DNA from: an uncultured Methanosarcinales archaeon
GTDB taxonomy: Archaea; Nanobdellota; Nanobdellia; Woesearchaeales; CAYPCY01
NCBI GenBank assembly: GCA_964409385.1
Contig: CAYPCY010000003.1
Span: 1,885-65,884, forward strand
Length of the DNA: 64,000 bases
Reading direction: 5' to 3'
Shown here: piece by piece, positions 1-64,000 of the stretch
Numbering within the stretch: the stretch's first letter is position 1
Layout: every line of letters starts with the position of its first letter
The notes under the pieces: generated by a model
What the model was told of the DNA's origin: nothing
Seen by the model: only the letters and a program-made list of their open reading frames with translations
The model's database searches: none
Translations under genes and position numbers: made by a program

Positions 1-3000
1 CAGGACAATCATCACTAGAATAAGCACCACAATCTATATTACCACTACATTCATAACTAGCAAACCTAACACAAACAAGATCTTCAATCTTATAAAATAC
101 AGATGCTCCAGTATCATCCCAGTTATTACCATCATACCACGCATGAGGCCAAAGCCGCCAAGCAGTATCATAACTCTCAAAATCATCAAACCCATATTCA
201 ATACAAAACTGTCTAGCAGTTAAAGCAACATATTCATGATCTGAAGGATTATAACCTAATATATCCCCCTGATATCCAGGATCTAAAAAAGTATAAGAAT
301 TAGAAGGAGAATCAGAACAATCACAACCAATAGGACAATTATCCTCAATTTGAGGAGGAGTCTCCTCCTCACAACAAGTTCCAGGATACTGACCACAAGC
401 AACATCACAAGTTATACCCTCTATAAAAATTCCAAGACATTCATCAACTTCTAAATCAAAAATACACATTTCTGGCCCGTCAGGGAAGCAACAAGCACCA
501 AGAGTAGGAATTTCATCATCACCATTACCCTCACCCTCAGGAGCAAAAGACAAGTCACAATCTTCACACTCAAAATCTAAATTTAATGCATCTTCAAAAG
601 GAAGAATAACAGAAGGACCCTCACTTTCACTCGTTTCACAATCATCATCCTGATTACAAGTATCAGGAATACCAGGTTCATTATCCATACTCCATTCACA
701 AGAATCACCCGCACAAAACTTATGACGACAATCCAAATTATCATAACACACGTCAGAACCAGAACCAGAAACTTCAACACACTGACCATTCACACAAGCA
801 GCATGCGTTTCATCACTCGCGCAAACACCCACGAAAGAACCTGAAGGACAAGAAGGACTACCAGAACAAGAACCATCCATAGAACACTCATTAAATCCTG
901 ATTCACAACCATAACCTTCATTATAAAAAACATCACAACCACTATTTATAGTTCCAGTACAAGCACCAGTCAAACCACAAACAGGAGAAACACAATTACC
1001 AACAGTATCATACGCTTCCTGACAAGTTATAGAAGCATCACCCTCGCACACTTCATCCAAACTACAAGACCCAGAACAACCACCAGTTTCAGAATAAATA
1101 ACACCACAAGCCACTGTAGGACTGCCCGTGCAAACCTCAGAAGTAGAACAAGAACCCCCACAATTTGCCATATCATCATCCCACATTGAACAATCCTGAG
1201 TAGAACCACCACTACAAACCTGCCCCAAATTCAACCCGCCATCAAAGAAGGAAAACCCATCAGAAGTACCAATCCAAATTTTACCATCCCAAAATTCAAT
1301 AGACAAAATATCATTGCTAGGCAATAATGAATTTTCAGTATTATAAACATTCCAAGAAGAACCATCAAAACTAGCAACACCATTAGTAGTTGCAAGCCAC
1401 AACAAATTAGAATCATCAACAGTTAAATCTAAAACAGTATCGCTAGGAATCCCAGAATTTCCAGTATTATAAACACTCCAATCACTACTCAAACCAACCA
1501 ATCCCGCATTAGTAGCAGACCAGACAACACCACCAACCTTCAAAACATCATTAACACCAGAACCTAACGCTTCATTATTAGAAGAAGTAAAACTAGCACC
1601 ACCACCAAACCTGGCAATAACCTCAATAAACTTAACAGAACTATCAGGATTGGCATTGAAAGAGAAAGTACAAGAACTAGAACTTCCAGGAAGATAAATA
1701 TTATTAGGACCTTCATCAAGACTACAAGATCCAGGACTAATATGCAAATTATCTCCGTTAATTCTATTATTCTCATCATCATAAGGAATAACAAAAATTA
1801 AAGAATCAGAATTATCGCTACTCCCTGCAAGAGTGAAAGAATCACCAGATTTAATATCATGAACAGGAATTCTCCTCAAAATAATCTCATTATTAGCTTG
1901 AACACTAACATTTCCATAATCAACAAGAATATTATTACAATCATCAGAATAACTATTCCAAGTCTGTCCAATAGACGCACAACTGTAAGAAATACTATTA
2001 CAAGTAGAACCACTAGCAAAAGAATTACAAGCTTCATCTCCTGAATTATACTGAAAACCAGCCCCTTCAGCCATTACTTGAGAAAAAGAAGCAGCATAAC
2101 TATTACTATTATCACCCCTAGAATTAAACCAAGTCTTAGGCTCATAATTAAAATTATAAGAATTACCGTTAGACTTAACAATCCTCTTCAAAGTCCACCT
2201 ATTAATATCCTGACCTAATAATGCAGAAAACTTCTGCATAGTACTAGTACCCGCATTCTTCTCATTCTCATTACATCCCGGACAGAAATAACCAAAACTA
2301 TCACTAAAATCAGCAATATACTCAATACCCTTACAAACACCAATATTACCATCAGAATCCATTTCAAAAGAACAAAAACCAGCACCACCATCAGCAGTAG
2401 TACACTCCTGCCCAACCTTTTCAAGATTCCAATCATACAAGAATAAAGAAGGATTAGACTCTGAAGAAGTCAAAAGAGCTCCCGAATTAGAAGACAGCTT
2501 CTTTAACTCACCAAAAGTACAATCTGAAAATGAAGCTCCCCCAACACCACCAATAACTTCTCTAACCGCGTTAGAAACCTCACCATCCCCATTTGAAGTA
2601 AGCCTACACTGACCAACAGTATCCGAATTAATATAAATTCTTTTTCCGTGAATGTCTTTTCTAGCTTGTTTTCTTCCCTCTTTTATACAACCTTGACTCC
2701 TACAAAGTTCCCAATTTCCTGATATATCACAATCAATTGGATCAAATGGATAATATTTGTATGTACAAGGAACAACTGCCTGATACTCATCAAGAGAAGA
2801 AACATCAATACTACCACTTAAAAAACTACAATCGTCATCACCAATCCCACCAGTCTCAAACAATTCAGCACAAAAATTTTCAATATCAACAGTTCTTAAA
2901 GAAGCCTTCCAAAAAGAATTAGTTCCAGACTTACAATCATCAACATTATTACATTCACAAATAGGCTCACAATACCTTTCCAAACAATAAGTCTCCAAAC

Positions 3001-3064
3001 CACCAGCCATTACAAAATTAACACTAACCAAAAACAACAACCCAAACAAAATCTTCTTAATCAT
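1..3064 (-). CDS. Large secreted cysteine-rich protein, 3'-partial (runs off the left window edge), with signal peptide, Reg_prop/Y_Y_Y-like beta-propeller repeats and Cys-rich C-terminal modules
   Basis: Absent from the supplied ORF track. Plus-strand triplets at positions 2-4, 5-7 and so on contain no tta/cta/tca from 2 to 3064, giving 1021 sense codons on the minus strand with no stop. ATG at 3064-3062 overlaps the upstream stop (ATGATTAA). N-terminus MIKKILFGLLFLVSVNFVMAGG. Repeats WSVYNTGNSGIPSDTVLDLTVDDSNLLWLATTNGVASFDGSSWNVYNTENSLLPSNDILSIEFWDGKIWIGTSDGFSFFDG. Confidence 0.8.
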   Translation of the reverse strand, partial: MIKKILFGLLFLVSVNFVMAGGLETYCLERYCEPICECNNVDDCKSGTNSFWKASLRTVDIENFCAELFETGGIGDDDCSFLSGSIDVSSLDEYQAVVPCTYKYYPFDPIDCDISGNWELCRSQGCIKEGRKQARKDIHGKRIYINSDTVGQCRLTSNGDGEVSNAVREVIGGVGGASFSDCTFGELKKLSSNSGALLTSSESNPSLFLYDWNLEKVGQECTTADGGAGFCSFEMDSDGNIGVCKGIEYIADFSDSFGYFCPGCNENEKNAGTSTMQKFSALLGQDINRWTLKRIVKSNGNSYNFNYEPKTWFNSRGDNSNSYAASFSQVMAEGAGFQYNSGDEACNSFASGSTCNSISYSCASIGQTWNSYSDDCNNILVDYGNVSVQANNEIILRRIPVHDIKSGDSFTLAGSSDNSDSLIFVIPYDDENNRINGDNLHISPGSCSLDEGPNNIYLPGSSSSCTFSFNANPDSSVKFIEVIARFGGGASFTSSNNEALGSGVNDVLKVGGVVWSATNAGLVGLSSDWSVYNTGNSGIPSDTVLDLTVDDSNLLWLATTNGVASFDGSSWNVYNTENSLLPSNDILSIEFWDGKIWIGTSDGFSFFDGGLNLGQVCSGGSTQDCSMWDDDMANCGGSCSTSEVCTGSPTVACGVIYSETGGCSGSCSLDEVCEGDASITCQEAYDTVGNCVSPVCGLTGACTGTINSGCDVFYNEGYGCESGFNECSMDGSCSGSPSCPSGSFVGVCASDETHAACVNGQCVEVSGSGSDVCYDNLDCRHKFCAGDSCEWSMDNEPGIPDTCNQDDDCETSESEGPSVILPFEDALNLDFECEDCDLSFAPEGEGNGDDEIPTLGACCFPDGPEMCIFDLEVDECLGIFIEGITCDVACGQYPGTCCEEETPPQIEDNCPIGCDCSDSPSNSYTFLDPGYQGDILGYNPSDHEYVALTARQFCIEYGFDDFESYDTAWRLWPHAWYDGNNWDDTGASVFYKIEDLVCVRFASYECSGNIDCGAYSSDDCP

Positions 3065-5576
3065 TGTATTCAAAACTTATCGTGTCACAAACCCCATCAG
3101 TCTTACCACAAGTTACAACATTGTTCAAAGTATAAACACCATACCCATAAGCAGGAGCTCCATTTCTTGAAAGTTTCTTTAAACTATATTGGTTATTTAC
3201 TGAAACATCCTTGTTAAAGTAAACCTTTCTAATCCTCTCCCTCTTTGAATAATCATCATAAATAAATAATTCTATATCATCAAGCTTATGCTGATAATCA
3301 ACAGCCCCAGCCTCGCAAGTAAAAGCATCACCAGCTATATAACCAGAATCATCAACTGCCGAACCAGAACAACCACCTCCCGAATTCCTACACTTAAATT
3401 GTTTGGTTGAAAAGTCAAAACTCCAAGGAGTCTTCCAAGAATGACTATTGGAAGAAGAACCATCCGAACTGTCAGAACCATAATAAACATAATCTTCATA
3501 TTCATTACTGGATGTTCTAGACAACATCCCTTTAGGTGCACTACTAGTATCATCTCCCCACGGTGCAGATTCTAAACTATCAAGTCTAGGAGAAGTAGAA
3601 AATTCAGCCTCTCCAAAAGGAGTAAATATTTTATGAATATACTCAACAGAATTAAAACCACCAAAGTAAGACTCATCAGCTTCAATAGTCCAACAATTAC
3701 CACCACCATCCTTTATTCCATTATCCCCAGAACAATCCGCTTCCATGGTAGGCATGTTTTCACCTTCTAAAGGTCCAAAATTATAACCACAATTACCAGC
3801 TAATCCTGACTCGTGCTCAATAATCCTATCATAAGTAAAAGAAATCCAAGAACCCTTAGAAGTATCATGGACAACTTCACAATTAGATGAACTATCACCA
3901 CACAAATAATCACCATTATCACTAATAACAACAGAACCTGAAGTTCCAGGATTTCCCAAACTCCTCTGACTCCCACCATGCTTAACCAAAGAATCCTCTA
4001 AAGGATTTAATTTTCCCCTATATTCAGGACCTAAAATTGCAGTTAATTTCCAACTAGTAACATACGGTTTAACAGTGAATTCTGAATGTCTATTAATATT
4101 ATCAGTAACAAACCCGTCCGCTTCATAACTAATATGAGTATAAGTATGACTTCCACTAATATAAGTCCAAGTCTTATCAAGAGCATCCTCATCCAAAGAA
4201 CCATAAACAAACCTACTACCTCCCAAATCAGTAACCACAAACATTTCAATAAGTCCAGAAGTACCCCTAAAATACTCAATCTTAGGATTATGAAATTGAT
4301 TACTTAAAATTCTAAAACCCTTAAAAGGCTCATAATACATATTTCCTCCAGGACCTCCAGAAATACTCCAAGAATCCTGCTTTCCAATATCACTCATACC
4401 AAACTGAATCTTAGGAAATTGGAAAACTTTAGACTTAATATCCGACACTCCATACAATGCACTCCTAGGAATGAAAACAGCATCAGGATTTGCAGTATCA
4501 AAAAAACTAAACCATTGATCCCGAACACTATTAACTCCATCATTAGATAATTTTGTAGGCTCTGAAAAATACTCATCAAAAGTAATATAACCAAAAGGAC
4601 TCTCTATAAAATCTCCTGCTGCAGTATTAGGATTATTAATACTCTTCCAATCACCACCAACCTGATAAGCAGGAAAACCTCTAACATAACCAGAAATAGG
4701 ATCAATACTACTTACCATGCCAACTCCAAACGTCAATATTGTCTTGTAATAATTAAGTTTAGCCCCTAACTTCACAAGTGCAATAACAACCTCATAAGTT
4801 TTTATAGCATCATAAGCCATCTTAGAAGCATATGCTGTAGCAGCCAATTCCGCAGCAGCCTTAGCACCATCATAATATGCAGTACTTACTAAATTAGCAT
4901 ATTCACCAAGACCTGCAGTAACTAATGATATTATTAAATTTTTAAGAGCAGGAAACAAAACATCCTTACCTAATTTTAATTTCATCACCCCCTCCCAACC
5001 ACCTTCTAACGCCGCCACAGTAATTGTTAAAGCTATAGTTAATGCGAAAGCAACATAAGGCAACATGGCTGCGAACGCAGTAGCTCCTGCTGCAGAAGTC
5101 AAGACTCCTGCAGATCCAGTCAGTGAAAGACCACCAGTTAAAATAGCTACTACAATAACAACAATAACAACAATAATCATAATAAAAACATCTCCCCACT
5201 TCTCCCACCAAGATCTTTGATCAGCAGTATTAGAAACATCAATATTATTCACATAAACAGTTTTATCCTCTTCAAATGCATAATCGTCAGGAACTCCACT
5301 AACAAGACGAGAAATAGAACCAACATCCAATCCCCAACCGAGACCAACCCAAGAAGAAGGAGAATAAGTTTTAATACCTGCACCACCAGTATAAGTTAAA
5401 CCAACACTTTGATGTAATTCATTCATTCCAGGAACTACAACAAGATTTTCTCCATAACTTAATTCTCCAAATTGATCAGACGCACTAGGACTTCCTGCAG
5501 ATACAGATTGTAAAAAAACTAAAGAAACAACTAGATAAACCATGAACAAACTTAAAAATTTTAATTTAGTGTTCAA
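3057..5576 (-). CDS. Secreted SpvB/TcB-N-terminal-like protein with an internal two-helix membrane insertion
   Basis: ORF track 3057..5612, whose first codon is TTG. The in-frame TTG at 5576 overlaps the upstream stop (TTGA) and gives signal peptide (M)NTKLKFLSLFMVYLVVSLVFLQSVSA; an alternative ATG lies at 5543. Motif GLTYTGGAG..WVGLGWGLDVGSISRLVSGVPDDY resembles the SpvB/TcaC N-terminal signature. Later VKPYVTSWKLTAILGPEY resembles the TcdB-mid region. Confidence 0.6.
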   Translation of the reverse strand: MNTKLKFLSLFMVYLVVSLVFLQSVSAGSPSASDQFGELSYGENLVVVPGMNELHQSVGLTYTGGAGIKTYSPSSWVGLGWGLDVGSISRLVSGVPDDYAFEEDKTVYVNNIDVSNTADQRSWWEKWGDVFIMIIVVIVVIVVAILTGGLSLTGSAGVLTSAAGATAFAAMLPYVAFALTIALTITVAALEGGWEGVMKLKLGKDVLFPALKNLIISLVTAGLGEYANLVSTAYYDGAKAAAELAATAYASKMAYDAIKTYEVVIALVKLGAKLNYYKTILTFGVGMVSSIDPISGYVRGFPAYQVGGDWKSINNPNTAAGDFIESPFGYITFDEYFSEPTKLSNDGVNSVRDQWFSFFDTANPDAVFIPRSALYGVSDIKSKVFQFPKIQFGMSDIGKQDSWSISGGPGGNMYYEPFKGFRILSNQFHNPKIEYFRGTSGLIEMFVVTDLGGSRFVYGSLDEDALDKTWTYISGSHTYTHISYEADGFVTDNINRHSEFTVKPYVTSWKLTAILGPEYRGKLNPLEDSLVKHGGSQRSLGNPGTSGSVVISDNGDYLCGDSSSNCEVVHDTSKGSWISFTYDRIIEHESGLAGNCGYNFGPLEGENMPTMEADCSGDNGIKDGGGNCWTIEADESYFGGFNSVEYIHKIFTPFGEAEFSTSPRLDSLESAPWGDDTSSAPKGMLSRTSSNEYEDYVYYGSDSSDGSSSNSHSWKTPWSFDFSTKQFKCRNSGGGCSGSAVDDSGYIAGDAFTCEAGAVDYQHKLDDIELFIYDDYSKRERIRKVYFNKDVSVNNQYSLKKLSRNGAPAYGYGVYTLNNVVTCGKTDGVCDTISFEYND

Positions 5577-6559
5577 CAATAACCACCCGGTTTCCAAGTA
5601 CAAACATTCCAAACATACATATTACTACTATCATCCATAAACATTAATTCATCTCCAGCCTGAACATTCAATTGCCAATTATTAGAAGAATAAATATCTG
5701 CAGCCCCATCCTTAAGATAGATTAAATCAGGATATTCAGCGCCCATTTTGTGAATGAACTGAACAAGATCTGTATCCGTCGCATCAGGCCCTAAAACTTG
5801 TCTTCCGAAAGTCCAAGCGTCACCAGCTTCATATGTTTCTGTAACCATCATAGGAATATCCTCAATAATAATATCTTCATCCAAAAATTCATCCTCATCT
5901 TGAACTGGAACGTAAGGTCTATCAGGTCTTTCACCAATACACGGAATTTTACTACCATCAGGACAAGTGTTTCTAATAAAACTACTAAAACTAATAATTC
6001 TACTAGTCATATCAACCAATGGCTGAATTAATGCTCTAGGATGAGCCATTCCGCCCGTTTTTATAAAATTAGGAGCAGAAGCTGCAATTAAAGGACCACT
6101 ACCAGAAACAGACCCTTTAGATCTAGCTCCTGAAGGCGCCTCAAATAAAGATTCTAAATTATAAAGACCAGGAACTTCAGGAGTTACCCTCCTATAAGGA
6201 TTATTTCCTGAAAAAGTATACGCATTCAATGTTTGAGGATCAGAAAAAGTCATTGAAGGCCTCGCAACCATAAACCGCCCACTATCTGGAGAATAAGGAC
6301 CATACAAATTAGAAGTCCACTCCCTAATTTCACTTTTATATTGTAAAGTCTCCAAAGTTTTGTAAATTCCCCTACCAAAAGGCAAGTAATCCTGAATATC
6401 CTTTAAACAAATACTATCGTTAAACATACTCCTAACATTATTAAAAGCATCAAGCTGATAATAATCAATACCCCCCTCGTCATGAACTTTAGCAATCAAT
6501 TGTTGATTAGACCTTAAGTAAGAAGTTCCTAAAGAAAGTGGTAGAACTAAAAAAATCAA
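5573..6559 (-). CDS. Small secreted protein carrying an RHS repeat-associated core followed by a roughly 190-aa variable C-terminal domain
   Basis: YYQLDAFNNVRSMFND..DYLPFGRG..NLYGPYSPDSGRFMVARPS..DPQTLNAYTFSGNNPYRRVTPEVPGL matches the Rhs core pattern (YxxDxLGS, PFG, RYYDPxxGRF, NxYxYxxNNP, DPxGL). The track start is TTG and the true start is uncertain, because the frame stays open upstream to 6625 with no ATG. Confidence 0.65.
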   Translation of the reverse strand: MIFLVLPLSLGTSYLRSNQQLIAKVHDEGGIDYYQLDAFNNVRSMFNDSICLKDIQDYLPFGRGIYKTLETLQYKSEIREWTSNLYGPYSPDSGRFMVARPSMTFSDPQTLNAYTFSGNNPYRRVTPEVPGLYNLESLFEAPSGARSKGSVSGSGPLIAASAPNFIKTGGMAHPRALIQPLVDMTSRIISFSSFIRNTCPDGSKIPCIGERPDRPYVPVQDEDEFLDEDIIIEDIPMMVTETYEAGDAWTFGRQVLGPDATDTDLVQFIHKMGAEYPDLIYLKDGAADIYSSNNWQLNVQAGDELMFMDDSSNMYVWNVCTWKPGGYC

Positions 6560-6579
6560 TAAAAATACTAATAAATACC

Positions 6580-7419
6580 TTATTTTGAACTCTTCAAAAA
6601 CTCCGATTCTAAACTTACCCCTCTTTTAACACTCACTAGTTCTGGAGCTAAAAGTAACTTTAAAAGTTTACTTTCCTCCCCCTTATTACTAAATATAACC
6701 TCTAAAGTATTATCTTTGTAGATGAAACTTTTTATATATTTTTTTCTTTTTATGTCATTAATTAGCTTAGGTCTTGACGAATACTTAGCAATAATCTTAC
6801 ATTCCTTAATCAAATCAGAAATTTTAACAATTTTCTTAACTTTGCCCTTATTCAAAATCAATGCAGTATCACAAAGTTCTTCAACCTCACTCAAATTATG
6901 AGAACAATAAATCATAGTCTTGTTTTCAGAAACTTTTTTTATTAAATCCCTAATGCTCTTTCCAACTTTAGGATCTAAACCAGAAATTGGCTCATCAAAA
7001 ACAAGAATTTCAGGATTTCCAATTAACGCCTGTGCAATTTGTAAACGCTTCCTCATACCATGAGATAATTTACCAATTTTAGTGTTTGCTTCAGAATCAA
7101 GACTTACCATTCTTAACAATTTAGAAGTTTCATTTCCAGAAACAGCATATAATGAACACATTAAATTCAAAAAATCAGAACAAGTCATTCCAACCTCCAA
7201 ACTAGAATCTTGAGGCATAACACCCAATTTTAATGATTTAACTCTTAAATTTCCAGAAGTCTTATGAACAAAACCTGAAAGAATATTAATAAAAGTAGAT
7301 TTTCCAGCACCATTCTCTCCAACAATTGCAAACCTTGAATTTTTAGGGATAGTAAATGAAACATTAACTAATGCTCTCCTCTTTCCATAATTCTTGCCCA
7401 AACTATTAACATTAATCAC
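6580..7419 (-). CDS. ABC transporter ATP-binding protein
   Basis: Walker A GENGAGKST, signature LSHGMRKRL, Walker B ILVFDEPISGLD, H-loop CSHNL. Confidence 0.9.
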   Translation of the reverse strand: MINVNSLGKNYGKRRALVNVSFTIPKNSRFAIVGENGAGKSTFINILSGFVHKTSGNLRVKSLKLGVMPQDSSLEVGMTCSDFLNLMCSLYAVSGNETSKLLRMVSLDSEANTKIGKLSHGMRKRLQIAQALIGNPEILVFDEPISGLDPKVGKSIRDLIKKVSENKTMIYCSHNLSEVEELCDTALILNKGKVKKIVKISDLIKECKIIAKYSSRPKLINDIKRKKYIKSFIYKDNTLEVIFSNKGEESKLLKLLLAPELVSVKRGVSLESEFLKSSK

Positions 7420-8165
7420 AAATCAGACCTCTCAATATTAAACCAGGATAACAAGAAAAAAGTAAATGAATAAATAATCAATTTGAAATAACTCAAAAAT
7501 TTATTGGAAGATTCTGCAAATCCAATATTAACATGTGAAAATATAGAAAGCCAAGATATTAAATCAATACTCCATGCAAAAATTAAGAATAAAAAACCAC
7601 CAAACCCAAGAACTAATGATAATGCTGAACTTTTCAAAAAAGAAGATAAGAAAGTATAGAAAGAAGCCAATCCTAAAGAATAAATTGAAAGATACAACCA
7701 AGGATGAAAAAATCCAGAAAAATTAAATGAAGAATCAAACTTGAAAACTAAAACAATATTAGTAATCAAAAAGAAAACTCCTAAAATAAAAAATAAAAGA
7801 AAGAAAACAGAAAGTATTTTAGACAATAAAAACTCAATTCTAGAAACTCGCAATAAATAATACCTAATATTATTATTTTGCCTATGTTCTGAAATAGAAT
7901 TATAAGATAAAATTAAAATTACTAAAGGTAAAAAAATTATTGAAAGAATGAAAGGAATAAAAATATTCAAACTGCCAAATTCATTCTCTAATTTTTCATA
8001 AACATCAACTCCAATATCCCTATCTTGAAGTTTTTCATTAATAGCATCAGTAATATAAAAACCAAAAAACATTGTTATAATTAACATTACAAGAGCAAGA
8101 ATCGCTTTCCACTCAAGAAAATAAGAAAAAAAATCTTTTCTTAACAAAACAAGAAATTTATTCAT
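7416..8165 (-). CDS. ABC-2-type transporter permease (multi-pass membrane protein)
   Basis: About six hydrophobic helices. The 4-nt overlap with the downstream ATPase gene suggests translational coupling. Confidence 0.6.
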   Translation of the reverse strand: MNKFLVLLRKDFFSYFLEWKAILALVMLIITMFFGFYITDAINEKLQDRDIGVDVYEKLENEFGSLNIFIPFILSIIFLPLVILILSYNSISEHRQNNNIRYYLLRVSRIEFLLSKILSVFFLLFFILGVFFLITNIVLVFKFDSSFNFSGFFHPWLYLSIYSLGLASFYTFLSSFLKSSALSLVLGFGGFLFLIFAWSIDLISWLSIFSHVNIGFAESSNKFLSYFKLIIYSFTFFLLSWFNIERSDL

Positions 8166-8505
8166 TTTTCAATTTCTTCCTCTGATAGAGCAAGTACATA
8201 ATAATAATCATTACAAGAACAATAATTATTGAAAACGCCAATATTAAAGACTTCCTAAGTTCAGGTTCTTTCTCCTTAAGCTGTTCCCTTACAGACACTT
8301 CAGGATCTTGCGCGTCAAGAAAACCATAACATGCAGCTTGCTGATCACCTTCTAAATTAGAACATGCATCAACACTTTCAGTTTCAGCAACAACCCTATA
8401 AACACAACGTAAATTATTACCACAATCATTAGCTTCAGAAGATGGCGAAGCAACTACTAAAAAAGAAAATAAAACTGTGAACAAAATAAACAATGCTAAT
8501 CTCAT
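8158..8505 (-). CDS. Small exported Cys-containing protein with C-terminal membrane anchor
   Basis: Signal peptide MRLALFILFTVLFSFLVVASPSSEA, a Cys-containing ectodomain, and a C-terminal TM segment ILAFSIIIVLVMIIIMYLL followed by a basic tail. Overlaps the permease gene by 8 nt. Confidence 0.5.
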   Translation of the reverse strand: MRLALFILFTVLFSFLVVASPSSEANDCGNNLRCVYRVVAETESVDACSNLEGDQQAACYGFLDAQDPEVSVREQLKEKEPELRKSLILAFSIIIVLVMIIIMYLLYQRKKLKNE

Positions 8506-8597
8506 AACCCCTCAACTTAATTGAACTGAATATTCGTATATAAAAGTTGTGATTTATTATCGAAAAAGTTTTTAAGTCAACAAAAACTCTTGAAATC

Positions 8598-10574
8598 ATG
8601 ATTCTTGGCAGAATTAGTGGGAAAACAACAACTAATAAATTTTCATTTATAGCAGAATCTTCAGTAAAAAAGTTTGATTATTTACAAATAGTACATAAAG
8701 ATTATGGTTTTGTACTTTGCCAAATTCTAGAATTAGAAAGAACTCAAGAAACACTTTGTAAATGTCAAGTTATTGGTTATTTAGATAATGAAATCTTAAA
8801 AACTATAAGAATTCCATTCTCTCCAGGAACAGAAGTTCTAAAAGCAGAAGATCAATTAATAAAACAAATTCTTGGCTCAGAAACAGGAGCATATATTGGA
8901 AAATTAGAAGGTAAAGATATAACAGTAAATCTAAATTTAAGAAAATTACTCACTAAACACTTAGCAGTACTTGCTAAATCTGGAGCGGGCAAAAGTTACA
9001 CTGTGGGGGTTATATTAGAAGAAATATTAGAACAAAAAATTCCTTTAATAATAATCGACCCTCATGGAGAATATGCTAGTCTTGCAGAAAGAAATAATGA
9101 TCCTAAAGATAATGAAAAAATGGCAATTTTCGGAGTTAAACCAAAAGCGTACAAAACAAAAGAATACGGTGATACAACCATATTACAAAATGTTTATCCT
9201 ATAAAAATAAGCAATCACATTTCACAATCAGAATTAGATCATTTAATACCTGGAAAATTAAATGCTTCTCAATTAGGAATGATGTATTCAGCAATGAAAA
9301 CAACTAATAAAATGGATTTTGACTCTTTAATTCTAGAATTAGAAGCGGAAGAATCATCCTCAAAATGGATATTAATAAATATTTTAAAAGGATTAAAAAA
9401 TACAAAAATATTCAGTGATAATCCAACAAATCTGAACGATCTTGTAAAGAGTGGAATTGCTTCAATAATTAATATGAAAGGAATCCCTCCTGAACTTCAA
9501 GAAATTATTTCATACAAATTACTAAATGATTTATTTGAAGCAAGAAAAAAAAACAAGATCCCACCCTTCTTTTGTGTAATTGAAGAAGCACATAATTTTT
9601 GTCCAGAAAGAAGTTTTGGAGAAGCAAAATCTAGTAAAATAATAAGAACAATAGCTTCAGAAGGAAGAAAATTTGGACTGGGACTTTGTGTAATAAGTCA
9701 AAGACCTGCAAGGGTTGAAAAATCAGTATTAAGCCAATGCACTACCCAAATAATATTAAAAGTAACAAATCCTAATGATCTAAAAGCATTAAGTGCTAGT
9801 ATTGAAGGATTAACATTGGAAGCAGAAGCAGAAATTAAAAATCTTCCTGTAGGAACTGCATTATTAACAGGAATTTCAGAAATGCCACTATTAGTAAATA
9901 TAAGACCTAGAAGAACGAGACATGGGGGTGTAGCAATTGATATTCTTAGTCAGCCAGAAGATAAAGATATTTATGAACAAATGAACGATTTTGAAGAGCA
10001 AGAATTAATTCCAGTCATAAAACCAAAAATTACTCCTACTGATCTTAAATTAATGGAAGAAACACCAATAGAAATCACTACAAAATTAGTGCCTTGCAAA
10101 CTAGTTACTTGTAAAACAAATAAAGAATTTGAAATTCTTGTTGACTTAACAACTGGAAGAATTGTTATAGATATAGAAACTAACAAACAAAAAAAACTCC
10201 CTGATCTTCAAAATTTAACAGAAAAAGAAATTACAATCTTACAAGCAGGATTTTTACTTAAAGAATTTAATCACTCAACTCTCGCTTCCCAATTAAAATC
10301 CAGTCTTGACCTGAACATGGAAGTCAATTCATTAGTAGAAAAAGGATATTTCATAAGAGGAAATAACAAATTTAAAATTTCTGAAGATTACATACTAACA
10401 AGACTAGAAAATGTTTCCTGTCCTTACACAGTAAATTATGCAAAATTAGCAGGAGAAAAATTACAAGAAAAACAAAGCATAGACTTAATAAAAGAACAAG
10501 TAAGTAAATTTGCAGACGTTATTGATATTAAAGAAACATTCTTGGTCGTTTATGAAATATTAAGAAAGCATTAG
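8598..10574 (+). CDS. HerA-like / DUF87 P-loop ATPase with a C-terminal extension
   Basis: Walker A AKSGAGKSYTVG, IIIDPHGEY, Walker B FFCVIEEAHNF, GRKFGLGLCVISQRP. The N-terminus looks like a HAS barrel. The extra C-terminal region of about 210 aa contains a possible winged helix. Confidence 0.8.
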   Translation: MILGRISGKTTTNKFSFIAESSVKKFDYLQIVHKDYGFVLCQILELERTQETLCKCQVIGYLDNEILKTIRIPFSPGTEVLKAEDQLIKQILGSETGAYIGKLEGKDITVNLNLRKLLTKHLAVLAKSGAGKSYTVGVILEEILEQKIPLIIIDPHGEYASLAERNNDPKDNEKMAIFGVKPKAYKTKEYGDTTILQNVYPIKISNHISQSELDHLIPGKLNASQLGMMYSAMKTTNKMDFDSLILELEAEESSSKWILINILKGLKNTKIFSDNPTNLNDLVKSGIASIINMKGIPPELQEIISYKLLNDLFEARKKNKIPPFFCVIEEAHNFCPERSFGEAKSSKIIRTIASEGRKFGLGLCVISQRPARVEKSVLSQCTTQIILKVTNPNDLKALSASIEGLTLEAEAEIKNLPVGTALLTGISEMPLLVNIRPRRTRHGGVAIDILSQPEDKDIYEQMNDFEEQELIPVIKPKITPTDLKLMEETPIEITTKLVPCKLVTCKTNKEFEILVDLTTGRIVIDIETNKQKKLPDLQNLTEKEITILQAGFLLKEFNHSTLASQLKSSLDLNMEVNSLVEKGYFIRGNNKFKISEDYILTRLENVSCPYTVNYAKLAGEKLQEKQSIDLIKEQVSKFADVIDIKETFLVVYEILRKH

Positions 10575-10605
10575 CTTTTTATATTCAAGAAAGTTAAAAA
10601 TTAAA

Positions 10606-11145
10606 ATGGGATTAGAAGATACCTTAATTAAAAGCTCTCAAGAAGTAGAGCAAATAATAACTCCTGCACAAAATATTCTTTTAGCAATAATAACATTAAT
10701 TTTGGGCATTGTAATTGCAAGAGTCTTGGGAAAATTAGTGAAGTTAATACTTAAAGAATTAGATGTTGATAAAACATTAAGAAAAACAGGAATTGAAATT
10801 TCTACAGAAAACTTAATTTCAGAATTTACTATTTATCTAACATACTTCTTTACAGTATTTATAATGTTGGGCCAATTAGGAATTACAAAAACGTTCTTCA
10901 ATATTATAATAGTATTCTTTCTAATAGTAATTATTGTTAGTTTATTATTAAGTATTAAAGACTTAGTTCCTAAACTTATTGCTGGAAGAAAATTAATGAG
11001 TAAAATTAAAGAAAAACAAATAATTTCTTTCAATGGAATGAAAGGTAAAATAATAAAAATAGGATTTACAGAAACAAAAATAGAAACTAGAAAATCAGAA
11101 TTTTTAAAAGTTCCAAATAATTATTTACTCAACAGTCTCAAGTAA
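10606..11145 (+). CDS. Small multi-pass membrane protein (conserved-TM-helix/MscS-N-like)
   Basis: Three or four hydrophobic helices. It lies 31 nt downstream of the HerA-like gene on the same strand. Confidence 0.45.
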   Translation: MGLEDTLIKSSQEVEQIITPAQNILLAIITLILGIVIARVLGKLVKLILKELDVDKTLRKTGIEISTENLISEFTIYLTYFFTVFIMLGQLGITKTFFNIIIVFFLIVIIVSLLLSIKDLVPKLIAGRKLMSKIKEKQIISFNGMKGKIIKIGFTETKIETRKSEFLKVPNNYLLNSLK

Positions 11146-11364
11146 ACTAGCAACATGCCATAATTGAGTTCTTAGAAAAGGTTGTAAATTAGGATCTTGA
11201 CTAACATCCTCTAATTCTTGTAATGACTTATTAACACGTAAAGAAACTTCACAATCCTGCCCTAGAATAGAAATTACTGAAGTAATACGATTTTTAACGC
11301 TTCTAGGTAATAGAGAATCTTCCTGCATTTCTTCCAAAAATTTAGTTATTTCAAAAACATTCAT
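11125..11364 (-). CDS. UPF0147-family small helical protein
   Basis: 79 aa. The C-terminal DPNLQPFLRTQLWHVASLLE resembles the UPF0147 signature as recalled from memory. The gene sits in the archaeal prefoldin-beta neighbourhood. Confidence 0.5.
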   Translation of the reverse strand: MNVFEITKFLEEMQEDSLLPRSVKNRITSVISILGQDCEVSLRVNKSLQELEDVSQDPNLQPFLRTQLWHVASLLETVE

Positions 11365-11642
11365 TTTCTTAACTTTTTCATCTCATTTCTTAAAGATTCT
11401 TCTTGAGAATCAAGTGTTTCAATTCTTAAATTTAAAGTTTCTTGTTTTTTATTTAATTCCTTGCTTAATTCTTTAGGGGATGACTCCACTAAAATATTAC
11501 CAACAATCTTAAATGATTCTTTGGAATTCTTTAATTCTCTTAAGGCAGATTCAGTCTCTACCAATTGAGACTGTAAAGAATGCTTCTGCATAATAATATT
11601 CTGCAAATTTGTTTCAATCAGTTGTTCGTCCATTTTCAACAA
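11361..11642 (-). CDS. pfdB: Prefoldin subunit beta
   Basis: A 93-aa coiled-coil protein with a central FKIVGNILVESS beta-hairpin motif, in the conserved context with Pcc1, RpoP and L37Ae. Confidence 0.75.
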   Translation of the reverse strand: MLKMDEQLIETNLQNIIMQKHSLQSQLVETESALRELKNSKESFKIVGNILVESSPKELSKELNKKQETLNLRIETLDSQEESLRNEMKKLRK

Positions 11643-11859
11643 TCTCCTTAGTTTTTGAATAAATAGTTAATATGTTTGTTATTGAATTTATTACTGCTTT
11701 CAAAGCTGAAATATCTGAATATTCAATTTTGAACTTTACTCCTTTTGAAGTTTCTTCAATAGAGTATGATGCTCTATTATTAGGGAAACTTTTTTCTTCA
11801 GGAGCAAATAATTTAATTAAGTTTTTTGAATAACAATCAAAATTTATTACTGCTTTCAT
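11614..11859 (-). CDS. KEOPS subunit Pcc1-like protein
   Basis: 81 aa. Its position between rpoP and pfdB matches the conserved archaeal superoperon. The call rests on size and context only. Confidence 0.45.
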   Translation of the reverse strand: MKAVINFDCYSKNLIKLFAPEEKSFPNNRASYSIEETSKGVKFKIEYSDISALKAVINSITNILTIYSKTKEIVENGRTTD

Positions 11860-11993
11860 ACTGCTTTTACAACAGTACTTCTTGTTCTTGGCTTATAAAT
11901 TATTTTACAACCACAATAAGGACATCTAACCCTTTTTCTCAAATAATCGGGTGAAACTTCTTTAGCACAAGAAAAACATTTGTAATCTGCCAT
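11856..11993 (-). CDS. rpoP: DNA-directed RNA polymerase subunit P (Rpo12)
   Basis: Hand-translated 45 codons: MADYKCFSCAKEVSPDYLRKRVRCPYCGCKIIYKPRTRSTVVKAV, a CxxC..CxxC zinc ribbon. TAATG overlap with the rpl37ae stop and ATGA overlap with the next gene. It falls below the track's 60-aa cutoff. Confidence 0.8.
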   Translation of the reverse strand: MADYKCFSCAKEVSPDYLRKRVRCPYCGCKIIYKPRTRSTVVKAV

Positions 11994-12229
11994 TATTCTT
12001 CCTCCTCTTTTTTAGATTTTATAACAGGTACTTTAGCAACTGAGTAAGCCCTACTAGTGAATTTAGAATCACACTTTCTACAATACCAAATTCCAACAGC
12101 AAGTCTTTTAGAAACAGGATAACCACAACTTGGACAGTTATACTTAATTTTTTGCATAGCTTCCACTCTAGCAAACTTGTTCTTCAGGGTTCTCCCATAC
12201 CTTGCTCCAAATCTTTTTGCAGTACTCAT
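11993..12229 (-). CDS. rpl37ae: 50S ribosomal protein L37Ae (eL43)
   Basis: RFGARYG N-terminus and zinc ribbon CPSCG..CRKC; 78 aa. Confidence 0.9.
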   Translation of the reverse strand: MSTAKRFGARYGRTLKNKFARVEAMQKIKYNCPSCGYPVSKRLAVGIWYCRKCDSKFTSRAYSVAKVPVIKSKKEEEE

Positions 12230-12245
12230 TTTTAACTCTGGCGTA

Positions 12246-12319
12246 TGGGGCTGCTCGGATTCGAACCGAGGTCTTCTGGCCCCAAACCAAAAAGGCTAGC
12301 CAAGCTACCCCACAGCCCC
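12246..12319 (-). tRNA. tRNA-Pro (UGG)
   Basis: Manual cloverleaf. Acceptor GGGGCTG/CAGCCCC, anticodon stem TTTGG/CCAGA, loop TTTGGGG (anticodon TGG), T-arm CTCGG-TTCGAAT-CCGAG, discriminator A. No encoded CCA. Confidence 0.9.
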
Positions 12320-12342
12320 TATGTCGAAAGAATAATAATGCT

Positions 12343-12350
12343 TTTATAAA
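12343..12350 (-). promoter_or_regulatory. TATA box (TTTATAAA) for tRNA-Pro
   Basis: The octamer is centred about 27 nt upstream of the tRNA 5' end. The same octamer precedes tRNA-Arg and the 45.5-kb ncRNA candidate. Confidence 0.5.
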
Positions 12351-12352
12351 TA

Positions 12353-12697
12353 TTACGCAGTATATGCTATTAAAGAAACGCCTAAAACTATCAATAAAAT
12401 CCCTATAATCTTGAACTTATTCAAACTTTCATGAAGCTTGAAATAAGAAAGTAAAACAACCCATACATAAGTCAAACTCACTAAAGGATAAATTATGGAT
12501 AATTCACCAAATTTTAAGGCGAATAAAAAAATTAGTGTTGAAAATCCATAAAAAAACAAGCCTATTATTAAATTAATATTCTTAATCTGAGAAAGACTAA
12601 TTCTAAATTTAGAAGATGCCTTCTTCAAATATAATGCTCCAAAAGCACCAAGTATTGAAGCTAGGAAAACCAGTAAAAAACTCAATAAAATTTTCAA
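12353..12697 (-). CDS. Small 4-TM transporter subunit (EamA/SMR-like), second of a pair
   Basis: 114 aa with four hydrophobic helices. Paralogous to the adjacent gene and overlaps it by 4 nt. Confidence 0.55.
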   Translation of the reverse strand: MKILLSFLLVFLASILGAFGALYLKKASSKFRISLSQIKNINLIIGLFFYGFSTLIFLFALKFGELSIIYPLVSLTYVWVVLLSYFKLHESLNKFKIIGILLIVLGVSLIAYTA

Positions 12698-13029
12698 CTT
12701 CCTCCTCCTATAAGACTAACTCCTAAGAAAATAAGACTAACACCAACAATTTTCAATCCTGTAATGACTTCATTAAGAAGAAATCCTGAAAGTATCAAGA
12801 CCCAAACATAACTCAATGCAAAAATAGGATATAATACTGAAAGTTCTCCATTCTTTAAAGAATAGAGTAAAATAATTAATGCTAATCCATAAAGGACAAA
12901 ACCAGCTAATAAAGTAAAATTAATTAATACTTCAGGAAAGGTATTCAATCCCTTCTTGAACAAAAACTGACCAAAAGATAATAATAATGTAGAAATTGCA
13001 ACTAAAATAATAGATGTTTTGTAAGTCAT
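12694..13029 (-). CDS. Small 4-TM transporter subunit (EamA/SMR-like), first of a pair
   Basis: 111 aa with four helices. GELSVLYPIFALSYVW parallels GELSIIYPLVSLTYVW in the partner. Confidence 0.55.
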   Translation of the reverse strand: MTYKTSIILVAISTLLLSFGQFLFKKGLNTFPEVLINFTLLAGFVLYGLALIILLYSLKNGELSVLYPIFALSYVWVLILSGFLLNEVITGLKIVGVSLIFLGVSLIGGGS

Positions 13030-14561
13030 TGTTCAGTAAATTTCTCAAGAATTATTGCGAATGCAGGTCTAGTTATTAAAACTCCAATAGTTGATCCTAA
13101 TAATGTAAAAACTGCGAATCCTCTTAATAATCCCGCACCTGCAGCCCATAATGGAATCATTGCAACAACAACAGTGAAGTAAGAACCGAATATTATGAAG
13201 AACGCATTCTTTAATTTCTGTTTCCAAGACATAATATTCTTTTTCTTTTCTAAAGTTTCGTCAGAAATAATAATTGCATGGTCTAAAGCAGTTCCTATAG
13301 CTATAATAATACCTGCAATAGCTGCTAAATCAATCTCCCAACGTATAGCTGCAGCAATCCCTAATAATATTATTAGTTCAAAAACCATAAGTAAAAACAT
13401 AGGAATTGAAACCTTTATGTTTCTATACCTTATGAAAACAACTAGTGAAACCATTAAAAAAGCAAATAATCCTACAATTAAAGAGTTCTTAGCAAATTCC
13501 TCTCCAAGAACTGGACTTATTGGCTTTGCATAAACAACTTCAAGTTTTGTTGGTAAACTTCCAGTAATAAGAATTGTTTGTAATCTTTTCATATTATCAA
13601 CAGCATTATCCTTTGCAGACTCTCGGGAGTTTCCTGTTCCTGGTCCTGAAATAGAAATTTTTGTTGCGGCTTGTCCTTTTAGTGAAGAACCAATTTTTAA
13701 AGTGTCAACCAGACTATCATCCATGTACAATTCTAAATCTTCAGACAAGTAAGACCCTCCAGATTCGTAAACTACATCTAATTGAGAAGTTGCCTCTGCT
13801 TGTCTCTCAGCTGCTTGAGGAGTTAATGAAATTTCAAACTGAAAAGTACAACTGTGTGAATTCCCTGAAGAACTACAATCTATCCTTGAACATTCTGGAG
13901 TTCTACAAACATTAGTTATGTCTTCCCCTCCAGAAAAAACTGTTTCATTAGAAATTTTTGCTTCGAACTTTCCTTGACTTGTTATTAAATCTATAATTTC
14001 TTCAACATCTAAACTAGCTAGTTCAACAAGGAAAAACATATTATTCTCTAAATCCTTAGAACTCCTTACAGAAACATCAGCAAGTCCATAAACGTTCAAT
14101 CTTTCAGTAATTGAACTAACAATTAATGAAGCATCCTCGTCAGAAATTTCATCAACCGGTTGAAGAACAACTTTAGTTCCTCCTTGAAGATCCAAACCTT
14201 TTCTAACATTACTTGTTGGGGAGTTCATTACGGCAATTCCTAAGTCAGAAGAAGCATTATCAATAACAAAAGTGTTCTTATTAGTTTTTAATAAAACAGT
14301 ACTGCCCTCCTGAATTTCTGATTCTATACTATAAAATTCTTCAATAGTTTTTACTGGAAATCCGTTAAGTTCAAGAATTCTTTCCCTTGATGTTGGAGAG
14401 ACTCCTGGAGATGAAGAAATTCCAGCGTAAAAGGCAGGACTGTCTATAGAAACATGCCTTATTGAAATGCCATCAATCCACGGCATGGGTTTAATAGCCA
14501 CTAATGAAAAAATTAAGAATATTATTAAGATAATAATCCTATAATTTCTTAGCAGCTTCAT
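13026..14561 (-). CDS. secD: Protein-export membrane protein SecD
   Basis: GLDLQGGTKVVLQP motif, a large periplasmic-type loop and a C-terminal six-TM bundle. The ATG at 14561 forms an ATGA overlap with the secF stop; the track ORF extends to 14609. Confidence 0.85.
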   Translation of the reverse strand: MKLLRNYRIIILIIFLIFSLVAIKPMPWIDGISIRHVSIDSPAFYAGISSSPGVSPTSRERILELNGFPVKTIEEFYSIESEIQEGSTVLLKTNKNTFVIDNASSDLGIAVMNSPTSNVRKGLDLQGGTKVVLQPVDEISDEDASLIVSSITERLNVYGLADVSVRSSKDLENNMFFLVELASLDVEEIIDLITSQGKFEAKISNETVFSGGEDITNVCRTPECSRIDCSSSGNSHSCTFQFEISLTPQAAERQAEATSQLDVVYESGGSYLSEDLELYMDDSLVDTLKIGSSLKGQAATKISISGPGTGNSRESAKDNAVDNMKRLQTILITGSLPTKLEVVYAKPISPVLGEEFAKNSLIVGLFAFLMVSLVVFIRYRNIKVSIPMFLLMVFELIILLGIAAAIRWEIDLAAIAGIIIAIGTALDHAIIISDETLEKKKNIMSWKQKLKNAFFIIFGSYFTVVVAMIPLWAAGAGLLRGFAVFTLLGSTIGVLITRPAFAIILEKFTEQ

Positions 14562-15412
14562 TTTTTCCTCTCTAAATAATAAAGTAGTATTGGTGCATTC
14601 TGGAACCAAGTAAATATTAGGTCAACAATCAAACCAATGAATATTATAGTCATTACTTCCTGAATAAAAGGAGAATTAGTCAATAATAAAGCAATTATTA
14701 TAGCTGATAAAGTAGTTACTACCATCATAATTCCAGTTTTCATTGCTGAAACAAGCCTAGAGTATAAATCCTCATTTTTTCTCTTTAATAATCTTGAAGT
14801 TAGTAGAATATCAGTATCTACTGAATAACCAATAAGCATTAAGAAAGCAACAATTCCGGCGGTTGAAATTGTTAATCCTAACAAATTAACAATACTTAAA
14901 GTCACTATAATATCTGAAAATAATGTAAAAACAATGAAACCGCTTGGAACTAAAGCCCTAAAATAAGCAAAAACGACTAATGCAATAAATAAGAATGCAA
15001 AAATCAATGCTTTCACTGTCTGTCTAAAGAAAGAATCTCCTAATGAAGCAGAGGTAATTGTGGGTTCTGTATGACTAACATCACCATACTTTTCTTTTAT
15101 TGAATCTATTAATTCTGAAAATTCTAAATCTGTAGCTGTTATTGAAATAGAACTTTCATCTTGAGTTATTAATTCCCTTATTGAAAAATCAGCAGTTTGA
15201 AATTCTTGTTTCAAATAAGTTTCTAACTCGACAATATCAATATCTTCCTTCAATTCAAATTCTACCCCTCCTTTTAAAGAAACACCCTTCTTAACAAAAT
15301 CACCAGTAGAAGAAATTTGAAAAGAAATTTGCATAATTGCAAGAATTAACAATAAAGTTGGTATTATAAGTAAAGGCTTATGAAATTTTCTATAAAACTG
15401 TTTAACCCCCAT
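14558..15412 (-). CDS. secF: Protein-export membrane protein SecF
   Basis: GVSLKGGVEFEL motif, six TM helices, directly upstream of secD. Confidence 0.85.
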   Translation of the reverse strand: MGVKQFYRKFHKPLLIIPTLLLILAIMQISFQISSTGDFVKKGVSLKGGVEFELKEDIDIVELETYLKQEFQTADFSIRELITQDESSISITATDLEFSELIDSIKEKYGDVSHTEPTITSASLGDSFFRQTVKALIFAFLFIALVVFAYFRALVPSGFIVFTLFSDIIVTLSIVNLLGLTISTAGIVAFLMLIGYSVDTDILLTSRLLKRKNEDLYSRLVSAMKTGIMMVVTTLSAIIIALLLTNSPFIQEVMTIIFIGLIVDLIFTWFQNAPILLYYLERKK

Positions 15413-15512
15413 AAAGCTACCGAATAATAATTAATTAATAAATCTTTTGAATCAGTAAAATTTATAAATAAGTAAACAACACTTTGAGATATAAAAGTTC
15501 TAAGTGTTTGAT

Positions 15513-16130
15513 ATGACTCAAGAAATACTAAAAACGGGTACAACAACAGTAGCAATAAAGTGCAAGAATGGAATTGTTCTAGCAGCAGACAAAAGAGCTA
15601 CTGCCGGAAATATTATTGCAAACAGCAATATTGTAAAAACCTACCCTATAACTGACAAGATAGGAATGACAGTCGCGGGAAGCGTTAGTGACGTTCAATT
15701 AATAACAAAATACATAAAAGCACAACTAAAACTTAAAAAACTACAATCTAGAAGAGAAGTTTCAGTAAAAGAAGCAGTAAACCTTCTTAGTGGAATTGTT
15801 TATTCTAATATTAGAAGCTTATCAACAATGCCTGGAATAACACATTTTTTAATAGGTGGCAGAGACGATGAAGGATTTCATATTTACGATCTATACCCAG
15901 ACGGTTCAATAGCAGAAGAAGAAACATTCATAAGTTCAGGAAGTGGAAGCCCTATGGTATATGGAGTTTTAGAAATTAATTACAAGAAAGAAATAACAGT
16001 TAAGGAAGCAAAAGAATTAGTAACTACTGCAATAAGGGCAGCGGTGAAAAGAGATTCTGCATCTGGAGACGGTATTGATATATTAACAATTAATGAATCA
16101 GAAATGAAGACTGAAACAGCTACTATTTAA
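15513..16130 (+). CDS. psmB: Proteasome subunit beta
   Basis: Propeptide followed by the catalytic G|TTTVAIK motif; GSGS motif present. The track start at 15504 is GTG, and the first ATG is at 15513. Confidence 0.9.
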   Translation: MTQEILKTGTTTVAIKCKNGIVLAADKRATAGNIIANSNIVKTYPITDKIGMTVAGSVSDVQLITKYIKAQLKLKKLQSRREVSVKEAVNLLSGIVYSNIRSLSTMPGITHFLIGGRDDEGFHIYDLYPDGSIAEEETFISSGSGSPMVYGVLEINYKKEITVKEAKELVTTAIRAAVKRDSASGDGIDILTINESEMKTETATI

Positions 16131-16185
16131 TAACTAAACTTATTATAGTTTGTAGGTTATCCATCTTCAATTAATAACATTCTTT

Positions 16186-18078
16186 ATGGCAAACGACATA
16201 TTAAAGGAAATATTAAAAGATATTCCCGCAGGAAAAATAAGTGAAGCCCTATTTGAAGGAGCAAACATTGTATTATATACTAAAGATACAGCCTTTTTCT
16301 TAGATGATAAGGGCCTTACTAAAAAAATAGTTAATAAGATAAAGAAAAGAATAGAATTAAGACCAGATCCTTCCTTAAGCATGACTAGAGAAAAGGCAGA
16401 AAAAGAACTAAAAAAAATAATTCCTAAAGATGCTGGTGTTGACCAAATAATTTTTGACCCTCAAAGATCAGTAGTAATTATAGAAGCAGAAAAGCCAGGA
16501 CTTGTAATTGGAAAAAGCGGTTCTACACTTACTGAAATTAAATCCAAAACTTTTTGGGTGCCAATAATAAAAAGAAAACCACCTATTAGATCAGAACTTA
16601 TAGAAAATATAAGATCCGTATTATATCAAAATTCAGATTATAGGAAAAAATTTCTACACAAGACAGGACAAAGAATCTATAATGGTTGGTTAAGACAGAA
16701 AAAACATGAATGGATAAGACTTACTATGCTTGGCGCTGGAAGACAAGTAGGAAGAAGTTGCTTATTATTACAAACTCCTGAGTCAAGAATTCTTTTAGAT
16801 TGTGGAATTGATGTTTCTAATGATAAAGAAATGTATCCAATACTTGAAGCTCCAGAGTTTGATCTTCAACAACTTGATGCAGTAATTATTGGCCATTCAC
16901 ATATCGACCATACAGGATTACTACCTTACTTATTCAAATTTGGTTATAGAGGACCAGTATATTGTACAGAACCAACAAGGGACGTAATGGCATTATTACA
17001 ATTAGACTCTGTGAAATTAATGAGGGGAGAAGGTAAAGATCCAATATTCACTAGTGAAGATATTAAAGAAATGGTTAAACACACCATAACCTTAGATTAT
17101 GAAGAAGTCACAGACGTAACACCTGATGTTAGGATAACAATGTATAATTCAGGCCACATTCTAGGAGCTGCAATGGTTCACATGCACATAGGTAATGGAC
17201 TTCATAATCTAATGTATACTGGAGACTTAAAATATGCAAAAACACAATTATTAGCCCCTGCACACACAACTTTCCCAAGATTAGAAAGCATGATTATAGA
17301 GAGCACATATGGAGGAAGAGATGATTTTTCTACTAGAACAGATACTTCAGATAAACAAATGCAAGATATAATTGTAGAAACCGTAAAAAGAGGAGGAAAA
17401 ATATTATGTCCAGTATTAGGTAGTGGAAGAGCACAAGAAATAATGGTTATTATAGATTATATAATAAGGAAAAAAATGATAAAAGAAATTCCAGTATATG
17501 TAGATGGACTAGTATGGGATATTACAGCAATCCACACAGCATATCCAGAATTTTTTAATTCATCTGTTAAAAATCAAATATTCCATAAAGATAATAATCC
17601 ATTCTTAGGAAAAAACATTAAACGTGTAGGTTCTAAAAAAGAAAGACAGGAAGTTATCGAAAGTGACGGACCATGTATCATTTTAGCAACTTCAGGAATG
17701 CTAGTTGGAGGACCCTCAGTAGAATATCTTAAAAGACTTGGTGAAGATAATAGACATTCTCTAGTTTTCTCCTCATATCAAGGACCTGGAACTTTAGGAA
17801 GAAGAATAATGAATGGCGAGACAGAAATAGCATTTCCTGCAGGAAATAAAGTTGAAAGAGTCAATTTAAAAATAGAACATCACAGGGTAGAAATTACTAA
17901 TCATTCAGATAGAAAAGAACTAATGAACTTTGTCAAAGACTGTAGTCCCAGACCTAGAAAAATAGTAATAAATCATGGTGAAAGCAAAAAATGCTTAGAC
18001 CTTGCAAGTGCAATACATAAAACTTATAGGATAGAAACAGTAGCTCCTAAAAATCTAGAAAGTGTTAGGATTTACTAG
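16186..18078 (+). CDS. aCPSF1/FttA beta-CASP ribonuclease with KH domains
   Basis: N-terminal KH region (VIGKSGS), metallo-beta-lactamase motif GHSHIDHTG and beta-CASP region; 630 aa. Confidence 0.9.
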   Translation: MANDILKEILKDIPAGKISEALFEGANIVLYTKDTAFFLDDKGLTKKIVNKIKKRIELRPDPSLSMTREKAEKELKKIIPKDAGVDQIIFDPQRSVVIIEAEKPGLVIGKSGSTLTEIKSKTFWVPIIKRKPPIRSELIENIRSVLYQNSDYRKKFLHKTGQRIYNGWLRQKKHEWIRLTMLGAGRQVGRSCLLLQTPESRILLDCGIDVSNDKEMYPILEAPEFDLQQLDAVIIGHSHIDHTGLLPYLFKFGYRGPVYCTEPTRDVMALLQLDSVKLMRGEGKDPIFTSEDIKEMVKHTITLDYEEVTDVTPDVRITMYNSGHILGAAMVHMHIGNGLHNLMYTGDLKYAKTQLLAPAHTTFPRLESMIIESTYGGRDDFSTRTDTSDKQMQDIIVETVKRGGKILCPVLGSGRAQEIMVIIDYIIRKKMIKEIPVYVDGLVWDITAIHTAYPEFFNSSVKNQIFHKDNNPFLGKNIKRVGSKKERQEVIESDGPCIILATSGMLVGGPSVEYLKRLGEDNRHSLVFSSYQGPGTLGRRIMNGETEIAFPAGNKVERVNLKIEHHRVEITNHSDRKELMNFVKDCSPRPRKIVINHGESKKCLDLASAIHKTYRIETVAPKNLESVRIY

Positions 18079-19138
18079 ACTTCTTTAAAGAAACTTTTAA
18101 TTCATTATCAAACACTATTTGTTGGTGAGGGAATGCAAATTTTATCTTTGATTTGTTTAATTCATCATAAATTGTTCTTATTAAAATATCTTTTGCCCTT
18201 CCCCTATACTCAGGATCAAGTAAGAAAAACAAATATTCAAATTCCAAACCTGAAGTTCCGAAAGTTCTAAATCTAACATAAGGCTTTGGAGATTTTGAAA
18301 TCATTGAAGGAATTTTTATCTTTTCTAAAGTTTTCTCTACTTTTTCAACCTTAGTGCCGTAAACTACTGAAAAAGGAATAGCGAATCTTGTCGGTCCTTT
18401 CAATGAAGTTTCATTAACTACTTTCGCATTGGCCATTACAGAATTAGGAATAGTAATCAAAATATTATTACGATTCTGAATCTTTGTAGTTCTTAGAGTA
18501 ACATCAACAACCTTTCCTCTTTCTCCATCAGGTGTTTGAACAAAATCTCCCAACTCATAAGTTTTATCCATGTAAATAGCAACTCCACTCAAAACATTCG
18601 CTATTGATTCCTTAGCTGCAAACGCTAAAATTACTCCCGCAATACCTGCAGAAGTTAATAATGGTGTAATATCAGTACCCCAAATTTTTAGAATTACAAA
18701 GAAAGAAATAATTGCAATAACAACTTTTATTATTTTTTCAAAAAAAGGCAGTACTTTCTTGCTTAAAAGTCTAGTTTTAGTGTCTGTCTTTCTAAAAGTG
18801 TCAAGAATTAATATTAAGAACCTTGTAGCGAAGAAAATCCAAATTACATAAATTATTGTTTTATAGAGTTTTTCCAGAATATTCATAAATTCATGAGTTA
18901 TTATTGAAATAGAACCAAATAATCCAATTATAAATACTGAATAAACAAGTGGAGATCTTAATAATCTTAAAAAGTTAGAACTTTTTTTTGAAATTTTAAT
19001 AAGGAAATCATCAAATAATAAATGCAACATAAAAGCAATAACTAATGAAATAACCAAAAAAGTCAATGCTGAAATGTTTGGAATATTAACTGGTAACACT
19101 GACTGAAAATTAATAGCTAACTCGTGAAAAAACACCAT
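18065..19138 (-). CDS. Mechanosensitive ion channel (MscS family)
   Basis: Several N-terminal TM helices followed by the MscS beta-domain GDFVQTPDGERGKVVDVTLRTTKIQNRNNILITIPNS. Confidence 0.8.
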   Translation of the reverse strand: MVFFHELAINFQSVLPVNIPNISALTFLVISLVIAFMLHLLFDDFLIKISKKSSNFLRLLRSPLVYSVFIIGLFGSISIITHEFMNILEKLYKTIIYVIWIFFATRFLILILDTFRKTDTKTRLLSKKVLPFFEKIIKVVIAIISFFVILKIWGTDITPLLTSAGIAGVILAFAAKESIANVLSGVAIYMDKTYELGDFVQTPDGERGKVVDVTLRTTKIQNRNNILITIPNSVMANAKVVNETSLKGPTRFAIPFSVVYGTKVEKVEKTLEKIKIPSMISKSPKPYVRFRTFGTSGLEFEYLFFLLDPEYRGRAKDILIRTIYDELNKSKIKFAFPHQQIVFDNELKVSLKKSSKS

Positions 19139-19247
19139 TTCATTAAAAGAATAAAAGAACTTTATAAAGAAATATTTACACTATAGAGTGAAGAATGACT
19201 TGCGCAAATTTTAAAAAGAATCAAATCTTTGATATTAATAGGTTATA

Positions 19248-19568
19248 ATGGTACTCTCACAAACAAGAATTATTTGTAAAAGTTGTGGAATAGAAAGAAA
19301 ATTCCAAGATTTAATAGCTATAGATAAAGAATTAATTTGTAAGTCTTGCTATGATAAGAAAAACACTGCTGAACCTGTAGAAACAAAACAGGAAGAAATA
19401 GAAAAAGAATACAAACAATTCAGTTGTAATGATTGTTCTTACAAATTCAAATTCAATATTAAAAGTAAGGCAAGATTAATATGTCCTAATTGTGGAAAAG
19501 AAAATGTTCAAGAAAATAAATTTACCGGTGATAAACTAATAGACGATTCTGAAGGTTATGATTGGTAG
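19248..19568 (+). CDS. Double zinc-ribbon protein
   Basis: Four CxxC pairs: CKSC..CKSC and CNDC..CPNC. Confidence 0.5.
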   Translation: MVLSQTRIICKSCGIERKFQDLIAIDKELICKSCYDKKNTAEPVETKQEEIEKEYKQFSCNDCSYKFKFNIKSKARLICPNCGKENVQENKFTGDKLIDDSEGYDW

Positions 19569-19578
19569 GAGGTGGAAT

Positions 19579-19752
19579 ATGAAAAAAATGAAAGTTATAG
19601 ATTTATTTAACATAAAATATGATGCTATGACTACAAAAATAAATTTTGAACTAGAAGATATACAAAAACAAGGTCATGAAATTCTAGATACAAAAGTTAT
19701 TGGAGAATCACTCAATAAATGTGCAGTTTTTGTTCTTTATGAGGAGAAATGA
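19579..19752 (+). CDS. Hypothetical small protein
   Basis: The ATG at 19579 is preceded by GGAGGTG; the track ORF starts at 19558. A 4-nt overlap links it to guaB. Confidence 0.35.
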   Translation: MKKMKVIDLFNIKYDAMTTKINFELEDIQKQGHEILDTKVIGESLNKCAVFVLYEEK

Positions 19753-21155
19753 GGGAAGGTTTAACCTATAATGATGTATTGTTAGTGCCGAAAAAAACTA
19801 GTTTAACATCTAGAAGTGAGGCAAATACTAAAACAAAATTTACAAAGAACATTTCATTAAACATTCCATTAGTTAGTTCTAACATGGCTACAGTTACAGA
19901 ACATAAAATGGCTATTGCATTGGCTAGAAATGGAGGGTTAGGTGTTATTCATCAATTCTCAAGCATTGAAGACCAAGTTAGAGAAGTTAAAAAAGTTAAG
20001 AAGAGTACTAGTTATGTTATTGAAAATCCCTTAACTATAAACAAGGAAGCTTCATTAAAAGAAGCACTTTCTTTAATGGAACAAGAAGGAGTCTCTAGCG
20101 TTTTAGTTCTTGATAAAGAAAAACTAGTTGGAATAATGACAAAAAGAGATTATTCCTTAGAGAAAAATTTAGATTTGAAAGTGTCAGAAGTGATGACTTC
20201 AAAACTTATTGCTTCAAAACCAGGAATTAAACTTTCTGAAGCTGCTAACATATTAAAAAAATATAAGATTGAAAAATTACCTTTAATTAATGATGAAAAA
20301 CTTGTTGGTTTAGTAACAAGACAGGACATTATGAAATTACAAAAGTGGAAAAACTCTTGCAGGGATAAGAAAGGAAGATTACTTGTTGGAGGGGCTGTTG
20401 GTATTAAAGATTGTCTTGAGAGAAGTTCAGCATTAGTAAATTCAGGAGTTGACGTTCTAGTTTTAGACATTGCACACGCACATTCAAACTTTATAATTGA
20501 AAAACTTAAAGAATTAAAATCAAATTTTAATATTGATATTATGGTAGGTAATATTGCAACCGCAAAAGCTGCAGAGGATTTGATAAGTGCAGGTGCTGAT
20601 GGTTTAAAAGTTGGGATTGGACCAAGCCCGGTGTGTACTACTCGTATAATGTCAGGAAGTGGAGTTCCACAATTAAGTGCAATTTTAGATGTTTGTTCTG
20701 TTGCAGGCAATATTCCTGTTTCTGCAGATGGTGGTGCTAAATATCCTGGAGATATTACTAAAGCAATCGCTGCAGGAGCTAGTACTGTATATTCAGGAAG
20801 TTTATTTTCAGGAACTGACGAATCTCCAGGAATGATAATTATGATAGATGGTAAACGATTCAAAAGATACATGGGAAGTGCATCTTACGATAGTAATCAT
20901 GAAAGAAAAGAGAAACTTGAAGGTAAAATATACAAGGAAAAGATAAATATTTTTGTTGAGGGAGTATCAACACTTGTAGATTATAAAGGACCTGTAGAAG
21001 AAATAATTAACGGACTTGTTAAAGGCTTAAAGAGTGGGATTAGTTATTGCGGAGCATCTAATATTAAAGAAGTTCAAGAAACTGCAGAATTTATAAAAAT
21101 AAGCCATAGTGGTTTTGAAGAGAGCAAGAGTAATGGAAAGAAGTTGTCAGAGTAA
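19749..21155 (+). CDS. guaB: Inosine-5'-monophosphate dehydrogenase
   Basis: IMPDH barrel with an inserted CBS pair, catalytic loop GIGPSPVCTTR, and GGAKYPGDITKAIAAGA. Confidence 0.9.
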   Translation: MREGLTYNDVLLVPKKTSLTSRSEANTKTKFTKNISLNIPLVSSNMATVTEHKMAIALARNGGLGVIHQFSSIEDQVREVKKVKKSTSYVIENPLTINKEASLKEALSLMEQEGVSSVLVLDKEKLVGIMTKRDYSLEKNLDLKVSEVMTSKLIASKPGIKLSEAANILKKYKIEKLPLINDEKLVGLVTRQDIMKLQKWKNSCRDKKGRLLVGGAVGIKDCLERSSALVNSGVDVLVLDIAHAHSNFIIEKLKELKSNFNIDIMVGNIATAKAAEDLISAGADGLKVGIGPSPVCTTRIMSGSGVPQLSAILDVCSVAGNIPVSADGGAKYPGDITKAIAAGASTVYSGSLFSGTDESPGMIIMIDGKRFKRYMGSASYDSNHERKEKLEGKIYKEKINIFVEGVSTLVDYKGPVEEIINGLVKGLKSGISYCGASNIKEVQETAEFIKISHSGFEESKSNGKKLSE

Positions 21156-21215
21156 AAACGAAATATATATATATATATATATGATTAGTTAAAAGTAATA
21201 ATTGTGGTGTATTAA

Positions 21216-21461
21216 ATGGCAAAAAAACACGGTCATGGTTTTGAAATGATGGGTATAGTAGCAATAGTTGCAGTAGTTGGACTTATTATAATGTTTACGA
21301 ACTCTGAAAACATGGACGAAACATCTAATAATAACCTTGGAGGTCAAGCGATAAGAAACACTCCACCAAATAATTTAGGTCATGAATTAACTGTCATAGA
21401 CTGGGGAGCGTTTGTTGATGGTCTACTTGGTAGAGAAAAGAAAAATCAAACAGAAAAATAA
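21216..21461 (+). CDS. Small membrane-anchored protein (MAKKHxHGFEM family, intact copy)
   Basis: N-terminus MAKKHGHGFEMMGIVAIVAVVGLIIMF. A paralog lies at 26740..27178. Confidence 0.5.
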   Translation: MAKKHGHGFEMMGIVAIVAVVGLIIMFTNSENMDETSNNNLGGQAIRNTPPNNLGHELTVIDWGAFVDGLLGREKKNQTEK

Positions 21462-22081
21462 TAATTAACTTTTGAACCGGGACAGTCCTCACTCAAAAAA
21501 CAGTCTTTACAATTTTTATTTCTCGCAGTACATAATGCCCTACCATGCTCTATAAGTAAGTGAGTGAAAAAAGCCCATTCTTTCTTAGGCAATAACTTCA
21601 TTAAATCCTGTTCTATCTTATTAGGATTAGACTGTTTAGTCAATCCTAGCCTGTTAGCAATCCTTTTAACGTGAGTATCCACTGCAACACCTTCAGACCT
21701 TCCAAAACCATATGCGAGAACTACATTAGCTGTTTTCCTGCCGACTCCTGGCAATGTTAACAGTTCAACCATGGTTCCAGGAACTTCAGAATTAAATTCT
21801 TTAATTATCTTATTAGCAGATGCCTTAATGTTTTTAGCTTTATTCCTGAATATTCCTATAGAACTAATATCTTTTTGTAATTCGTTAATATTAGCATTTG
21901 CAAAGTCTTCCAAAGTCTTATACTTCTCATACAATTTCTTAGTTAACTTGTTTACTTGAGCATCAGTAGTTTGGGCAGACATAATAACAGAAAATAATAA
22001 TTCATGCAAACTAGAAAACCTTAATTGAGTCATAGTATCATAATGAGAATGTAATTCTTTCAACAAGTAAGGAATTTTCAT
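21446..22081 (-). CDS. nth: Endonuclease III
   Basis: HhH-GPD motif LPGVGRKTANVVL and FeS cluster loop CTARNKNCKDCFLSEDC (Cx6Cx2Cx5C). Start taken at ATG 22081; the track ORF extends to 22147. Confidence 0.85.
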   Translation of the reverse strand: MKIPYLLKELHSHYDTMTQLRFSSLHELLFSVIMSAQTTDAQVNKLTKKLYEKYKTLEDFANANINELQKDISSIGIFRNKAKNIKASANKIIKEFNSEVPGTMVELLTLPGVGRKTANVVLAYGFGRSEGVAVDTHVKRIANRLGLTKQSNPNKIEQDLMKLLPKKEWAFFTHLLIEHGRALCTARNKNCKDCFLSEDCPGSKVNYYFSV

Positions 22082-22133
22082 AAGAATAATTAGTAAGAGA
22101 ATATTTATAAAATAATTCCTTTTCCTCAAGAAT

Positions 22134-22409
22134 ATGGTAATAATCAAGTATATTCCAGACGGTAAAAAAGTTAAGTGTGAAAAAGGAGATAAACTTATTG
22201 ATATTGCTAATAAGGAAGACTTGACAATACCCTTCGGTTGTACAGATGGATTGTGTGGAACCTGTATAGTGACAGTTAATGAAGGAACAAAAAATTTAAC
22301 TGAAAAAACAGGACAAGAAAAAGAAACACTAGAATTATTTGAAGCTACTGAAAATCAAAGACTAGCGTGTCAATGTAAAGTTCTTGGCGATGTCGAATTA
22401 GACCAATAA
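22134..22409 (+). CDS. 2Fe-2S ferredoxin
   Basis: CTDGLCGTC plus a distal LACQC cysteine pattern; 91 aa. Confidence 0.7.
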   Translation: MVIIKYIPDGKKVKCEKGDKLIDIANKEDLTIPFGCTDGLCGTCIVTVNEGTKNLTEKTGQEKETLELFEATENQRLACQCKVLGDVELDQ

Positions 22410-22440
22410 ATATTAATAAACATAATTTCTTAAACTGCAT

Positions 22441-23214
22441 ATGGATATTTATTTTATATTATGCGGTGAATCAAAAAGAAAATCTAGAAGCAAGAAACTA
22501 ATTAAACTATTAAATAATGAAAAACTAATTTTCTTAAAAGAAAATAATACTTTAGAAAAGTTCTGGAATGATAAAACAATACTAATAAGTGGATTGTCAG
22601 GCTTTAATCCAAACCTTCCAAGAAAATATTCTGTTGCTGAAGAAGTAAGAACTTTTTTAGTACATCAAGGAATTCCAAACAAAGTAATTATTAAGGAAGA
22701 AGAATCATTAGACACTCTAGGAAATATGATTTTTTCATTTCCAATAATAAATAATATTGTTAATAAATATAAAAAAATAAATCTTGTTTTAATCACAGAA
22801 GGATTCCACATGAAAAGATCAAAAGAATTATTCTTAAAAATTTTTCAAAATTTAATAAACAAAATAAACATAGAATTTGTTTCTTCAAGAACCAAAGGAA
22901 TTCCCTGGAATATATATAAAATAAGATTATTAAAAGAAATAAAATTATTATTTCAAGCTAAACTACATAATAAATATTGGAATGCCTTAATAAAAAGAAC
23001 AGCCCAATTATCAACAAATTACTCTAGGGATTTTTTAATCTACGAAATTATTAATATAGATAGCAAAATATTCAAACTAAAAAATTATGAAGATTATTCT
23101 AACTACTTATTCTCCATGCCATTCTACAACACTATATACAAGGCAAGGAAAGAAATAGACATTAGTAAGAGTTTATATGCAAAACTAATAGAAGCTCACA
23201 CAAAATTTAAATAG
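22441..23214 (+). CDS. DUF218/YdcF-like domain protein
   Basis: LDTLGNMIF and LVLITEGFHMKRS motifs typical of DUF218. Confidence 0.55.
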   Translation: MDIYFILCGESKRKSRSKKLIKLLNNEKLIFLKENNTLEKFWNDKTILISGLSGFNPNLPRKYSVAEEVRTFLVHQGIPNKVIIKEEESLDTLGNMIFSFPIINNIVNKYKKINLVLITEGFHMKRSKELFLKIFQNLINKINIEFVSSRTKGIPWNIYKIRLLKEIKLLFQAKLHNKYWNALIKRTAQLSTNYSRDFLIYEIINIDSKIFKLKNYEDYSNYLFSMPFYNTIYKARKEIDISKSLYAKLIEAHTKFK

Positions 23215-23249
23215 TTGACAAGCTTAAAAAATCAAGAGGTGAGAGGGTA

Positions 23250-25637
23250 GTGAAAAAATTCATTCTATGGTTTGACCAATTAGGAATAGAGGATGTTCCA
23301 TTAGTAGGAGGAAAAAATGCTTCTTTAGGAGAAATGTATAAGAAACTAACAAAGAAGAAAGTTAGAATTCCTAATGGCTTTGCAGTAACTGTAGAAGCAT
23401 ACCATTATTTCTTGGAAAAAGCAGGAGTTAAGAATGATATTAAAAAAATACTTTCAGATTTAGACACTACAAATATTAAGAATTTGCAAGAAAGAGGAGA
23501 AAAAGTAAGGAACCTAATTAGGAATGCAGAATTACCTGAAGAATTAATTAAAACAATATTAGAAGCTTATTCTCACTTAGAAAAACAATATGGAAAACTA
23601 GTGGATGTTGCAGTAAGAAGCTCAGCAACTGCAGAAGACCTACCAGATGCTAGCTTTGCAGGACAACAAGAAACATACTTGAACATTAAAGGCGGATCCC
23701 AACTAATAGACTCTTGCAAAAAATGTTTTGCGTCATTATTCACTAATAGAGCAATTAGTTACAGGAAAGACAAGCACTTTGACCATTTCAGTATTGGCCT
23801 TAGTATTGGAGTTCAAAAAATGGTTAGGAGCGATCTAGCAACTAGTGGAGTAATGTTCTCGATAGATACAGAATCAGGATTTAAGAATGCAGTATTACTA
23901 ACTGCCGCTTATGGCCTTGGCGAAACTGTAGTTCAAGGATCAGTAAATCCGGACGAATACTACATCTTCAAACCAACCTTAAGAGAAAATTATAAGCCAA
24001 TAATAAGCAAAAAAGTAGGATCTAAAAAAATAAAGATGATCTACGATAATGAAGGCAATAAAAATACTAAGATAGTTCCAGTACCAAAAGAACAACAACA
24101 ATTATTCGCGCTTGAGGAGGAAGAAATATTAACACTTGCAAAATGGGCAGTCATAATTGAAGATCATTATTCTAAAAAAGCAGGATATTTCAAACCAATG
24201 GATATGGAATGGGCCAAGGATGGAAAAACAGGAGAACTATTCATAGTACAAGCAAGGCCTGAAACTGTCCAGTCAAGAAAAGACAGTAACAAACTAATAA
24301 ATTATGTTTTGAAAGAAGATGGTAGAGTAATAGTGAATGGAAAGTCTGTTGGTGAAAAAATAGGTCATGGAAGATGCAGGATAATCAAGGATGTAAAAGA
24401 TATTGACAAATTCCAGGAAGGAGAAGTTCTAGTAACTGATATGACAGATCCAGACTGGGAGCCAATAATGAAAATAGCAGCAGGAATTGTAACTAATAGA
24501 GGGGGAAGGACGTGCCATGCATCGATCGTCTCTAGAGAGTTAGGAATTCCTTGCATTGTAGGAACAGAAAAAGGAACTGAAGAAATAAAGTCAGGAACTG
24601 ACATTACAGTAGACTGTTCAAAAGGAGAAATAGGAAGAGTTCTGGAAGGATTGTTAGAATATAAAATTGAAGAAACAGACCTTAAAGAAATTCCAGATAC
24701 TAAAACACATATTATGCTTAATATTGGGAATCCCGACATGGCCTTTGATCTAAGTTTCCTTCCTAATGATGGTGTTGGCCTTGCTAGGGAAGAATTCATA
24801 ATCAATGACTACATAAAAATTCATCCTCTCGCATTAATCAATTATGAAGAGCAAGAACAGGATGTTAAACAAAAAATAGATGGATTAACTTATGGTTATT
24901 CTGACAAGAGCAAATTCTTTATTGACAAGCTAGCGCAAGGCGTGGGAATGTTAGCAGCTGCATTCTATCCAAAACCAGTAATTGTCAGGCTTTCAGACTT
25001 TAAAACTAACGAATACGCAAACTTGATAGGTGGGACAAATTACGAGCCTGAAGAGGATAATCCAATGATTGGCTGGCGTGGCGCATCAAGATATTATAGT
25101 GAAGGCTACAAGGACGCATTCGGGCTAGAATGCAAGGCCATGAAAATAGTAAGAGAAAGATTCGGACTGAAAAACTTGAAATTAATGATACCATTCTGCA
25201 GAACAGTAGAAGAAGCAAAAAATGTTATTAAGACAATGAAAGAATATGGATTAAAACAAGGAGAGAACAATCTTGAAGTTTATGGAATGTGCGAAATTCC
25301 AAGTAATGTATTAATGGCAGAAGAATTCTTAGAAGTCTTTGACGGATTTAGCATTGGAAGTAATGACCTTACACAATTAACATTAGGACTGGATAGAGAT
25401 TCAGAAATTGTAAGTCACTTATTTGATGAAAGAAATGATGCTGTAAAAAGACTAGTAAAGAAAGTTATTGAAATATGTAATAAAAAACATAAGTATATAG
25501 GAATTTGTGGAGACGCACCATCGACATTCCCAGAATTTGCAGAATTCTTAGTGGATGAAAAAATACAAAGCATGTCATTAAGCCCAGATGTTATAGTCAA
25601 GACAAGATTAATAGTTGCTGAGAAAGAATCAAGATAA
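23250..25637 (+). CDS. ppsA: Phosphoenolpyruvate synthase
   Basis: 795 aa with an ATP-grasp N-domain, phosphohistidine swivel GGRTCHASIVSRELGIP and a PEP-utilising C-domain. GTG start. Confidence 0.9.
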   Translation: MKKFILWFDQLGIEDVPLVGGKNASLGEMYKKLTKKKVRIPNGFAVTVEAYHYFLEKAGVKNDIKKILSDLDTTNIKNLQERGEKVRNLIRNAELPEELIKTILEAYSHLEKQYGKLVDVAVRSSATAEDLPDASFAGQQETYLNIKGGSQLIDSCKKCFASLFTNRAISYRKDKHFDHFSIGLSIGVQKMVRSDLATSGVMFSIDTESGFKNAVLLTAAYGLGETVVQGSVNPDEYYIFKPTLRENYKPIISKKVGSKKIKMIYDNEGNKNTKIVPVPKEQQQLFALEEEEILTLAKWAVIIEDHYSKKAGYFKPMDMEWAKDGKTGELFIVQARPETVQSRKDSNKLINYVLKEDGRVIVNGKSVGEKIGHGRCRIIKDVKDIDKFQEGEVLVTDMTDPDWEPIMKIAAGIVTNRGGRTCHASIVSRELGIPCIVGTEKGTEEIKSGTDITVDCSKGEIGRVLEGLLEYKIEETDLKEIPDTKTHIMLNIGNPDMAFDLSFLPNDGVGLAREEFIINDYIKIHPLALINYEEQEQDVKQKIDGLTYGYSDKSKFFIDKLAQGVGMLAAAFYPKPVIVRLSDFKTNEYANLIGGTNYEPEEDNPMIGWRGASRYYSEGYKDAFGLECKAMKIVRERFGLKNLKLMIPFCRTVEEAKNVIKTMKEYGLKQGENNLEVYGMCEIPSNVLMAEEFLEVFDGFSIGSNDLTQLTLGLDRDSEIVSHLFDERNDAVKRLVKKVIEICNKKHKYIGICGDAPSTFPEFAEFLVDEKIQSMSLSPDVIVKTRLIVAEKESR

Positions 25638-26657
25638 TACAAAGTTACCTTGCATTACCTCAACAGTTCTAAAAACAAAAGTTCCATCTTCTTCAATACT
25701 ACCAACTTGATTCCAAGCACTAACTAATTGATCATACAAACTCGCATCTTCAGAAAGCAATACTGTCGGAAGTTTTTCAATATTATACTTTTCAATCAAG
25801 TGAGATGCGGATTCTTTACTAATAAAAGTTTCTGAATTAATACCAACATTGAACTTTTCAAGAATTTCCTTATGAGCAGTAACTTCATAACAATCCTCGC
25901 AAGAAACAGTAATGTAAGTAACATCAACCAAACCCTCAATTTTGTTTGCTGATAAGTTATAGAAGGGAGGATTAGTCTTTCTAAGAACTAACGCGTCAGG
26001 TTCATAACTTCCTATCTGATACCAAGTTTGTAGTTCATACAATAAAGCATCTTCAGAAAGAATAATTGTAGGAAGAATTTCAATATTGTACTTTTCGATT
26101 AATTCACTTGCTTCATCTACTGTTAAAGTTTCCTCTTCAGTAATTAACAATTGTTCTTTTAAGACTTGCTTGAAAGAATCTAATTCAAAACAAACCTCAC
26201 AATCAGGAACTATCTCAGTTAGTTTAACAATTCCCTTGATAATACCTTCTGGAGTCATGTAAGGAATAATAGGATCATAAACTAAAGCATTGTTACTTTC
26301 AACAAATCCTGGAATGTAAATTTCATTAATATCTCCAGTTAGTATTAAAGTCGGTAATTTAGAAATATTATAGTTTTTAACAATATTAATTGCTTCCGCA
26401 TAATTAAAAACTTGATGGGAGGTAACATTACTTAACGAATAAATATTATTGGAAACTTCTGTTAAGTCGGAACAGTATTCACAATCTGCTTGCATTTCAA
26501 CAATGTCAATATTTGGTATTTTTGTTTCTTTATCCAACGTTTCTGAAATAGTTACAAGAATTATTAGTATGAAAGAAATCCCCATTACTAAAGCAACATC
26601 CTTCTCAGCACTATAAAGAAACTTTTTAACCTTCCACCAAAGCTTCTTTTTCTTCAT
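25629..26657 (-). CDS. Membrane-anchored protein with three tandem thioredoxin-fold-like repeats
   Basis: Three repeats of about 95 aa, each with a CxxC (CEYC, CEVC, CEDC) and KYNIEKLPTVLLSED / KYNIEILPTIILSED / NYNISKLPTLILTGD. ATG at 26657 gives MKKKKLWWKVKK plus a TM segment; the track start at 26726 is TTG. Confidence 0.55.
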   Translation of the reverse strand: MKKKKLWWKVKKFLYSAEKDVALVMGISFILIILVTISETLDKETKIPNIDIVEMQADCEYCSDLTEVSNNIYSLSNVTSHQVFNYAEAINIVKNYNISKLPTLILTGDINEIYIPGFVESNNALVYDPIIPYMTPEGIIKGIVKLTEIVPDCEVCFELDSFKQVLKEQLLITEEETLTVDEASELIEKYNIEILPTIILSEDALLYELQTWYQIGSYEPDALVLRKTNPPFYNLSANKIEGLVDVTYITVSCEDCYEVTAHKEILEKFNVGINSETFISKESASHLIEKYNIEKLPTVLLSEDASLYDQLVSAWNQVGSIEEDGTFVFRTVEVMQGNFVLS

Positions 26658-26739
26658 TAAACAAATAAAAGAAAGAAAGAATATAAAAAAGTATTGAAAA
26701 ATCAAGATTTTTGAACTTTCTAACAAAAGTATTGAAAAA

Positions 26740-27178
26740 TTAACTTACTTGATAATTTGTAGTAGATGGTGAACAACAAAGTGCATAACTGATCCTGTTT
26801 GAATTTGCATCCGCAATAGAATCATATATGCATCTATATCCTTGGCCTTTTTTAAGGGTGGCCCCAGTTGTAATAAAATTAGAGGATACTATGTTTGGAT
26901 GAGAACAAAACCCATCTAATAAAAATTCATCTAATTCACATTCTGGAGTTGAACCATAATTCCTCATATCAACAATACTTGATACCCACTTACACTGTTC
27001 TGCAATATTCTCATGTACTACTGTATTACGAGAAGTTCTAAATGCCTCTCCAGCCAAATTGCCTTCAGAATCTCCTACTGAAGTAGTTCCTCCAGTATTC
27101 ATAACAAACCAAGCCGACTATTGCAATTATAGAAACCACTGCTAACATTTCAAAACCATGATCGTGCTTCTTAGCCAT
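26740..27178 (-). pseudogene. Frameshifted paralog of the MAKKHxHGFEM small membrane protein
   Basis: ATG at 27178 encodes MAKKHDHGFEMLAVVSIIAIVGLVCY and then stops at 27065. The 26740..27102 ORF continues in another frame as MNTGGTTSVGDSEGNLAGEAFR. This aligns with ..VGLIIMFTNSENMDETSNNNLGGQAIR of 21216..21461 if one T near 27103-27108 is removed. Confidence 0.5.
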
Positions 27179-27267
27179 ACTCTTTAATTCTAATTTATAA
27201 TATATAAATTTTGTTTTTTTACAAACCTTTTTATACAATCATAAATTTCAAAGATTGAGGTGTTTAA

Positions 27268-27579
27268 ATGCAAGAATTAACAAATGAAAATTTTAAAGAA
27301 GTTATAGATTCTAACACTCCAGTAGTTGTTGATTTCTGGGCAGACTGGTGTGGCCCTTGTAAGATGATGACTCCAATATTTGAGGAAACAAGCAAAGAAA
27401 TGAACAATCTAAACTTTGCAAAATTAAATACTGAAGATTATGGAGATATTGCTGCAGAACATAGTGTTATGAGCATCCCCACATTAATTGTTTTCAAAGA
27501 GAATAAAGAGATTGGAAGGTTAGTTGGTGGAATGTCTAAAGAAGACTTAAAAAGCAAGCTTACTGAAATAATTTCTTGA
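27268..27579 (+). CDS. trxA: Thioredoxin
   Basis: WADWCGPCK active site; 103 aa. Confidence 0.9.
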   Translation: MQELTNENFKEVIDSNTPVVVDFWADWCGPCKMMTPIFEETSKEMNNLNFAKLNTEDYGDIAAEHSVMSIPTLIVFKENKEIGRLVGGMSKEDLKSKLTEIIS

Positions 27580-27642
27580 ACAATATCATTCGAAATTATA
27601 TGTTACAGAATCAAAATCTTTAAATACTAATAAAAAAATAAA

Positions 27643-27688
27643 ACACTACAGGTAGTGGTATAGGGTTTGTCACTACCACGTAGGTAGT
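27643..27688 (+). promoter_or_regulatory. NrdR-box-like operator pair upstream of nrdR-nrdJ
   Basis: ACACTACAGGTAGTGG (27643-27658) contains the perfect inverted repeat CACTAC-AG-GTAGTG, matching the arms of the NrdR box consensus acaCwAtATaTwGtgt. A second, imperfect palindrome ACTACC-ACGTA-GGTAGT lies at 27672-27688, about 29 bp away. Confidence 0.5.
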
Positions 27689-27690
27689 TT

Positions 27691-28134
27691 ATGAGGTGTC
27701 CATACTGTAACAAAGAAGAGATAAAAGTTGTCGAAACTAGAGAAACTTCTGAAACAGTAACCAGACGAAGAAGAGAATGCCTAACCTGCACCAAAAGATT
27801 CACAACATATGAAAGAATAGAACTAGTAGAATTAGTCATAATAAAAAAAGATGATTCGAGAGAACTCTTCGATAGACAAAAACTAATCTCAGGAATAAGA
27901 AAGGCCTGTGAAAAAAGACCAGTAACACAAGAACAAATAGAACAAACAGTCGATTCAATAGAATCCGAATTAAGACAAAAAGAAAGCATAGAAATTCCCA
28001 GTAAAAAAATCGGAGAATTAATAATGCGAAAACTAAAGAAACTAGACAAAATAGCATACATAAGATTTGCATCAGTATATAGAGAATTTGCAGATTTAAA
28101 CAGTTTCAAAAAAGAAATAATAAAAATAATATAG
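27691..28134 (+). CDS. nrdR: Transcriptional repressor NrdR
   Basis: Zinc ribbon MRCPYC..CLTC followed by an ATP-cone; 147 aa. Confidence 0.9.
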   Translation: MRCPYCNKEEIKVVETRETSETVTRRRRECLTCTKRFTTYERIELVELVIIKKDDSRELFDRQKLISGIRKACEKRPVTQEQIEQTVDSIESELRQKESIEIPSKKIGELIMRKLKKLDKIAYIRFASVYREFADLNSFKKEIIKII

Positions 28135-28144
28135 AGGTAATAAA

Positions 28145-30682
28145 ATGGAATCATTAAGCGTAGAAAAACAAATAGAATACATAAGAAAAAGAGACGGAAG
28201 AATAGTTCCATTCAATCAAGAAAAAATAACCAAAGCAATATTCAATGCAGCCAAAGCAGTAGGAGGCCACAACAAAAAACAAGCAGAATTACTAACTCAA
28301 GAAATAATAAAAATAATCAATCAAGAATACCAACAATCACTACCAGAAGTAGAAGACATACAAGACATTGTAGAAAAAGAACTAATAGAAAAAGGCCATG
28401 CAAAAACAGCAAAAGCATACATCCTATACCGCGCAGAAAGAAAAGAAATCAGAAAACAAGAAGAAAAAAAATTAGATTGTGAAGAAGTTAAAAAACTAAA
28501 AGAATTAAATATTCAATTAAGCAAACAATCAGTAAATATTCTAAACGGATCTCAACAATTAGACGAACTAGGAAGAGCAGTATTTCTAGACAGATACTCA
28601 GTAAAATCAAAAAAAGAAGATGTAGGAGAAGGAGACCTCCTAGTTGTAGTAACTAAAGAAGACCCAAAATATCCAAAGAAAGACATAGGAATAGTAAAAA
28701 AAATATTAAGAAAAGATTCTTTATTATTACACATGATCACAGGAGTTCATGCAGACAAAGAAAATAATTTTGAATTCTTACAAAGCAAATGGAAATGCGA
28801 TAAACCACTAGAATCCATAGACGATTCATATAAAAGAGTCGCAAAAGCAATCGCAACAGCAGAAAAAACACCCGAATTACAAGAAAAATGGTTCCAAAAC
28901 TTTTGGCAAGAATTAAAACAAAGTCACATTCAACCAGCAGGAAGAATAATGACAGGCGCAAACATAAACAAACTAGGACAATACACATCTAATTTAACAC
29001 TCTACAATTGTTACGTAATCCCATCACCAAGAGACTCTAGAAAATCAATAGTAAAAGAAACATTATATCAAATGACAGAAATAATGTCTCGAGGAGGAGG
29101 TGTAGGAATTTCTTTATCACCACTAAGACCAAGATATTCTTATGTTAGAGGCGTACACGGAAAATCTTCAGGTTCAATATCATGGGGAGGACTTTACTCA
29201 TACACTACAGGATTAATAGAACAAGGAGGATCAAGAAGAGGAGCATTAATGCTAATGCAAGCAGACTGGCACCCAGACATACTAGAATTCATAGATTCAA
29301 AAAGAAAATCAGGAATGATAGAAAATGCAAACATTTCAGTAATGATATCTGATAAGTTCATGAATGCATTAAAAGAAAATGGAGACTGGAACTTAGAATT
29401 TCCAGATTATGAACATCCAGTATACAACGAAATTTATGATAAAGAATGGAATGGAGACCTTGATGGGTGGAAACAAAAAGGATATCCAGTAAAAATTTAC
29501 AAGACAGTAAAAGCAAAAGAATTATGGGATAAACTAATAGAATCAGCATGGACAAGTGCAGAACCAGGAGTAGTATTCATGGAAAGATACAATAAACTAA
29601 GTAATTCCCACTACTTCAATAAAATAATTGCAACAAACCCCTGTGGAGAACAAGGACTACCAAGTTGGGGCGTTTGTAATCTAGGACATTTATACCTAGG
29701 TTCCTTTGCCAAAAAAACAGGAGAAGACTCTGAAGGTCCAATTTACGAAATGGACTGGGAATCACTAGCAAGATCTTCAAAAGTATTAACCAGATTCTTA
29801 GATAATGTAATAGAAGTAACACCATACCATTTCAAAGAAAATGAAGCAAATCAAAAAGGAGAAAGAAGAATTGGAGGAGGAACATTAGGTCTTGGAGAAT
29901 TACTAATAAAATTAAGAGTTAAGTATGGTTCTGACGAAAGTCTAGAAATAATAGATAAAATTTACAAAACAATTTGTGAAGAAATGTATAAAACATCAGC
30001 TAATTTAGCAGCAGAAAAAGGACCATTCCCAAAATTCGACCCAGAAAAATTCTTAAATAGTGGATTCACAAAATTACTCTCTGAAGAAGTAAGAACAGAA
30101 ATTAGACAAAAAGGAATAAGAAATGTAACTTTAACAACCCAAGCACCAACAGGAACGGTTGGAACAATGCTAGGAACTTCAACAGGAATAGAACCCTATT
30201 ATGCATTCAAATTCTTCAGACAATCAAGACTAGGATTTCATGAAGTACTAATACCACTAGCTGAAGAGTATAAGAAAGATGGAAAACTTCCAAACTATTT
30301 CACAAGCGCACTGGATTTAGGACCTTTAGAACATATTAAAGTTCAAGCAGCAGTTCAAAAATGGACTGATTCTTCAATTAGTAAAACAGCAAATGCGCCA
30401 GCAGATTTCACAATAGAACAAACAAAAGAACTATACGAAAAAGCATATGATTTAGGATGTAAAGGCGTTACAATATACAGGGATGCTAGTAGAACCGAAC
30501 AAGTTTTATCAACAGATGATAAGACCAAAGAAAAAAATTCTACAAACTATGAAGAAGAGGAAGAAGGAGCAGAACCAGGAAATAAATGTCCAAACTGCGA
30601 ACAAGGAAAAATGGTTAAGATGGGAGGTTGTACAGAATGTTCTTCAGGATGTGGATTTACTGGAAGTTGTGACTTGAAGTGA
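28145..30682 (+). CDS. nrdJ: Adenosylcobalamin-dependent (class II) ribonucleotide reductase
   Basis: N-terminal ATP-cone, NPCGEQ catalytic loop, TISKTAN motif and a C-terminal Cys-rich tail CPNCEQGKMVKMGGCTECSSGCGFTGSC; 845 aa. Confidence 0.9.
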   Translation: MESLSVEKQIEYIRKRDGRIVPFNQEKITKAIFNAAKAVGGHNKKQAELLTQEIIKIINQEYQQSLPEVEDIQDIVEKELIEKGHAKTAKAYILYRAERKEIRKQEEKKLDCEEVKKLKELNIQLSKQSVNILNGSQQLDELGRAVFLDRYSVKSKKEDVGEGDLLVVVTKEDPKYPKKDIGIVKKILRKDSLLLHMITGVHADKENNFEFLQSKWKCDKPLESIDDSYKRVAKAIATAEKTPELQEKWFQNFWQELKQSHIQPAGRIMTGANINKLGQYTSNLTLYNCYVIPSPRDSRKSIVKETLYQMTEIMSRGGGVGISLSPLRPRYSYVRGVHGKSSGSISWGGLYSYTTGLIEQGGSRRGALMLMQADWHPDILEFIDSKRKSGMIENANISVMISDKFMNALKENGDWNLEFPDYEHPVYNEIYDKEWNGDLDGWKQKGYPVKIYKTVKAKELWDKLIESAWTSAEPGVVFMERYNKLSNSHYFNKIIATNPCGEQGLPSWGVCNLGHLYLGSFAKKTGEDSEGPIYEMDWESLARSSKVLTRFLDNVIEVTPYHFKENEANQKGERRIGGGTLGLGELLIKLRVKYGSDESLEIIDKIYKTICEEMYKTSANLAAEKGPFPKFDPEKFLNSGFTKLLSEEVRTEIRQKGIRNVTLTTQAPTGTVGTMLGTSTGIEPYYAFKFFRQSRLGFHEVLIPLAEEYKKDGKLPNYFTSALDLGPLEHIKVQAAVQKWTDSSISKTANAPADFTIEQTKELYEKAYDLGCKGVTIYRDASRTEQVLSTDDKTKEKNSTNYEEEEEGAEPGNKCPNCEQGKMVKMGGCTECSSGCGFTGSCDLK

Positions 30683-31188
30683 TATACACAAAAACAGGAG
30701 ATTCGGGAGAAACAGGATTGTGTAGTGGAGAAAGAATTAGCAAAGCAGATTTAAGAATTGAATGCATTGGCTTAATAGATGAGGTCAATTCAATAATTGG
30801 ACTTGCAAAATCATTTTCTAAAGAAGAAAACTTAATTAAAGACTTAGAAGAAATTCAACAATATTTATTCAATACAGGCGCAGACATAGCAGGAAGTAAA
30901 TTAACAATAACTCCTGAACTCGTAAGAATTCTTGAAAACAGAATAGACAATTATGAAAATAATCTTGAACCCTTAAGAGAATTTATTCTTCCTGGAGGAA
31001 ATAAACCTTCAGCAATACTACACCATGCAAGAACCACATGCAGAAGAACAGAAAGAAACCTCATAAGATTAAATCAAAAAGAAAAAGTCAATCCTTCAAT
31101 ACTAATATTTATCAATAGGCTTTCAGACCTTCTCTTCGTAATGGCTCGCATTTCCAATACTGAAGAAGAAACTAAGTGGATGAAATGA
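30679..31188 (+). CDS. PduO-type ATP:cob(I)alamin adenosyltransferase
   Basis: N-terminus IYTKTGDSGETGL and RTTCRRTER motif. The GTG start overlaps the nrdJ stop (GTGA). Confidence 0.85.
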   Translation: MIYTKTGDSGETGLCSGERISKADLRIECIGLIDEVNSIIGLAKSFSKEENLIKDLEEIQQYLFNTGADIAGSKLTITPELVRILENRIDNYENNLEPLREFILPGGNKPSAILHHARTTCRRTERNLIRLNQKEKVNPSILIFINRLSDLLFVMARISNTEEETKWMK

Positions 31189-31457
31189 TTTTATTGTTTA
31201 GTTTTCTAGACTTGCTGGCAATGATAATCTTATTATTACAACATTTTCATGTTTCTCAAAGTTGGAGATTCACAATAACAATAATCGCTTATTTAATAGG
31301 AAAATTCTTAATATTCAAAGACGAACCATTAATACTAATTGATTTAGCATTAGCAATTTACTTAATATTAATGCTTGTTTTCGGAATTAGTTGGATAATA
31401 ACATGGTTCTTCATAATATTTTATATACAAAGAATCTTTATAGCATTCAAAAGTTAG
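31185..31457 (+). CDS. Small membrane protein
   Basis: Three hydrophobic helices. The ATG at 31185 overlaps the upstream stop (ATGA); the track start at 31176 is GTG. Confidence 0.4.
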   Translation: MILLFSFLDLLAMIILLLQHFHVSQSWRFTITIIAYLIGKFLIFKDEPLILIDLALAIYLILMLVFGISWIITWFFIIFYIQRIFIAFKS

Positions 31458-31475
31458 ATTTATAATACAAATAAA

Positions 31476-32111
31476 ATGAAAATCATAAAAGCAAACATTA
31501 TCAAAATAAAACAAGAAACCCCAACAGTAAAAATAATAACATTAAAACCAGAAGAAAAAATTTATTTTGTTCCAGGACAATTCTTAAATTTAATAATTGA
31601 AAATCCTAAAAAGATAATTAGACCATATTCAATAGCCTCTAACTCTATAAAACAAGAAATAGAATTTATTATACGATCAACTCCTGACGGAAAAATGACA
31701 AATCATTTAGAAACAAACTTGAAAAAAGGAGATACTGTGAAACTTACAGGTCCTTTCGGACTCTTCAAACTAAAAAAAGCAAAAGAATATTTATTCATAG
31801 CAGGAGGAAGTGGAATAGCCCCAATAATCTCCATGATGAGAAGTTTGAAAAATAATTATACACTAATATATTCTGAAAGAACAAAAAATGAAATTATTTG
31901 TCATAATGAATTAAAAAATTCAATTATAACACTAACTAGAGATTCTTGGAAAGGTAAAACAGGAAGAATTAATAAACAATTAATAAAAGAAAACTTAAAT
32001 TCTGAATCATTAATCTACATTTGTGGACCTCCTGCATTTGTTGATCAAATGAAAAAATTAATTATAGAACTAAATGTTAATCCTGAAAGGATACATATTG
32101 AAAAATACTAA
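31476..32111 (+). CDS. FNR-like FAD/NAD(P)-binding oxidoreductase
   Basis: FAD motif RPYSIAS and NAD(P) motif GGSGIAPIISM; 211 aa. Confidence 0.75.
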   Translation: MKIIKANIIKIKQETPTVKIITLKPEEKIYFVPGQFLNLIIENPKKIIRPYSIASNSIKQEIEFIIRSTPDGKMTNHLETNLKKGDTVKLTGPFGLFKLKKAKEYLFIAGGSGIAPIISMMRSLKNNYTLIYSERTKNEIICHNELKNSIITLTRDSWKGKTGRINKQLIKENLNSESLIYICGPPAFVDQMKKLIIELNVNPERIHIEKY

Positions 32112-32171
32112 GTTTGTTCTCCAAAAATTTTTGCGCAAGCTTTTTAAGCATAGGATTTTTTATATTATTAG

Positions 32172-32651
32172 ATGGTGCAGTATAATAATTTAGAGGATTT
32201 TATATTACATAAAAGCAATCTTTCTGAACAAGAATTAAAACATTTAGAAAATAGTCTTGCTTGGCAAGAACATCTAAAAAAACATTCTGGTGCACAATTA
32301 ATTCCAATAGGCGGATTTAGTTTTGAAGAAGAAGAAAAACTTAAGAGAGCAATGGATGAACAATTAAGAAGAAAAGTTGAAGAATCACAAGAGAAAAAAA
32401 TAGAACATAAAGAAGAACAAGAAGTTAGTCTTAAAAAAAGAATTGTTATGGGAGGTTGTGCGTGTGGACTTTTATTAAGAAAAGAAGGTTCTGAAAACAC
32501 TCTTGCAGTAACAGCTCCAAAAATAGAAACAAATAATTATAATGTTCAGTTTGAACAGGAAGACTTCCAAAATATTTATGGTCAAGAAGTTGAATCAAGT
32601 AATGTAACCTATTCAGGAATACAGTCTAATATAGGCGAAATCTATAAATAG
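32172..32651 (+). CDS. Hypothetical protein (charged, coiled-coil-like)
   Basis: ORF only. An antisense ORF overlaps it. No recognised motif. Confidence 0.35.
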   Translation: MVQYNNLEDFILHKSNLSEQELKHLENSLAWQEHLKKHSGAQLIPIGGFSFEEEEKLKRAMDEQLRRKVEESQEKKIEHKEEQEVSLKKRIVMGGCACGLLLRKEGSENTLAVTAPKIETNNYNVQFEQEDFQNIYGQEVESSNVTYSGIQSNIGEIYK

Positions 32652-32673
32652 CTTCATTAATTCTACACATTTT

Positions 32674-32889
32674 ATGAAAGCATGGCAATGTGAACAATGC
32701 GGAGCAAGAGTTACAAAAAAAGTTATTGAATGTCCTCTTTGCAGAAGAAAAAACTTCTTTACAGAAATAGAACTCCCAAAACCTGATCCTAACGAACAAG
32801 AATATACTAAAAAATATGATGATGTCATAAAACAATTAGAAAAATGTGAAGAAGGAACTCCTAAAGGAGGCATGAAAGAAACTCTTTAA
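32674..32889 (+). CDS. Small zinc-ribbon protein
   Basis: CEQCG..CPLC motif; 71 aa. Confidence 0.45.
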   Translation: MKAWQCEQCGARVTKKVIECPLCRRKNFFTEIELPKPDPNEQEYTKKYDDVIKQLEKCEEGTPKGGMKETL

Positions 32890-32890
32890 A

Positions 32891-33889
32891 TTATGAACAA
32901 ACAAATTTTAAAACTTCATTAATTGGTTTTTTCTTTAGAAAACATCTTATATTTTTAATCGTAGTATCCTCAATCCTTCTTAATGCTTCGTCACTATTAA
33001 ATGCATCATGAGGTGTTGCTAAAGTATTAGGTAAATCAATAAGTTTTCTTTCTATCTCAACAAGTTCCCTGACATTTTTTGAAGTTTTTAATGTTATAAC
33101 TTCTTTTCCAAGAACTAAATTTTCATCTTCATAAACATCAATTCCTGCATTAATCCAACCCTTCTTTGCAAAGGAATATAAAGCCCTCATATCAACTATT
33201 GCACCTCTAGCAGTATTAATCAAAATAGAACCCTTCTTCATCAAAGAAAGTTTATCTCTATCAATCAAATGATGAGTATACTTATTGTAAGGAACATGCA
33301 AAGAAACAACATCACTATTCTTCAATAAATTATCTAACTTAGAATACTTAAAACCTATTTCTTCTTGTAATTCTTTGTTCTCACAAAGGTCATAAACTAA
33401 AATTTTCATACCAAACTCTTTAGAAAACCTTGCCATGTGCATCCCAATATGACCCCCACCAACAAGACCTAATGTTTTATTTTTCAAATCAAAACCTCTA
33501 ATTCCCTTCAAAGAAAATTCACCTTTTCTAATCTTATCATATGCAAGATGAACTTTTTTAGAAAGATTAATCATTAAAGCAAAAGCATGCTCTGCAACAG
33601 TATTTTCTCCATAGAAAGGAACATTAGAAACAACAATTCCTTTCTTTTTACAATAATCTAAATCAATATGATCATAACCTGTAGACATTGTAGAAATAAA
33701 CTTTAATTTAGGAAGTTTTTCCAAAACATCCCTTGTAAGTTTAGAAAAGATAAAAACAACCAGAATTTCAGTATTCTTTATTTTAATAATTTTTTTGGAA
33801 GTTAATTTAGAATTAAAAAATTTTGCTTTTGGAAACTTACTTTTCAAATAAGTCTTATTCCAATGTGACATTCCAAAAAAAGTAATCAT
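32891..33889 (-). CDS. D-isomer-specific 2-hydroxyacid dehydrogenase
   Basis: NAD-binding GLVGGGHIGMHMARF, INTARG and a C-terminal TPH motif; 332 aa. Confidence 0.85.
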   Translation of the reverse strand: MITFFGMSHWNKTYLKSKFPKAKFFNSKLTSKKIIKIKNTEILVVFIFSKLTRDVLEKLPKLKFISTMSTGYDHIDLDYCKKKGIVVSNVPFYGENTVAEHAFALMINLSKKVHLAYDKIRKGEFSLKGIRGFDLKNKTLGLVGGGHIGMHMARFSKEFGMKILVYDLCENKELQEEIGFKYSKLDNLLKNSDVVSLHVPYNKYTHHLIDRDKLSLMKKGSILINTARGAIVDMRALYSFAKKGWINAGIDVYEDENLVLGKEVITLKTSKNVRELVEIERKLIDLPNTLATPHDAFNSDEALRRIEDTTIKNIRCFLKKKPINEVLKFVCS

Positions 33890-33928
33890 TCCCCCTTTCG
33901 GGGAAATATTATTTATAAAATTTTGTTT

Positions 33929-35566
33929 TTATTGAGCCCCACAACCAGGACCTGCTGAAGGTGTTGAGGTTGTTGTTTGTGTCACTGGTTCTTGAACAAC
34001 ACCGTCACAAGCTTCAGGAGCATCCTCAAAAGCAGCACATAAAGCACCTAAATAGCCATTAGCAGTTCTACTACCACCATATTGACTTCCATCAACAAAA
34101 ACAGTTGGACTTCCCCTAACTCCTAATGTATTTCCCATTGAAAGACTTGATTCTAAAAGCTCAATAGCTTCTTCCTGCTGACAAGTTGAAATCATCCCAG
34201 TATCTAACCCTAGAGTTTCAGCAACTCCAGTCCAGCAAATATCCGCATTTTCAAAAGTACAATCAGAATTCATCTTTAAAGCAAAATCAAACCAGTCTGC
34301 CATTCCAGAATACTTAGCAACACATAATTCCCTAACATCCTGATTTAATTCTTGAATTCCATGCATTGAACAATAAACATTCGCTTCATCCAAACAATAT
34401 TCAGGATAACCACTACCGTAATTATTATAAATTACATATTTAGGATTAAAATCAGCAGAATCTTTTAACTGTTCAAAAACAGGAAATATTGCTTCTTCAG
34501 CCTGATTACCATAAGGACAATAACTCATAACAAAAAAGTCAATTTGAGGTTTATTATCTCCAGTAACAATTCCTAAATTGGCTAAAGCTTCCTCTCTAGC
34601 AGCAGGATCAACATTATAAGAAGCTCCAGTAGCTTGAGACTTTAATTTATAACCATATTCTGTAACTTCAAAATAACCTCTTATTTGAGTATTAGTTCTC
34701 CAAGTATTGGTAGTCTGAAGATCTTCTCCAAATAAATAAGCTGGTAAAACTTGAACATTATAAGCATCTACAAGGTCTTGACCTTCACCATTAACTAAAT
34801 CAAAAAATTCAAATGTTGCACCAGGGAATAATTGTTGAGTAACACTCAGCATTTGTGAAGTATCACAATTTCCACAGTCAGAAGATGTTAAAACCTTAAC
34901 TTGAATCTCAACAGGTTGAGGAATATTACTACATCCAGGATCTTCCCAGTTCAATTCTTTACATATAGCCCTTGCAAAATCAGCACTGGACCTCCCAGAA
35001 GTATATCTTTCACCATTCAAATAAATAGTAGGACTTCCACTAGCACCTACAGAATTTGTTTTTGTAATACTTTCAGAAAGTAAATCTGAACCTTCACCAT
35101 TAAAGCAAGATTCTACGACTGAAGTATCAATACCAACCTGACTAGCACAAGTTTGATACTGTGCTATACCATCACCGTACTTCTCATTAAAACAAAGCAC
35201 ATAAGGAAAATGCTTTTCAGGAAAATGCTTTTCAATACATAATTGTCTTATATTCTCATCAACTTCTGGTTGTCCATGAAGACTTCCAAAACCAGAACCT
35301 TGACTGTTTGCAATATATTCAAAATTTAATTCAACATTATCTCCAAATGATTCCATAGATCTTATTGCTTCACTACCTGCTTGAGCTCCGTAAGGACATT
35401 GACTCATAACATACATATCAAGAACAACCTTTCCTGAATAATCAACAGGTTCAGAAGACGGACCTTTAGTAAGCATGAAAATAAATACTACTGCCAAAAC
35501 TACAATTGCGAGTTTTGTAGGCATCCCTAATTTAAATTTTTTCTTTCCGATGTTTTTTTTCACCAT
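33929..35566 (-). CDS. Exported protein with two DsbA/GILT-like thioredoxin-fold domains carrying CPYG motifs
   Basis: N-terminal anchor. Duplicated modules: VMSQCPYGAQA..GSPTIYLNGERY and VMSYCPYGNQAEE..GSPTVFVDGSQY. Confidence 0.6.
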   Translation of the reverse strand: MVKKNIGKKKFKLGMPTKLAIVVLAVVFIFMLTKGPSSEPVDYSGKVVLDMYVMSQCPYGAQAGSEAIRSMESFGDNVELNFEYIANSQGSGFGSLHGQPEVDENIRQLCIEKHFPEKHFPYVLCFNEKYGDGIAQYQTCASQVGIDTSVVESCFNGEGSDLLSESITKTNSVGASGSPTIYLNGERYTSGRSSADFARAICKELNWEDPGCSNIPQPVEIQVKVLTSSDCGNCDTSQMLSVTQQLFPGATFEFFDLVNGEGQDLVDAYNVQVLPAYLFGEDLQTTNTWRTNTQIRGYFEVTEYGYKLKSQATGASYNVDPAAREEALANLGIVTGDNKPQIDFFVMSYCPYGNQAEEAIFPVFEQLKDSADFNPKYVIYNNYGSGYPEYCLDEANVYCSMHGIQELNQDVRELCVAKYSGMADWFDFALKMNSDCTFENADICWTGVAETLGLDTGMISTCQQEEAIELLESSLSMGNTLGVRGSPTVFVDGSQYGGSRTANGYLGALCAAFEDAPEACDGVVQEPVTQTTTSTPSAGPGCGAQ

Positions 35567-35574
35567 AAAACCCC

Positions 35575-35802
35575 CTATTTTGCAACTATTAATGTGCTTG
35601 TTAATTTAACACCTTGTTCGCTTCTTATTTTATCCATAACAAAAGTGGCTAAAGCGTCAGGATTCTCAGCAGAAATTTTAACAAGTATATCCCATTCACC
35701 GAATAAAATTTTAACTTCTAAAACTTCTTTAAAGCCGGAAAGCTTGTCTTGAAGAGAAGCTTCGCTTCCTTCCTGTAATGCTATTAACACATAAGCTAAC
35801 AT
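35575..35802 (-). CDS. Stand-alone Lrp/AsnC ligand-binding (RAM) domain protein
   Basis: 75 aa, with the LFGEWDILVKI..MDKIR..GV..T.TLIV pattern. Confidence 0.6.
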   Translation of the reverse strand: MLAYVLIALQEGSEASLQDKLSGFKEVLEVKILFGEWDILVKISAENPDALATFVMDKIRSEQGVKLTSTLIVAK

Positions 35803-35888
35803 AAGAGGAAAAATGAGTGGCTTATTTTTAAAGTTTATCCTAAAATTACTAAAAAAACTTTTTAATATAGAAAAATACTCTTTATTTT

Positions 35889-36305
35889 ATGAACGAAATT
35901 TTATGGGTTTTAATCCTATTCCTATTTACTTTATTTTCTTTTTTAATAGGGAAAACATTTGGAAGACTAATTGCTAATAGAGAATTTGATAGAGAAAAAC
36001 CTAAATTGCGTAAAGAAGCAGTTGAAAAATCAAGAGCTGTACTTACTGGAAAATTTTCTGAACAAATAAGTCCTTACTTTCCAGACTTTCCCTATGAAGC
36101 TTCAGAATCAAGATTTATAGGAAGTCCAATTGATTTTATTGTATTTAAAGGAATGAATGAAAAAGAAATTAAAGAAGTGATTTTTGTAGAGGTGAAAACG
36201 GGCAAGAGTAAACTTTCTAAACAAGAAAAAAACTTGAAAGAAGCAATTATTAATAAAAAAGTTAAGTGGTTAGAATACTTAATTAATCCTCCTGACAAAA
36301 GTTAA
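35889..36305 (+). CDS. Membrane-anchored endonuclease related to archaeal Holliday junction resolvase (COG4741-like)
   Basis: N-terminal TM segment followed by GSPIDFIVFKG..VIFVEVKTGKSKLSKQEKNL, a PD-(D/E)xK-like motif. Confidence 0.5.
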   Translation: MNEILWVLILFLFTLFSFLIGKTFGRLIANREFDREKPKLRKEAVEKSRAVLTGKFSEQISPYFPDFPYEASESRFIGSPIDFIVFKGMNEKEIKEVIFVEVKTGKSKLSKQEKNLKEAIINKKVKWLEYLINPPDKS

Positions 36306-37031
36306 GAAAGCAGAATGGGAAATCTTTTCTTTATCAGGCCTCACTTTTCTTCCTTTAATCTCCCAATCCCTAATTTTCACTTCGACAGTTCTTTCTAATA
36401 AGAAATCTTTAGTTAATCCTTTAATGAAATCAATTGTTTGAGGCAAATAAGGTTGATAAACCACTAAAAATCCTCCTTTTTTCAAAATCTTCTTGGCAGT
36501 TTTCAATGCATTCCATGGTTCGGGAACGTCTAAAAGCAACAAATCAGCATCAACAACGGAAATTTTATTTTGATCATATATAGATTCCTTCTTAAAAACA
36601 ACATTTTTTATGTTAAGTTTCTTGCAATTTTCTTTCGTTAAAATTATATTTTCTTCTTTAATATCAAAACTATATAATTTCTTAACAATATTTGCAATAA
36701 AACAAGTAAACCCGCCACTTCCAGATCCTGCCTCTACGACTAAAGAATTCTTGTTTAATCCTGCTTCTGTAATAATAAACCCAATATCCTTTAAAGGAAT
36801 AATTTGGGCAGACCTTTTAATCTGCTTATAATCATCAATAAACATTGAATCAAAAGAGAAAAATTCTTTGTTTTTAACCTTAAATTTGTCCTTAACTACT
36901 GCTTTACCATATTTAGACTGGAAATCTTTTCCTTTATCCAAATAATACTTTTCAAACTTAGAAACCCTCACATCTCTATCTAAATCATCTACAAAAACTT
37001 TCTTTTCCGGAGCTATAATTACTTTTGCCAT
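36279..37031 (-). CDS. SAM-dependent methyltransferase, probably tRNA (adenine-N1)-methyltransferase TrmI
   Basis: SAM motif VVEAGSGSGGFT with an N-terminal beta-domain; 250 aa; lies next to the tRNA cluster. Confidence 0.55.
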   Translation of the reverse strand: MAKVIIAPEKKVFVDDLDRDVRVSKFEKYYLDKGKDFQSKYGKAVVKDKFKVKNKEFFSFDSMFIDDYKQIKRSAQIIPLKDIGFIITEAGLNKNSLVVEAGSGSGGFTCFIANIVKKLYSFDIKEENIILTKENCKKLNIKNVVFKKESIYDQNKISVVDADLLLLDVPEPWNALKTAKKILKKGGFLVVYQPYLPQTIDFIKGLTKDFLLERTVEVKIRDWEIKGRKVRPDKEKISHSAFLTFVRRIN

Positions 37032-37137
37032 GGTGTTAAGCCATTAAAAAAAAGCGCAAGGTTGAACTATGAAGAACCTTTATCAAGGTTCAACAGGATA
37101 AGCGACATGCGCTCCGCTTAGTCACTAAATAAAAAAA

Positions 37138-37209
37138 AGCGCAGGGTGGGACTCGAACCCACGATCATCGGGTTGCAGCCGATTGCCTTAGCCGCTTGGC
37201 CACCCGCGC
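37138..37209 (-). tRNA. tRNA-Cys (GCA)
   Basis: Acceptor GCGCGGG/CCTGCGC, anticodon arm ATCGG-CTGCAAC-CCGAT, T-arm GTGGG-TTCGAGT-CCCAC, discriminator U73 (a Cys identity element), followed by a T7 run. Confidence 0.9.
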
Positions 37210-37260
37210 AAACAGTACGCCGTTTGATCCCCTATGTGTTTCTTCGCCAAGGCTCAATCA

Positions 37261-37321
37261 CATTAGTATGCTTGACTGCAAGGAAACATACCTCCGAGGA
37301 TACGGCGGAAAATGTATACGG
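37261..37321. repeat. Conserved structured element, copy 1 (between tRNA-Arg and tRNA-Cys)
   Basis: About 80% identical over about 58 nt to 49545..49603. The stem GTATG(37266-70)/CATAC(37287-91) is replaced by GTGTG/CACAC in copy 2. Confidence 0.6.
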
Positions 37322-37327
37322 ACTTGA

Positions 37328-37347
37328 AGATAAAAGGATTCACATCC
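37328..37347 (-). terminator. Hairpin plus T-run after tRNA-Arg
   Basis: Minus strand reads GGATGTGAATCC followed by TTTTATCTT, about 20 nt past the tRNA 3' end. Confidence 0.35.
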
Positions 37348-37365
37348 TAAACCTCCAACTCCTAA

Positions 37366-37518
37366 CGGACCTGGAGGGATTCGAACCCCCGATTTACAGC
37401 TTACTTCAAATGCGAAGCTTTTGTAGGATTACAAAGCCTTGCTTTGAAATAGAAGGCTGTCGCCTTATTTTCCCAACCCTGCTTTTCGCAAAGGATTGCC
37501 AGGCTAGGCTACAGGTCC
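37366..37518 (-). tRNA. tRNA-Arg (UCU) with a canonical 37/38 intron (about 37402-37449) and a second insertion in the D-loop (about 37470-37498)
   Basis: Acceptor GGACCTG/CAGGTCC with discriminator G, D-stem GCCT/AGGC, anticodon stem ACAGC/GCTGT, loop CTTCTA|..|A, T-arm GGGGG-TTCGAAT-CCCTC. BHB motif: central helix CTTC/GAAG, bulges TAT and TAA, outer helix TTCAAA/TTTGAA. 153 nt in total. Confidence 0.8.
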
Positions 37519-37542
37519 TTGACTTAAAGAAGAAATAAGAGT

Positions 37543-37550
37543 TTTATAAA
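37543..37550 (-). promoter_or_regulatory. TATA box (TTTATAAA) for tRNA-Arg
   Basis: Centred about 28 nt upstream of the tRNA 5' end. Confidence 0.5.
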
Positions 37551-37626
37551 TTTAATGTTAAGAAGAATTTCTACTTGTCTTGGATTTTTACAAAAATTTA
37601 AATAGAAACTAAACTAAAAAAATAAC

Positions 37627-38478
37627 ATGGCTTTAGAAGAAGTAATGCTTAACATGAAGTATGAAAGACAAGGATTATATGCTTTCTTAATGAGTATTTT
37701 CTTCTGTTTCTTAGGAATATTAAGTGCGAGGATGGTTTTTGCATCAAATGTTGATATGATGGCTTTGGCATTTACTTCAATGCTTTTAATGTATGGCTTG
37801 AACAAAATAACGACAGAAGAGGAAGAATTAGAAGCTAGAGAATCTAAATTTTCAATTAGAGGATTATTTGGAGAACATAAAGATGTTTTTAAAATATATA
37901 TTGCTGTTTTCTTCGGAATTTTCTTTGTTTACTTATTCTTTTCAATGTTTGCATCTACAGATACTACATTATCTAATTCTCGTTCACAACTTGCAATGGC
38001 AGGAATAACCGGACAAGCAACTGAAGGATTAGCAGGACAGGCCATAGAAGAAGGATTTTTCTCATCAGTATTGAAAAATAATATTAAAGTATTATTCGCT
38101 TGTGTTTTATTATCTATAATTTATGGATCAGGAGCAATATTATTCATTGTATGGAATGCATCTGTATGGGGTGCAGTTTTTGGATATAGTATTAAAATGT
38201 CGTCATTAGTTTCTGGACAGAGTATGTTAATCACTTTTTTAGTAATAATGATACCTGTATTTCCTCATATTCTTGCAGAAGCACTAAGTTATTTTGCAGC
38301 TTCTATTTCAGGAGGAGTATTGTCCAAGGCAATAACTAAGGAAGATATTGGTTCTGACAGGTTCAATCATGTATTTACCGATAGTATGATATTCACAGGA
38401 ATAGCATTCTTTTTGATTGTAATAGCTGCATTTATGGAAACTTACCTTCCTGACCTAATAGGAAGTATTCTTGCTTAG
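37627..38478 (+). CDS. SpoIIM/DUF95-like integral membrane protein
   Basis: Multi-pass protein with VWNASVWGAVFG and FPHILAEALSYFAASISGG motifs. Confidence 0.6.
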   Translation: MALEEVMLNMKYERQGLYAFLMSIFFCFLGILSARMVFASNVDMMALAFTSMLLMYGLNKITTEEEELEARESKFSIRGLFGEHKDVFKIYIAVFFGIFFVYLFFSMFASTDTTLSNSRSQLAMAGITGQATEGLAGQAIEEGFFSSVLKNNIKVLFACVLLSIIYGSGAILFIVWNASVWGAVFGYSIKMSSLVSGQSMLITFLVIMIPVFPHILAEALSYFAASISGGVLSKAITKEDIGSDRFNHVFTDSMIFTGIAFFLIVIAAFMETYLPDLIGSILA

Positions 38479-40421
38479 TTAAATAAGAAATTAAAGAAAG
38501 TCGTTATTACATTTGAAGTTCCAGTAACTAGATTTGGTTCTGCTTCTACTTCTTCAATAGATGGATTGCCACATTCTCCTGGCGTTTTAATGTCATCATC
38601 AGGACATTGACCTCCGCAACCATCAAAACCTCCACAAAGAACAGTACAGACTGGTTTACAAGCAGGCTTAACTAATACTTCTTTAACAGTTTCTACTAAT
38701 TCTATGACTTGTACAGATCTTTGTTCAGTAATTTTTGGTTTTATACTATTAACACTTGTTTGTTCGACTTCTTCTAAATCTTCAGGAACAACTACTTCTT
38801 CATTATCTCCGGAACAACTAACATCAAAACTTGTAATACAAGCACCGTCCTTAATCGGAATAGCAACACAACCTGCCTGTAATAATGGTTGTTGAACAGT
38901 CGGGCAAGGTGCAGAAGCAGAAGGTTCAAGAACAATTTCTAAAATTGTATTTTTTTCTAAAATTATTTTCTCTTGAGCCAATAAGAATTGTTCATTATCA
39001 ATCATAATAATATAATTTTCAGGTAGTAAAGCAAAAGTTGTCTTTCCACTAGAATCAGTGATACTTTTATCAAGAACAGCCCATTGTTCATTCAAAACAT
39101 AAACTTGAACATTCTCTCCAGATAATTCTCCAGTTTTTAAAGAAATTTCAAGAGTGAACTCTCCAGACTCAACAACTAATTCTTGACACGCATAAACTAT
39201 ACATCCTATCGCATCTACTGCTCCAGTATCAACAAGATTTCCAGAACATTCAAGGTAAGAACATTCTAAACTGAATTCTGCAGCCATATCTTGACATTCA
39301 TAAATACTACAACCATCAACATCAGTTCCTACAATATTCAAAGTTCCTTCGCAGTAAGGGACTATACAATCAACTTCTTGAATTTCACAATCATAAACAG
39401 GACAGGCATCTTGCCAAGACTTAATAACTAAATTTTCACTACAAACTGGAGGTTCTTGACAACCACCTATACATTCATAACTTAAACAGTCTCCATTAAC
39501 TTTAGTTAATTCATATACTCCTCCTGTACAAGAAGGAAGAATTTCACAATCAGGATTATTTTCACAATCAAAAGTTAAACAACCATCAGATTCTTGACCA
39601 ATAACTTTCAAATTACTATTACATATAGGTATGGAACAATCATTAGGAATTTTAGAAATATCAATATTTATAAGAACTTCAACACATTGATAGACTATAG
39701 AACCATCAATTTCTCCTCTTGCAATTAATACTTCTCCTTGTTTACAACCGGAAACTTCTTTAACATTAATAATTACAGGATCAATACTTATTAATTTATA
39801 ATTTAAACTTTGGAACTCTTGTGGTTGGTTAACAACGAGCACCAACTCTATACCTTCTTGATCAAGCAAGCCTACTTTATTTTCTTCTACTGTTTTAAGT
39901 ATGAAACTGGCCTTATCTGAAATTTTAAATAGCCAATCTATATTCATCAAAAATGAATTTCCTGAATTTGTGTAAACTACAGGACTTTTAGCTCCTGACA
40001 GAGGATAATCTGCAATTCCACTAGTAAAAACAAGACTATCTCCAACAGTTTCTATGAATAATAAATCAATAGAAGATTCTTCGTTAGGTTTTCCTTTTTC
40101 CAAAAGTAATTCTTTGCCTGTGGCAAGGTTTAATAATAAGACATTATTCTTGTCAAAAATAGACAAAAACTGAAATTTTAGGCCAGATGTGTAAGTTACT
40201 ACTTCCTCTTTTTTTAAAATCACAACATCTCCAACTTCAACAAGATATTCTTCAGATTTGTCATCTTGAGTAGCAAACCCCGTAATTAAATTTCCCAAAT
40301 TAGAAAACCAAGAAAATATTGAGTCAAGAATTGTTTCTTCAGAACTTTCAATAATATATTCTGCAGTTGTAAAATTCACTAATAAAATAATAAATAGTAA
40401 AATTTGAATGAATTTCATCAT
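38475..40421 (-). CDS. Secreted protein with five tandem Cys-rich modules and a carboxypeptidase-regulatory-like domain
   Basis: Signal peptide MMKFIQILLFIILLVNFTTA. Five repeats of pattern C..P.C...L...G.D.DGC..Y.C between aa 261 and 412. Confidence 0.6.
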   Translation of the reverse strand: MMKFIQILLFIILLVNFTTAEYIIESSEETILDSIFSWFSNLGNLITGFATQDDKSEEYLVEVGDVVILKKEEVVTYTSGLKFQFLSIFDKNNVLLLNLATGKELLLEKGKPNEESSIDLLFIETVGDSLVFTSGIADYPLSGAKSPVVYTNSGNSFLMNIDWLFKISDKASFILKTVEENKVGLLDQEGIELVLVVNQPQEFQSLNYKLISIDPVIINVKEVSGCKQGEVLIARGEIDGSIVYQCVEVLINIDISKIPNDCSIPICNSNLKVIGQESDGCLTFDCENNPDCEILPSCTGGVYELTKVNGDCLSYECIGGCQEPPVCSENLVIKSWQDACPVYDCEIQEVDCIVPYCEGTLNIVGTDVDGCSIYECQDMAAEFSLECSYLECSGNLVDTGAVDAIGCIVYACQELVVESGEFTLEISLKTGELSGENVQVYVLNEQWAVLDKSITDSSGKTTFALLPENYIIMIDNEQFLLAQEKIILEKNTILEIVLEPSASAPCPTVQQPLLQAGCVAIPIKDGACITSFDVSCSGDNEEVVVPEDLEEVEQTSVNSIKPKITEQRSVQVIELVETVKEVLVKPACKPVCTVLCGGFDGCGGQCPDDDIKTPGECGNPSIEEVEAEPNLVTGTSNVITTFFNFLFN

Positions 40422-40488
40422 TTTTACAGAGTGCAGAGTAGTATATAAAATTTAGGTTTATAACATTTAATAATTATAATTTTTGAGA

Positions 40489-41130
40489 TTATATTCTTTC
40501 TTCAAAACCAAACTTACCAATCATTGGAGAAAATAAGAATGTTCCTAAAGAGATTTCTTCAATTCCTTTTTCAGTCTTTATGATTTTCTTCATTTGCTGT
40601 TCTTTTTCAGTTCCTACAGGTGCCACAATTATCCCAGTAGTTTTCAGTTGATTCAATAATAATTCAGGAATCATAGGACAAGCGGCAGTTATTATTATTC
40701 TATCATAAGGTGCAGAATCTTCTAATCCTTGACTTCCATCTGATTCGTGAACTTTAACATTAGTTATTCCGATCCTCTTCAAATTATCTTGAGCAAACAT
40801 TACAAGTTCTGGCAATACTTCAGAAGAATAAACTTTTCCTGTTTCGCCAACTAGCTTTGAAATAATTGCTGACTGATAACCAGAACCAGAACCGACCTCA
40901 AATACTTTCATTCCTTCCTTCACATCTAAAGCATCAGTCATTAATAAAACAGTAGAAGGCTGAGAAATAGTTTTTCCTCTTAGTATTGGAAGTGCATTAT
41001 CATTATATGCTTGATCCCTCATATTATCAAGAACAAATTCTTCACGAGGAACTTCTTCAAATGCTCTTATTAGAGATTCAGAAATATGCAATGATTTCCA
41101 CTTTTCAAGCAATAACTCTTTTGAGTACAT
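40489..41130 (-). CDS. pcm: Protein-L-isoaspartate O-methyltransferase
   Basis: TISQPSTVLLM and FEVGSGSGYQSA motifs. Start taken at ATG 41130; the track ORF extends to 41175. Confidence 0.85.
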   Translation of the reverse strand: MYSKELLLEKWKSLHISESLIRAFEEVPREEFVLDNMRDQAYNDNALPILRGKTISQPSTVLLMTDALDVKEGMKVFEVGSGSGYQSAIISKLVGETGKVYSSEVLPELVMFAQDNLKRIGITNVKVHESDGSQGLEDSAPYDRIIITAACPMIPELLLNQLKTTGIIVAPVGTEKEQQMKKIIKTEKGIEEISLGTFLFSPMIGKFGFEERI

Positions 41131-41167
41131 ACTCTTATATAAATAACAAGAAATAAAAAAGTTGCGG

Positions 41168-42247
41168 TCAATCAAGCCAAGTTTTATTATTTTTTAACTT
41201 TTCAGGAAGATAATTAGAAATTACGAAATTCAATCCGTGAGTGGCTAAGGCTTGTTGTTCTGAACGAACTTTCATTTTTAGCAATTGTTTTAATGCCTTT
41301 TCCCATTTCTTATGATTCTTAACAAATGGATCATTCTTAATACCATCTTTAATTCTTTTAATATCAACATCCTTCAAAGGATGTGTTGGAAGGTTATAGT
41401 CAATAACATCTTGAGGAGTTATTCCTATAAATCTTGCTTTAGGAACACAAAAGTATTTGTTAATATGAGCTGCATTTCCAGAACCAACCTTAAGAGTCCT
41501 ATAAATATTTAGAAACCCGTATGGATCCCCATCTGTGAATACTAAAACAGGTAATTTCTTGTCATCACTTAATCTTCTAATGAACCGTCTACAAGCCCTT
41601 GTTGGAACACCCCCCATACTTATTAAGATACAATTTGATTTCTTCCAAAAATTATGCTTAACAAGTCTTTGAAACATACCAGCAGTTTCAATTGCAAGAA
41701 TGAATTGAGCATTTGTTTCAAACTTTAATTCTTCAACACTTGATGGAATTGAGTATGCTCCACTCCCAAATTTAGTACAGTCAATCTTAATATCTTCTCC
41801 CGTTCCTGGATCTTTATCAATAACAATTAAGGCACCTGCAATATCCCCCCCTTTTTCTTCAGGAATGAACCCTAATTGTTCCCTATTAACTCCAAACATT
41901 GCCTCAACATCATCCATTACAGTATCTGATTCTACTTGTTCTTTAAATCCAACACCACCCCAATTTTTGCTAACATAGTATGCTTCTCTTTTAGTAGCAA
42001 TATCTTCAGTTTCAACTAATGTTTTTGATAATCCCATAACTTTCAAAGTCTGAGAAAAAGTTTTAACAGTATTAACAGTTAATGTTCTTGATTTGTTAGA
42101 ACCCCCAAGTTCAAAATAACCATCTTTAGGATCATAAATTACATTACTTAATGATCTTACTGGAATGTTAAGTATTGGTTGTTCTAAAGAACCTATTTTT
42201 TTCTTTATTATTGTTGCCAACTTATTAATCTTATCAATAATATTCAT
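41168..42247 (-). CDS. top6A: DNA topoisomerase VI subunit A
   Basis: Spo11/TopVIA fold with a Toprim DGDPYG motif; 359 aa. Overlaps top6B by 4 nt. Confidence 0.9.
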   Translation of the reverse strand: MNIIDKINKLATIIKKKIGSLEQPILNIPVRSLSNVIYDPKDGYFELGGSNKSRTLTVNTVKTFSQTLKVMGLSKTLVETEDIATKREAYYVSKNWGGVGFKEQVESDTVMDDVEAMFGVNREQLGFIPEEKGGDIAGALIVIDKDPGTGEDIKIDCTKFGSGAYSIPSSVEELKFETNAQFILAIETAGMFQRLVKHNFWKKSNCILISMGGVPTRACRRFIRRLSDDKKLPVLVFTDGDPYGFLNIYRTLKVGSGNAAHINKYFCVPKARFIGITPQDVIDYNLPTHPLKDVDIKRIKDGIKNDPFVKNHKKWEKALKQLLKMKVRSEQQALATHGLNFVISNYLPEKLKNNKTWLD

Positions 42248-43929
42248 TCAAAATCACTCAATGTAGTTGAACTTTCCAACTTTTTTTCTTCTATTTTCTT
42301 TTCTTGTTTCTCCTTACTCTCTCTTCCTAATAATGCTAGTTCTTTATCATACTCCTTATTTTCTTGTTCTATTTGTTCTATAGTTCCTCTTTTAGTTTCT
42401 AGAATTTCTCCTAGATTATTCTCAAGATTTTGTTTTTCTAAATCAGGAAATTTTAGTATTTCTTGTAATGCCGTTGCTAAGTGTGGAATATATTTTTCAA
42501 TTAAACTCCTTTTTTTTAACTCGTCCTTTACAGATTTTTTCTTTCTAACATAGTAAGATAATTTTCTTCCTGCTTCTTGCAATGCTAATTTAATTTCACT
42601 AATTATTTCAGGATAATGAGCTAATGCTTCTTTAGCTTCTGAAGTGAATGGAACCCATACTGAAGCTACGTGAATAAGAATTACTAACGGACCAACTGGT
42701 AATGATCTTTGAGATTGTTGCAACCCATACGATTTCCATTTAGTTTTTACTATTGAATCAGTTATTGAACAAGCTCCCTGCTGATATAATAATGGGACTC
42801 TATTTGCAAATCTTAAAATTTCTGCAGGTGTATCTCCAGATAAGTCTCCTCCATAAGCTAAACCAATTTCAACAATGAAAGGATTTCCTCTATAAACTGA
42901 AGGATTTCTTGAAACTGAAGTGAAAAATTCAGCATTTATTTCTTTTTTTAATCCTTTAATCAAAGCAATTTCTCCTATAGGAACTACACAATCTGTTGGT
43001 GGTGAAAGAAACTTGACCTTTTTTATAGCTTCAAAAATTCTTTCTGCTTGTTCTCTAGAAATTCTTTTTGGAAATGCTTTAGATAAAATTCCTGATTGAT
43101 CACAAACTTCCTGAGCAGATTTTGCCCCAACTCTAGAAAATTCTTCTTGAAAAAATGATTTTAATGTTCTTGTATTTGTAGCTTGAAGCATTTTCATCAA
43201 TATTCCTAATTCAATACCTCTAGGATGTGGTTTTATTTCTTTAGGATCTGGAGGTAGTTTATCTATTGCTCTCGCTAAAATAATTTGGTCTGCTTTAGGA
43301 TTAGTATAAACTAAAGTTACATGTGGATTAACAATTGCTGTTTCTCTAATATATTCATCAACACTTTGTTTTCCTTTATTGTAAGAACCTTCAAGATCAA
43401 ACTCTATTCTTGTTCCATGCTGAATATCCCATTCTCTAATATCTTCTTTTAGTATTTTTGGTTTGTTTGTTGTAGTGTCTATTTGTAATTCATAATAGTG
43501 TGCGGGTTCATTAGGTGAAATTTTAGATATTATTTTAGCAGGTTTGCCTGTTGTTAATTGAGAATATAATACTGATGCACTAATGCCTATACCTTGTTGG
43601 CCTCTAGACATTTTTAGTCTGTGAAATTTACTTCCATAAAGTAATTTGGCAAAAATTTTTGGGATTTGAGCCTTTACAATTCCTGGACCATTATCTTCTA
43701 CTATAACTCTGAAGCGATCATTTCCTAAATCTATAATTTCAACTTGTATTTCTGGAAGAATGTGTGCTTCTTCACAAGCATCTAAAGAATTATCAACTGC
43801 TTCTTTAATTGTGGTCATTAATGCTTTTCTTTTATTGTCAAAACCTAGTAAATGCCTATTTTTCTCAAAAAATTCGGCTATAGAAATATTTCTTTGCTTG
43901 GAAGCCATTTCGTGAGCTTTAGTAGACAT
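42244..43929 (-). CDS. top6B: DNA topoisomerase VI subunit B
   Basis: GHKL ATPase motifs EAVDNSLDA, DNGPGI and GQQGIG; 561 aa. Confidence 0.9.
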   Translation of the reverse strand: MSTKAHEMASKQRNISIAEFFEKNRHLLGFDNKRKALMTTIKEAVDNSLDACEEAHILPEIQVEIIDLGNDRFRVIVEDNGPGIVKAQIPKIFAKLLYGSKFHRLKMSRGQQGIGISASVLYSQLTTGKPAKIISKISPNEPAHYYELQIDTTTNKPKILKEDIREWDIQHGTRIEFDLEGSYNKGKQSVDEYIRETAIVNPHVTLVYTNPKADQIILARAIDKLPPDPKEIKPHPRGIELGILMKMLQATNTRTLKSFFQEEFSRVGAKSAQEVCDQSGILSKAFPKRISREQAERIFEAIKKVKFLSPPTDCVVPIGEIALIKGLKKEINAEFFTSVSRNPSVYRGNPFIVEIGLAYGGDLSGDTPAEILRFANRVPLLYQQGACSITDSIVKTKWKSYGLQQSQRSLPVGPLVILIHVASVWVPFTSEAKEALAHYPEIISEIKLALQEAGRKLSYYVRKKKSVKDELKKRSLIEKYIPHLATALQEILKFPDLEKQNLENNLGEILETKRGTIEQIEQENKEYDKELALLGRESKEKQEKKIEEKKLESSTTLSDFE

Positions 43930-43960
43930 AGAGACTTGTTGATTTGATATTTTAATAAAC

Positions 43961-44470
43961 TTAACGGTTTTTTTTCTTTTCTAATATTCTGAAAACAGTA
44001 CTGTGATTTGCTCCTTTAAGTAGAAGTTCTACTGATTGTCTTGCTAGTGATATTGAATCTATTCTTCCAACAATTGCTACTGTTTTTCCATAAACTGAAA
44101 TATTACATTCGGTTAATTCTTCTATTGTTCTTCTACTTTTTCCACCAGTTCCTATAATTCTTCCTTTTACTCTTGGAAGTTGTTTTTCGTTAACAAATTC
44201 TTTCAAATGAATTAATTCAAGCATATAATCTTGTTTTAAGAGAAGTTGTGCAATATCTGGATTAAATCCTCTTCCTATAGCACTGATTGTGTTTTTTAAT
44301 GCGTATAATTTTAGTGGATCTTCTCCTGTTATTTTAACTTCTGCATCATTAGAATCAATATTGATTTTGCAATTTGTTGATGATTCTAAATATTTCTTAA
44401 CTTCTCCTTTAGGACCTATTAAAACCCCGACTCTTTCTTTTGCAATTTTTAAACTGTAAGAGTAATCCAT
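43961..44470 (-). CDS. KH-domain RNA-binding protein (Dim2/Pno1-like)
   Basis: Two KH motifs, VLIGPKGE and IIGTGGKSRR, downstream of the Rio kinase gene as in the conserved archaeal pair. Confidence 0.8.
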   Translation of the reverse strand: MDYSYSLKIAKERVGVLIGPKGEVKKYLESSTNCKINIDSNDAEVKITGEDPLKLYALKNTISAIGRGFNPDIAQLLLKQDYMLELIHLKEFVNEKQLPRVKGRIIGTGGKSRRTIEELTECNISVYGKTVAIVGRIDSISLARQSVELLLKGANHSTVFRILEKKKNR

Positions 44471-44501
44471 ATCCTTAAGGAAATCGAGAATTTTTATAAA
44501 C

Positions 44502-45188
44502 TTAATCTTTTATAAACTTAAGTAGTTGTTCGTCTGTTTTTGTTTTGGAATATTTTGAAAAAAATTTATTTATTACTTTAATATCTCTTATTAATAATTC
44601 TTCTGCATTATATGCTGTTGTTAATGTTCCTTGAGAGAAATCTATGTAAACTGGTTGTTCTTCATAGTTTAGTATGTTGTAAGGACTTAGATCTCCATGA
44701 ATTAATCCTGACTTGTAGAGTTTTTTCATATCTTTAATTACTTGTTTATAGAATGTTTTTGGATCTTCTGGAGGATGTTTAGTTAATTTTAGTGCTGGAA
44801 TGTCTTGTTTTCCTATAAAATCCATGATTATAATGTGGTGCCTAATTGCTATTGGTGTTGGAACTTTAATAACTTCCCTTGCCTTTAGTAAATTTCTGTA
44901 TTCCCTCTGAGCCCAAGCAAAAATTATTTCTCTCTTTCTCCTCTTCAAACCTAAATATCTCGGATCTTGAATTAAATAATTAAACATATTCTTAAAATTA
45001 GAATTATCCAACCTCCAAATTTTAATAGCAGAAAATCCTTTTTTTGTTTTTAGAGAAAAGACATTTGCCTCTTTTCCTACTGAAACTTGGCCATGAAGTT
45101 CAATAAAATGTTCAGATAATTTGAACAATTCTCTTAAAGTAAAACTATCAAAAACATTCTTGTAGATCTTCCACTCTTCTTTTCTCAT
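44502..45188 (-). CDS. RIO-type serine/threonine protein kinase
   Basis: GKEANVF P-loop, catalytic LIHGDLSPYNIL and IDFSQ metal-binding motif; 228 aa. Confidence 0.85.
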   Translation of the reverse strand: MRKEEWKIYKNVFDSFTLRELFKLSEHFIELHGQVSVGKEANVFSLKTKKGFSAIKIWRLDNSNFKNMFNYLIQDPRYLGLKRRKREIIFAWAQREYRNLLKAREVIKVPTPIAIRHHIIIMDFIGKQDIPALKLTKHPPEDPKTFYKQVIKDMKKLYKSGLIHGDLSPYNILNYEEQPVYIDFSQGTLTTAYNAEELLIRDIKVINKFFSKYSKTKTDEQLLKFIKD

Positions 45189-45218
45189 AAATTAATGAAG
45201 AATTCAATAGTTTAAATA

Positions 45219-45440
45219 TTATTTGCAATACTCATTACACAAGGAACAATCATACTTTTCTAAGATAGTACAAGCTCTTTTAATGTTATTTTCTTGGAAA
45301 TAACAACAGGTTTTCATCTCTTCCCCTTCTATCTCAACAAAATCTTCTGTGATGAATCCTGTGGGTTCTGGTGTTTTATTAATAAGAATTATGAGAAAAA
45401 TTGCTAGTAATAAAACAAATAAAGAGAATATTTTGTTCAT
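45219..45440 (-). CDS. Small secreted Cys-rich protein
   Basis: ATG at 45440 gives MNKIFSLFVLLLAIFLIILINK followed by a six-Cys tail. The longer track ORF would read through the GC-rich ncRNA candidate. Confidence 0.45.
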   Translation of the reverse strand: MNKIFSLFVLLLAIFLIILINKTPEPTGFITEDFVEIEGEEMKTCCYFQENNIKRACTILEKYDCSLCNEYCK

Positions 45441-45520
45441 AATATAATTGTTATTAACCGAATATAAAAAGTTAATTGAAACTTGAACAATAAGCTTTAT
45501 AAACAGTTTTTGCTTTCTAG

Positions 45521-45626
45521 GTGGTAGCCCGTCGCGAGAGTACCTAATGGAGTTCACGACGAACAAGAGCATCGCTACGCTTTTAATGTCAAGCAATGAG
45601 CTTAGGGGTTAGTGACTCGGGCTACA
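45521..45626 (+). ncRNA. Unclassified structured RNA candidate (GC-rich island)
   Basis: Locally GC-rich within AT-rich spacer. An 8-bp terminal stem pairs GTAGCCCG (45524-31) with CGGGCTAC (45618-25), and internal stems CGTCG/CGACG and GCTT/AAGC are present. TTTATAAA at 45496-45503 is correctly spaced for a plus-strand start near 45525. Confidence 0.35.
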
Positions 45627-45740
45627 TTATAATTATATAGAACCTAACTATCATCAAATTCACAATCACAAAGTACAAAGAGTTTATTTTAACTTAGATT
45701 GCTTATTTCTTGGTATTATTAGGTTCTGGGAGGAAATAAA

Positions 45741-46967
45741 ATGGGAAAAATCGGACCAGAATCCGCAAAATACATTGTTAACGCGCACATTTCAATTGAA
45801 GGAATCGTTGATAAACCAGACGTTATTGGTGCAATCTTCGGTCAAACAGAAGGACTCTTAGGTGCAGAATTAGAATTAAGAGAACTACAAAGATCAGGAA
45901 GGATAGGAAGAATAGAAGTTGATACTCAAACAAAGAGTGGGAAAACTTCAGGAAATATAATAATTCCAAGTTCTTTAGATAAGGCAGAAACTGCAATTAT
46001 TGGAGCAGCATTAGAAGTTATTCAAAGAATAGGTCCTTGTACTGCAAAAATAAATGTAAAAAAAATAGAAGATATTAGAATAAGTAAAAGAACATTAATT
46101 GTTGACAGGGCAAAAGAATTATTGAAAGATCTTGTTAATAATGTTATGCCTGACAGTCAGGACTTATCTGACCAAGTAGCATATTCAGTAAGAGTTGCTG
46201 AAATTACTAGTTATGGTAAAGAAAAATTACCTGCAGGACCTAATATTGAAGATTCTGATGAACTAATAATTGTAGAAGGAAGAGCAGATGTTCTAAATCT
46301 TTTAAAATTTGGTTTTAAAAACACTATTGCAGTTAATGGAACTTCAATACCTAAAGAAGTTGCTGAATTAACAAAACAAAAAACAGCAACAGTCTTCGTA
46401 GATGGAGACAGGGGTGGAAATTTAATAGTTAAAGAACTATTAAATGTTGCAGAAATTGACTTTGTAGCAAAAGCACCCGATGGGAAAGAAGTTGAAGAAA
46501 TCACAAGTAAGGAGATTCATAAATCCTTAAGATCTAAAATGACTGCTGAACAGTTTAAACTAGAAATGGGAACAGAAAAATCTACTGGAAAAACAAGAGA
46601 AGTTAGACCTAAAACACCAGTTAGAAAATCAACTCCAACTACAAATTCTAACTCTAATAGAAGAAGAAAAGTAGTTAGTAAAGCAGAGAAAGAAAAATTC
46701 TCTGAAATGTTGGATGAATTACTAGGAACTAGAGGAGCATTCATTCTTGATGAAAATCTTAATGTTCTTGGAAGAGTACCTGTTTCTGAACTGGAATCTA
46801 CATTAAAGAGTTTGAACTCTGGAGTTTATGCTGTGGTTATGGAAGGAAATTGTGATAAATCAATCATAGAATCTGCAGAGAAAGCAAGAGTTAAATTATT
46901 AATTGCTAAAGATTCGAAAGTTAAAAGCTCAAGATCTGTTGAAATATTAGTTTCTTCAGATCTTTAG
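45741..46967 (+). CDS. dnaG: Archaeal DnaG primase (Toprim)
   Basis: Toprim motifs IVEGRADVLNL and VFVDGDRGG, with the archaeal DnaG N-terminal domain; 408 aa. Confidence 0.9.
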   Translation: MGKIGPESAKYIVNAHISIEGIVDKPDVIGAIFGQTEGLLGAELELRELQRSGRIGRIEVDTQTKSGKTSGNIIIPSSLDKAETAIIGAALEVIQRIGPCTAKINVKKIEDIRISKRTLIVDRAKELLKDLVNNVMPDSQDLSDQVAYSVRVAEITSYGKEKLPAGPNIEDSDELIIVEGRADVLNLLKFGFKNTIAVNGTSIPKEVAELTKQKTATVFVDGDRGGNLIVKELLNVAEIDFVAKAPDGKEVEEITSKEIHKSLRSKMTAEQFKLEMGTEKSTGKTREVRPKTPVRKSTPTTNSNSNRRRKVVSKAEKEKFSEMLDELLGTRGAFILDENLNVLGRVPVSELESTLKSLNSGVYAVVMEGNCDKSIIESAEKARVKLLIAKDSKVKSSRSVEILVSSDL

Positions 46968-47446
46968 TCTTCTTTTTTTAATAAATTATATTTTTCAAGA
47001 GTCGCCTTGTATATTGAATACTCAGGGCTTTTCTTAAAATTTTTTAGATTTGTAGGAGATAGTTTTTTTAACCATTCGTTTTGAATCCTTAAAACATCCT
47101 TTATTTCTTCATTAATTTCAAGAATATCTTGTATTTCTTGAATATCATCCTCTTCAGTAACAATTCTATTTCTTCTAAATAGATTATTAGCAAAACTGAA
47201 AAGACTAAAACTTTTCTTTATTGGTTCTTCTAACTCTTCAAAATCATCTTCTATATCTTCAAACTCTTCGAAATCTTCAAATAATTCATTAGGAGTTTGT
47301 TTCTTCTTTTTTTTAGGAAATGAAAGTTTTGGAATTTTTATACTGGAAAATAAAGGTTCTTTTTTTGTAAATCCTTTTCTAGAACTCAAGTAATCATCTA
47401 AATCTTTATTAAATTCTCCCTGCATAAATCCACCCAATTTAAACAC
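46964..47446 (-). CDS. Hypothetical acidic protein
   Basis: ORF only, with an acidic FEDFEEFEDIEDDFEELEE tract. Confidence 0.35.
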   Translation of the reverse strand: MFKLGGFMQGEFNKDLDDYLSSRKGFTKKEPLFSSIKIPKLSFPKKKKKQTPNELFEDFEEFEDIEDDFEELEEPIKKSFSLFSFANNLFRRNRIVTEEDDIQEIQDILEINEEIKDVLRIQNEWLKKLSPTNLKNFKKSPEYSIYKATLEKYNLLKKED

Positions 47447-47487
47447 AAGGAGACAGGTTTAAATACTTTTTGATTTCAATATGTTAA

Positions 47488-47793
47488 ATGAGAGTTGTTA
47501 CAGGAAAGTTTTGTAAAACCTTTCTTTCAAGAAGTATAGGATTGATGTTTTCAAAACCTACAACTTTAATATTTGAATTCCCTAATGAAGAAAGAATACC
47601 ATTACATATGTGGTTTGTTTTTTATCCAATAAATGCATATTTTTTAGATTCTGAAAAGAAGATTGTAGAAATAAAAAGATTGATTCCTTTTACTTTGTTT
47701 ACTTCAAAGAAAAAATCAAAATATCTTATTGAAACTGTTGAAAATCTTAATTTGAAAAAAGGAGAAAAAATTTTATTCAAGACCAAGATCTAA
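47488..47793 (+). CDS. DUF192-family protein
   Basis: 101 aa, with a PLHMWFVFYPINAYFLD..KIVEIKRLIPF pattern. Confidence 0.55.
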   Translation: MRVVTGKFCKTFLSRSIGLMFSKPTTLIFEFPNEERIPLHMWFVFYPINAYFLDSEKKIVEIKRLIPFTLFTSKKKSKYLIETVENLNLKKGEKILFKTKI

Positions 47794-47976
47794 ATCTAAA
47801 TCTTCATCAGCATCAATATCATCTTCTAATGTGTTTAAATCATCAGCTTCAGCAACTAAATCATCAAGATCTTCATCAGAAACAATATCTACAGTATCGT
47901 TTCCTTCATTAACAATTGGAGCACAGCTAATTAGAAACAGAGCAATTAATAATATTAGTAGCGTCTTCATTTTCAT
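47773..47976 (-). CDS. Small acidic lipoprotein-like protein
   Basis: MKMKTLLILLIALFLISC lipobox-like signal followed by a D/E-rich tail. Confidence 0.45.
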   Translation of the reverse strand: MKMKTLLILLIALFLISCAPIVNEGNDTVDIVSDEDLDDLVAEADDLNTLEDDIDADEDLDLDLGLE

Positions 47977-48824
47977 ACCTCTATAGTTCTTAATTTAATA
48001 ACAATATCTTTAATTTCGACATATGTTTTCTTCAAAACATTATTTGTTTGTTTTATGCTAGAACTAGCCCTGATAAATATTGCATTTGCTGTTTCTACAT
48101 CCGAAATTTCTGAATATGTATTGTGCGCTTCTTTTAATAAATCTTCAGCAGTTATTAAATTGTTTTTTACTAAAGACAGTCTTTCATTAAATTCTGTAAC
48201 GTCAAAACCATTATCTTCTAAATTTTGTATTTTTATTTCTATCTTTCCAGAAATCTTTCTTGCTTTTGAAATTCCTGCTTTTGCTTTAGAAACTAATACA
48301 AAACCACTATGTTTTTTAACTATTAATTTTGTCTTAACCCATTCTCTCTTAATTGTTTTAGAAACTGTTGTTAAATCTTCTTGAGTTTCTATATTTATAA
48401 TGTCTTCTTGTAAACCTTCTAATAAGTTAATATGTATGTTTATTTCATCTATTAATTCTTCAGGTTTAACTATGAATTCTGATGTTTCCACTCTTGTTTT
48501 TATTTGTTCTAGTTGATTAATTATTTTGTCAACTGCTTTCGCTAGGAATTTCTTTCCCTTATTAATAACAACTTCTTTGTTTTCTATGCTTTTTGCTAAT
48601 TGCCAATTGCTTCTTGCCGTTAAAAACTCACTTTTTGAAGAAATATACGCGTTTTTTGCGATCAGATACTTGTTCTTTGCTAAATTGTGTTTTTGTTTTA
48701 TTAACTTCATAGCGGATAATTTAGAATCTTCTCCAGGCATTGTTGGAACTGCTATTACTTGTGTAACTAAGCTAATTAAAAGGATGAAAATCAATATTAA
48801 TCCTGTTCTATTCATTTTAATCAT
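47973..48824 (-). CDS. Secreted alpha-helical/coiled-coil protein
   Basis: Signal peptide followed by long helical heptad-like sequence. Overlaps the downstream gene by 4 nt. Confidence 0.45.
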   Translation of the reverse strand: MIKMNRTGLILIFILLISLVTQVIAVPTMPGEDSKLSAMKLIKQKHNLAKNKYLIAKNAYISSKSEFLTARSNWQLAKSIENKEVVINKGKKFLAKAVDKIINQLEQIKTRVETSEFIVKPEELIDEINIHINLLEGLQEDIINIETQEDLTTVSKTIKREWVKTKLIVKKHSGFVLVSKAKAGISKARKISGKIEIKIQNLEDNGFDVTEFNERLSLVKNNLITAEDLLKEAHNTYSEISDVETANAIFIRASSSIKQTNNVLKKTYVEIKDIVIKLRTIEV

Positions 48825-48890
48825 GTTTAGAAACTGTATAGCCAGTATTTAATGTTTTCGGATTTTATAGATGAAAATCTTCCGAAATTA

Positions 48891-48936
48891 GTCTCACAAG
48901 AGTCTCAGACTTGTCTCAATGTTGTCTCATTGAGAC
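48891..48936. promoter_or_regulatory. Iteron array 1: four GTCTCA repeats at 11-bp spacing plus one inverted TGAGAC
   Basis: GTCTCA at 48891, 48902, 48913 and 48924; TGAGAC at 48931. It includes the 30-bp repeat TAGTCTCACAAGAGTCTCAGACTTGTCTCA (48889-48918). Confidence 0.6.
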
Positions 48937-49022
48937 AAAATATTCAAAATGTTCTGGTTTTCAGTTACAAAAATCATCGTCGCTGCGAGCATAAATTCAC
49001 TTTCCAGTGGAAATGAGGGGGT

Positions 49023-49079
49023 GTCTCAAAGTAGTCTCACAAGAGTCTCAGACTTGTCTCAGACAGTATGTTTTGAGAC
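49023..49079. promoter_or_regulatory. Iteron array 2: four GTCTCA repeats at 11-bp spacing plus one inverted TGAGAC
   Basis: GTCTCA at 49023, 49034, 49045 and 49056; TGAGAC at 49074. The 30-bp repeat recurs at 49032-49061. An A/T-rich TATA-like stretch lies immediately downstream at 49084-49098. Confidence 0.6.
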
Positions 49080-49113
49080 AAAACTTTTTAAATATTTAAT
49101 CATAGAAACAATT

Positions 49114-49536
49114 ATGGGAGAGGAGTTCAAACAAGCAATAATAGCTAGTTTCCAAAATATCAGACAGGACATGGAAGAATTAAAAGAAAATTCTAAAATT
49201 AATAAAGAACTAATAAACAAATTAGAACAAGACAATATAGAACTAAAGAGTAAAGTAAAAGAATTAACAAAAGAAATAGACGATTTAAACAATAAAGACC
49301 CTTTAAAGAGAGAAATAATAAACAAATTAAACAGGAATAAGAAGGAATTAATCAAATCAAAGATTCTAGAGCTTGTTGATCTAGAAAGATATTCCATACC
49401 TGAAATTAAAGAAATCCTCGTAGACAAGAATAAATACTGCTCTAAAGCCACATTTTATAGATACTTAGAAGACATTAAAGGATTAATCAATGAAGTCTCT
49501 ATAGGCTCTAAAATACTAACAGTAAGGAATAAATAA
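49114..49536 (+). CDS. Coiled-coil protein with C-terminal helix-turn-helix (candidate iteron-binding regulator)
   Basis: ATG at 49114 (MGEEFKQAII); the track ORF from 48949 would read through the iterons. The C-terminus YSIPEIKEILVDKNKYCSKATFYRYLEDIKG looks like an HTH. Confidence 0.5.
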   Translation: MGEEFKQAIIASFQNIRQDMEELKENSKINKELINKLEQDNIELKSKVKELTKEIDDLNNKDPLKREIINKLNRNKKELIKSKILELVDLERYSIPEIKEILVDKNKYCSKATFYRYLEDIKGLINEVSIGSKILTVRNK

Positions 49537-49544
49537 TCTAAAGA

Positions 49545-49603
49545 ATTAGTGTGCTTGAACGTTAGCGAAACACACATCCGAAGATACGGCAGAAAATATA
49601 AGG
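49545..49603. repeat. Conserved structured element, copy 2 (abutting the tRNA-Trp 3' end)
   Basis: Aligns with 37261..37321. Shared core tccgaRgatacggcRgaaaatRta. Stem GTGTG(49549-53)/CACAC(49571-75). Confidence 0.6.
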
Positions 49604-49723
49604 TGGGGGCGTCCGGATTCGAACCGGAATCTGCTGGTTTAGCCTATTGTAAGTCATCGCATAAAGCTCATCGCTCCACAATAACTGGAGCCAGCCATTC
49701 TAGCCAGGTTATACTACGCCCCC
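49604..49723 (-). tRNA. tRNA-Trp (CCA) with a 46-nt intron at 37/38 (about 49639-49684)
   Basis: Acceptor GGGGGCG/CGCCCCC with discriminator A, anticodon stem GCTGG/CCAGC, loop CTCCAG|intron|A, T-arm TCCGG-TTCGAAT-CCGGA. The D-stem is weak (GTAT/GAAT) and the BHB is relaxed. Confidence 0.7.
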
Positions 49724-49748
49724 AATAGAAAAAAGGCAAGAAAAGAAA

Positions 49749-49756
49749 CTTATAAG
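49749..49756 (-). promoter_or_regulatory. TATA-like box (CTTATAAG) for tRNA-Trp
   Basis: Centred about 29 nt upstream of the tRNA 5' end. Confidence 0.4.
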
Positions 49757-49761
49757 CTTTT

Positions 49762-51849
49762 TCATTTCTTCTTAGAAGTTTTATGAATAGAAGATATAAA
49801 TATATTAATACATCCAACCAGAAAGAAAGCCAACACTAAATAAATATAATTACCATACACATTAATCCACTCTGTCAATGTCTTTTCTTCTCTTAATATA
49901 GGCTGGAAAGTAAAAATAGGACTTTCAATAAGTCCAGACTCATCCCCTGCTAAGAATACAGCATTAAACTGTTCTAAACTAGCAGAATTAACAGTAATTA
50001 AAGAAGTATTAACAAAAATATCTTCAGAGCCATTGTAAAAGAAAGAAATATTATCAAAATCTGCATCAGAAATGAAATCATTCAAGTCTAAAGTTAAAGA
50101 TTCATTAACAAAAAATTCAAAGTATAAAGAAGACTCATTAGAATATGGCTCTTGTAAATCTAAATGAGTTGAAACAACAAATCCTACAAAGAAAATAAAC
50201 GCTAAAACAGGAATAAAAACATAAGGGTTCTTATTGAATTTCCTCTTAATCTTAGCAGTCTTAACAATTAAAGTGCAAGCTAACAACAAAACAATCAAGG
50301 TAATCACAGCCAATGAAGGAATAGCAACATTACTTTCTCCAAACGCAATAATTGTCTTTTCAAACTCATTATAATCCCTATATTTAGTAGTAATAGTGAA
50401 ATTATAAGAGAAATCTCCATAAGTTAAAGTAATATTAGATTCATAAATTGCAAAAGGTTTAGTAGTGTTAACATTAAACTTCAAACTTCCCGGAATAGAA
50501 ATATTCATTGTTTCCAAAGATAATATTTCAGATTCTAACTCAACATCAAAATAAGACGCTTGAAAACCTGAAGGTTTTACAAACAAGTCAATACTATTAT
50601 AATGTGGTTTTATTACCAAGAAATCTTTACTTAATTTAGGTTTATAACAAGATTCTGAAGTTTGGTATTCTATCTTAAAAGACTCTTCATCAGAAAGTTC
50701 TTCATATCCCTTCAAATAAACAATCGCTGTTTCTCTACTGGAGAAATCAGAAGCGTTAATTATTTCAAATTCTATAAGTTCTGAAGAATTAACTTCTACC
50801 TTAACTTCTTTTGAAGTATTAAATAGTGAGACAACATAATCTCCAGAATAAACTCCTGTATTTTCTATATTGACTTCTACAGGAGATTCACAAAGTTGTT
50901 GATCTTCAACCAATAATTTAGGAATATTACAATTTATGGTAGAAATATTAATTGAATAAGTTTTTGTTTTGGAAGAAGAATAAACCTTCAATTTTAAAAC
51001 TTCAGAAGTTTCAACATCAGAAAATAAAGAAAGTTTCAAATCTTTAGATTCTAGAGCTTCTAAAGAAAAAGAAGTATTATCTAACTCTCCAAAACTAGTT
51101 TCTAAAGTGAAATTATCCGAACTTAAATTATTATTAGTTAATGAAATTATGATTTCTTCAGAAACTCCCTGACATAAAGAATATTGTTCTTCCATTCTTA
51201 ACTCATGAGAATAGCAAGACTTAAATCCAGGAAATGAAATTTTTGCTTTTAAATTATTATTAAGTGCCTTAACTGTGAATGTCGTATTCGCTTCACCAGT
51301 ACTATTTAATTCTATGATTAAATTATTGAATGCTGCAGATTCTAAAGTAAAATTCTTGAAATAATCTCTAGAATCCACTTCATAATATTCCTTGAAATTA
51401 CCAATGTTTTCAATAGTTAAATTGTAAGTATTTTGTTGATCAAAACAAACTTGTTCATTACTAGTGCCATAAACCATTAAATTCTGACACATCCCAGTCT
51501 TAAAAGTTTTTGAAAATTCTTTAACATTTCCATAAGTAGAACTTATCCTAAAATTGAATTTTCCTTCACTATTCTTACAAGATAGAGGATAATAAATAAT
51601 AAATTCTCCTTGTTGTCCAGGCTCTAAAAATAATTGGTTAGAATCAACATTCAGTTCTGATTCTAAAATATAATAAGAACCATAACTACCAGTATTTTGA
51701 ACTATTATAGAATCTTCAATTTCTGAACATCTACATCCCTGAACAAAACTATTAGTGAAAACTTGAAAAGAATCTGATTGGGTGTTAATTTCAATAGCTT
51801 GAGAAATAGGTAAAATCAATAGTAATAATAAAAAAATAGTTAATCTCAT
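49762..51849 (-). CDS. Large exported protein with CARDB/NEW3-like repeats and C-terminal TM helices
   Basis: ATG at 51849 gives MRLTIFLLLLLILPISQA. Recurrent hxhxNxGxxxxxY strands (IIVQNTGSYGSYY, LTIENIGNFKEYY, VNIENTGVYSGDY). TM segments lie near the C-terminus. Confidence 0.5.
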   Translation of the reverse strand: MRLTIFLLLLLILPISQAIEINTQSDSFQVFTNSFVQGCRCSEIEDSIIVQNTGSYGSYYILESELNVDSNQLFLEPGQQGEFIIYYPLSCKNSEGKFNFRISSTYGNVKEFSKTFKTGMCQNLMVYGTSNEQVCFDQQNTYNLTIENIGNFKEYYEVDSRDYFKNFTLESAAFNNLIIELNSTGEANTTFTVKALNNNLKAKISFPGFKSCYSHELRMEEQYSLCQGVSEEIIISLTNNNLSSDNFTLETSFGELDNTSFSLEALESKDLKLSLFSDVETSEVLKLKVYSSSKTKTYSINISTINCNIPKLLVEDQQLCESPVEVNIENTGVYSGDYVVSLFNTSKEVKVEVNSSELIEFEIINASDFSSRETAIVYLKGYEELSDEESFKIEYQTSESCYKPKLSKDFLVIKPHYNSIDLFVKPSGFQASYFDVELESEILSLETMNISIPGSLKFNVNTTKPFAIYESNITLTYGDFSYNFTITTKYRDYNEFEKTIIAFGESNVAIPSLAVITLIVLLLACTLIVKTAKIKRKFNKNPYVFIPVLAFIFFVGFVVSTHLDLQEPYSNESSLYFEFFVNESLTLDLNDFISDADFDNISFFYNGSEDIFVNTSLITVNSASLEQFNAVFLAGDESGLIESPIFTFQPILREEKTLTEWINVYGNYIYLVLAFFLVGCINIFISSIHKTSKKK

Positions 51850-51877
51850 AGTAAAAAAAAGAGAAAAAAATTCAGAC

Positions 51878-53104
51878 TTAGTAATAAGTCTGATCTTCGT
51901 CTTCATCTGATGCGTTCATCTTTCTGAAGCCTATAATTAATCCAAGCAGTATTAAAATAACTACTAGAACAATCAAAGCAACTTCAAGAGTTTTTCTCAA
52001 TGCACTTGAATCAGAAGCGCTTGAAACGTTTGCAGTCAGACTAACCTGGCTTTCTTCACCGTCAGTTGATATGGTAGCTGTAAAAACATTCTCGCCTGAA
52101 GCATCCTCGTTAGCAGTAACTTGGATGAATACAGTCTTTGTTTCTCCGCCATCAACAACTAAAACGTTGCTAGGGTCAATAGTAGCTACACCCCAGGATG
52201 AAACTCCTGATAAGCTAATAGTATAAGTCCTAGCGCTTGAGCCAGTGTTTTGAAGAGTTAAAGGATATGAAGCTGATTCTCCAGCTAGTACATCCTGAGC
52301 GTCTAAAACAGTAACTACGGTTTCAGCATTTTCTTGTGAAGCACACAAGTCTGAAGCAGTAACTGTTAATGTCTTCTCAGCAGATACTTCCCTAGTACCT
52401 TCATCGTAAGAAACTTCAGCTTTCACCGTGTAAGTTCCTTCAGCAGTACATTCTGGAATGAAAACCATTAAGTCTTCAAAAAAGTCAGAATCTTCAGCAA
52501 CTAACTCGTCCAAGTACTGAACATCTTGAAGATTTAGTTCAGGAACAGATAGAGTAACTTTAACATCATCTTGAGATTCTGTTCCAGTATTCTTAACCCT
52601 AATTCTTCCAATAACTGATCTTCCAGCTTCAGTTTCACTTGAAGGACTCAAGCTAAAGTCTGAAATCTTTAATTGATGCCTTGCAGAATCAATCTTTAAA
52701 TCGAAATATTTACTGAAATCTTCCATATTTCTTGCAGAAACTCTAACTTTTAACTGGTAATAGTCAGAATCCATGTTTGATGGAAGTTCTAAATCGAAAT
52801 TCTTAACATAAGAAGTTCCGTTTTCCATATCAAACAAAGAAGATGTTTCTGAAATGGAACCATATTCATAACCGCTAATTGTAACTTCTACTTCAACATT
52901 TTCAGCTGCGGCTGTAGAGTCTAATACAACAGTTAGATCAAACTCTTCACCTCTTTCTAGACTTAACACATTACTATAATCTTCATCAAGGCTTATTCCA
53001 TCTAATTTTACTGTCGAAACAGTAACTGGAACAGCATCTGCGAAAACCATAGTTGACATTAATATGCTAAGTGCCAACATGATAATTATTTTCCCCGAAT
53101 TCAT
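51878..53104 (-). CDS. Exported CARDB/NEW3-like repeat protein with C-terminal TM anchor
   Basis: Signal peptide, VRVKNTGTESQDDV and LTLQNTGSSARTY strands, and a C-terminal anchor LEVALIVLVVILILLGLIIGF plus an acidic tail. Confidence 0.5.
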   Translation of the reverse strand: MNSGKIIIMLALSILMSTMVFADAVPVTVSTVKLDGISLDEDYSNVLSLERGEEFDLTVVLDSTAAAENVEVEVTISGYEYGSISETSSLFDMENGTSYVKNFDLELPSNMDSDYYQLKVRVSARNMEDFSKYFDLKIDSARHQLKISDFSLSPSSETEAGRSVIGRIRVKNTGTESQDDVKVTLSVPELNLQDVQYLDELVAEDSDFFEDLMVFIPECTAEGTYTVKAEVSYDEGTREVSAEKTLTVTASDLCASQENAETVVTVLDAQDVLAGESASYPLTLQNTGSSARTYTISLSGVSSWGVATIDPSNVLVVDGGETKTVFIQVTANEDASGENVFTATISTDGEESQVSLTANVSSASDSSALRKTLEVALIVLVVILILLGLIIGFRKMNASDEDEDQTYY

Positions 53105-53188
53105 ATTAAACCCCTCGTTATTTTTTTATTCTGGAGTAAAAACTCCTGTTAACTATTCGTAAGTTAATACTTTTATTTAAATCTTTCC

Positions 53189-55387
53189 CTACCTTATCCT
53201 CAGTAGTAAGTATTTATTTCTGTAAATGTTTTTTCCCTTCACTGTTAACTTGCCATAATAGTTTCCTTTTTTTCCGTTAGGAATGTGAATTCTGACAGTT
53301 TCACTCTTACTTCTGCCAGGTTTTACGTCAAAAGTTCCTGATCTATGCCTTAGTCCCAAATCAGGAATTGAAAAACTTATTGAAATATCTTCCATTTTAG
53401 TATCTGCCGTGTTTTCAAATCTTAATCTTGTAGTTAACAAATCGCCAGCAACAACATCAATAACATTTCCTTGTTGAGCATTTCCTGCAGTAGACAATGA
53501 AAACTTGCTTATTTTGAAATCATTCTTCGCAGACCTGAAAGAAACTTGTTCTTCCTCCTCTTGTTCTTCTGGTTCTTCAATTTCTTCTTCAACAACAGTA
53601 ATTGTTAAAGAGTCAGAACTTGAAAGATTATTAGAATCTGTAATTGTTAAAGTAGCAGTATAATTTCCTGCTTGAGTAAATGAATAATTAATGAAACTCC
53701 CTTCAACAACATCCCCTTCAATACTCCAAACAAAATTATCCAAAGTAGCATTTCCTAAAGCATAACTTTGACTACCGTTTAAGACAAAAACTTCATTAAC
53801 AAGAACATTAATATCATCTCCAGCAATAGCTATAGGATATTCAAAGACCTGTTCTGAAATATTAACTGAAACAATTGTTTCATCAAAATCATTATCCAAA
53901 TCAAAAACTCTTACTTTGAATTCTGTAACTCCCGCATCTACAGAAGTCATTGTTAATAAATTATTATCAAGACTTACTAATAGTTTACTAACATCAACTT
54001 CTAAAACTTCCCAATTAAACTCGTTATCTTCAAGATCAGACGCTTCTAATTCTAAATTAATAGTTTCTCCATAAGTCATATTTATGACTGAAATCTCTTC
54101 AATAATAGGAGGATTGTTCAAAATAGTTAATGAAACCTCTTCCTGACCTCCAGTATCATCAGTAAAGTTAAAAACAAAAGTAAAAACTTGAGATTCTCCA
54201 AAAAACTCGTGAGTTAATGGAATGGTTACTGAATATTCATAATTGCCAATAGAATTTAATTCAATATTACCGCCTGCTAATGGACTAACTAAGTAAGCAG
54301 AACTTACAAGTCCAGAAACTGAATTTCCAGACATGTCTTGAACATCAAAATCAACATACAATGTTTCTCCTCTATAAAATTCATAATCTTCTATGGAAAA
54401 GTCTGCATCATTGTAAATTTTTAAATCAATAATATCATATGTTTCTGGAATAACTTCGAAACTAAAAGAGTCAGAAATTGTTGAAGCATAACCTTCCTCT
54501 GAAGCTTCTGCATGAACAGAAAATGTTCCCAATTCATTCATATTTATATTAACTCCACAAGATCCGCTTATCGAATCAGTAGTACAAGTTCCAAATAATG
54601 AATTATCTGAAAAATAAAATTCCACATTTGATTCTGCAGGAAAACCTTCTGAAACAACATCAACAGAACAAAACTGGCTATGATTTTGAATTACTGTTTC
54701 AAAACAAGAAATTCCAGTAATATTCAAATCAGCAGAAACAGGAACTGTTTTAGTTACTGAATCAGTCTCGCCATTAGGATCTTGAACTGTTAAAGTAACA
54801 AACTTATTTCCTGGAGTTGTATAATAATAAGTTGCAGATTCTTCAGTCGAATCAACAAACCCATCAGAATTAAAATCCCAAGAAAAACTTAAACTATCCC
54901 CATCAGGATCTGAACTAGCACTAGTGAAACTTATCACTTCATAAATTTTAGGACTTACAGGATTGAAAGTAAAATCAGCAACAGGCGCATTATTAGTTTC
55001 ATTATCTTCCTGTTCTTCTTCTTGAACAGTTAATGTAATGAAAGACTGACTACCATCATTTAAAGAATCTTCCGCGCTAAGAATAACATAATAAGTCCCG
55101 ACAGATAAATAAGTCTCTTCTCCAAAAGAATGATTGAAGAATTTACTATTAGTAGTGGTTGTTCCTTCATAAAAATCATATAAACTTTCAGTAGTATCTT
55201 GCTCTATTAAATAAACAGAATAAGTCATTGGAGGACTCATTGTAAATGCATCAGCCAAGAAATTAACTGAATCACCAACATCAATAGTTTTTATTAAAGT
55301 TTGGTCATCCCATTCAATATAAGTAACTATTGCTGAAGCATTCATTACAAGCAATAAACTTAGTAAAATGAATAATAACTTCTTCAT
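53189..55387 (-). CDS. Exported PKD-domain protein
   Basis: Signal peptide MKKLLFILLSLLLVMNASA. PKD signature PVADFTFNP..SFSWDFNSDG..TYYYTTPGNKFVTLTVQD and a second PKD-like module ..NYTATLTITDSNN. Confidence 0.7.
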   Translation of the reverse strand: MKKLLFILLSLLLVMNASAIVTYIEWDDQTLIKTIDVGDSVNFLADAFTMSPPMTYSVYLIEQDTTESLYDFYEGTTTTNSKFFNHSFGEETYLSVGTYYVILSAEDSLNDGSQSFITLTVQEEEQEDNETNNAPVADFTFNPVSPKIYEVISFTSASSDPDGDSLSFSWDFNSDGFVDSTEESATYYYTTPGNKFVTLTVQDPNGETDSVTKTVPVSADLNITGISCFETVIQNHSQFCSVDVVSEGFPAESNVEFYFSDNSLFGTCTTDSISGSCGVNINMNELGTFSVHAEASEEGYASTISDSFSFEVIPETYDIIDLKIYNDADFSIEDYEFYRGETLYVDFDVQDMSGNSVSGLVSSAYLVSPLAGGNIELNSIGNYEYSVTIPLTHEFFGESQVFTFVFNFTDDTGGQEEVSLTILNNPPIIEEISVINMTYGETINLELEASDLEDNEFNWEVLEVDVSKLLVSLDNNLLTMTSVDAGVTEFKVRVFDLDNDFDETIVSVNISEQVFEYPIAIAGDDINVLVNEVFVLNGSQSYALGNATLDNFVWSIEGDVVEGSFINYSFTQAGNYTATLTITDSNNLSSSDSLTITVVEEEIEEPEEQEEEEQVSFRSAKNDFKISKFSLSTAGNAQQGNVIDVVAGDLLTTRLRFENTADTKMEDISISFSIPDLGLRHRSGTFDVKPGRSKSETVRIHIPNGKKGNYYGKLTVKGKNIYRNKYLLLRIR

Positions 55388-56823
55388 TTTTTACCTCTCA
55401 ATAATTTAGATAATGAAATACCGTAAGCAATATCATTATTTTTCAAATTTAGAAGTGCATTTCCTTTAACTTCATAAGTTCCAAACTTTCTTCCCAATCC
55501 AACATTCAAAATATTATTTTGCTCATTAGAATTTTCTATATAAGAATCAGAATTACTAGCCAATACAGTTCCATTTCTACTAATTTCTTCATAAACTTTA
55601 GTAGTTTCTTCAACAAGTTTATTTTCTAAACCAACTCCTAAAAACAAGTTCCAATCCTTCACAGGAATTCCCAAACTAAGAACATGATAATTATTAGAGA
55701 GGTCTGAAGAAACATCCTTAGTTCCATAATTAGTGAAACTTAAACCTTCTTCATTAACTGTTTCTGTAGGATTTTTCTTTCCTAATTTTGAATTTGCAAA
55801 AGAATACTCAAACCAAACAGGACCTACTTTCTTACCAAGAACTAAACCATTTCCATTACCAACCCAATTTAATTGAGTTCCAGGATCATTAATTCTTTGA
55901 TATCCTAAAAACCAGTCTTCATTACTTGGTTTAAATCTTGTTGAATCTTTCTTGTTTTTCTTCAATAAATTCTTAACAAATCTAGAATATTTGTTCATAC
56001 TAGTATCTTTAACAGTTGATTGAAACAAACTATCCAATGAAGTATATGAAGAGTCTGTATCTACTGTTGAATCAACTGGTGCGTAAGAATTCAAAAATCT
56101 TGCAACATCAACTATCTTCTTAGATTCTTCATCATTAAATAATGTAGATGCAGAAAGTAATATTTCATCAGGATTTAAACTTCTTAAACTATCAGAATTA
56201 TTATTTAATGCAGTTCCGTTATAGAACATATCATTAAAGTAAGAATCCATAATATCTAAAGATTCTTTTGAACTGAAATCAGAAATTTCTTTCAAATCCT
56301 TAAATAAAACATCTCCCTTATTATTTCCTCCAAAATATACCGGATCATCAGAAGAAAGCATCATCAGAGTATCTTCAGGAGTAAAATTTACAGATTTGTC
56401 GTTATAACGAACATCAGTAATGTCATTATTACTATTATATACAAAAGAAAAGTTTGAATATCTTACTTCTTCAGGAGTATTATTTAGTTTGAAAACCAAA
56501 GCGCCATATGAGAAAGATTCAAGATTCTTTTTGTTAACAATTCCTAAATCCCTTACTGCTTGAGCCAAAGAAGTTTCTTCTAAAGGCTGCACATAATGAA
56601 TTTTGGACATTTTACTTGAAGTTCCTAAATAAGTTAGTGTTTCGTCTGAAGAATTGAAAATTATATCATCAACTTCATTAGTTAAACTATCTAAAGAATT
56701 CAGGTCTTTAGTTACTTTGTTTCTAAAATCAGTAATACCTTCTAAACTTTCATCAACAGTCTGACCATTTAATGGCATTAAAGAACTTAAAGCTAAAGCT
56801 CCAACAGTTATTGCTTTTTTCAT
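55384..56823 (-). CDS. Exported protein with beta-barrel-like C-terminal domain
   Basis: Signal peptide MKKAITVGALALSSLMPLNG. The C-terminal 190 aa or so shows alternating hydrophobic strands: YHVLSLGIPV, WNLFLGVGLE, ILNVGLGRKFG, YEVKGNALLNL and IAYGISLSKLL. Confidence 0.45.
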   Translation of the reverse strand: MKKAITVGALALSSLMPLNGQTVDESLEGITDFRNKVTKDLNSLDSLTNEVDDIIFNSSDETLTYLGTSSKMSKIHYVQPLEETSLAQAVRDLGIVNKKNLESFSYGALVFKLNNTPEEVRYSNFSFVYNSNNDITDVRYNDKSVNFTPEDTLMMLSSDDPVYFGGNNKGDVLFKDLKEISDFSSKESLDIMDSYFNDMFYNGTALNNNSDSLRSLNPDEILLSASTLFNDEESKKIVDVARFLNSYAPVDSTVDTDSSYTSLDSLFQSTVKDTSMNKYSRFVKNLLKKNKKDSTRFKPSNEDWFLGYQRINDPGTQLNWVGNGNGLVLGKKVGPVWFEYSFANSKLGKKNPTETVNEEGLSFTNYGTKDVSSDLSNNYHVLSLGIPVKDWNLFLGVGLENKLVEETTKVYEEISRNGTVLASNSDSYIENSNEQNNILNVGLGRKFGTYEVKGNALLNLKNNDIAYGISLSKLLRGKK

Positions 56824-57596
56824 TTTTTACCCTCCGAAAATAAATCTTCTAATTTTTCAGTTTCTACAATTTCATATTGAATTTGTTTAGAACCATTATC
56901 AAAAGTGAAATTAACAATTGACAATTCTTGCTGTTCTAATTGTTTTTTAACATTTTTTAATTCATCCCTAGTACTAATATAATTTCTAAGATTCGAATCA
57001 CTTAATTGCTCTACGATAATAGTACTTGCATAGTTTTTATCGTCGTGAGTTATGAACAAATCAAGATGTTCCTTATTTATTTCTGCAGCGTATAAAACAT
57101 CAATTAAATTCATGAAATTTTTATATGCAGGAACATTTTCTTTTATACCATTCTTACCATAAGAAAATTCTATTTTATTATTATCAAAATTCACAATATA
57201 TGCTCTGTTAGAATCATAATTTTCCAAATTAGGAATTTCTATCTTATTTTCTAAAGAATGAAGTTCTGAAATTAAATTAGTTTTTTCATTATTTAATTCA
57301 GATATTGTTTTTTCACGATTATTTAACTTTTGTTTCCAAACCTTTTTCTCACTTGAATAATCTTCCTTCAAATTTTCTAAGAACAAATTTGTTTGATTTA
57401 ATGAGTCAGACAAAACTTCAGTTTGTTCGATATAAGGTCCTAATTTTAATTCGGCAATCTTATCAACACTATTTCTATAAACTAATGAACCTGCAGTCAT
57501 TACAGTCGCTGCACCAGCAAGTGCAATCATTAAATTAAATTTTCTAATTTTGCCCTTCGGCTTTTTGAAATTTAAGTTCTTACTCATTCTTATCAC
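56820..57596 (-). CDS. Membrane-anchored coiled-coil protein
   Basis: Basic N-terminus, TM segment LMIALAGAATVMTAGSLVY, then coiled coil. 4-nt overlap with the downstream gene and 17-nt overlap with the upstream gene. Confidence 0.45.
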   Translation of the reverse strand: MIRMSKNLNFKKPKGKIRKFNLMIALAGAATVMTAGSLVYRNSVDKIAELKLGPYIEQTEVLSDSLNQTNLFLENLKEDYSSEKKVWKQKLNNREKTISELNNEKTNLISELHSLENKIEIPNLENYDSNRAYIVNFDNNKIEFSYGKNGIKENVPAYKNFMNLIDVLYAAEINKEHLDLFITHDDKNYASTIIVEQLSDSNLRNYISTRDELKNVKKQLEQQELSIVNFTFDNGSKQIQYEIVETEKLEDLFSEGKK

Positions 57597-58818
57597 CTAT
57601 TTTTGAAATCACATAATCAGTAATTTCTTGAAATGGATTTTTAGATAAGGATGCTGTCAAACCATCCATACCAGAAAAAGACTCGTTAATTAGAACATAA
57701 GGAACTCCAGTATCTGCAGACTTCCTAATTTCTTTCTTTTCTGGAAGTATTGTAGCATGTATAGAATGATTACTCCCAAAATCATTTCTTATAGAATCCT
57801 TAAATTGTGAAATTAAATCAAGAGCATAATCCTCATCAGAAGTGAAAAAATTCTTTCTAACCTTGTTTAATATCAAAACTGAAGAATACTCTTTAGTTAG
57901 AATATTATTTATTTTATTGTAAACATCAACATTAAGATCTTTAGCCAAGTCATTATTAAGAACATCATTTAAACAATCTGTTTCTAAAGCATCTTTTAAT
58001 AAACCAAAAGTTTGACCATTAACTAAATGACTAATTTCGGAAGTTAATTTATTTAATTCAAATTCCTTATTTCTTTTTACAGCTTCTGAATAAAAATCAT
58101 AAGCATCTTGCATTGCTGCAAAATCAAGACTTGAAACTAGAATTGGAACATCTGCATTACTCCAAACTTCATAAACTAAATTATGAGTTCCACTAGATAA
58201 ATCTCTAACAATGACATCTATATTTTGGTTTGTTAACCATTTATCTTTAAACCTGTGAAATTTTTCTCTAGAACTTGTAGCATAATAATCAGTTCCAGAA
58301 ACAGGAACTTTATTGTTTAAAGAATAATATAATCTTTCTAAATATTTAGAAGGTATAATAAAATTTTCAAAAGGAAACATTTCAATAATTTTACTTGCGC
58401 CTAACCTACTAACATTTTCTTGTTTTGAATACGCCTCGAACAAATCCTTATCTTCAGGAAGTCCCTCTTCTGAAGGACCATAAATTCCTAAATCAATATC
58501 TGCCCGTCTTGGAACATTAGGATTTACAAAATTTTCATCAGAAAGAAGAATTGAATAAGACCTTGACTTTTTTGGTAAAATAGAAACTGCTTGATTTCCA
58601 TAACTTGGATTCCAATCTCCTTCTTCATCAACTAAATGATGACCTCGCATATATTGAGGAATGGTCTCGTCAGATTTGTAATCTCCAATTTCAACACCAG
58701 GATTTTTCTTAAGTTTATTTAATTCCTTAGCTAACAAAGTAGCTAGATTAACAGAAATTGTAGACTTTCCAATTCCCCCCTTATCTGAACTTACAGCAAT
58801 AGTAAATTGTCTATTCAA
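57580..58818 (-). CDS. ParA/MinD-family P-loop ATPase with large insertions
   Basis: Deviant Walker A SSDKGGIGKST and a Walker B-like DVIVRDLSSG; 412 aa; TTG start in the track. Confidence 0.7.
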   Translation of the reverse strand: MNRQFTIAVSSDKGGIGKSTISVNLATLLAKELNKLKKNPGVEIGDYKSDETIPQYMRGHHLVDEEGDWNPSYGNQAVSILPKKSRSYSILLSDENFVNPNVPRRADIDLGIYGPSEEGLPEDKDLFEAYSKQENVSRLGASKIIEMFPFENFIIPSKYLERLYYSLNNKVPVSGTDYYATSSREKFHRFKDKWLTNQNIDVIVRDLSSGTHNLVYEVWSNADVPILVSSLDFAAMQDAYDFYSEAVKRNKEFELNKLTSEISHLVNGQTFGLLKDALETDCLNDVLNNDLAKDLNVDVYNKINNILTKEYSSVLILNKVRKNFFTSDEDYALDLISQFKDSIRNDFGSNHSIHATILPEKKEIRKSADTGVPYVLINESFSGMDGLTASLSKNPFQEITDYVISKIGDKNE

Positions 58819-58919
58819 TATAATCCCCCGGAAATGCCTCTTTTAACCACTAAGAAGTAGAACAATGTTTATAAAGATTTGTCTTTGTAGTAATTATAAA
58901 ATGGTAACAATTAAAAAGA

Positions 58920-60032
58920 CTAGATTAAATTCTTACTTCTCAACTCCTTATCCGCCTCATCAAACAAATCAACAGAATCTTCATTCTCAGCCCAAGAAAC
59001 AAGCTTCTTCAAACCATCCTCAAAAGAAACCAACGGTTTCCAACCAAGCAACTTAAAAGCCTTAGAAATATCAGCATAACAATGTCTAACATCACCCTTC
59101 CTAAACTCCTTAGTAATTCTAGGCCGAATATCAGAACTAAAAATATCAGCAAGAACTAACGCAACATCCTTAATCCTAGTCGGAACACCACTACCAATAT
59201 TAAAAACCTCAAAAGAAACATCAGACTCCAAAACTTTAACAAAAGAATCCACAACATCAGTCACATAAACAAAATCCCTAGTCTGATTACCATCCTCAAA
59301 AACAACAGGCTCATTACCAGACTTCAAACGACTCATAAAAATAGCAGAAACACCAGTATAAGGATTACTCAAAGACTGCCGAGGACCAAAAACATTAAAC
59401 AACCTCAAACAAACAGTATTAATACCATACCTCCTACCAAGCAATAAAGACAAATCCTCCTGAACTTCTTTACTCAAAGAATAAACATTAGAAGGATCAA
59501 AAACAGTCTCTTCATTAGTAGGAACAGGACTCATTTCCTCACCGCAATCCCCACAAACCGGATTCCAAATTCCCTTTTCCACATCAATATCTTCAAAAGT
59601 TCTCAAACCCATCTTAAACTGTCCACAAGAACACTTATACAAACCCTCCCCATAAGAACTCATAGAAGTAGGAATTAAAACCTTCTTAACATCCAATTTC
59701 TCATTAACAATAATATCATACAAATTAGAAATCCCCATAACATTAGCACTCATATAATGAGAAACCTTATACATACTCTGACCAATACCAACAGCAGAAG
59801 CCAAGTGAAAAACAAACTCCTTACCAATTAAAACCTTCTTAAAATCATCATAATTAGAAACATCACCAAAAACAAATTCTGCATCAGGATTCAAATAATC
59901 AGGCTTCTTACCATTATGAACCTGCTCCTCCAAATTATCAAAAATAGTAACTTCATGACCTAACTCAATAAGCTTATCAACAAGAAACCCACCAATAAAT
60001 CCAGCACCCCCAGTAACTAAAATTTTACTCAT
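58920..60032 (-). CDS. NAD-dependent sugar epimerase/dehydratase (SDR) with inserted zinc ribbon
   Basis: Rossmann motif VTGGAGFIGG, catalytic YxxxK (YSLSK) and inserted CSCG..CGDC. Confidence 0.8.
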   Translation of the reverse strand: MSKILVTGGAGFIGGFLVDKLIELGHEVTIFDNLEEQVHNGKKPDYLNPDAEFVFGDVSNYDDFKKVLIGKEFVFHLASAVGIGQSMYKVSHYMSANVMGISNLYDIIVNEKLDVKKVLIPTSMSSYGEGLYKCSCGQFKMGLRTFEDIDVEKGIWNPVCGDCGEEMSPVPTNEETVFDPSNVYSLSKEVQEDLSLLLGRRYGINTVCLRLFNVFGPRQSLSNPYTGVSAIFMSRLKSGNEPVVFEDGNQTRDFVYVTDVVDSFVKVLESDVSFEVFNIGSGVPTRIKDVALVLADIFSSDIRPRITKEFRKGDVRHCYADISKAFKLLGWKPLVSFEDGLKKLVSWAENEDSVDLFDEADKELRSKNLI

Positions 60033-61197
60033 TCTTCACAGCCTCACAAATTTCAGTCAGAATCATATCAATATCATACTCATAATCCCAACCCGGATAA
60101 TGCTTCTTAAATTTTGACATGTCAGAAACATACCAAATATGATCTCCAGTCCTATTAATATCAGAAAATTCAATATTTCCCTTCCTACCAAAATAATTCT
60201 CAATCCAGTCTATAGATTCTATCATAGAAATATTAGAATATCTACCACCACCCAAATTATAAATTTCTCCAGGCCTAGGATTATTAGCAAAAGCATCAAA
60301 AACATTCAAAACATCACTAGCATGAATATTATCCCTAACCTGCTTCCCTTTATAACCATTAACAACATACTTCTCACCAGAATAAATACACTTAACAAGA
60401 TAAACAAGAAACCCATGAAGCCTAGTTCCCGCATGAGCAGGACCAGTCAAACAACCACCCCTAAACACGCCCGTTTTCAAAACTTTCCCGCCAGCAATTT
60501 CTGAATTTCTACCATACTCTGCAACTAAAGATTCCGCACCTAGTTTATCAACACCAAACAAACTCCTAACTGGAGGAGTCAAGTCAGTAAATAAACTCTT
60601 CAAATAAGAATCATCAGGATTATTAATATCTAAAGGCACATCTTCAGGAATACCATTCCAATAATCATGCCCCTTATCAAGCTCCCACCTCGTATCCTGC
60701 TCAACAAGCCTTAACTTATTAGGCATATCACCATAAACCTTATTAGTAGAAGTGTAAATAAAAACAGCATCAGAACAATACTTCTTAGTAGCCTCTAACA
60801 AAACCAAAGTGCCCATTTGATTAACAGTAAAATCAGTCATAGGACCAGAGGAATCCAAAATCTTAGACAAACCATTCTTATCCTTCTCCAAAATTTCATC
60901 AACAGCAGGCCAATCATGAGAAGGCTGAGCAGCAGCATGAATAATTAAATCAAAATTATTCTCTTTAAAGATCTTACTAACACTCTCCTCATCACGAATA
61001 TCAACAGAATGATGAACATAATTATCAAAAGACTCTAACTCATCAAGCATAGGCTTTGTTGAAGCGCCTTCATCATGAAAAAATTTAAGCCTCATATCAT
61101 TATCAACACCAACAACCCTAGAACCTTTAGAAGCATAAAACTTCACCGCCTCACTACCAATCAAACCACAAGAGCCAGTAACTAAAACATTCTTCAT
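60025..61197 (-). CDS. NAD-dependent epimerase/dehydratase (CDP-paratose 2-epimerase-like)
   Basis: VTGSCGLIGS Rossmann motif, YTSTNKVYG and a C-terminal RTGDHIWYVSD pattern; 390 aa. Confidence 0.75.
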   Translation of the reverse strand: MKNVLVTGSCGLIGSEAVKFYASKGSRVVGVDNDMRLKFFHDEGASTKPMLDELESFDNYVHHSVDIRDEESVSKIFKENNFDLIIHAAAQPSHDWPAVDEILEKDKNGLSKILDSSGPMTDFTVNQMGTLVLLEATKKYCSDAVFIYTSTNKVYGDMPNKLRLVEQDTRWELDKGHDYWNGIPEDVPLDINNPDDSYLKSLFTDLTPPVRSLFGVDKLGAESLVAEYGRNSEIAGGKVLKTGVFRGGCLTGPAHAGTRLHGFLVYLVKCIYSGEKYVVNGYKGKQVRDNIHASDVLNVFDAFANNPRPGEIYNLGGGRYSNISMIESIDWIENYFGRKGNIEFSDINRTGDHIWYVSDMSKFKKHYPGWDYEYDIDMILTEICEAVKNE

Positions 61198-61218
61198 GAA
61201 ATAAAGAACAAGAAAGAA

Positions 61219-61944
61219 TTATTTAAATTTAACCACTCCCAATCTGTAAGGAAGAAATTTGAAAACAATAAATAAATATTTAGACATTAGAAAAAACAAT
61301 TTAAACTTTGAAACCCCCACTTCACGACCAATCCACCTGACAGGAGTTTGCCTGAACTTTTCTCCCTTAACCAAAGCAAGAAGAGAAATCTCCGCAGTCA
61401 ATTCAAACCCTTCCGACTTAAACTTATAACCTTTAATCAAATCCGACTTAATTAATTGGAAAGCATTAGTCAAATCATTAAACCTAGTGAAAAACAAGAA
61501 AGAAATTAAATTATTACCCAAACGATTAACAAACAATTTCAACTTAGGATAATTAGAAATTTCTCTTTTAATAAAACGATTAGTAAAAACAGCATCAAAA
61601 CCACCCTCAGACAAATTAACCATCCTAGACAAATCCTTAGGATCATCAGAAGCATCAGCCATAACCAAAGAAAAATACTTAGAATCTAACTTCTTCAAAC
61701 CAGCACGAACAGCATTACCAAAACCATTATTTCTCTTCCTTAATACAGGAATAATCAAAGAACCATATTTCCTAACCAACAAATTAATTTCTTCCCGAGT
61801 CCCATCAATACTACAATCATTAACAACAATTAATTTAAAAGAAACCCTTGTTTTTTTTAATTCAGTAATCAAAGCATCCGCACAACTAAATAAATTTCCT
61901 TCTTCATTATGTGCTGGAATTATAACATTCAAATAACTACTCAT
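61219..61944 (-). CDS. Family 2 glycosyltransferase (dolichyl-phosphate sugar synthase-like)
   Basis: IIPAHNEE, VVNDCSIDGT and MADASDDP (DxD-type) motifs. Confidence 0.8.
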   Translation of the reverse strand: MSSYLNVIIPAHNEEGNLFSCADALITELKKTRVSFKLIVVNDCSIDGTREEINLLVRKYGSLIIPVLRKRNNGFGNAVRAGLKKLDSKYFSLVMADASDDPKDLSRMVNLSEGGFDAVFTNRFIKREISNYPKLKLFVNRLGNNLISFLFFTRFNDLTNAFQLIKSDLIKGYKFKSEGFELTAEISLLALVKGEKFRQTPVRWIGREVGVSKFKLFFLMSKYLFIVFKFLPYRLGVVKFK

Positions 61945-61946
61945 CT

Positions 61947-63713
61947 TTATCCACTCTTATTATATCTAAACAAATAAGCATAAGTATTACCATTAACAAA
62001 GAAAATATTCTCTTGATAAAATAACTCATCAAAGTTTAATGACATGTTTTGAGGAGGAATAATGAGCATCTCAGTAACAAAACCCTTCTCAATAGTCTGT
62101 GCAGGATCTAAAGTGGTTAATTGCTTAACATACAAAATATTATTCTCAATTAATTCTTTCTCAAATTCAGGAGATGTCTTGACAGGATAATTCATAAAAT
62201 ACTGATCCAAGTACAAATACTTAATAGAATAATTATCTAACAACTCCTTTTGCAAAGTAATATTATTAGAATACCAAATCAAAACAGCATCCTTAATTCT
62301 CTCATTAATATCAACAAAATAACTAGCATGAGTTCGTCTAGTAATCATAACCTTCTTCCCAGATAATGCTTGTAAACCAAAAGAAGTCTCATCATTAGCC
62401 AATATTGCCTTGTCATTAGGTAAATTCGTCTTAAAATAATCCCCAATATTGTGCAATTCAGTCATATCTGCCTTAGTACCATGCTCAAACCAGCGACCCT
62501 CTCTAACATTCCCATAACTAACAACTAAATTACTCAACACCAAAATAAAAACAAGCAAGTAACTAAACTTAACAAATTGTTTAGAAAATTTCTTCACAAT
62601 TAAATAAACACCAATAATTCCAAAAGCAAAAAATATTGGCTTGAAAAAAACAAAATAATTCAACTTAGGAACGAACACCCAAAAAGCAAACAAAGGCCTA
62701 GTAATCTGATGATGCTGCAAAATAACCAAATTAGTAAAGAAAAAACTCAATAAAATTTTAGATTCTTTCCTCTTAAAATTCATAATTAATAATATAAAAC
62801 CGACAACAACAAATAAAGAAATAAGAACATTTACAAAAGATGAAAAATTAAAGAAAAAATTCTTCAAAGAAGTCAATAACCAACCAAAACCTAAATGAGT
62901 AATATAAGTATCACCATATTGCATTACCGGATTAGGACGAGAACTCCCATAACGAAAAAACAAAGGCAAAAAATAAATTAAAGAAACTAAAATTGCAGAA
63001 GCGAACAAGGAATAATACTTTTTAATATAAATCCAAACACCATTGAATCCATTCTTCTTCAAATTAGAAAAATAATCAAACAACAAATAAACTCCGAAGA
63101 ACGCCAAACCAATCAAAAACTTAGAACCATGAACTAACGAAGTCAACCCCAAAAAAACACCAGAATAAAGCAAATTTCTAACATGCTGATGTTTCAGCTC
63201 ATACTTCAGAAAAAAATAAATAGAAGCTGGAAGAAAAACAAACTCACCAAAACGAGTTCCCTTCGAACCAATAAACACAATACTAGAAATTATAAAAAAC
63301 AAATACAAAAACTTCACATACAACTCTTTCTTAAACAACAAATCAGCAAGTTTATAATGAATAAACAACATCAAAGAAGTAGTTAATAAAGGAAAGAAAA
63401 TCATCAACTTATCAACATTAAAAGATAAAAATTTGGCAAGAAAGCCTAAAACTGCAAAGTACAACCAAGGATAATACTGCAACTCACCAAGATAATAGCC
63501 ATCCTCCCAAGGCATGAACCCTTGAACAACACTCTCAATAAACCCCCTATCCCTATAAAAATCGCCGCCATAAACAGGCCCGTTAAGACTAGTCAAAGAA
63601 ACCATTAAAGAAAATTGAATAATCAGATAAGCAATCAACAACAAAACAAACAAAGATTTATAATTCCAAAATTTAGAAAAGTCAACCTTAAAATCTTCAC
63701 TCATCAAAAACAA
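61947..63713 (-). CDS. Polytopic GT-C-type glycosyltransferase (ArnT/PMT-like)
   Basis: More than ten TM helices, an N-terminal loop with an acidic motif, and a soluble C-terminal domain; 588 aa. Confidence 0.5.
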   Translation of the reverse strand: MFLMSEDFKVDFSKFWNYKSLFVLLLIAYLIIQFSLMVSLTSLNGPVYGGDFYRDRGFIESVVQGFMPWEDGYYLGELQYYPWLYFAVLGFLAKFLSFNVDKLMIFFPLLTTSLMLFIHYKLADLLFKKELYVKFLYLFFIISSIVFIGSKGTRFGEFVFLPASIYFFLKYELKHQHVRNLLYSGVFLGLTSLVHGSKFLIGLAFFGVYLLFDYFSNLKKNGFNGVWIYIKKYYSLFASAILVSLIYFLPLFFRYGSSRPNPVMQYGDTYITHLGFGWLLTSLKNFFFNFSSFVNVLISLFVVVGFILLIMNFKRKESKILLSFFFTNLVILQHHQITRPLFAFWVFVPKLNYFVFFKPIFFAFGIIGVYLIVKKFSKQFVKFSYLLVFILVLSNLVVSYGNVREGRWFEHGTKADMTELHNIGDYFKTNLPNDKAILANDETSFGLQALSGKKVMITRRTHASYFVDINERIKDAVLIWYSNNITLQKELLDNYSIKYLYLDQYFMNYPVKTSPEFEKELIENNILYVKQLTTLDPAQTIEKGFVTEMLIIPPQNMSLNFDELFYQENIFFVNGNTYAYLFRYNKSG

Positions 63714-64000
63714 CCTTCCAAGTTATAATTCTTTGACCAGTAAAACTAGTAACATCATGAAACTTCTCAAAACCACTAGAATACTCCCCATCCAAATAAA
63801 ATAATTTAGTAAATGTAGATAATGAAAGTTCAGGAGAAATAATTAAAACCTTATTACTCCTTAATAAAACATCAAAGTAAACCCCACCACCCAATTCATA
63901 AACATCAAGATTTTCAGAAGCAACAACCAACCTATTAGGACTAACTTCAGTAGTGCCTAACCTAACTCCAGACTGTGTATCAACAGTAGAAATTAAGAAA
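63697..64000 (-). CDS. Hypothetical protein, 5'-partial (continues beyond the right window edge)
   Basis: The track starts at TTG 63930, but the frame stays open to 63999 (hand-checked: ..FLISTVDTQSGVRLGTTEVSPNRLVVASEN..). Confidence 0.5.
   Translation of the reverse strand, partial: FLISTVDTQSGVRLGTTEVSPNRLVVASENLDVYELGGGVYFDVLLRSNKVLIISPELSLSTFTKLFYLDGEYSSGFEKFHDVTSFTGQRIITWKVVFDE

Follow-up and report, generated by a model that had tools for sequence, protein, structure and literature searches.

The occurrence of genes resembling building blocks of Rhs proteins and Tc toxins in the genome of an archaeon raises the question of what kind of system these genes encode, and whether they act as one. 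The source organism is a tiny, symbiotic DPANN (Nanobdellati) archaeon, and the window, i.e. the whole stretch of DNA that was analysed (64,000 nt, to which all coordinates refer), contains the following genes of the locus:

8158..8505, minus strand: 115-aa protein with a Cys motif and a TM segment at the C-terminus, part of the conserved block on its upstream side
8165..7416, minus strand: ABC-2 permease (Pfam labels in syntenic loci)
7419..6580, minus strand: ABC ATPase (Pfam labels in syntenic loci), separated from gene A by a gap of 20 nt
5573..6559, minus strand: gene A (ORF and homology), 328 aa, with a short hydrophobic leader, a degenerate Rhs-associated core and a hypervariable C-terminal tail
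3057..5576, minus strand: gene B, 839 aa from TTG or 828 aa from ATG at 5543, with a signal peptide, an SpvB/TcaC-N-like motif, a TM hairpin and a TcB-like body
1..3064, minus strand: gene C, of whose 1501 aa the N-terminal 1021 are encoded here before the open frame leaves the window, with a signal peptide and a Cys-rich region with Reg_prop blades

Organization and conservation of the operon

The genes form a tight operon of ~17 kb, with intergenic gaps or overlaps of at most 20 nt, in the order: small membrane protein, ABC-2 pair, A, B, C, D, E and a Yip1-like gene. The window holds the first two and a half of genes A–E (A, B and part of C). Since the contig of this genome stops 148 aa into D, the content of D and E was read from syntenic relatives (47–79% identity in A and B). 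Neighbourhood comparison bore out the A-then-B order: an A-like gene lies directly upstream of a B-like gene in all 8 loci with a visible upstream region, and in 6 of these 8 the ABC-2 genes adjoin the A-like gene. The module was found across divergent DPANN lineages (Nanoarchaeota, Woesearchaeota and Nanobdellati MAGs), and any acquisition of it from bacteria, as had been suggested, would therefore not be recent. Putative homologues of the 115-aa Cys-motif protein were recognized by eye in loci L001 (182 aa) and L015 (205 aa).

Gene A: a degenerate Rhs core

The Rhs-core motifs named in the original prediction (YYQLD, PFG, DSGRF, NAYTFSGNNP and TPEVPGL) are all present in the 328-aa ORF of gene A, in which two regions were distinguished:

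6092..6529, minus strand: A residues 11-156, last YD-like strands and Rhs core-like module (YYQLD..PFG..GRF..NNPYRRVTPEVPGL..EAPSG)
5576..6091, minus strand: A residues 157-328, hypervariable tail with CxWxPGGxC at its end and with no known domain

Neither Pfam nor NCBIfam contained a family that full-length A, B or C matched above threshold. TIGR03696, the only family matched repeatedly by members of the A family, was matched below its cut-off (32.5 bits) by 4 of the 6 members scanned, the window A protein scoring 19.6 bits (E=1e-3), while the positional orthologue from L015, homologous to window A (BLASTP 1e-14), exceeded the cut-off with 37.6 bits. In a tblastn search of plasmids with the A N-terminus, 16 of the 25 matches listed were CDSs annotated as RHS-core, polymorphic-toxin HINT or YD-repeat, and the same part of A aligns to residues ~1295-1440, the C-terminal core, of a 1565-aa Rhs protein of Paraglaciecola. 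The core is shared by 10 A-like proteins (26–93% identity, E<=1e-11 for all pairs in BLASTP; pairwise hhalign probability 96–98%). A word-index search yielded few relatives (4 for A and 2 for B), and a metagenome scan with the A core added no further relatives. PDB sequence searches with A, A-core and B profiles gave spurious matches only, with no Rhs or Tc chain among them; a broader profile (A4) matched Rhs structures in the PDB, only via YD repeats. The AF2 model of A (5 sequences) was unusable (pLDDT 35.2), which makes the Foldseek result obtained with it (best E 0.8) meaningless. A precomputed TEN_YD-shell label on the A-like protein of L015 was discarded, because rescanning failed to reproduce it. 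The motifs of A, like those of B described below, are real and reflect homology.

The core of A begins at residue ~11 and is not C-terminal to a YD shell in the same polypeptide. The core adjoins the signal peptide in 9 of the 10 A-like proteins; that of L018 has a Cys-rich domain in front of the core. In Rhs1, D1338 is the catalytic Asp of the second DPxGL motif, which mediates aspartyl autocleavage (PMC8636562). This motif is absent from all 10 A-like proteins, where the corresponding sequence reads VTPEVPGL, IPIEVPDL or LSFRVPNL. With the catalytic Asp missing, canonical Rhs aspartyl autocleavage would not release the tail.

The hypervariable tail of gene A

The tail had been predicted to be variable and about 190 aa long; it is variable as proposed, and its length is about 172 aa. 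Tails of different lineages show no similarity in BLASTP and at most 9% in hhalign, and at least 7 mutually unrelated tails occur among the 10 A-like proteins. Gene A encodes a stand-alone secreted protein in which a degenerate Rhs core is joined to a tail differing wholly between lineages. A conserved (E/P)AP.G motif follows the core. A search of 8 tails for toxin domains in Pfam revealed nothing significant: the L001 tail gave two weak, sub-threshold matches (E 0.15 and 0.27, with an E limit of 10) and the other seven none. A LysM-like domain (x-G-D/S-x-W ... A/P-G-D), noticed by eye in several tails, was dropped, since neither Pfam nor hhalign between tails supported it. No immunity gene was found beside A in the 8 loci, in which the downstream gene is always the conserved B and the upstream genes are conserved, not variable.

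These data bear on whether A is a classical polymorphic Rhs toxin, whose tail would be an autoreleased enzymatic toxin directed against siblings, with cognate immunity in the producer. The succession of a conserved core and a hypervariable tail fits such a toxin, and rare archaeal RHS polymorphic toxins are known from Methanosarcina (PMC3482391). However, the second DPxGL Asp is missing in every A-like member, no tail matches a Pfam family, and the position after A is never occupied by a small variable gene. This reading is already disfavoured, and we consider it improbable.

Gene B: a TcB-like protein with a transmembrane hairpin

The predicted coupling of A and B through a TTGA overlap is present: a TTG in the B frame shares its TG with the TGA stop of A (5576..5573). 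Gene callers place the start of B at the ATG at 5543, 29 nt downstream of the TTG; the TTG is favoured because in the NIOZ-UU113 orthologue an ATG stands where the longer form starts. The B protein contains two distinctive N-terminal regions:

5274..5471, minus strand: B residues 25-90, SpvB/TcaC-N-like start motif (..LTYTGGAGI..SWVGLGWGLDVGSISRLVSGVPDD)
5010..5192, minus strand: B residues 118-178, TM hairpin formed by two hydrophobic helices, an insertion behind the N-motif

The SpvB/TcB-N-like signature ascribed to this ORF (GLGWGLDVGSISR..GVPDDY) was found in it. Full-length B gave no match to PF03534 (gathering threshold 22 bits, ~287-position model), and its N-terminal 118 aa scored 13.1 bits (E=0.054), covering only profile positions 13-76. 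A profile built from 148 relatives of B matched two PGAP-annotated SpvB/TcaC proteins at their N-termini (22–24 bits, conditional E ~1e-8), and the N-motif is also linked to an RHS repeat protein of Bacteroidota. Neither B, C nor D matched the Pfam models of the TcB mid-region beta-propeller (TcdB_toxin_midN/midC).

An exhaustive HMMER search with B yielded 1038 matches, mostly the N-termini of proteins of 1400–2400 aa, which match B in collinear segments; the entire B protein is homologous to the ~800 N-terminal aa of long RHS-repeat proteins. Among 31 relatives scanned, RHS_repeat was present in 8 and SpvB (PF03534) in 3 (best 1e-4), and DUF6443 also occurs. The helices of the hairpin have Kyte-Doolittle values of 3.45 and 2.07. 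The hairpin is present in the 17 closest relatives and rare elsewhere (19 of 148 overall), i.e. by this comparison it is clade-specific. The AF2 model of B (3 sequences; pLDDT 29.8) was unusable. Hence, B starts like an SpvB/TcaC N-domain (first ~65 aa) and carries a TM hairpin.

Genes C, D and E and the YD repeats

Gene C is present at full length in L002, and its conserved ends continue the TcB-like body. In fused proteins of archaeal MAGs (P0022, P0023 and P0024) a B-like segment is followed by a C-like one, and P0022 also carries a D-like YD region. As B, C and D are fused in this order in other DPANN archaea, they are pieces of one fissioned TcB-like protein, split here into three genes with the domain order kept. 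The reversed order proposed for the locus therefore holds for gene A, whose core precedes the TcB-like gene, and does not hold for B, C and D, which are collinear with their fused homologues.

The locus had also been described as lacking a YD-repeat shell. In syntenic loci, D and E, which lie further downstream in the same operon, carry YD repeats, and the apparent absence of these is an artefact of the window edge, since D and E lie beyond the window start. E scores 26.2 and 37.0 bits on RHS_repeat (PF05593; cut-off 22), and D of L006 16.8 bits on TIGR01643 (cut-off 15.8), all in syntenic loci, outside the window. E aligns to the late shell (residues 993-1197) of a real Rhs protein, just before the region to which A aligns, and one E-like protein has a precomputed match to PF25023 (TEN_YD-shell). 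E terminates in a non-YD domain that does not abut a core. With a crude 24-aa model, which undercounts YD units and permits a rough comparison only, 4 units were counted in E, 0-1 in D and 1 in A, as against 9 in a complete Rhs protein; given this modest YD content, the shell may not close into a cocoon. C and E contain CBM_4_9, MopE-like and Reg_prop modules, and in E carbohydrate-binding modules accompany the YD repeats.

The collinearity of these pieces with single long proteins would also be expected if the locus were decayed debris left by the horizontal acquisition of an Rhs/Tc gene from bacteria, A being an orphan core fragment and B–E frameshifted, nonfunctional pieces. Orphan core-plus-tail fragments are common beside bacterial rhs genes. 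However, the long ORFs are uninterrupted by stop codons, every piece begins with a start codon and a signal peptide of its own, the same gene split is retained between genomes with only 47% identity in B, and A-like genes with signal peptides are kept in 8 loci. By this conservation the debris reading appears largely refuted, and we regard it as highly improbable.

Putative assembly and function

We consider it somewhat probable, on balance, that the operon encodes a multi-subunit, membrane-anchored relative of the YD-shell proteins, i.e. of Rhs proteins, Tc-toxin BC complexes and teneurins. The homology and the gene architecture are well supported; from these we infer the assembly of a shell and a function as toxin or adhesin. 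The secreted parts would come together at the cell surface and build a YD-sheet or a shell-like structure, with the hairpin of B as the anchor and A providing the terminal core ‘plug’, whose exchangeable tail would be cargo or tip. The (E/P)AP.G motif after the core may serve as a hinge, or another protease may cut there. Since A has no immunity gene at its side, and host cells are where DPANN archaea live, the target would likely be the host cell and not siblings, the role being contact, adhesion or effector delivery.

Another explanation, which we hold to be unlikely though less so than the two considered above, is that A–E are independent surface adhesins that form no shell and reuse YD hairpins, Cys-rich repeats, propeller blades and CBMs, the A core being a structural remnant and the tail a fast-evolving binding tip. 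The loss of the catalytic Asp in 10 of 10 A-like proteins, the failure to find either a toxin domain or an immunity gene, the modules of C and E and the small number of canonical YD units all agree with it. Furthermore, giant DPANN adhesion proteins with a BC-toxin-like region are known (SPEARE; PMC6642349), and teneurins offer a parallel in having a C-terminal domain outside the shell. Against this stand the strict A-then-B adjacency and the B–C–D collinearity across divergent genomes, which suggest one assembly under selection, and the tails, which are replaced outright and not gradually diverged, as is typical of cargo cassettes.

Within the multi-subunit reading, we tentatively propose, as a possibility, a split Rhs cocoon: the shell (B–C–D and E) and the plug with its cargo (A) would be secreted separately and joined on the archaeal surface, and the cargo subunit could be swapped as a whole small gene without autoproteolysis. 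It would be a DPANN device that delivers lineage-specific effectors into host cells or binds them.

To our knowledge, the ways in which DPANN archaea recognize, attach to and exploit their hosts are largely unknown. A conserved operon of ~17 kb is a sizeable outlay for the typically small DPANN genomes, and one built of Rhs/Tc parts with a hypervariable tip is a concrete candidate for the DPANN–host interface. Gene A would be the first case found of a core plug and cargo forming a stand-alone secreted protein, without cis YD repeats or the autocleavage Asp, and B the first membrane-anchored TcB-like part found. If this is true, a cocoon can be assembled in trans, which would be useful for engineering cargo exchange. 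A full-text literature search revealed no paper joining DPANN lineages with RHS, YD or Tc terms, save the ‘BC-toxin-like’ modelling of SPEARE (PMC6642349).

Comparison with known systems

Among known systems, A resembles orphan Rhs core-plus-tail cassettes, i.e. short ORFs whose start lies within the core or immediately ahead of it and whose tail is an alternative one. Such cassettes have no signal peptide, follow a complete rhs gene and have partner immunity genes. Gene A, in contrast, begins with a leader, is located upstream and contains the sole core of its locus. With Rhs polymorphic toxins (T6SS Rhs1, RhsA and Tse5) it shares an N-terminus that aligns to their C-terminal core plug, and the combination of a conserved core with an unrelated tail in each lineage. 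It differs from them in (i) the lack of cis YD repeats before the core and the loss of DPxGL, (ii) a Sec-type leader in place of PAAR/VgrG-linked N-domains, and (iii) the lack of an immunity gene and the archaeal host.

Teneurins and bacterial teneurin-like proteins (PMC13018210, PMC5851990) are likewise membrane-anchored extracellular YD-shell proteins with a propeller and Cys-rich repeats, and a role in cell–cell contact, as in teneurins, is plausible for the archaeal system. However, a teneurin consists of one polypeptide and has a single N-terminal TM helix together with an FN-plug and an NHL propeller. These features were not detected in the archaeal operon, and the bacterial teneurin-like proteins have immunity genes. 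SPEARE proteins of Nanohaloarchaeota (PMC6642349), compared here by their description, are also DPANN surface proteins with a presumed host interaction, and combine a region modelled on a BC toxin subunit with adhesion domains; each is, however, one polypeptide of 3–8.5 kaa with protease and restriction-enzyme domains.

The BC subcomplex of Tc toxins (TcB-TcC, e.g. TcdB2-TccC3 and YenB-YenC2) resembles the archaeal system in several respects: its shell protein opens with an SpvB/TcaC-type N-terminus, YD repeats extend over more than one polypeptide, and the core followed by a hypervariable region resides on a separate gene product, with no immunity gene. The differences are that (i) A has no shell half of its own, whereas TcC has ~680 aa of YD repeats before the core; (ii) the catalytic Asp is absent in A; (iii) the archaeal TcB-like part is divided over three genes and carries a TM hairpin; (iv) the core gene comes first of the archaeal A–E genes in the operon; and (v) the archaeal locus has neither a TcdB mid-domain match nor a TcA-like translocator gene, no large TcA or neuraminidase-like gene being present in the gene tables of the 8 loci. 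A canonical Tc pair does occur on one haloarchaeal plasmid.

Organization of the operon

The genes form a tightly packed minus-strand operon at window positions 1-8505, in which neighbouring genes overlap or are spaced by at most 20 nt:

8505..8158, minus strand, 115-aa Cys-motif membrane protein
8165..7416, minus strand, ABC-2 permease
7419..6580, minus strand, ABC ATPase
6559..5573, minus strand, gene A (328 aa; predicted secreted core and tail protein)
5576 (TTG) or 5543 (ATG)..3057, minus strand, gene B
3064 (ATG), minus strand, gene C, continuing beyond the window start

All motifs cited in the original prediction were found in these ORFs, and the TTGA overlap of the A stop and B start is present at the claimed site. 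The TTG start of B (5576) is favoured, since the orthologue in the closest named genome, "Nanobdellati (DPANN) archaeon NIOZ-UU113" (locus L001), has an ATG at the position equivalent to the longer N-terminus. The remainder of the window consists of archaeal housekeeping genes, and syntenic loci show L37ae, prefoldin, proteasome and RNase J genes.

In all eight loci with a visible upstream region (the window, L006, L001, L015, L017, L018, L019 and L020), the B-like gene is directly preceded by an A-like gene; RHS-repeat genes lie downstream, and most of the A-like proteins carry a signal peptide, as judged by eye. The ABC-2 permease and ATPase (6580..8165, minus strand) stand directly before A or its counterpart in six of these loci, with export, immunity or mere neighbourhood as candidate roles. 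The small protein upstream of the module (8158..8505, minus strand) has the motif CG.N..C.(Y/F)R..A...C..L and a C-terminal TM helix, and its counterparts (L001 6745..7293 and L015 8345..8962) were recognized by eye only. It may belong to the system, as it is kept even in L015, where the ABC pair is absent.

Gene A: a degenerate Rhs core with a variable tail

By sequence homology, gene A encodes a genuine but degenerate Rhs core. A Pfam scan of A gave no match, and TIGR03696 (NCBIfam) was the sole family matched repeatedly by A-family members (four of the six scanned). Window A scores 19.6 bits (E=1e-3), below the 32.5-bit threshold, while the gene in A's position in the more distant locus L015, whose product is homologous to window A at 1e-14, scores 37.6 bits, above the cut-off. 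A precomputed Pfam list assigns PF25023 TEN_YD-shell to this L015 protein (8949..10004), which hmmscan at E<=0.01 did not recover. Matches listed for a tblastn search of 72,556 plasmids with A residues 11-145 mostly lay in CDS that bear the annotation RHS-core, polymorphic-toxin HINT or YD-repeat; the top match, covering 99% of the query, was to residues ~1295-1440, the C-terminal core, of a 1565-aa Paraglaciecola Rhs protein. PDB sequence searches linked neither A nor B to solved Rhs/Tc chains, the AF2 models of both were unusable, and the fold search was uninformative.

The canonical Rhs core ends with two DPxGL motifs, the second containing the catalytic Asp (D1338 in Rhs1; PMC8636562). This second motif is absent in A and all nine relatives, which show variants (VTPEVPGL, IPIEVPDL, LSFRVPNL and others), and canonical autocleavage of A is therefore unlikely. 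From its TTG start (6557..6583, minus strand), A has a leader of only ~11 aa (MIFLVLPLSLG) without a charged n-region, as does its relative P0004; since orthologues of other lineages have full signal peptides, A in the window subclade may start elsewhere or follow a different export route.

The ~150-aa core is common to ten A-like proteins (all pairs E<=1e-11; hhalign probability 96-98%), yet the tails form at least seven mutually dissimilar groups (hhalign at most 9%). The window and NIOZ-UU113 share 47% identity along the whole of B but have unrelated A tails, which indicates that the tails were replaced and did not drift apart. The border between core and tail is marked by an (E/P)AP.G motif (FEAPSGA and variants; A residues ~141-150, window about 6100..6130, minus strand). 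Most A-like proteins have this motif 15-25 aa past NNP(F/Y)R; it may serve as a hinge, mark a border for recombination or be cut by another protease. A Pfam search of the tails matched no family, and no immunity-type small variable gene was found beside A in any locus. The data are compatible with a toxin or an adhesin; a classical polymorphic toxin, autocleaving and paired with an immunity protein, is disfavoured, because the catalytic Asp, the immunity gene and a toxin domain are all absent.

Gene B: a membrane-anchored TcB/Rhs-N-like protein

The predicted product of gene B is TcB/Rhs-N-like and membrane-anchored. A word-index search found only two relatives, whereas an exhaustive HMMER search found 1038 (E<=1e-3), mostly proteins of 1400-2400 aa matched at their N-termini, with collinear segments at B residues 25-90, 420-510, 560-665 and 740-825. 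Among 31 relatives scanned, RHS_repeat occurred in eight, DUF6443 in four and SpvB in three. SpvB was also the sole Pfam match of the first 118 aa of B (E=0.054, profile positions 13-76). A profile of this N-motif, built from 148 relatives, aligns precisely with the starts of two SpvB/TcaC N-terminal proteins annotated by PGAP, and tblastn detected the motif in a Hymenobacter "RHS repeat protein", again at the N-terminus. The N-motif of B is followed by two strongly hydrophobic helices, an insertion found in all 17 closest relatives and only 2 of the other ~130. The public NCBI name of an 829-aa orthologue (MBC8501359.1), "phage holin family protein", is probably a misnomer reflecting only this TM hairpin.

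On a Hymenobacter sp. BRD128 plasmid (L022, 3425..14465), an RHS-core gene is separated by a few small genes from a B-like N-motif protein encoded further downstream, which seems to be split into overlapping ORFs of 409 and 1471 aa. This bacterial layout loosely recalls the archaeal gene order.

Downstream genes and fission of B-C-D

The original prediction saw no YD shell, but YD-repeat genes (D and E) lie downstream, as read in syntenic loci; the contig of the window organism stops 148 aa into gene D. In two syntenic loci (47-79% identity to the window in A and B) the operon extends past B through C, D (1041-1139 aa) and E (1075-1785 aa) to a gene for a Yip1-like membrane protein; a convergent RNase J gene comes next. 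In each of the two, E scores above the RHS_repeat threshold of Pfam, and D of L006 passes that of TIGR01643. E also contains CBM_4_9 and MopE-like repeats. Its YD region can be aligned with residues 993-1197 of the Paraglaciecola Rhs protein, a stretch that shortly precedes the one matched by A, and E itself contains no Rhs core. Because there are few canonical YD units, a closed cocoon is no more than a possibility.

Profile matches identify B, C and D as a single protein split into three genes. The C and D HMMs match three fused homologues, P0022 (Nanoarchaeota), P0023 ("archaeon") and P0024 (JGI metagenome protein), in which the conserved ends of C come after a B-like part, with a D-like YD region next in P0022. 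Gene C encodes 1501 aa in the window lineage (window 1..3064, minus strand) versus 452 aa in NIOZ-UU113 (L001 12451..13809); the difference is accounted for by a Cys-rich insert in the centre of the protein, ~1000 aa long, which contains Reg_prop-like propeller blades (weak PorZ-like match) and was evidently gained by the window lineage relative to NIOZ-UU113. Pseudogene debris is disfavoured as an explanation of these pieces, because every one of them retains a separate signal peptide and the split has been conserved.

Homology and architecture jointly make it highly probable that the operon encodes a Tc BC/Rhs/teneurin-type YD system spread over several polypeptides. B-C-D would be its membrane-anchored TcB-like part, E an additional YD and lectin subunit, and A a free, first-encoded subunit with core and variable tail. 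More tentatively, and with somewhat less than even likelihood, the parts may assemble at the cell surface, with A as a terminal plug with an exchangeable tail, and target a host cell. The main rival explanation treats the proteins as independent adhesins, with the tail of A as a binding tip.

Comparison with known archaeal systems

Rhs/Tc parts are already known in some archaea: a few, e.g., Methanosarcina, have RHS polymorphic toxins (PMC3482391), and SPEARE proteins of Nanohaloarchaea include a region modelled on BC toxin (PMC6642349). We also found a canonical pair on a haloarchaeal plasmid (L023; Salinirubellus sp., NZ_CP147842.1, 1..15455), composed of a TcA-like gene (>2600 aa, annotated "neuraminidase-like") followed by a gene for a 2512-aa SpvB/TcaC N-terminal domain protein. 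No account of the split, A-first, TM-anchored arrangement seen here was found in the literature, and it is therefore regarded as a new variation on these known systems.

Elsewhere in the window (58920..63713, minus strand), sugar-nucleotide epimerase/dehydratase-like genes, a glycosyltransferase gene and a gene for a large polytopic membrane protein, judged by eye from translations, form a cluster consistent with surface glycan synthesis. GC skew is strongly negative in both this cluster and the Rhs-like operon.

Follow-up and report, generated by a model that had tools for sequence, protein, structure and literature searches.

A Divergent ParA/MinD-Type ATPase Gene and Its Candidate Envelope Module Beside a Probable S-Layer Gene of an Uncultivated Low-GC Archaeon

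Introduction

ParA-like ATPases of the MinD/FlhG branch place envelope machines within the cell. Examples are FlhG, TadZ/CpaE, and BcsQ in bacteria, and MinD4 in Haloferax, which acts on archaella and chemosensory arrays. The partner proteins of ParA/MinD ATPases typically carry a basic N-terminal peptide. Hydrolysis in MinD and Soj requires the second aspartate of switch I (D-x-D). To our knowledge, little has been learned about the envelope biology of small archaea. In the DPANN archaea, no S-layer protein has been determined experimentally so far (bioRxiv 10.1101/2023.10.27.564410).

The window, the whole stretch of 64,000 nucleotides that was analyzed, contains six ORFs (A through F), all on the minus strand and located exactly where the preliminary description of this DNA had placed them. 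The ATPase A resembles FlhG, TadZ, BcsQ, and MinD4 in having the signature lysine of the deviant Walker A motif, a Walker B region, and the core beyond it. As in those systems, its gene lies in an operon with envelope components, and its presumed partner, B, has a short basic N-terminal peptide. Unlike those ATPases, A is longer by about 140 residues and appears to align an asparagine with the second switch I aspartate, and no known machine contains homologues of the cargo genes B and C. A also lacks the basic amphipathic membrane-targeting helix of MinD and the DQAxxLR motif of FlhG.

Profile searches detected in the cluster neither pilin and secretin genes nor genes for TadA/B/C, cellulose synthase, or the archaellum. 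A TadZ-led Tad/Flp pilus was rejected, as TadA, TadB/C, pilin, and prepilin peptidase were unmatched in the six genes and their neighbors. Pfam, NCBIfam, PADLOC, PHROGs, PDB sequences, and literature searches yielded no known system that matches the cluster, in agreement with the earlier statement that no archaeal system of this composition is known to have been described. Genes A through D are presented here as a narrow, lineage-specific envelope module beside a probable S-layer gene, and not as a demonstrated new assembly machine.

Should B relay the action of A to secreted proteins, the reach of ParA/MinD-type positioning or gating would widen to include structures embedded in the S-layer of small archaea. 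The locus also supplies a small and concrete set of candidates for surface studies, in which E would form the S-layer, accompanied by D, C, and F as accessory proteins of the surface. The known distribution is limited to a handful of metagenomic populations that are close relatives of one another, which keeps the impact local unless analogous modules exist elsewhere.

Organization of the Locus

The six genes are real, and all evolve under purifying selection (dN/dS 0.09–0.28). The promoter and terminator calls given below are pattern readings. The intergenic region upstream of A (58819–58919, minus strand) was read directly. It has a T5 run beyond the upstream epimerase gene and contains the TATA-like elements TTTATAAA and TTTTATAA, a putative promoter. 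A GGGGGA Shine–Dalgarno-like motif lies 7 nucleotides 5’ of the TTG start of A.

Genes A (57580–58818), B (56820–57587), C (55384–56823), and D (53189–55387) overlap. Between the longest ORFs, the overlaps are 17 nucleotides (A/B), 4 nucleotides (B/C), and 4 nucleotides (C/D). The likeliest start of B is an ATG three codons downstream of the GTG at 57596 (258 aa) and is accompanied by a GGTGA Shine–Dalgarno-like motif. From this ATG, B is 255 aa in length, as also given by gene callers, and the 17-nucleotide overlap noted earlier shortens to 8 nucleotides. The Shine–Dalgarno-like motifs are placed inside the preceding genes, consistent with translational coupling. As judged from these junctions, A is translationally coupled to the membrane protein B and to the secreted proteins C and D.

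D and E are separated by 84 nucleotides (53105–53188), also read directly. This region contains GGAAAG followed by ATTTAAATA, a BRE/TATA-like pair and putative promoter, a small hairpin GGAGTTTTTACTCC, and a GAGGGG Shine–Dalgarno-like motif 5’ of the E start. E spans 51878–53104. An archaeal terminator-like hairpin, TCAGACTTATTACTAAGTCTGA, lies across its stop codon and is followed by T7 and T8 runs (51850–51893); both the hairpin and the T runs are kept in the related locus L001. F (49762–51849) most likely starts at M20, at coordinate 51849 (695 aa, as in the JGI gene call), versus 714 aa from 51906. With this start, the E/F overlap becomes a 28-nucleotide gap holding the hairpin and the T7/T8 runs.

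The preliminary description had proposed a six-gene operon. The six co-directional ORFs and the overlaps stand, whereas a single operon is doubtful: since a TATA-like element precedes E and its stop is followed by a hairpin with T7 and T8 runs, the transcription units are probably A–D, a separately expressed S-layer-type gene E, and then F.

Relatives and Conservation

Every relative found keeps the A-B-C-D order and the overlaps, even where C has diverged to 58% identity. L001 has the same order and overlaps with A 82% identical, and L002 and L003 have them with C 58–59% identical. The A/B junction, with its 8–17-nucleotide overlap and Shine–Dalgarno-like motif within A, and the basic tail of B persist at the largest divergence available. 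The relatives are confined to a handful of closely related metagenomic populations. No relatives of A or C were found among one genome per GTDB species, or among 5.8 billion proteins outside the few closely related lineages of the locus itself. As all the syntenic relatives belong to one narrow clade, the conserved order may merely reflect recent common ancestry.

The ATPase A

A is 412 aa in length and is predicted to be cytoplasmic, with no transmembrane (TM) segment and one cysteine (C282). KGGIGKST at residues 13–20 is a deviant Walker A motif with the signature lysine. The Walker B motif is VIVRDLSSG (202–210), and the candidate switch I is ILLSDEN (90–96). Two generic Pfam models match just above their cut-offs, PF10609 with 27.7 bits (cut-off 27.1) and PF01656 with 27.6 bits (cut-off 25.4), and both cover residues 6–32 only. 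In hhalign, A matches six MinD-like proteins with 98.7% probability over residues 173–379, which include the Walker B region. That a ParA/MinD ATPase leads the cluster is therefore upheld.

In the alignment with MinD-like proteins (A2), residues K13, G14, G15, G17, K18, D94, D206, G210, D223, and N318 are conserved. D206, G210, D223, and N318, which run from the Walker B aspartate to the base-recognition asparagine, are invariant. MAFFT sets ILLSDEN beneath VLILDAD, with D94 kept and N96 at the second aspartate in both orthologues. This region lies outside the hhalign match, and as residues 36–172 do not align confidently, the Asn96 call leans on that one MAFFT alignment. A may thus be a slow hydrolyzer.

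Typical relatives are about 250–290 aa long, which implies the large insertions in A that had been pointed out before. A has a poorly alignable stretch at 36–172 and a helical insertion at about 250–310. A is about 20–23% identical to the nearest MinD-like proteins, and an exhaustive HMMER search returned just six matches, all weak and MinD-like. Its closest detectable relatives score best on the minD_arch and minD_bact models, and two of them appear FlhG-like. Apart from the two Pfam models, A falls far under all curated family cut-offs. The AlphaFold2 (AF2) model of A is of low confidence (pLDDT 34). The dN/dS values of A (0.13) and B (0.12) are like those of housekeeping neighbors. By these sequence comparisons, A is a genuine yet extremely divergent ParA/MinD-fold ATPase, nearest to MinD/FlhG-like proteins.

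Narrower assignments were rejected. As MinD proper, A scores 21.1 bits on minD_arch (cut-off 201.75) and 23.4 on minD_bact (cut-off 212.9), and its C-terminus, FQEITDYVISKIGDKNE, is net acidic and does not qualify as a membrane-targeting helix. As a partition ParA (Soj), it scores 26.2 bits on NF041546 (cut-off 180) over the N-terminal 27 aa only, and the downstream gene B, in the place of a ParB-like partner, encodes a TM protein and not a DNA-binding one. As an Mrp/NBP35/ApbC Fe-S carrier, it scores 22.6 bits on ApbC (cut-off 348), and its single cysteine means that there is no CxxC motif. Whether A groups with partition ParA or with Mrp/NBP35 had been raised as a check, and it does neither.

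The MinD-type identity of the nearest relatives also suits another explanation, in which no machine is shared across the neighborhood. A would then be a MinD-like housekeeping regulator specific to the lineage (of division, nucleoid organization, or other positioning) that merely lies upstream of envelope genes. The genome is tightly packed, a setting in which unrelated genes often overlap by a short stretch; overlaps also occur elsewhere here, between the two epimerase genes and in a pair of 67-aa and 283-aa ORFs. Synteny is documented among close relatives only, and E, and probably F, have expression signals of their own. However, the distance of A from the archaeal MinD cut-off is unlike a conserved housekeeping MinD, and the A/B junction and the basic tail of B are still kept in the most divergent lineages available. 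We consider this explanation unlikely, with an appreciable chance of being right.

Membrane Protein B and Orphan Protein C

B has one TM segment (residues 22–40). An invariant basic cytoplasmic tail (LNxKKPKxKxRKxN) precedes the TM segment, and a short stretch resembling a coiled coil and a conserved globular domain at the C-terminus follow it. Tail residues K8, K9, P10, K11, K13, R15, and K16 are invariant over three lineages. No family match to B was found in Pfam or NCBIfam. B had been called a membrane-anchored coiled coil; the anchor is confirmed, but the putative coiled coil is short, about 35–40 residues as read by eye.

C is an orphan of 479 aa, secreted or anchored, with no match among Pfam families or PDB sequences, and is known from three protein clusters only. 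Its N-terminal hydrophobic segment is unusually conserved (alignment A3). The N-terminal half is predicted to be helical, and residues 300–479 all-beta. The earlier label of a beta-barrel-like protein is not confirmed, as its sole basis is an AF2 model with a mean pLDDT of 36 (45–60 in the beta region).

The same model underlies an explanation in which the module is a host-contact device. Here, C would be a small OmpX/Ail-like barrel or pore former for a partner-cell membrane, D an adhesin, and A and B would control deployment. The modeled region forms an all-beta meander, and its best PDB matches in Foldseek are the 8-stranded barrels OmpA, OmpX, Ail, and NspA, with target-normalized TM-scores of 0.43–0.66. 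The N-terminal half of C has chance-level matches to the pore formers PlyB_C and NheB/C (E-values 0.014–0.04), and D is rich in PKD domains, as adhesins often are. Against this, the model cannot be trusted at this level of confidence, the top Foldseek alignments (OmpA/OmpX/Ail) have an rmsd of 8–11 Å, and the C sequence has no match to a Pfam OMP family even at an E-value of 5 and no PDB sequence match at an E-value of 10. A strand-alternation test gave no signal, although it is without power, since the OmpX control was barely detected. The symbiont lifestyle is an assumption. This explanation is judged highly improbable.

A fuller version, and the least probable of the readings, takes A-B-C-D as a trans-envelope device, not described before, in an archaeon that depends on a host. 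A cytoplasmic, MinD-derived nucleotide switch acting via the tail of B would deploy the OmpX/Ail-like barrel C together with the S-layer-docked PKD adhesin D, giving a contact site or pore that faces a partner cell. If true, C would represent the first case of an outer-membrane-type beta-barrel having a function in an archaeon, and the device a new cargo class for ParA/MinD ATPases.

Glycosylation Neighborhood

Upstream of A, on the same strand, is a glycosylation cluster of two epimerases/dehydratases, a GT2 glycosyltransferase, and a large polytopic membrane protein. The L001 neighborhood adds an STT3 oligosaccharyltransferase and a flippase (Polysacc_synt). With N-glycosylation genes beside the cluster, the locus reads as an envelope island.

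The position of the module directly downstream of these genes would also suit control of glycan or polysaccharide export, with A and B as a split pair of BY-kinase and polysaccharide co-polymerase, like CapB/CapA or Wzc, and C taking part in export or attachment. As in CapA/CapB and Wzc, a P-loop protein of the same superclass adjoins a membrane protein with an extracytoplasmic helical, coiled-coil-like segment, next to glycosylation genes, and the N-terminus of A has a weak match to TIGR03018 (E-value 0.0037). However, A carries the KGG lysine of ParA/MinD, which is absent from BY-kinases. A BY-kinase assignment was rejected on this lysine, on a TIGR03018 score of 16.6 bits (cut-off 230.65), and on the C-terminus, which ends in ITDYVISKIGDKNE with a single tyrosine in the last 22 residues and no tyrosine cluster. 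B has one TM segment, versus the two that flank PCP periplasmic domains, and A has a promoter-like region of its own beyond the T5 run that follows the epimerase gene. Export control is therefore regarded as improbable.

Surface Proteins D and E

D is a very acidic, secreted, Ig-like multidomain protein of 732 aa with no membrane anchor. It has PKD domains at about 132–216 and 522–598 and a Big_9-like region. PF18911 matches with 80.7 bits (cut-off 27), which confirms D as a PKD protein, and PF00801 with 53.5 bits (cut-off 23.5); a NEW3 match is weak. The C-terminal domain (619–732) is homologous to domains 1 and 2 of E (E-values of 2e-7 and 0.003 when D is compared with E by BLASTP).

E is 408 aa in length. 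Pfam and topology prediction give three Ig-like (NEW3/CARDB/FixG_C) domains between a signal peptide and a C-terminal TM segment, beyond which lies a short acidic tail. Against NF033506 (putative S-layer protein), it scores 107.6 bits (E-value 6.7e-31), just under the curated cut-off of 110, and covers positions 295–620 of the 627-position model. Archaeal S-layer-type proteins of this family consist of Ig-like (NEW3/CARDB) domains plus a C-terminal membrane anchor, and E resembles them in both respects as well as in its signal peptide and acidic character; unlike them, it lacks the N-terminal ~290 model positions. Only three N-glycosylation sequons were counted in E. E is the most conserved gene of the neighborhood, with 93.9% identity to its L001 orthologue and a dN/dS of 0.087. 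E is probably an S-layer or major envelope protein.

Proposed Arrangement of the Module

The reading preferred here, though tentatively, takes the locus for a chromosomal island of cell-envelope genes in an uncultivated archaeon of low GC, with a coupled A-B-C-D module at its core that would place or gate a specialized surface structure. A would be a cytoplasmic, highly derived MinD/FlhG-type ATPase serving as an ATP-dependent dimerization switch. It may dock on the invariant Lys/Arg-rich N-terminal tail of B, whose ectodomain would recruit C and D. The C-terminal domain of D, being of the same type as the E domains, would let D dock into the E layer, and E appears to have its own promoter and separate termination. 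The structure placed or gated within the S-layer might be, for example, an adhesive patch. The sequence analysis establishes the gene structure, the fold class of A, the topologies, the homology between D and E domains, the kept A-B-C-D order, and purifying selection, while the contacts between proteins, the switch role of A, the kind of structure built, and any assembly or positioning function are inferred.

Protein F

The preliminary description had listed two CARDB/NEW3-like repeat proteins with C-terminal TM anchors, E and F. This fits E and does not fit F. F has no Pfam or NCBIfam domain, even when isolated ectodomains are searched (Pfam, E-value ≤ 5), and hhalign finds no similarity between F and E (probability 0.3%). 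A recurring C-x(9-12)-hxhxNxG motif is the only hint of Ig-like modules. F consists of a signal peptide, an ectodomain of about 490 aa, a TM hairpin (529–580), a second ectodomain, and a C-terminal TM segment. With four hydrophobic segments, it is predicted to be polytopic and not simply C-terminally anchored. It is a Cys-rich membrane protein of the same putative island, with the cysteines of its first ectodomain spaced about 92 aa apart and with 20 N-glycosylation sequons.

Gene Layout and Genomic Context

The locus consists of six co-directional ORFs on the minus strand between positions 49762 and 58818, exactly as reported in the preliminary description. Gene A (57580-58818) encodes a 412-aa ATPase of the MinD/ParA fold, gene B (56820-57596) a bitopic membrane protein of 258 aa when the longest ORF is taken, and gene C (55384-56823) a 479-aa orphan. 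Gene D (53189-55387) encodes a 732-aa secreted PKD/Ig protein, gene E (51878-53104) a 408-aa NEW3/CARDB protein, and gene F (49762-51906) a polytopic, Cys-rich membrane protein of 714 aa as the longest ORF. With the longest ORFs, the overlaps are 17 nt (A/B), 4 nt (B/C), and 4 nt (C/D), as described previously. D and E are separated by 84 nt, and E and F nominally overlap by 29 nt.

The DNA of the window is archaeal and chromosomal. Its archaeal identity is indicated by aCPSF1, Topo VI A and B, an archaeal-type SecD, and a DnaG-type Toprim protein. The window also encodes PEP synthase and a B12-dependent ribonucleotide reductase, and its G+C content is approximately 30%.

Immediately upstream of the locus, the same strand encodes a pair of NAD-dependent epimerases/dehydratases together with a GT2 and a polytopic protein of 588 aa. 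In L001, a 41.5-kb metagenomic contig of a relative from another sample, an STT3-type oligosaccharyltransferase and a Polysacc_synt flippase come next. Given these upstream glycosylation genes, the locus is regarded as belonging to an island of envelope and glycosylation genes. The 588-aa protein (61947-63713, minus strand) is highly polytopic, has no Pfam match, and might act as a glycan polymerase or transferase.

The ATPase

Protein A contains the deviant Walker A motif KGGIGKST at residues 13-20. Matches of library models are confined to the first ~30 residues, and those to PF10609 (27.7 bits) and PF01656 (27.6 bits) are barely above threshold. Every NCBIfam family scores far under its cut-off, including minD_arch (21, cut-off 201.75), ParA_partition (26, cut-off 180), and ApbC (23, cut-off 348). 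PDB sequence searches gave nothing significant for A, B, or C, and with A the P-loop alone matched. Pfam scans of sub-domains of A, B, C, D, and F were also without significant matches.

A search of 5.8 billion proteins returned A itself and one orthologue, 82% identical. An exhaustive HMMER search of 1.84 billion representatives added six generic MinD-like matches with E-values of ~1e-4. Their top models are minD_arch or minD_bact; two have an FlhG-like N-terminus and one a PilZ domain. The contigs of two of the six were inspected and give no informative gene context, being too short. Ten residues are invariant in the alignment of A with these six (K13, G14, G15, G17, K18, D94, D206, G210, D223, and N318), and profile-profile comparison gives a probability of 98.7% over residues 173-379. 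On these two lines of sequence comparison, A is assigned to the ParA/MinD fold, in the MinD/FlhG branch. Its excess length of ~140 residues comprises a poorly alignable region (36-172) and a helical insertion (~250-310), the latter shared by some of the distant matches. The earlier account of a ParA/MinD ATPase with large insertions is therefore upheld.

Grouping with chromosome-partition ParA or Mrp/NBP35 had been named as a check, and A falls with neither; its nearest relatives are MinD-like proteins. Partition ParA is ruled out by the ParA_partition score, and Mrp/NBP35 by a single Cys and no CxxC. A Get3/ArsA-like targeting factor for anchored proteins was rejected because the insertions are polar and charged and not Met-rich or hydrophobic; A also has no CxxC and scores 12.4 bits with ArsA_ATPase. 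BY-kinase is ruled out for A by the presence of the KGG lysine and the lack of a Tyr cluster. The glycosylation genes lie next to the locus, and a BY-kinase/PCP-like glycan module was considered; with these features of A against it, it is improbable.

In a MAFFT alignment that is insecure in this region, the second switch-I Asp is replaced by Asn96 in both A orthologues. MinD D40 and Soj D40 are the basis for expecting slow hydrolysis when the switch-I Asp is lost, and Asn96 would predict slow ATP hydrolysis if the insecure alignment is correct here. The AF2 model of A (pLDDT 34) is unusable.

Proteins B and C

B has one TM segment (residues 22-40) and then a short stretch of heptad-like character; its C-terminal globular domain is conserved. 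It had been described as a membrane-anchored coiled coil; the anchor is present, but the coiled coil is reduced to the short heptad-like stretch. No Pfam or NCBIfam family and no PDB sequence matches B. Its cytoplasmic tail, LNxKKPKxKxRKxN, has basic positions that are invariant in three lineages. The true start of B is probably an ATG three codons in, which would shorten the overlap with A to 8 nt. A GGTGA motif precedes this ATG, and gene callers give B 255 aa.

C is an orphan, known from three protein clusters in all, and its hydrophobic N-terminal segment is unusually conserved. The AF2 model (mean pLDDT 36, unusable) has a helical N-half and an all-beta C-terminal region of 180 residues. 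The best PDB matches of this weak model in Foldseek are 8-stranded OmpA/OmpX/Ail/NspA barrels, with an rmsd of 8-11 Å. Pfam sub-domain scans and the PDB sequence search gave no significant match to a barrel. Beta-strand alternation gave no signal, but an OmpX positive control barely scored either, which leaves that test without power. The previous label of beta-barrel-like protein thus depends on a model of mean pLDDT 36 and stays tentative; the likeness to an OmpA/OmpX/Ail-type barrel is only a lead. A host-contact beta-barrel device, which would draw on the Foldseek matches and finds no counterpart in the sequence searches, is the most remote of the readings considered.

Proteins D, E, and F

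D carries a signal peptide, more Ig-like regions, and, as previously claimed, PKD domains (80.7 bits); it has no membrane anchor. Residues 619-732, its C-terminal domain, show homology to E domains 1 and 2 (BLASTP 2e-7 and 0.003).

E has a signal peptide, Ig-like domains (NEW3/CARDB/FixG_C), and a C-terminal TM segment. It scores 107.6 bits with NF033506, "putative S-layer protein" (cut-off 110), and is a probable S-layer protein. E is also the most conserved gene of the neighbourhood, with 93.9% identity to its L001 orthologue versus 82-89% for the neighbouring enzymes and A, and the 2-kb bin in which it lies has the highest G+C content of the locus (0.345 versus 0.27-0.30). This conservation, the G+C content, and a dN/dS of 0.087 are consistent with a highly expressed structural protein.

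E and F had been paired as CARDB/NEW3-like proteins with C-terminal anchors. This holds for E but not for F, in which Pfam/NCBIfam searches, also with isolated sub-domains, detect no domain and hhalign finds no similarity to E. Four segments of F are hydrophobic, and its sequence includes 12 Cys and 20 sequons for N-glycosylation. The Cys spacing of ~92 aa and a repeated hxhxNxG motif hint at Ig-like modules. Proteins with GILT/DsbA/thioredoxin-like domains are encoded at 33929-35566 and 25629-26726, both on the minus strand; they may form disulfides outside the cytoplasm, a role that would suit the Cys-rich ectodomain of F.

Transcription Units

All promoter, terminator, and Shine-Dalgarno-like calls are pattern readings of the sequence. 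The epimerase gene upstream of A is followed by a T5 run, and A is preceded by TATA-like elements and a GGGGGA motif ahead of its TTG start. Shine-Dalgarno-like motifs for B, C, and D are located within the preceding gene, which suggests translational coupling. The D-E spacer contains GGAAAG-ATTTAAATA (BRE/TATA-like) and a GAGGGG motif. A hairpin containing the E stop codon is followed by T7 and T8 runs and is conserved in L001. F most plausibly starts at M20 (51849), right after these elements; the signal peptide would then be of classical form (MRLTIFLLLLLILPISQA), and the length of 695 aa called by JGI agrees with this start. The 29-nt E/F overlap (51849-51906, minus strand) is probably an artefact of choosing the longest ORF. 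Downstream of F are further T-runs and then an intron-containing tRNA.

From these signals and the M20 start, the likely units are A-B-C-D, then E, then F. The single six-gene operon proposed earlier is doubtful; it probably holds for A-D, with their overlaps, and probably not for E and F, as E has promoter- and terminator-like patterns of its own.

Conservation and Distribution

In L001 the locus is complete, and gene order is unchanged both within it and in the flanks. Identities between window and L001 are 82% (A), 74% (B), 72% (C), 79% (D), 94% (E), and 76% (F). A more distant lineage is represented by two short contigs, L002 and L003, which keep B and C between the end of A and the start of D, with unchanged junctions of 17 nt and 4 nt; C is 58-59% identical there. 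The remaining contigs come from the window's own population. A-B-C-D is therefore syntenic in the relatives found, all of which are a few related populations.

Values of dN/dS between window and L001 are 0.13 (A), 0.12 (B), 0.28 (C), 0.22 (D), 0.087 (E), and 0.22 (F), and 0.12-0.16 for neighbouring enzyme genes. These values indicate that all six genes are functional and that A and B are constrained like housekeeping genes. A simple neighbourhood, with A in a MinD-like housekeeping role, would fit the generic MinD-like matches and the narrow distribution; set beside the extreme divergence of A and the A/B junction kept in the more distant lineage, it is rather unlikely. Among the 5.8 billion proteins, A and C (C also as a profile) returned only the same ~three lineages, and GTDB species-representative genomes contained no relatives of either.

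A and E have no match in IMG/VR, and a viral origin is therefore without support. PADLOC gave no match for the locus, and in PHROGs the P-loop alone matched.

Proposed Function

The reading favoured here, tentatively and at somewhat under even chances, is that A-D form a lineage-specific four-gene module adjoining a probable S-layer gene. A would be a MinD-derived cytoplasmic switch acting on the basic tail of B, the ectodomain of B would organise C and D, and D would use its E-like domain to dock in the E layer. Pfam/NCBIfam detected no component of a Tad, Bcs, archaellum, or T4P system among the six genes and their neighbours. The literature searched contained no described archaeal system of this composition, in agreement with the preliminary description; the Thermococcales Ig-domain VARTIG module, unlike this A-led locus, has no ATPase. 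The locus varies a known theme, that of a ParA/MinD ATPase coupled to components of the envelope, and occurs in a few related populations only. The observations first made on it are largely right and need correcting for F, C, and the operon boundaries; their interpretation as a cell-surface assembly system is reasonable as a hypothesis and unproven.

Neighbouring Features

The tRNA directly downstream of F (49604-49723, minus strand) was missed by the default ARAGORN and Rfam gathering runs. In E-value mode Rfam scores it at 43.1 bits, with ~50 nt inserted into the anticodon loop; ARAGORN -i calls Pyl(CTA) and places a 46-nt intron at position 36. Canonical 37/38 splicing would give CU-CCA-GA, that is, tRNA-Trp(CCA). 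The intron holds the box-C-like motifs CGAUGAG/CGAUGAC.

Just past this tRNA and an opposite-strand gene, two small exported proteins are encoded at 47773-48824 (minus strand) by genes overlapping by 4 nt. One (283 aa) is helix-rich with a signal peptide and no family match; the other (67 aa) combines a lipobox-like LISC motif with a very acidic tail. Both may be part of the same envelope island.

The ATPase encoded at 8598-10574 (plus strand) is of the HerA family and matches the DNA-translocating ATPase CedD more weakly. Its opposite-strand neighbours are an ABC transporter pair and proteins of 328 aa and 851 aa with no family match.
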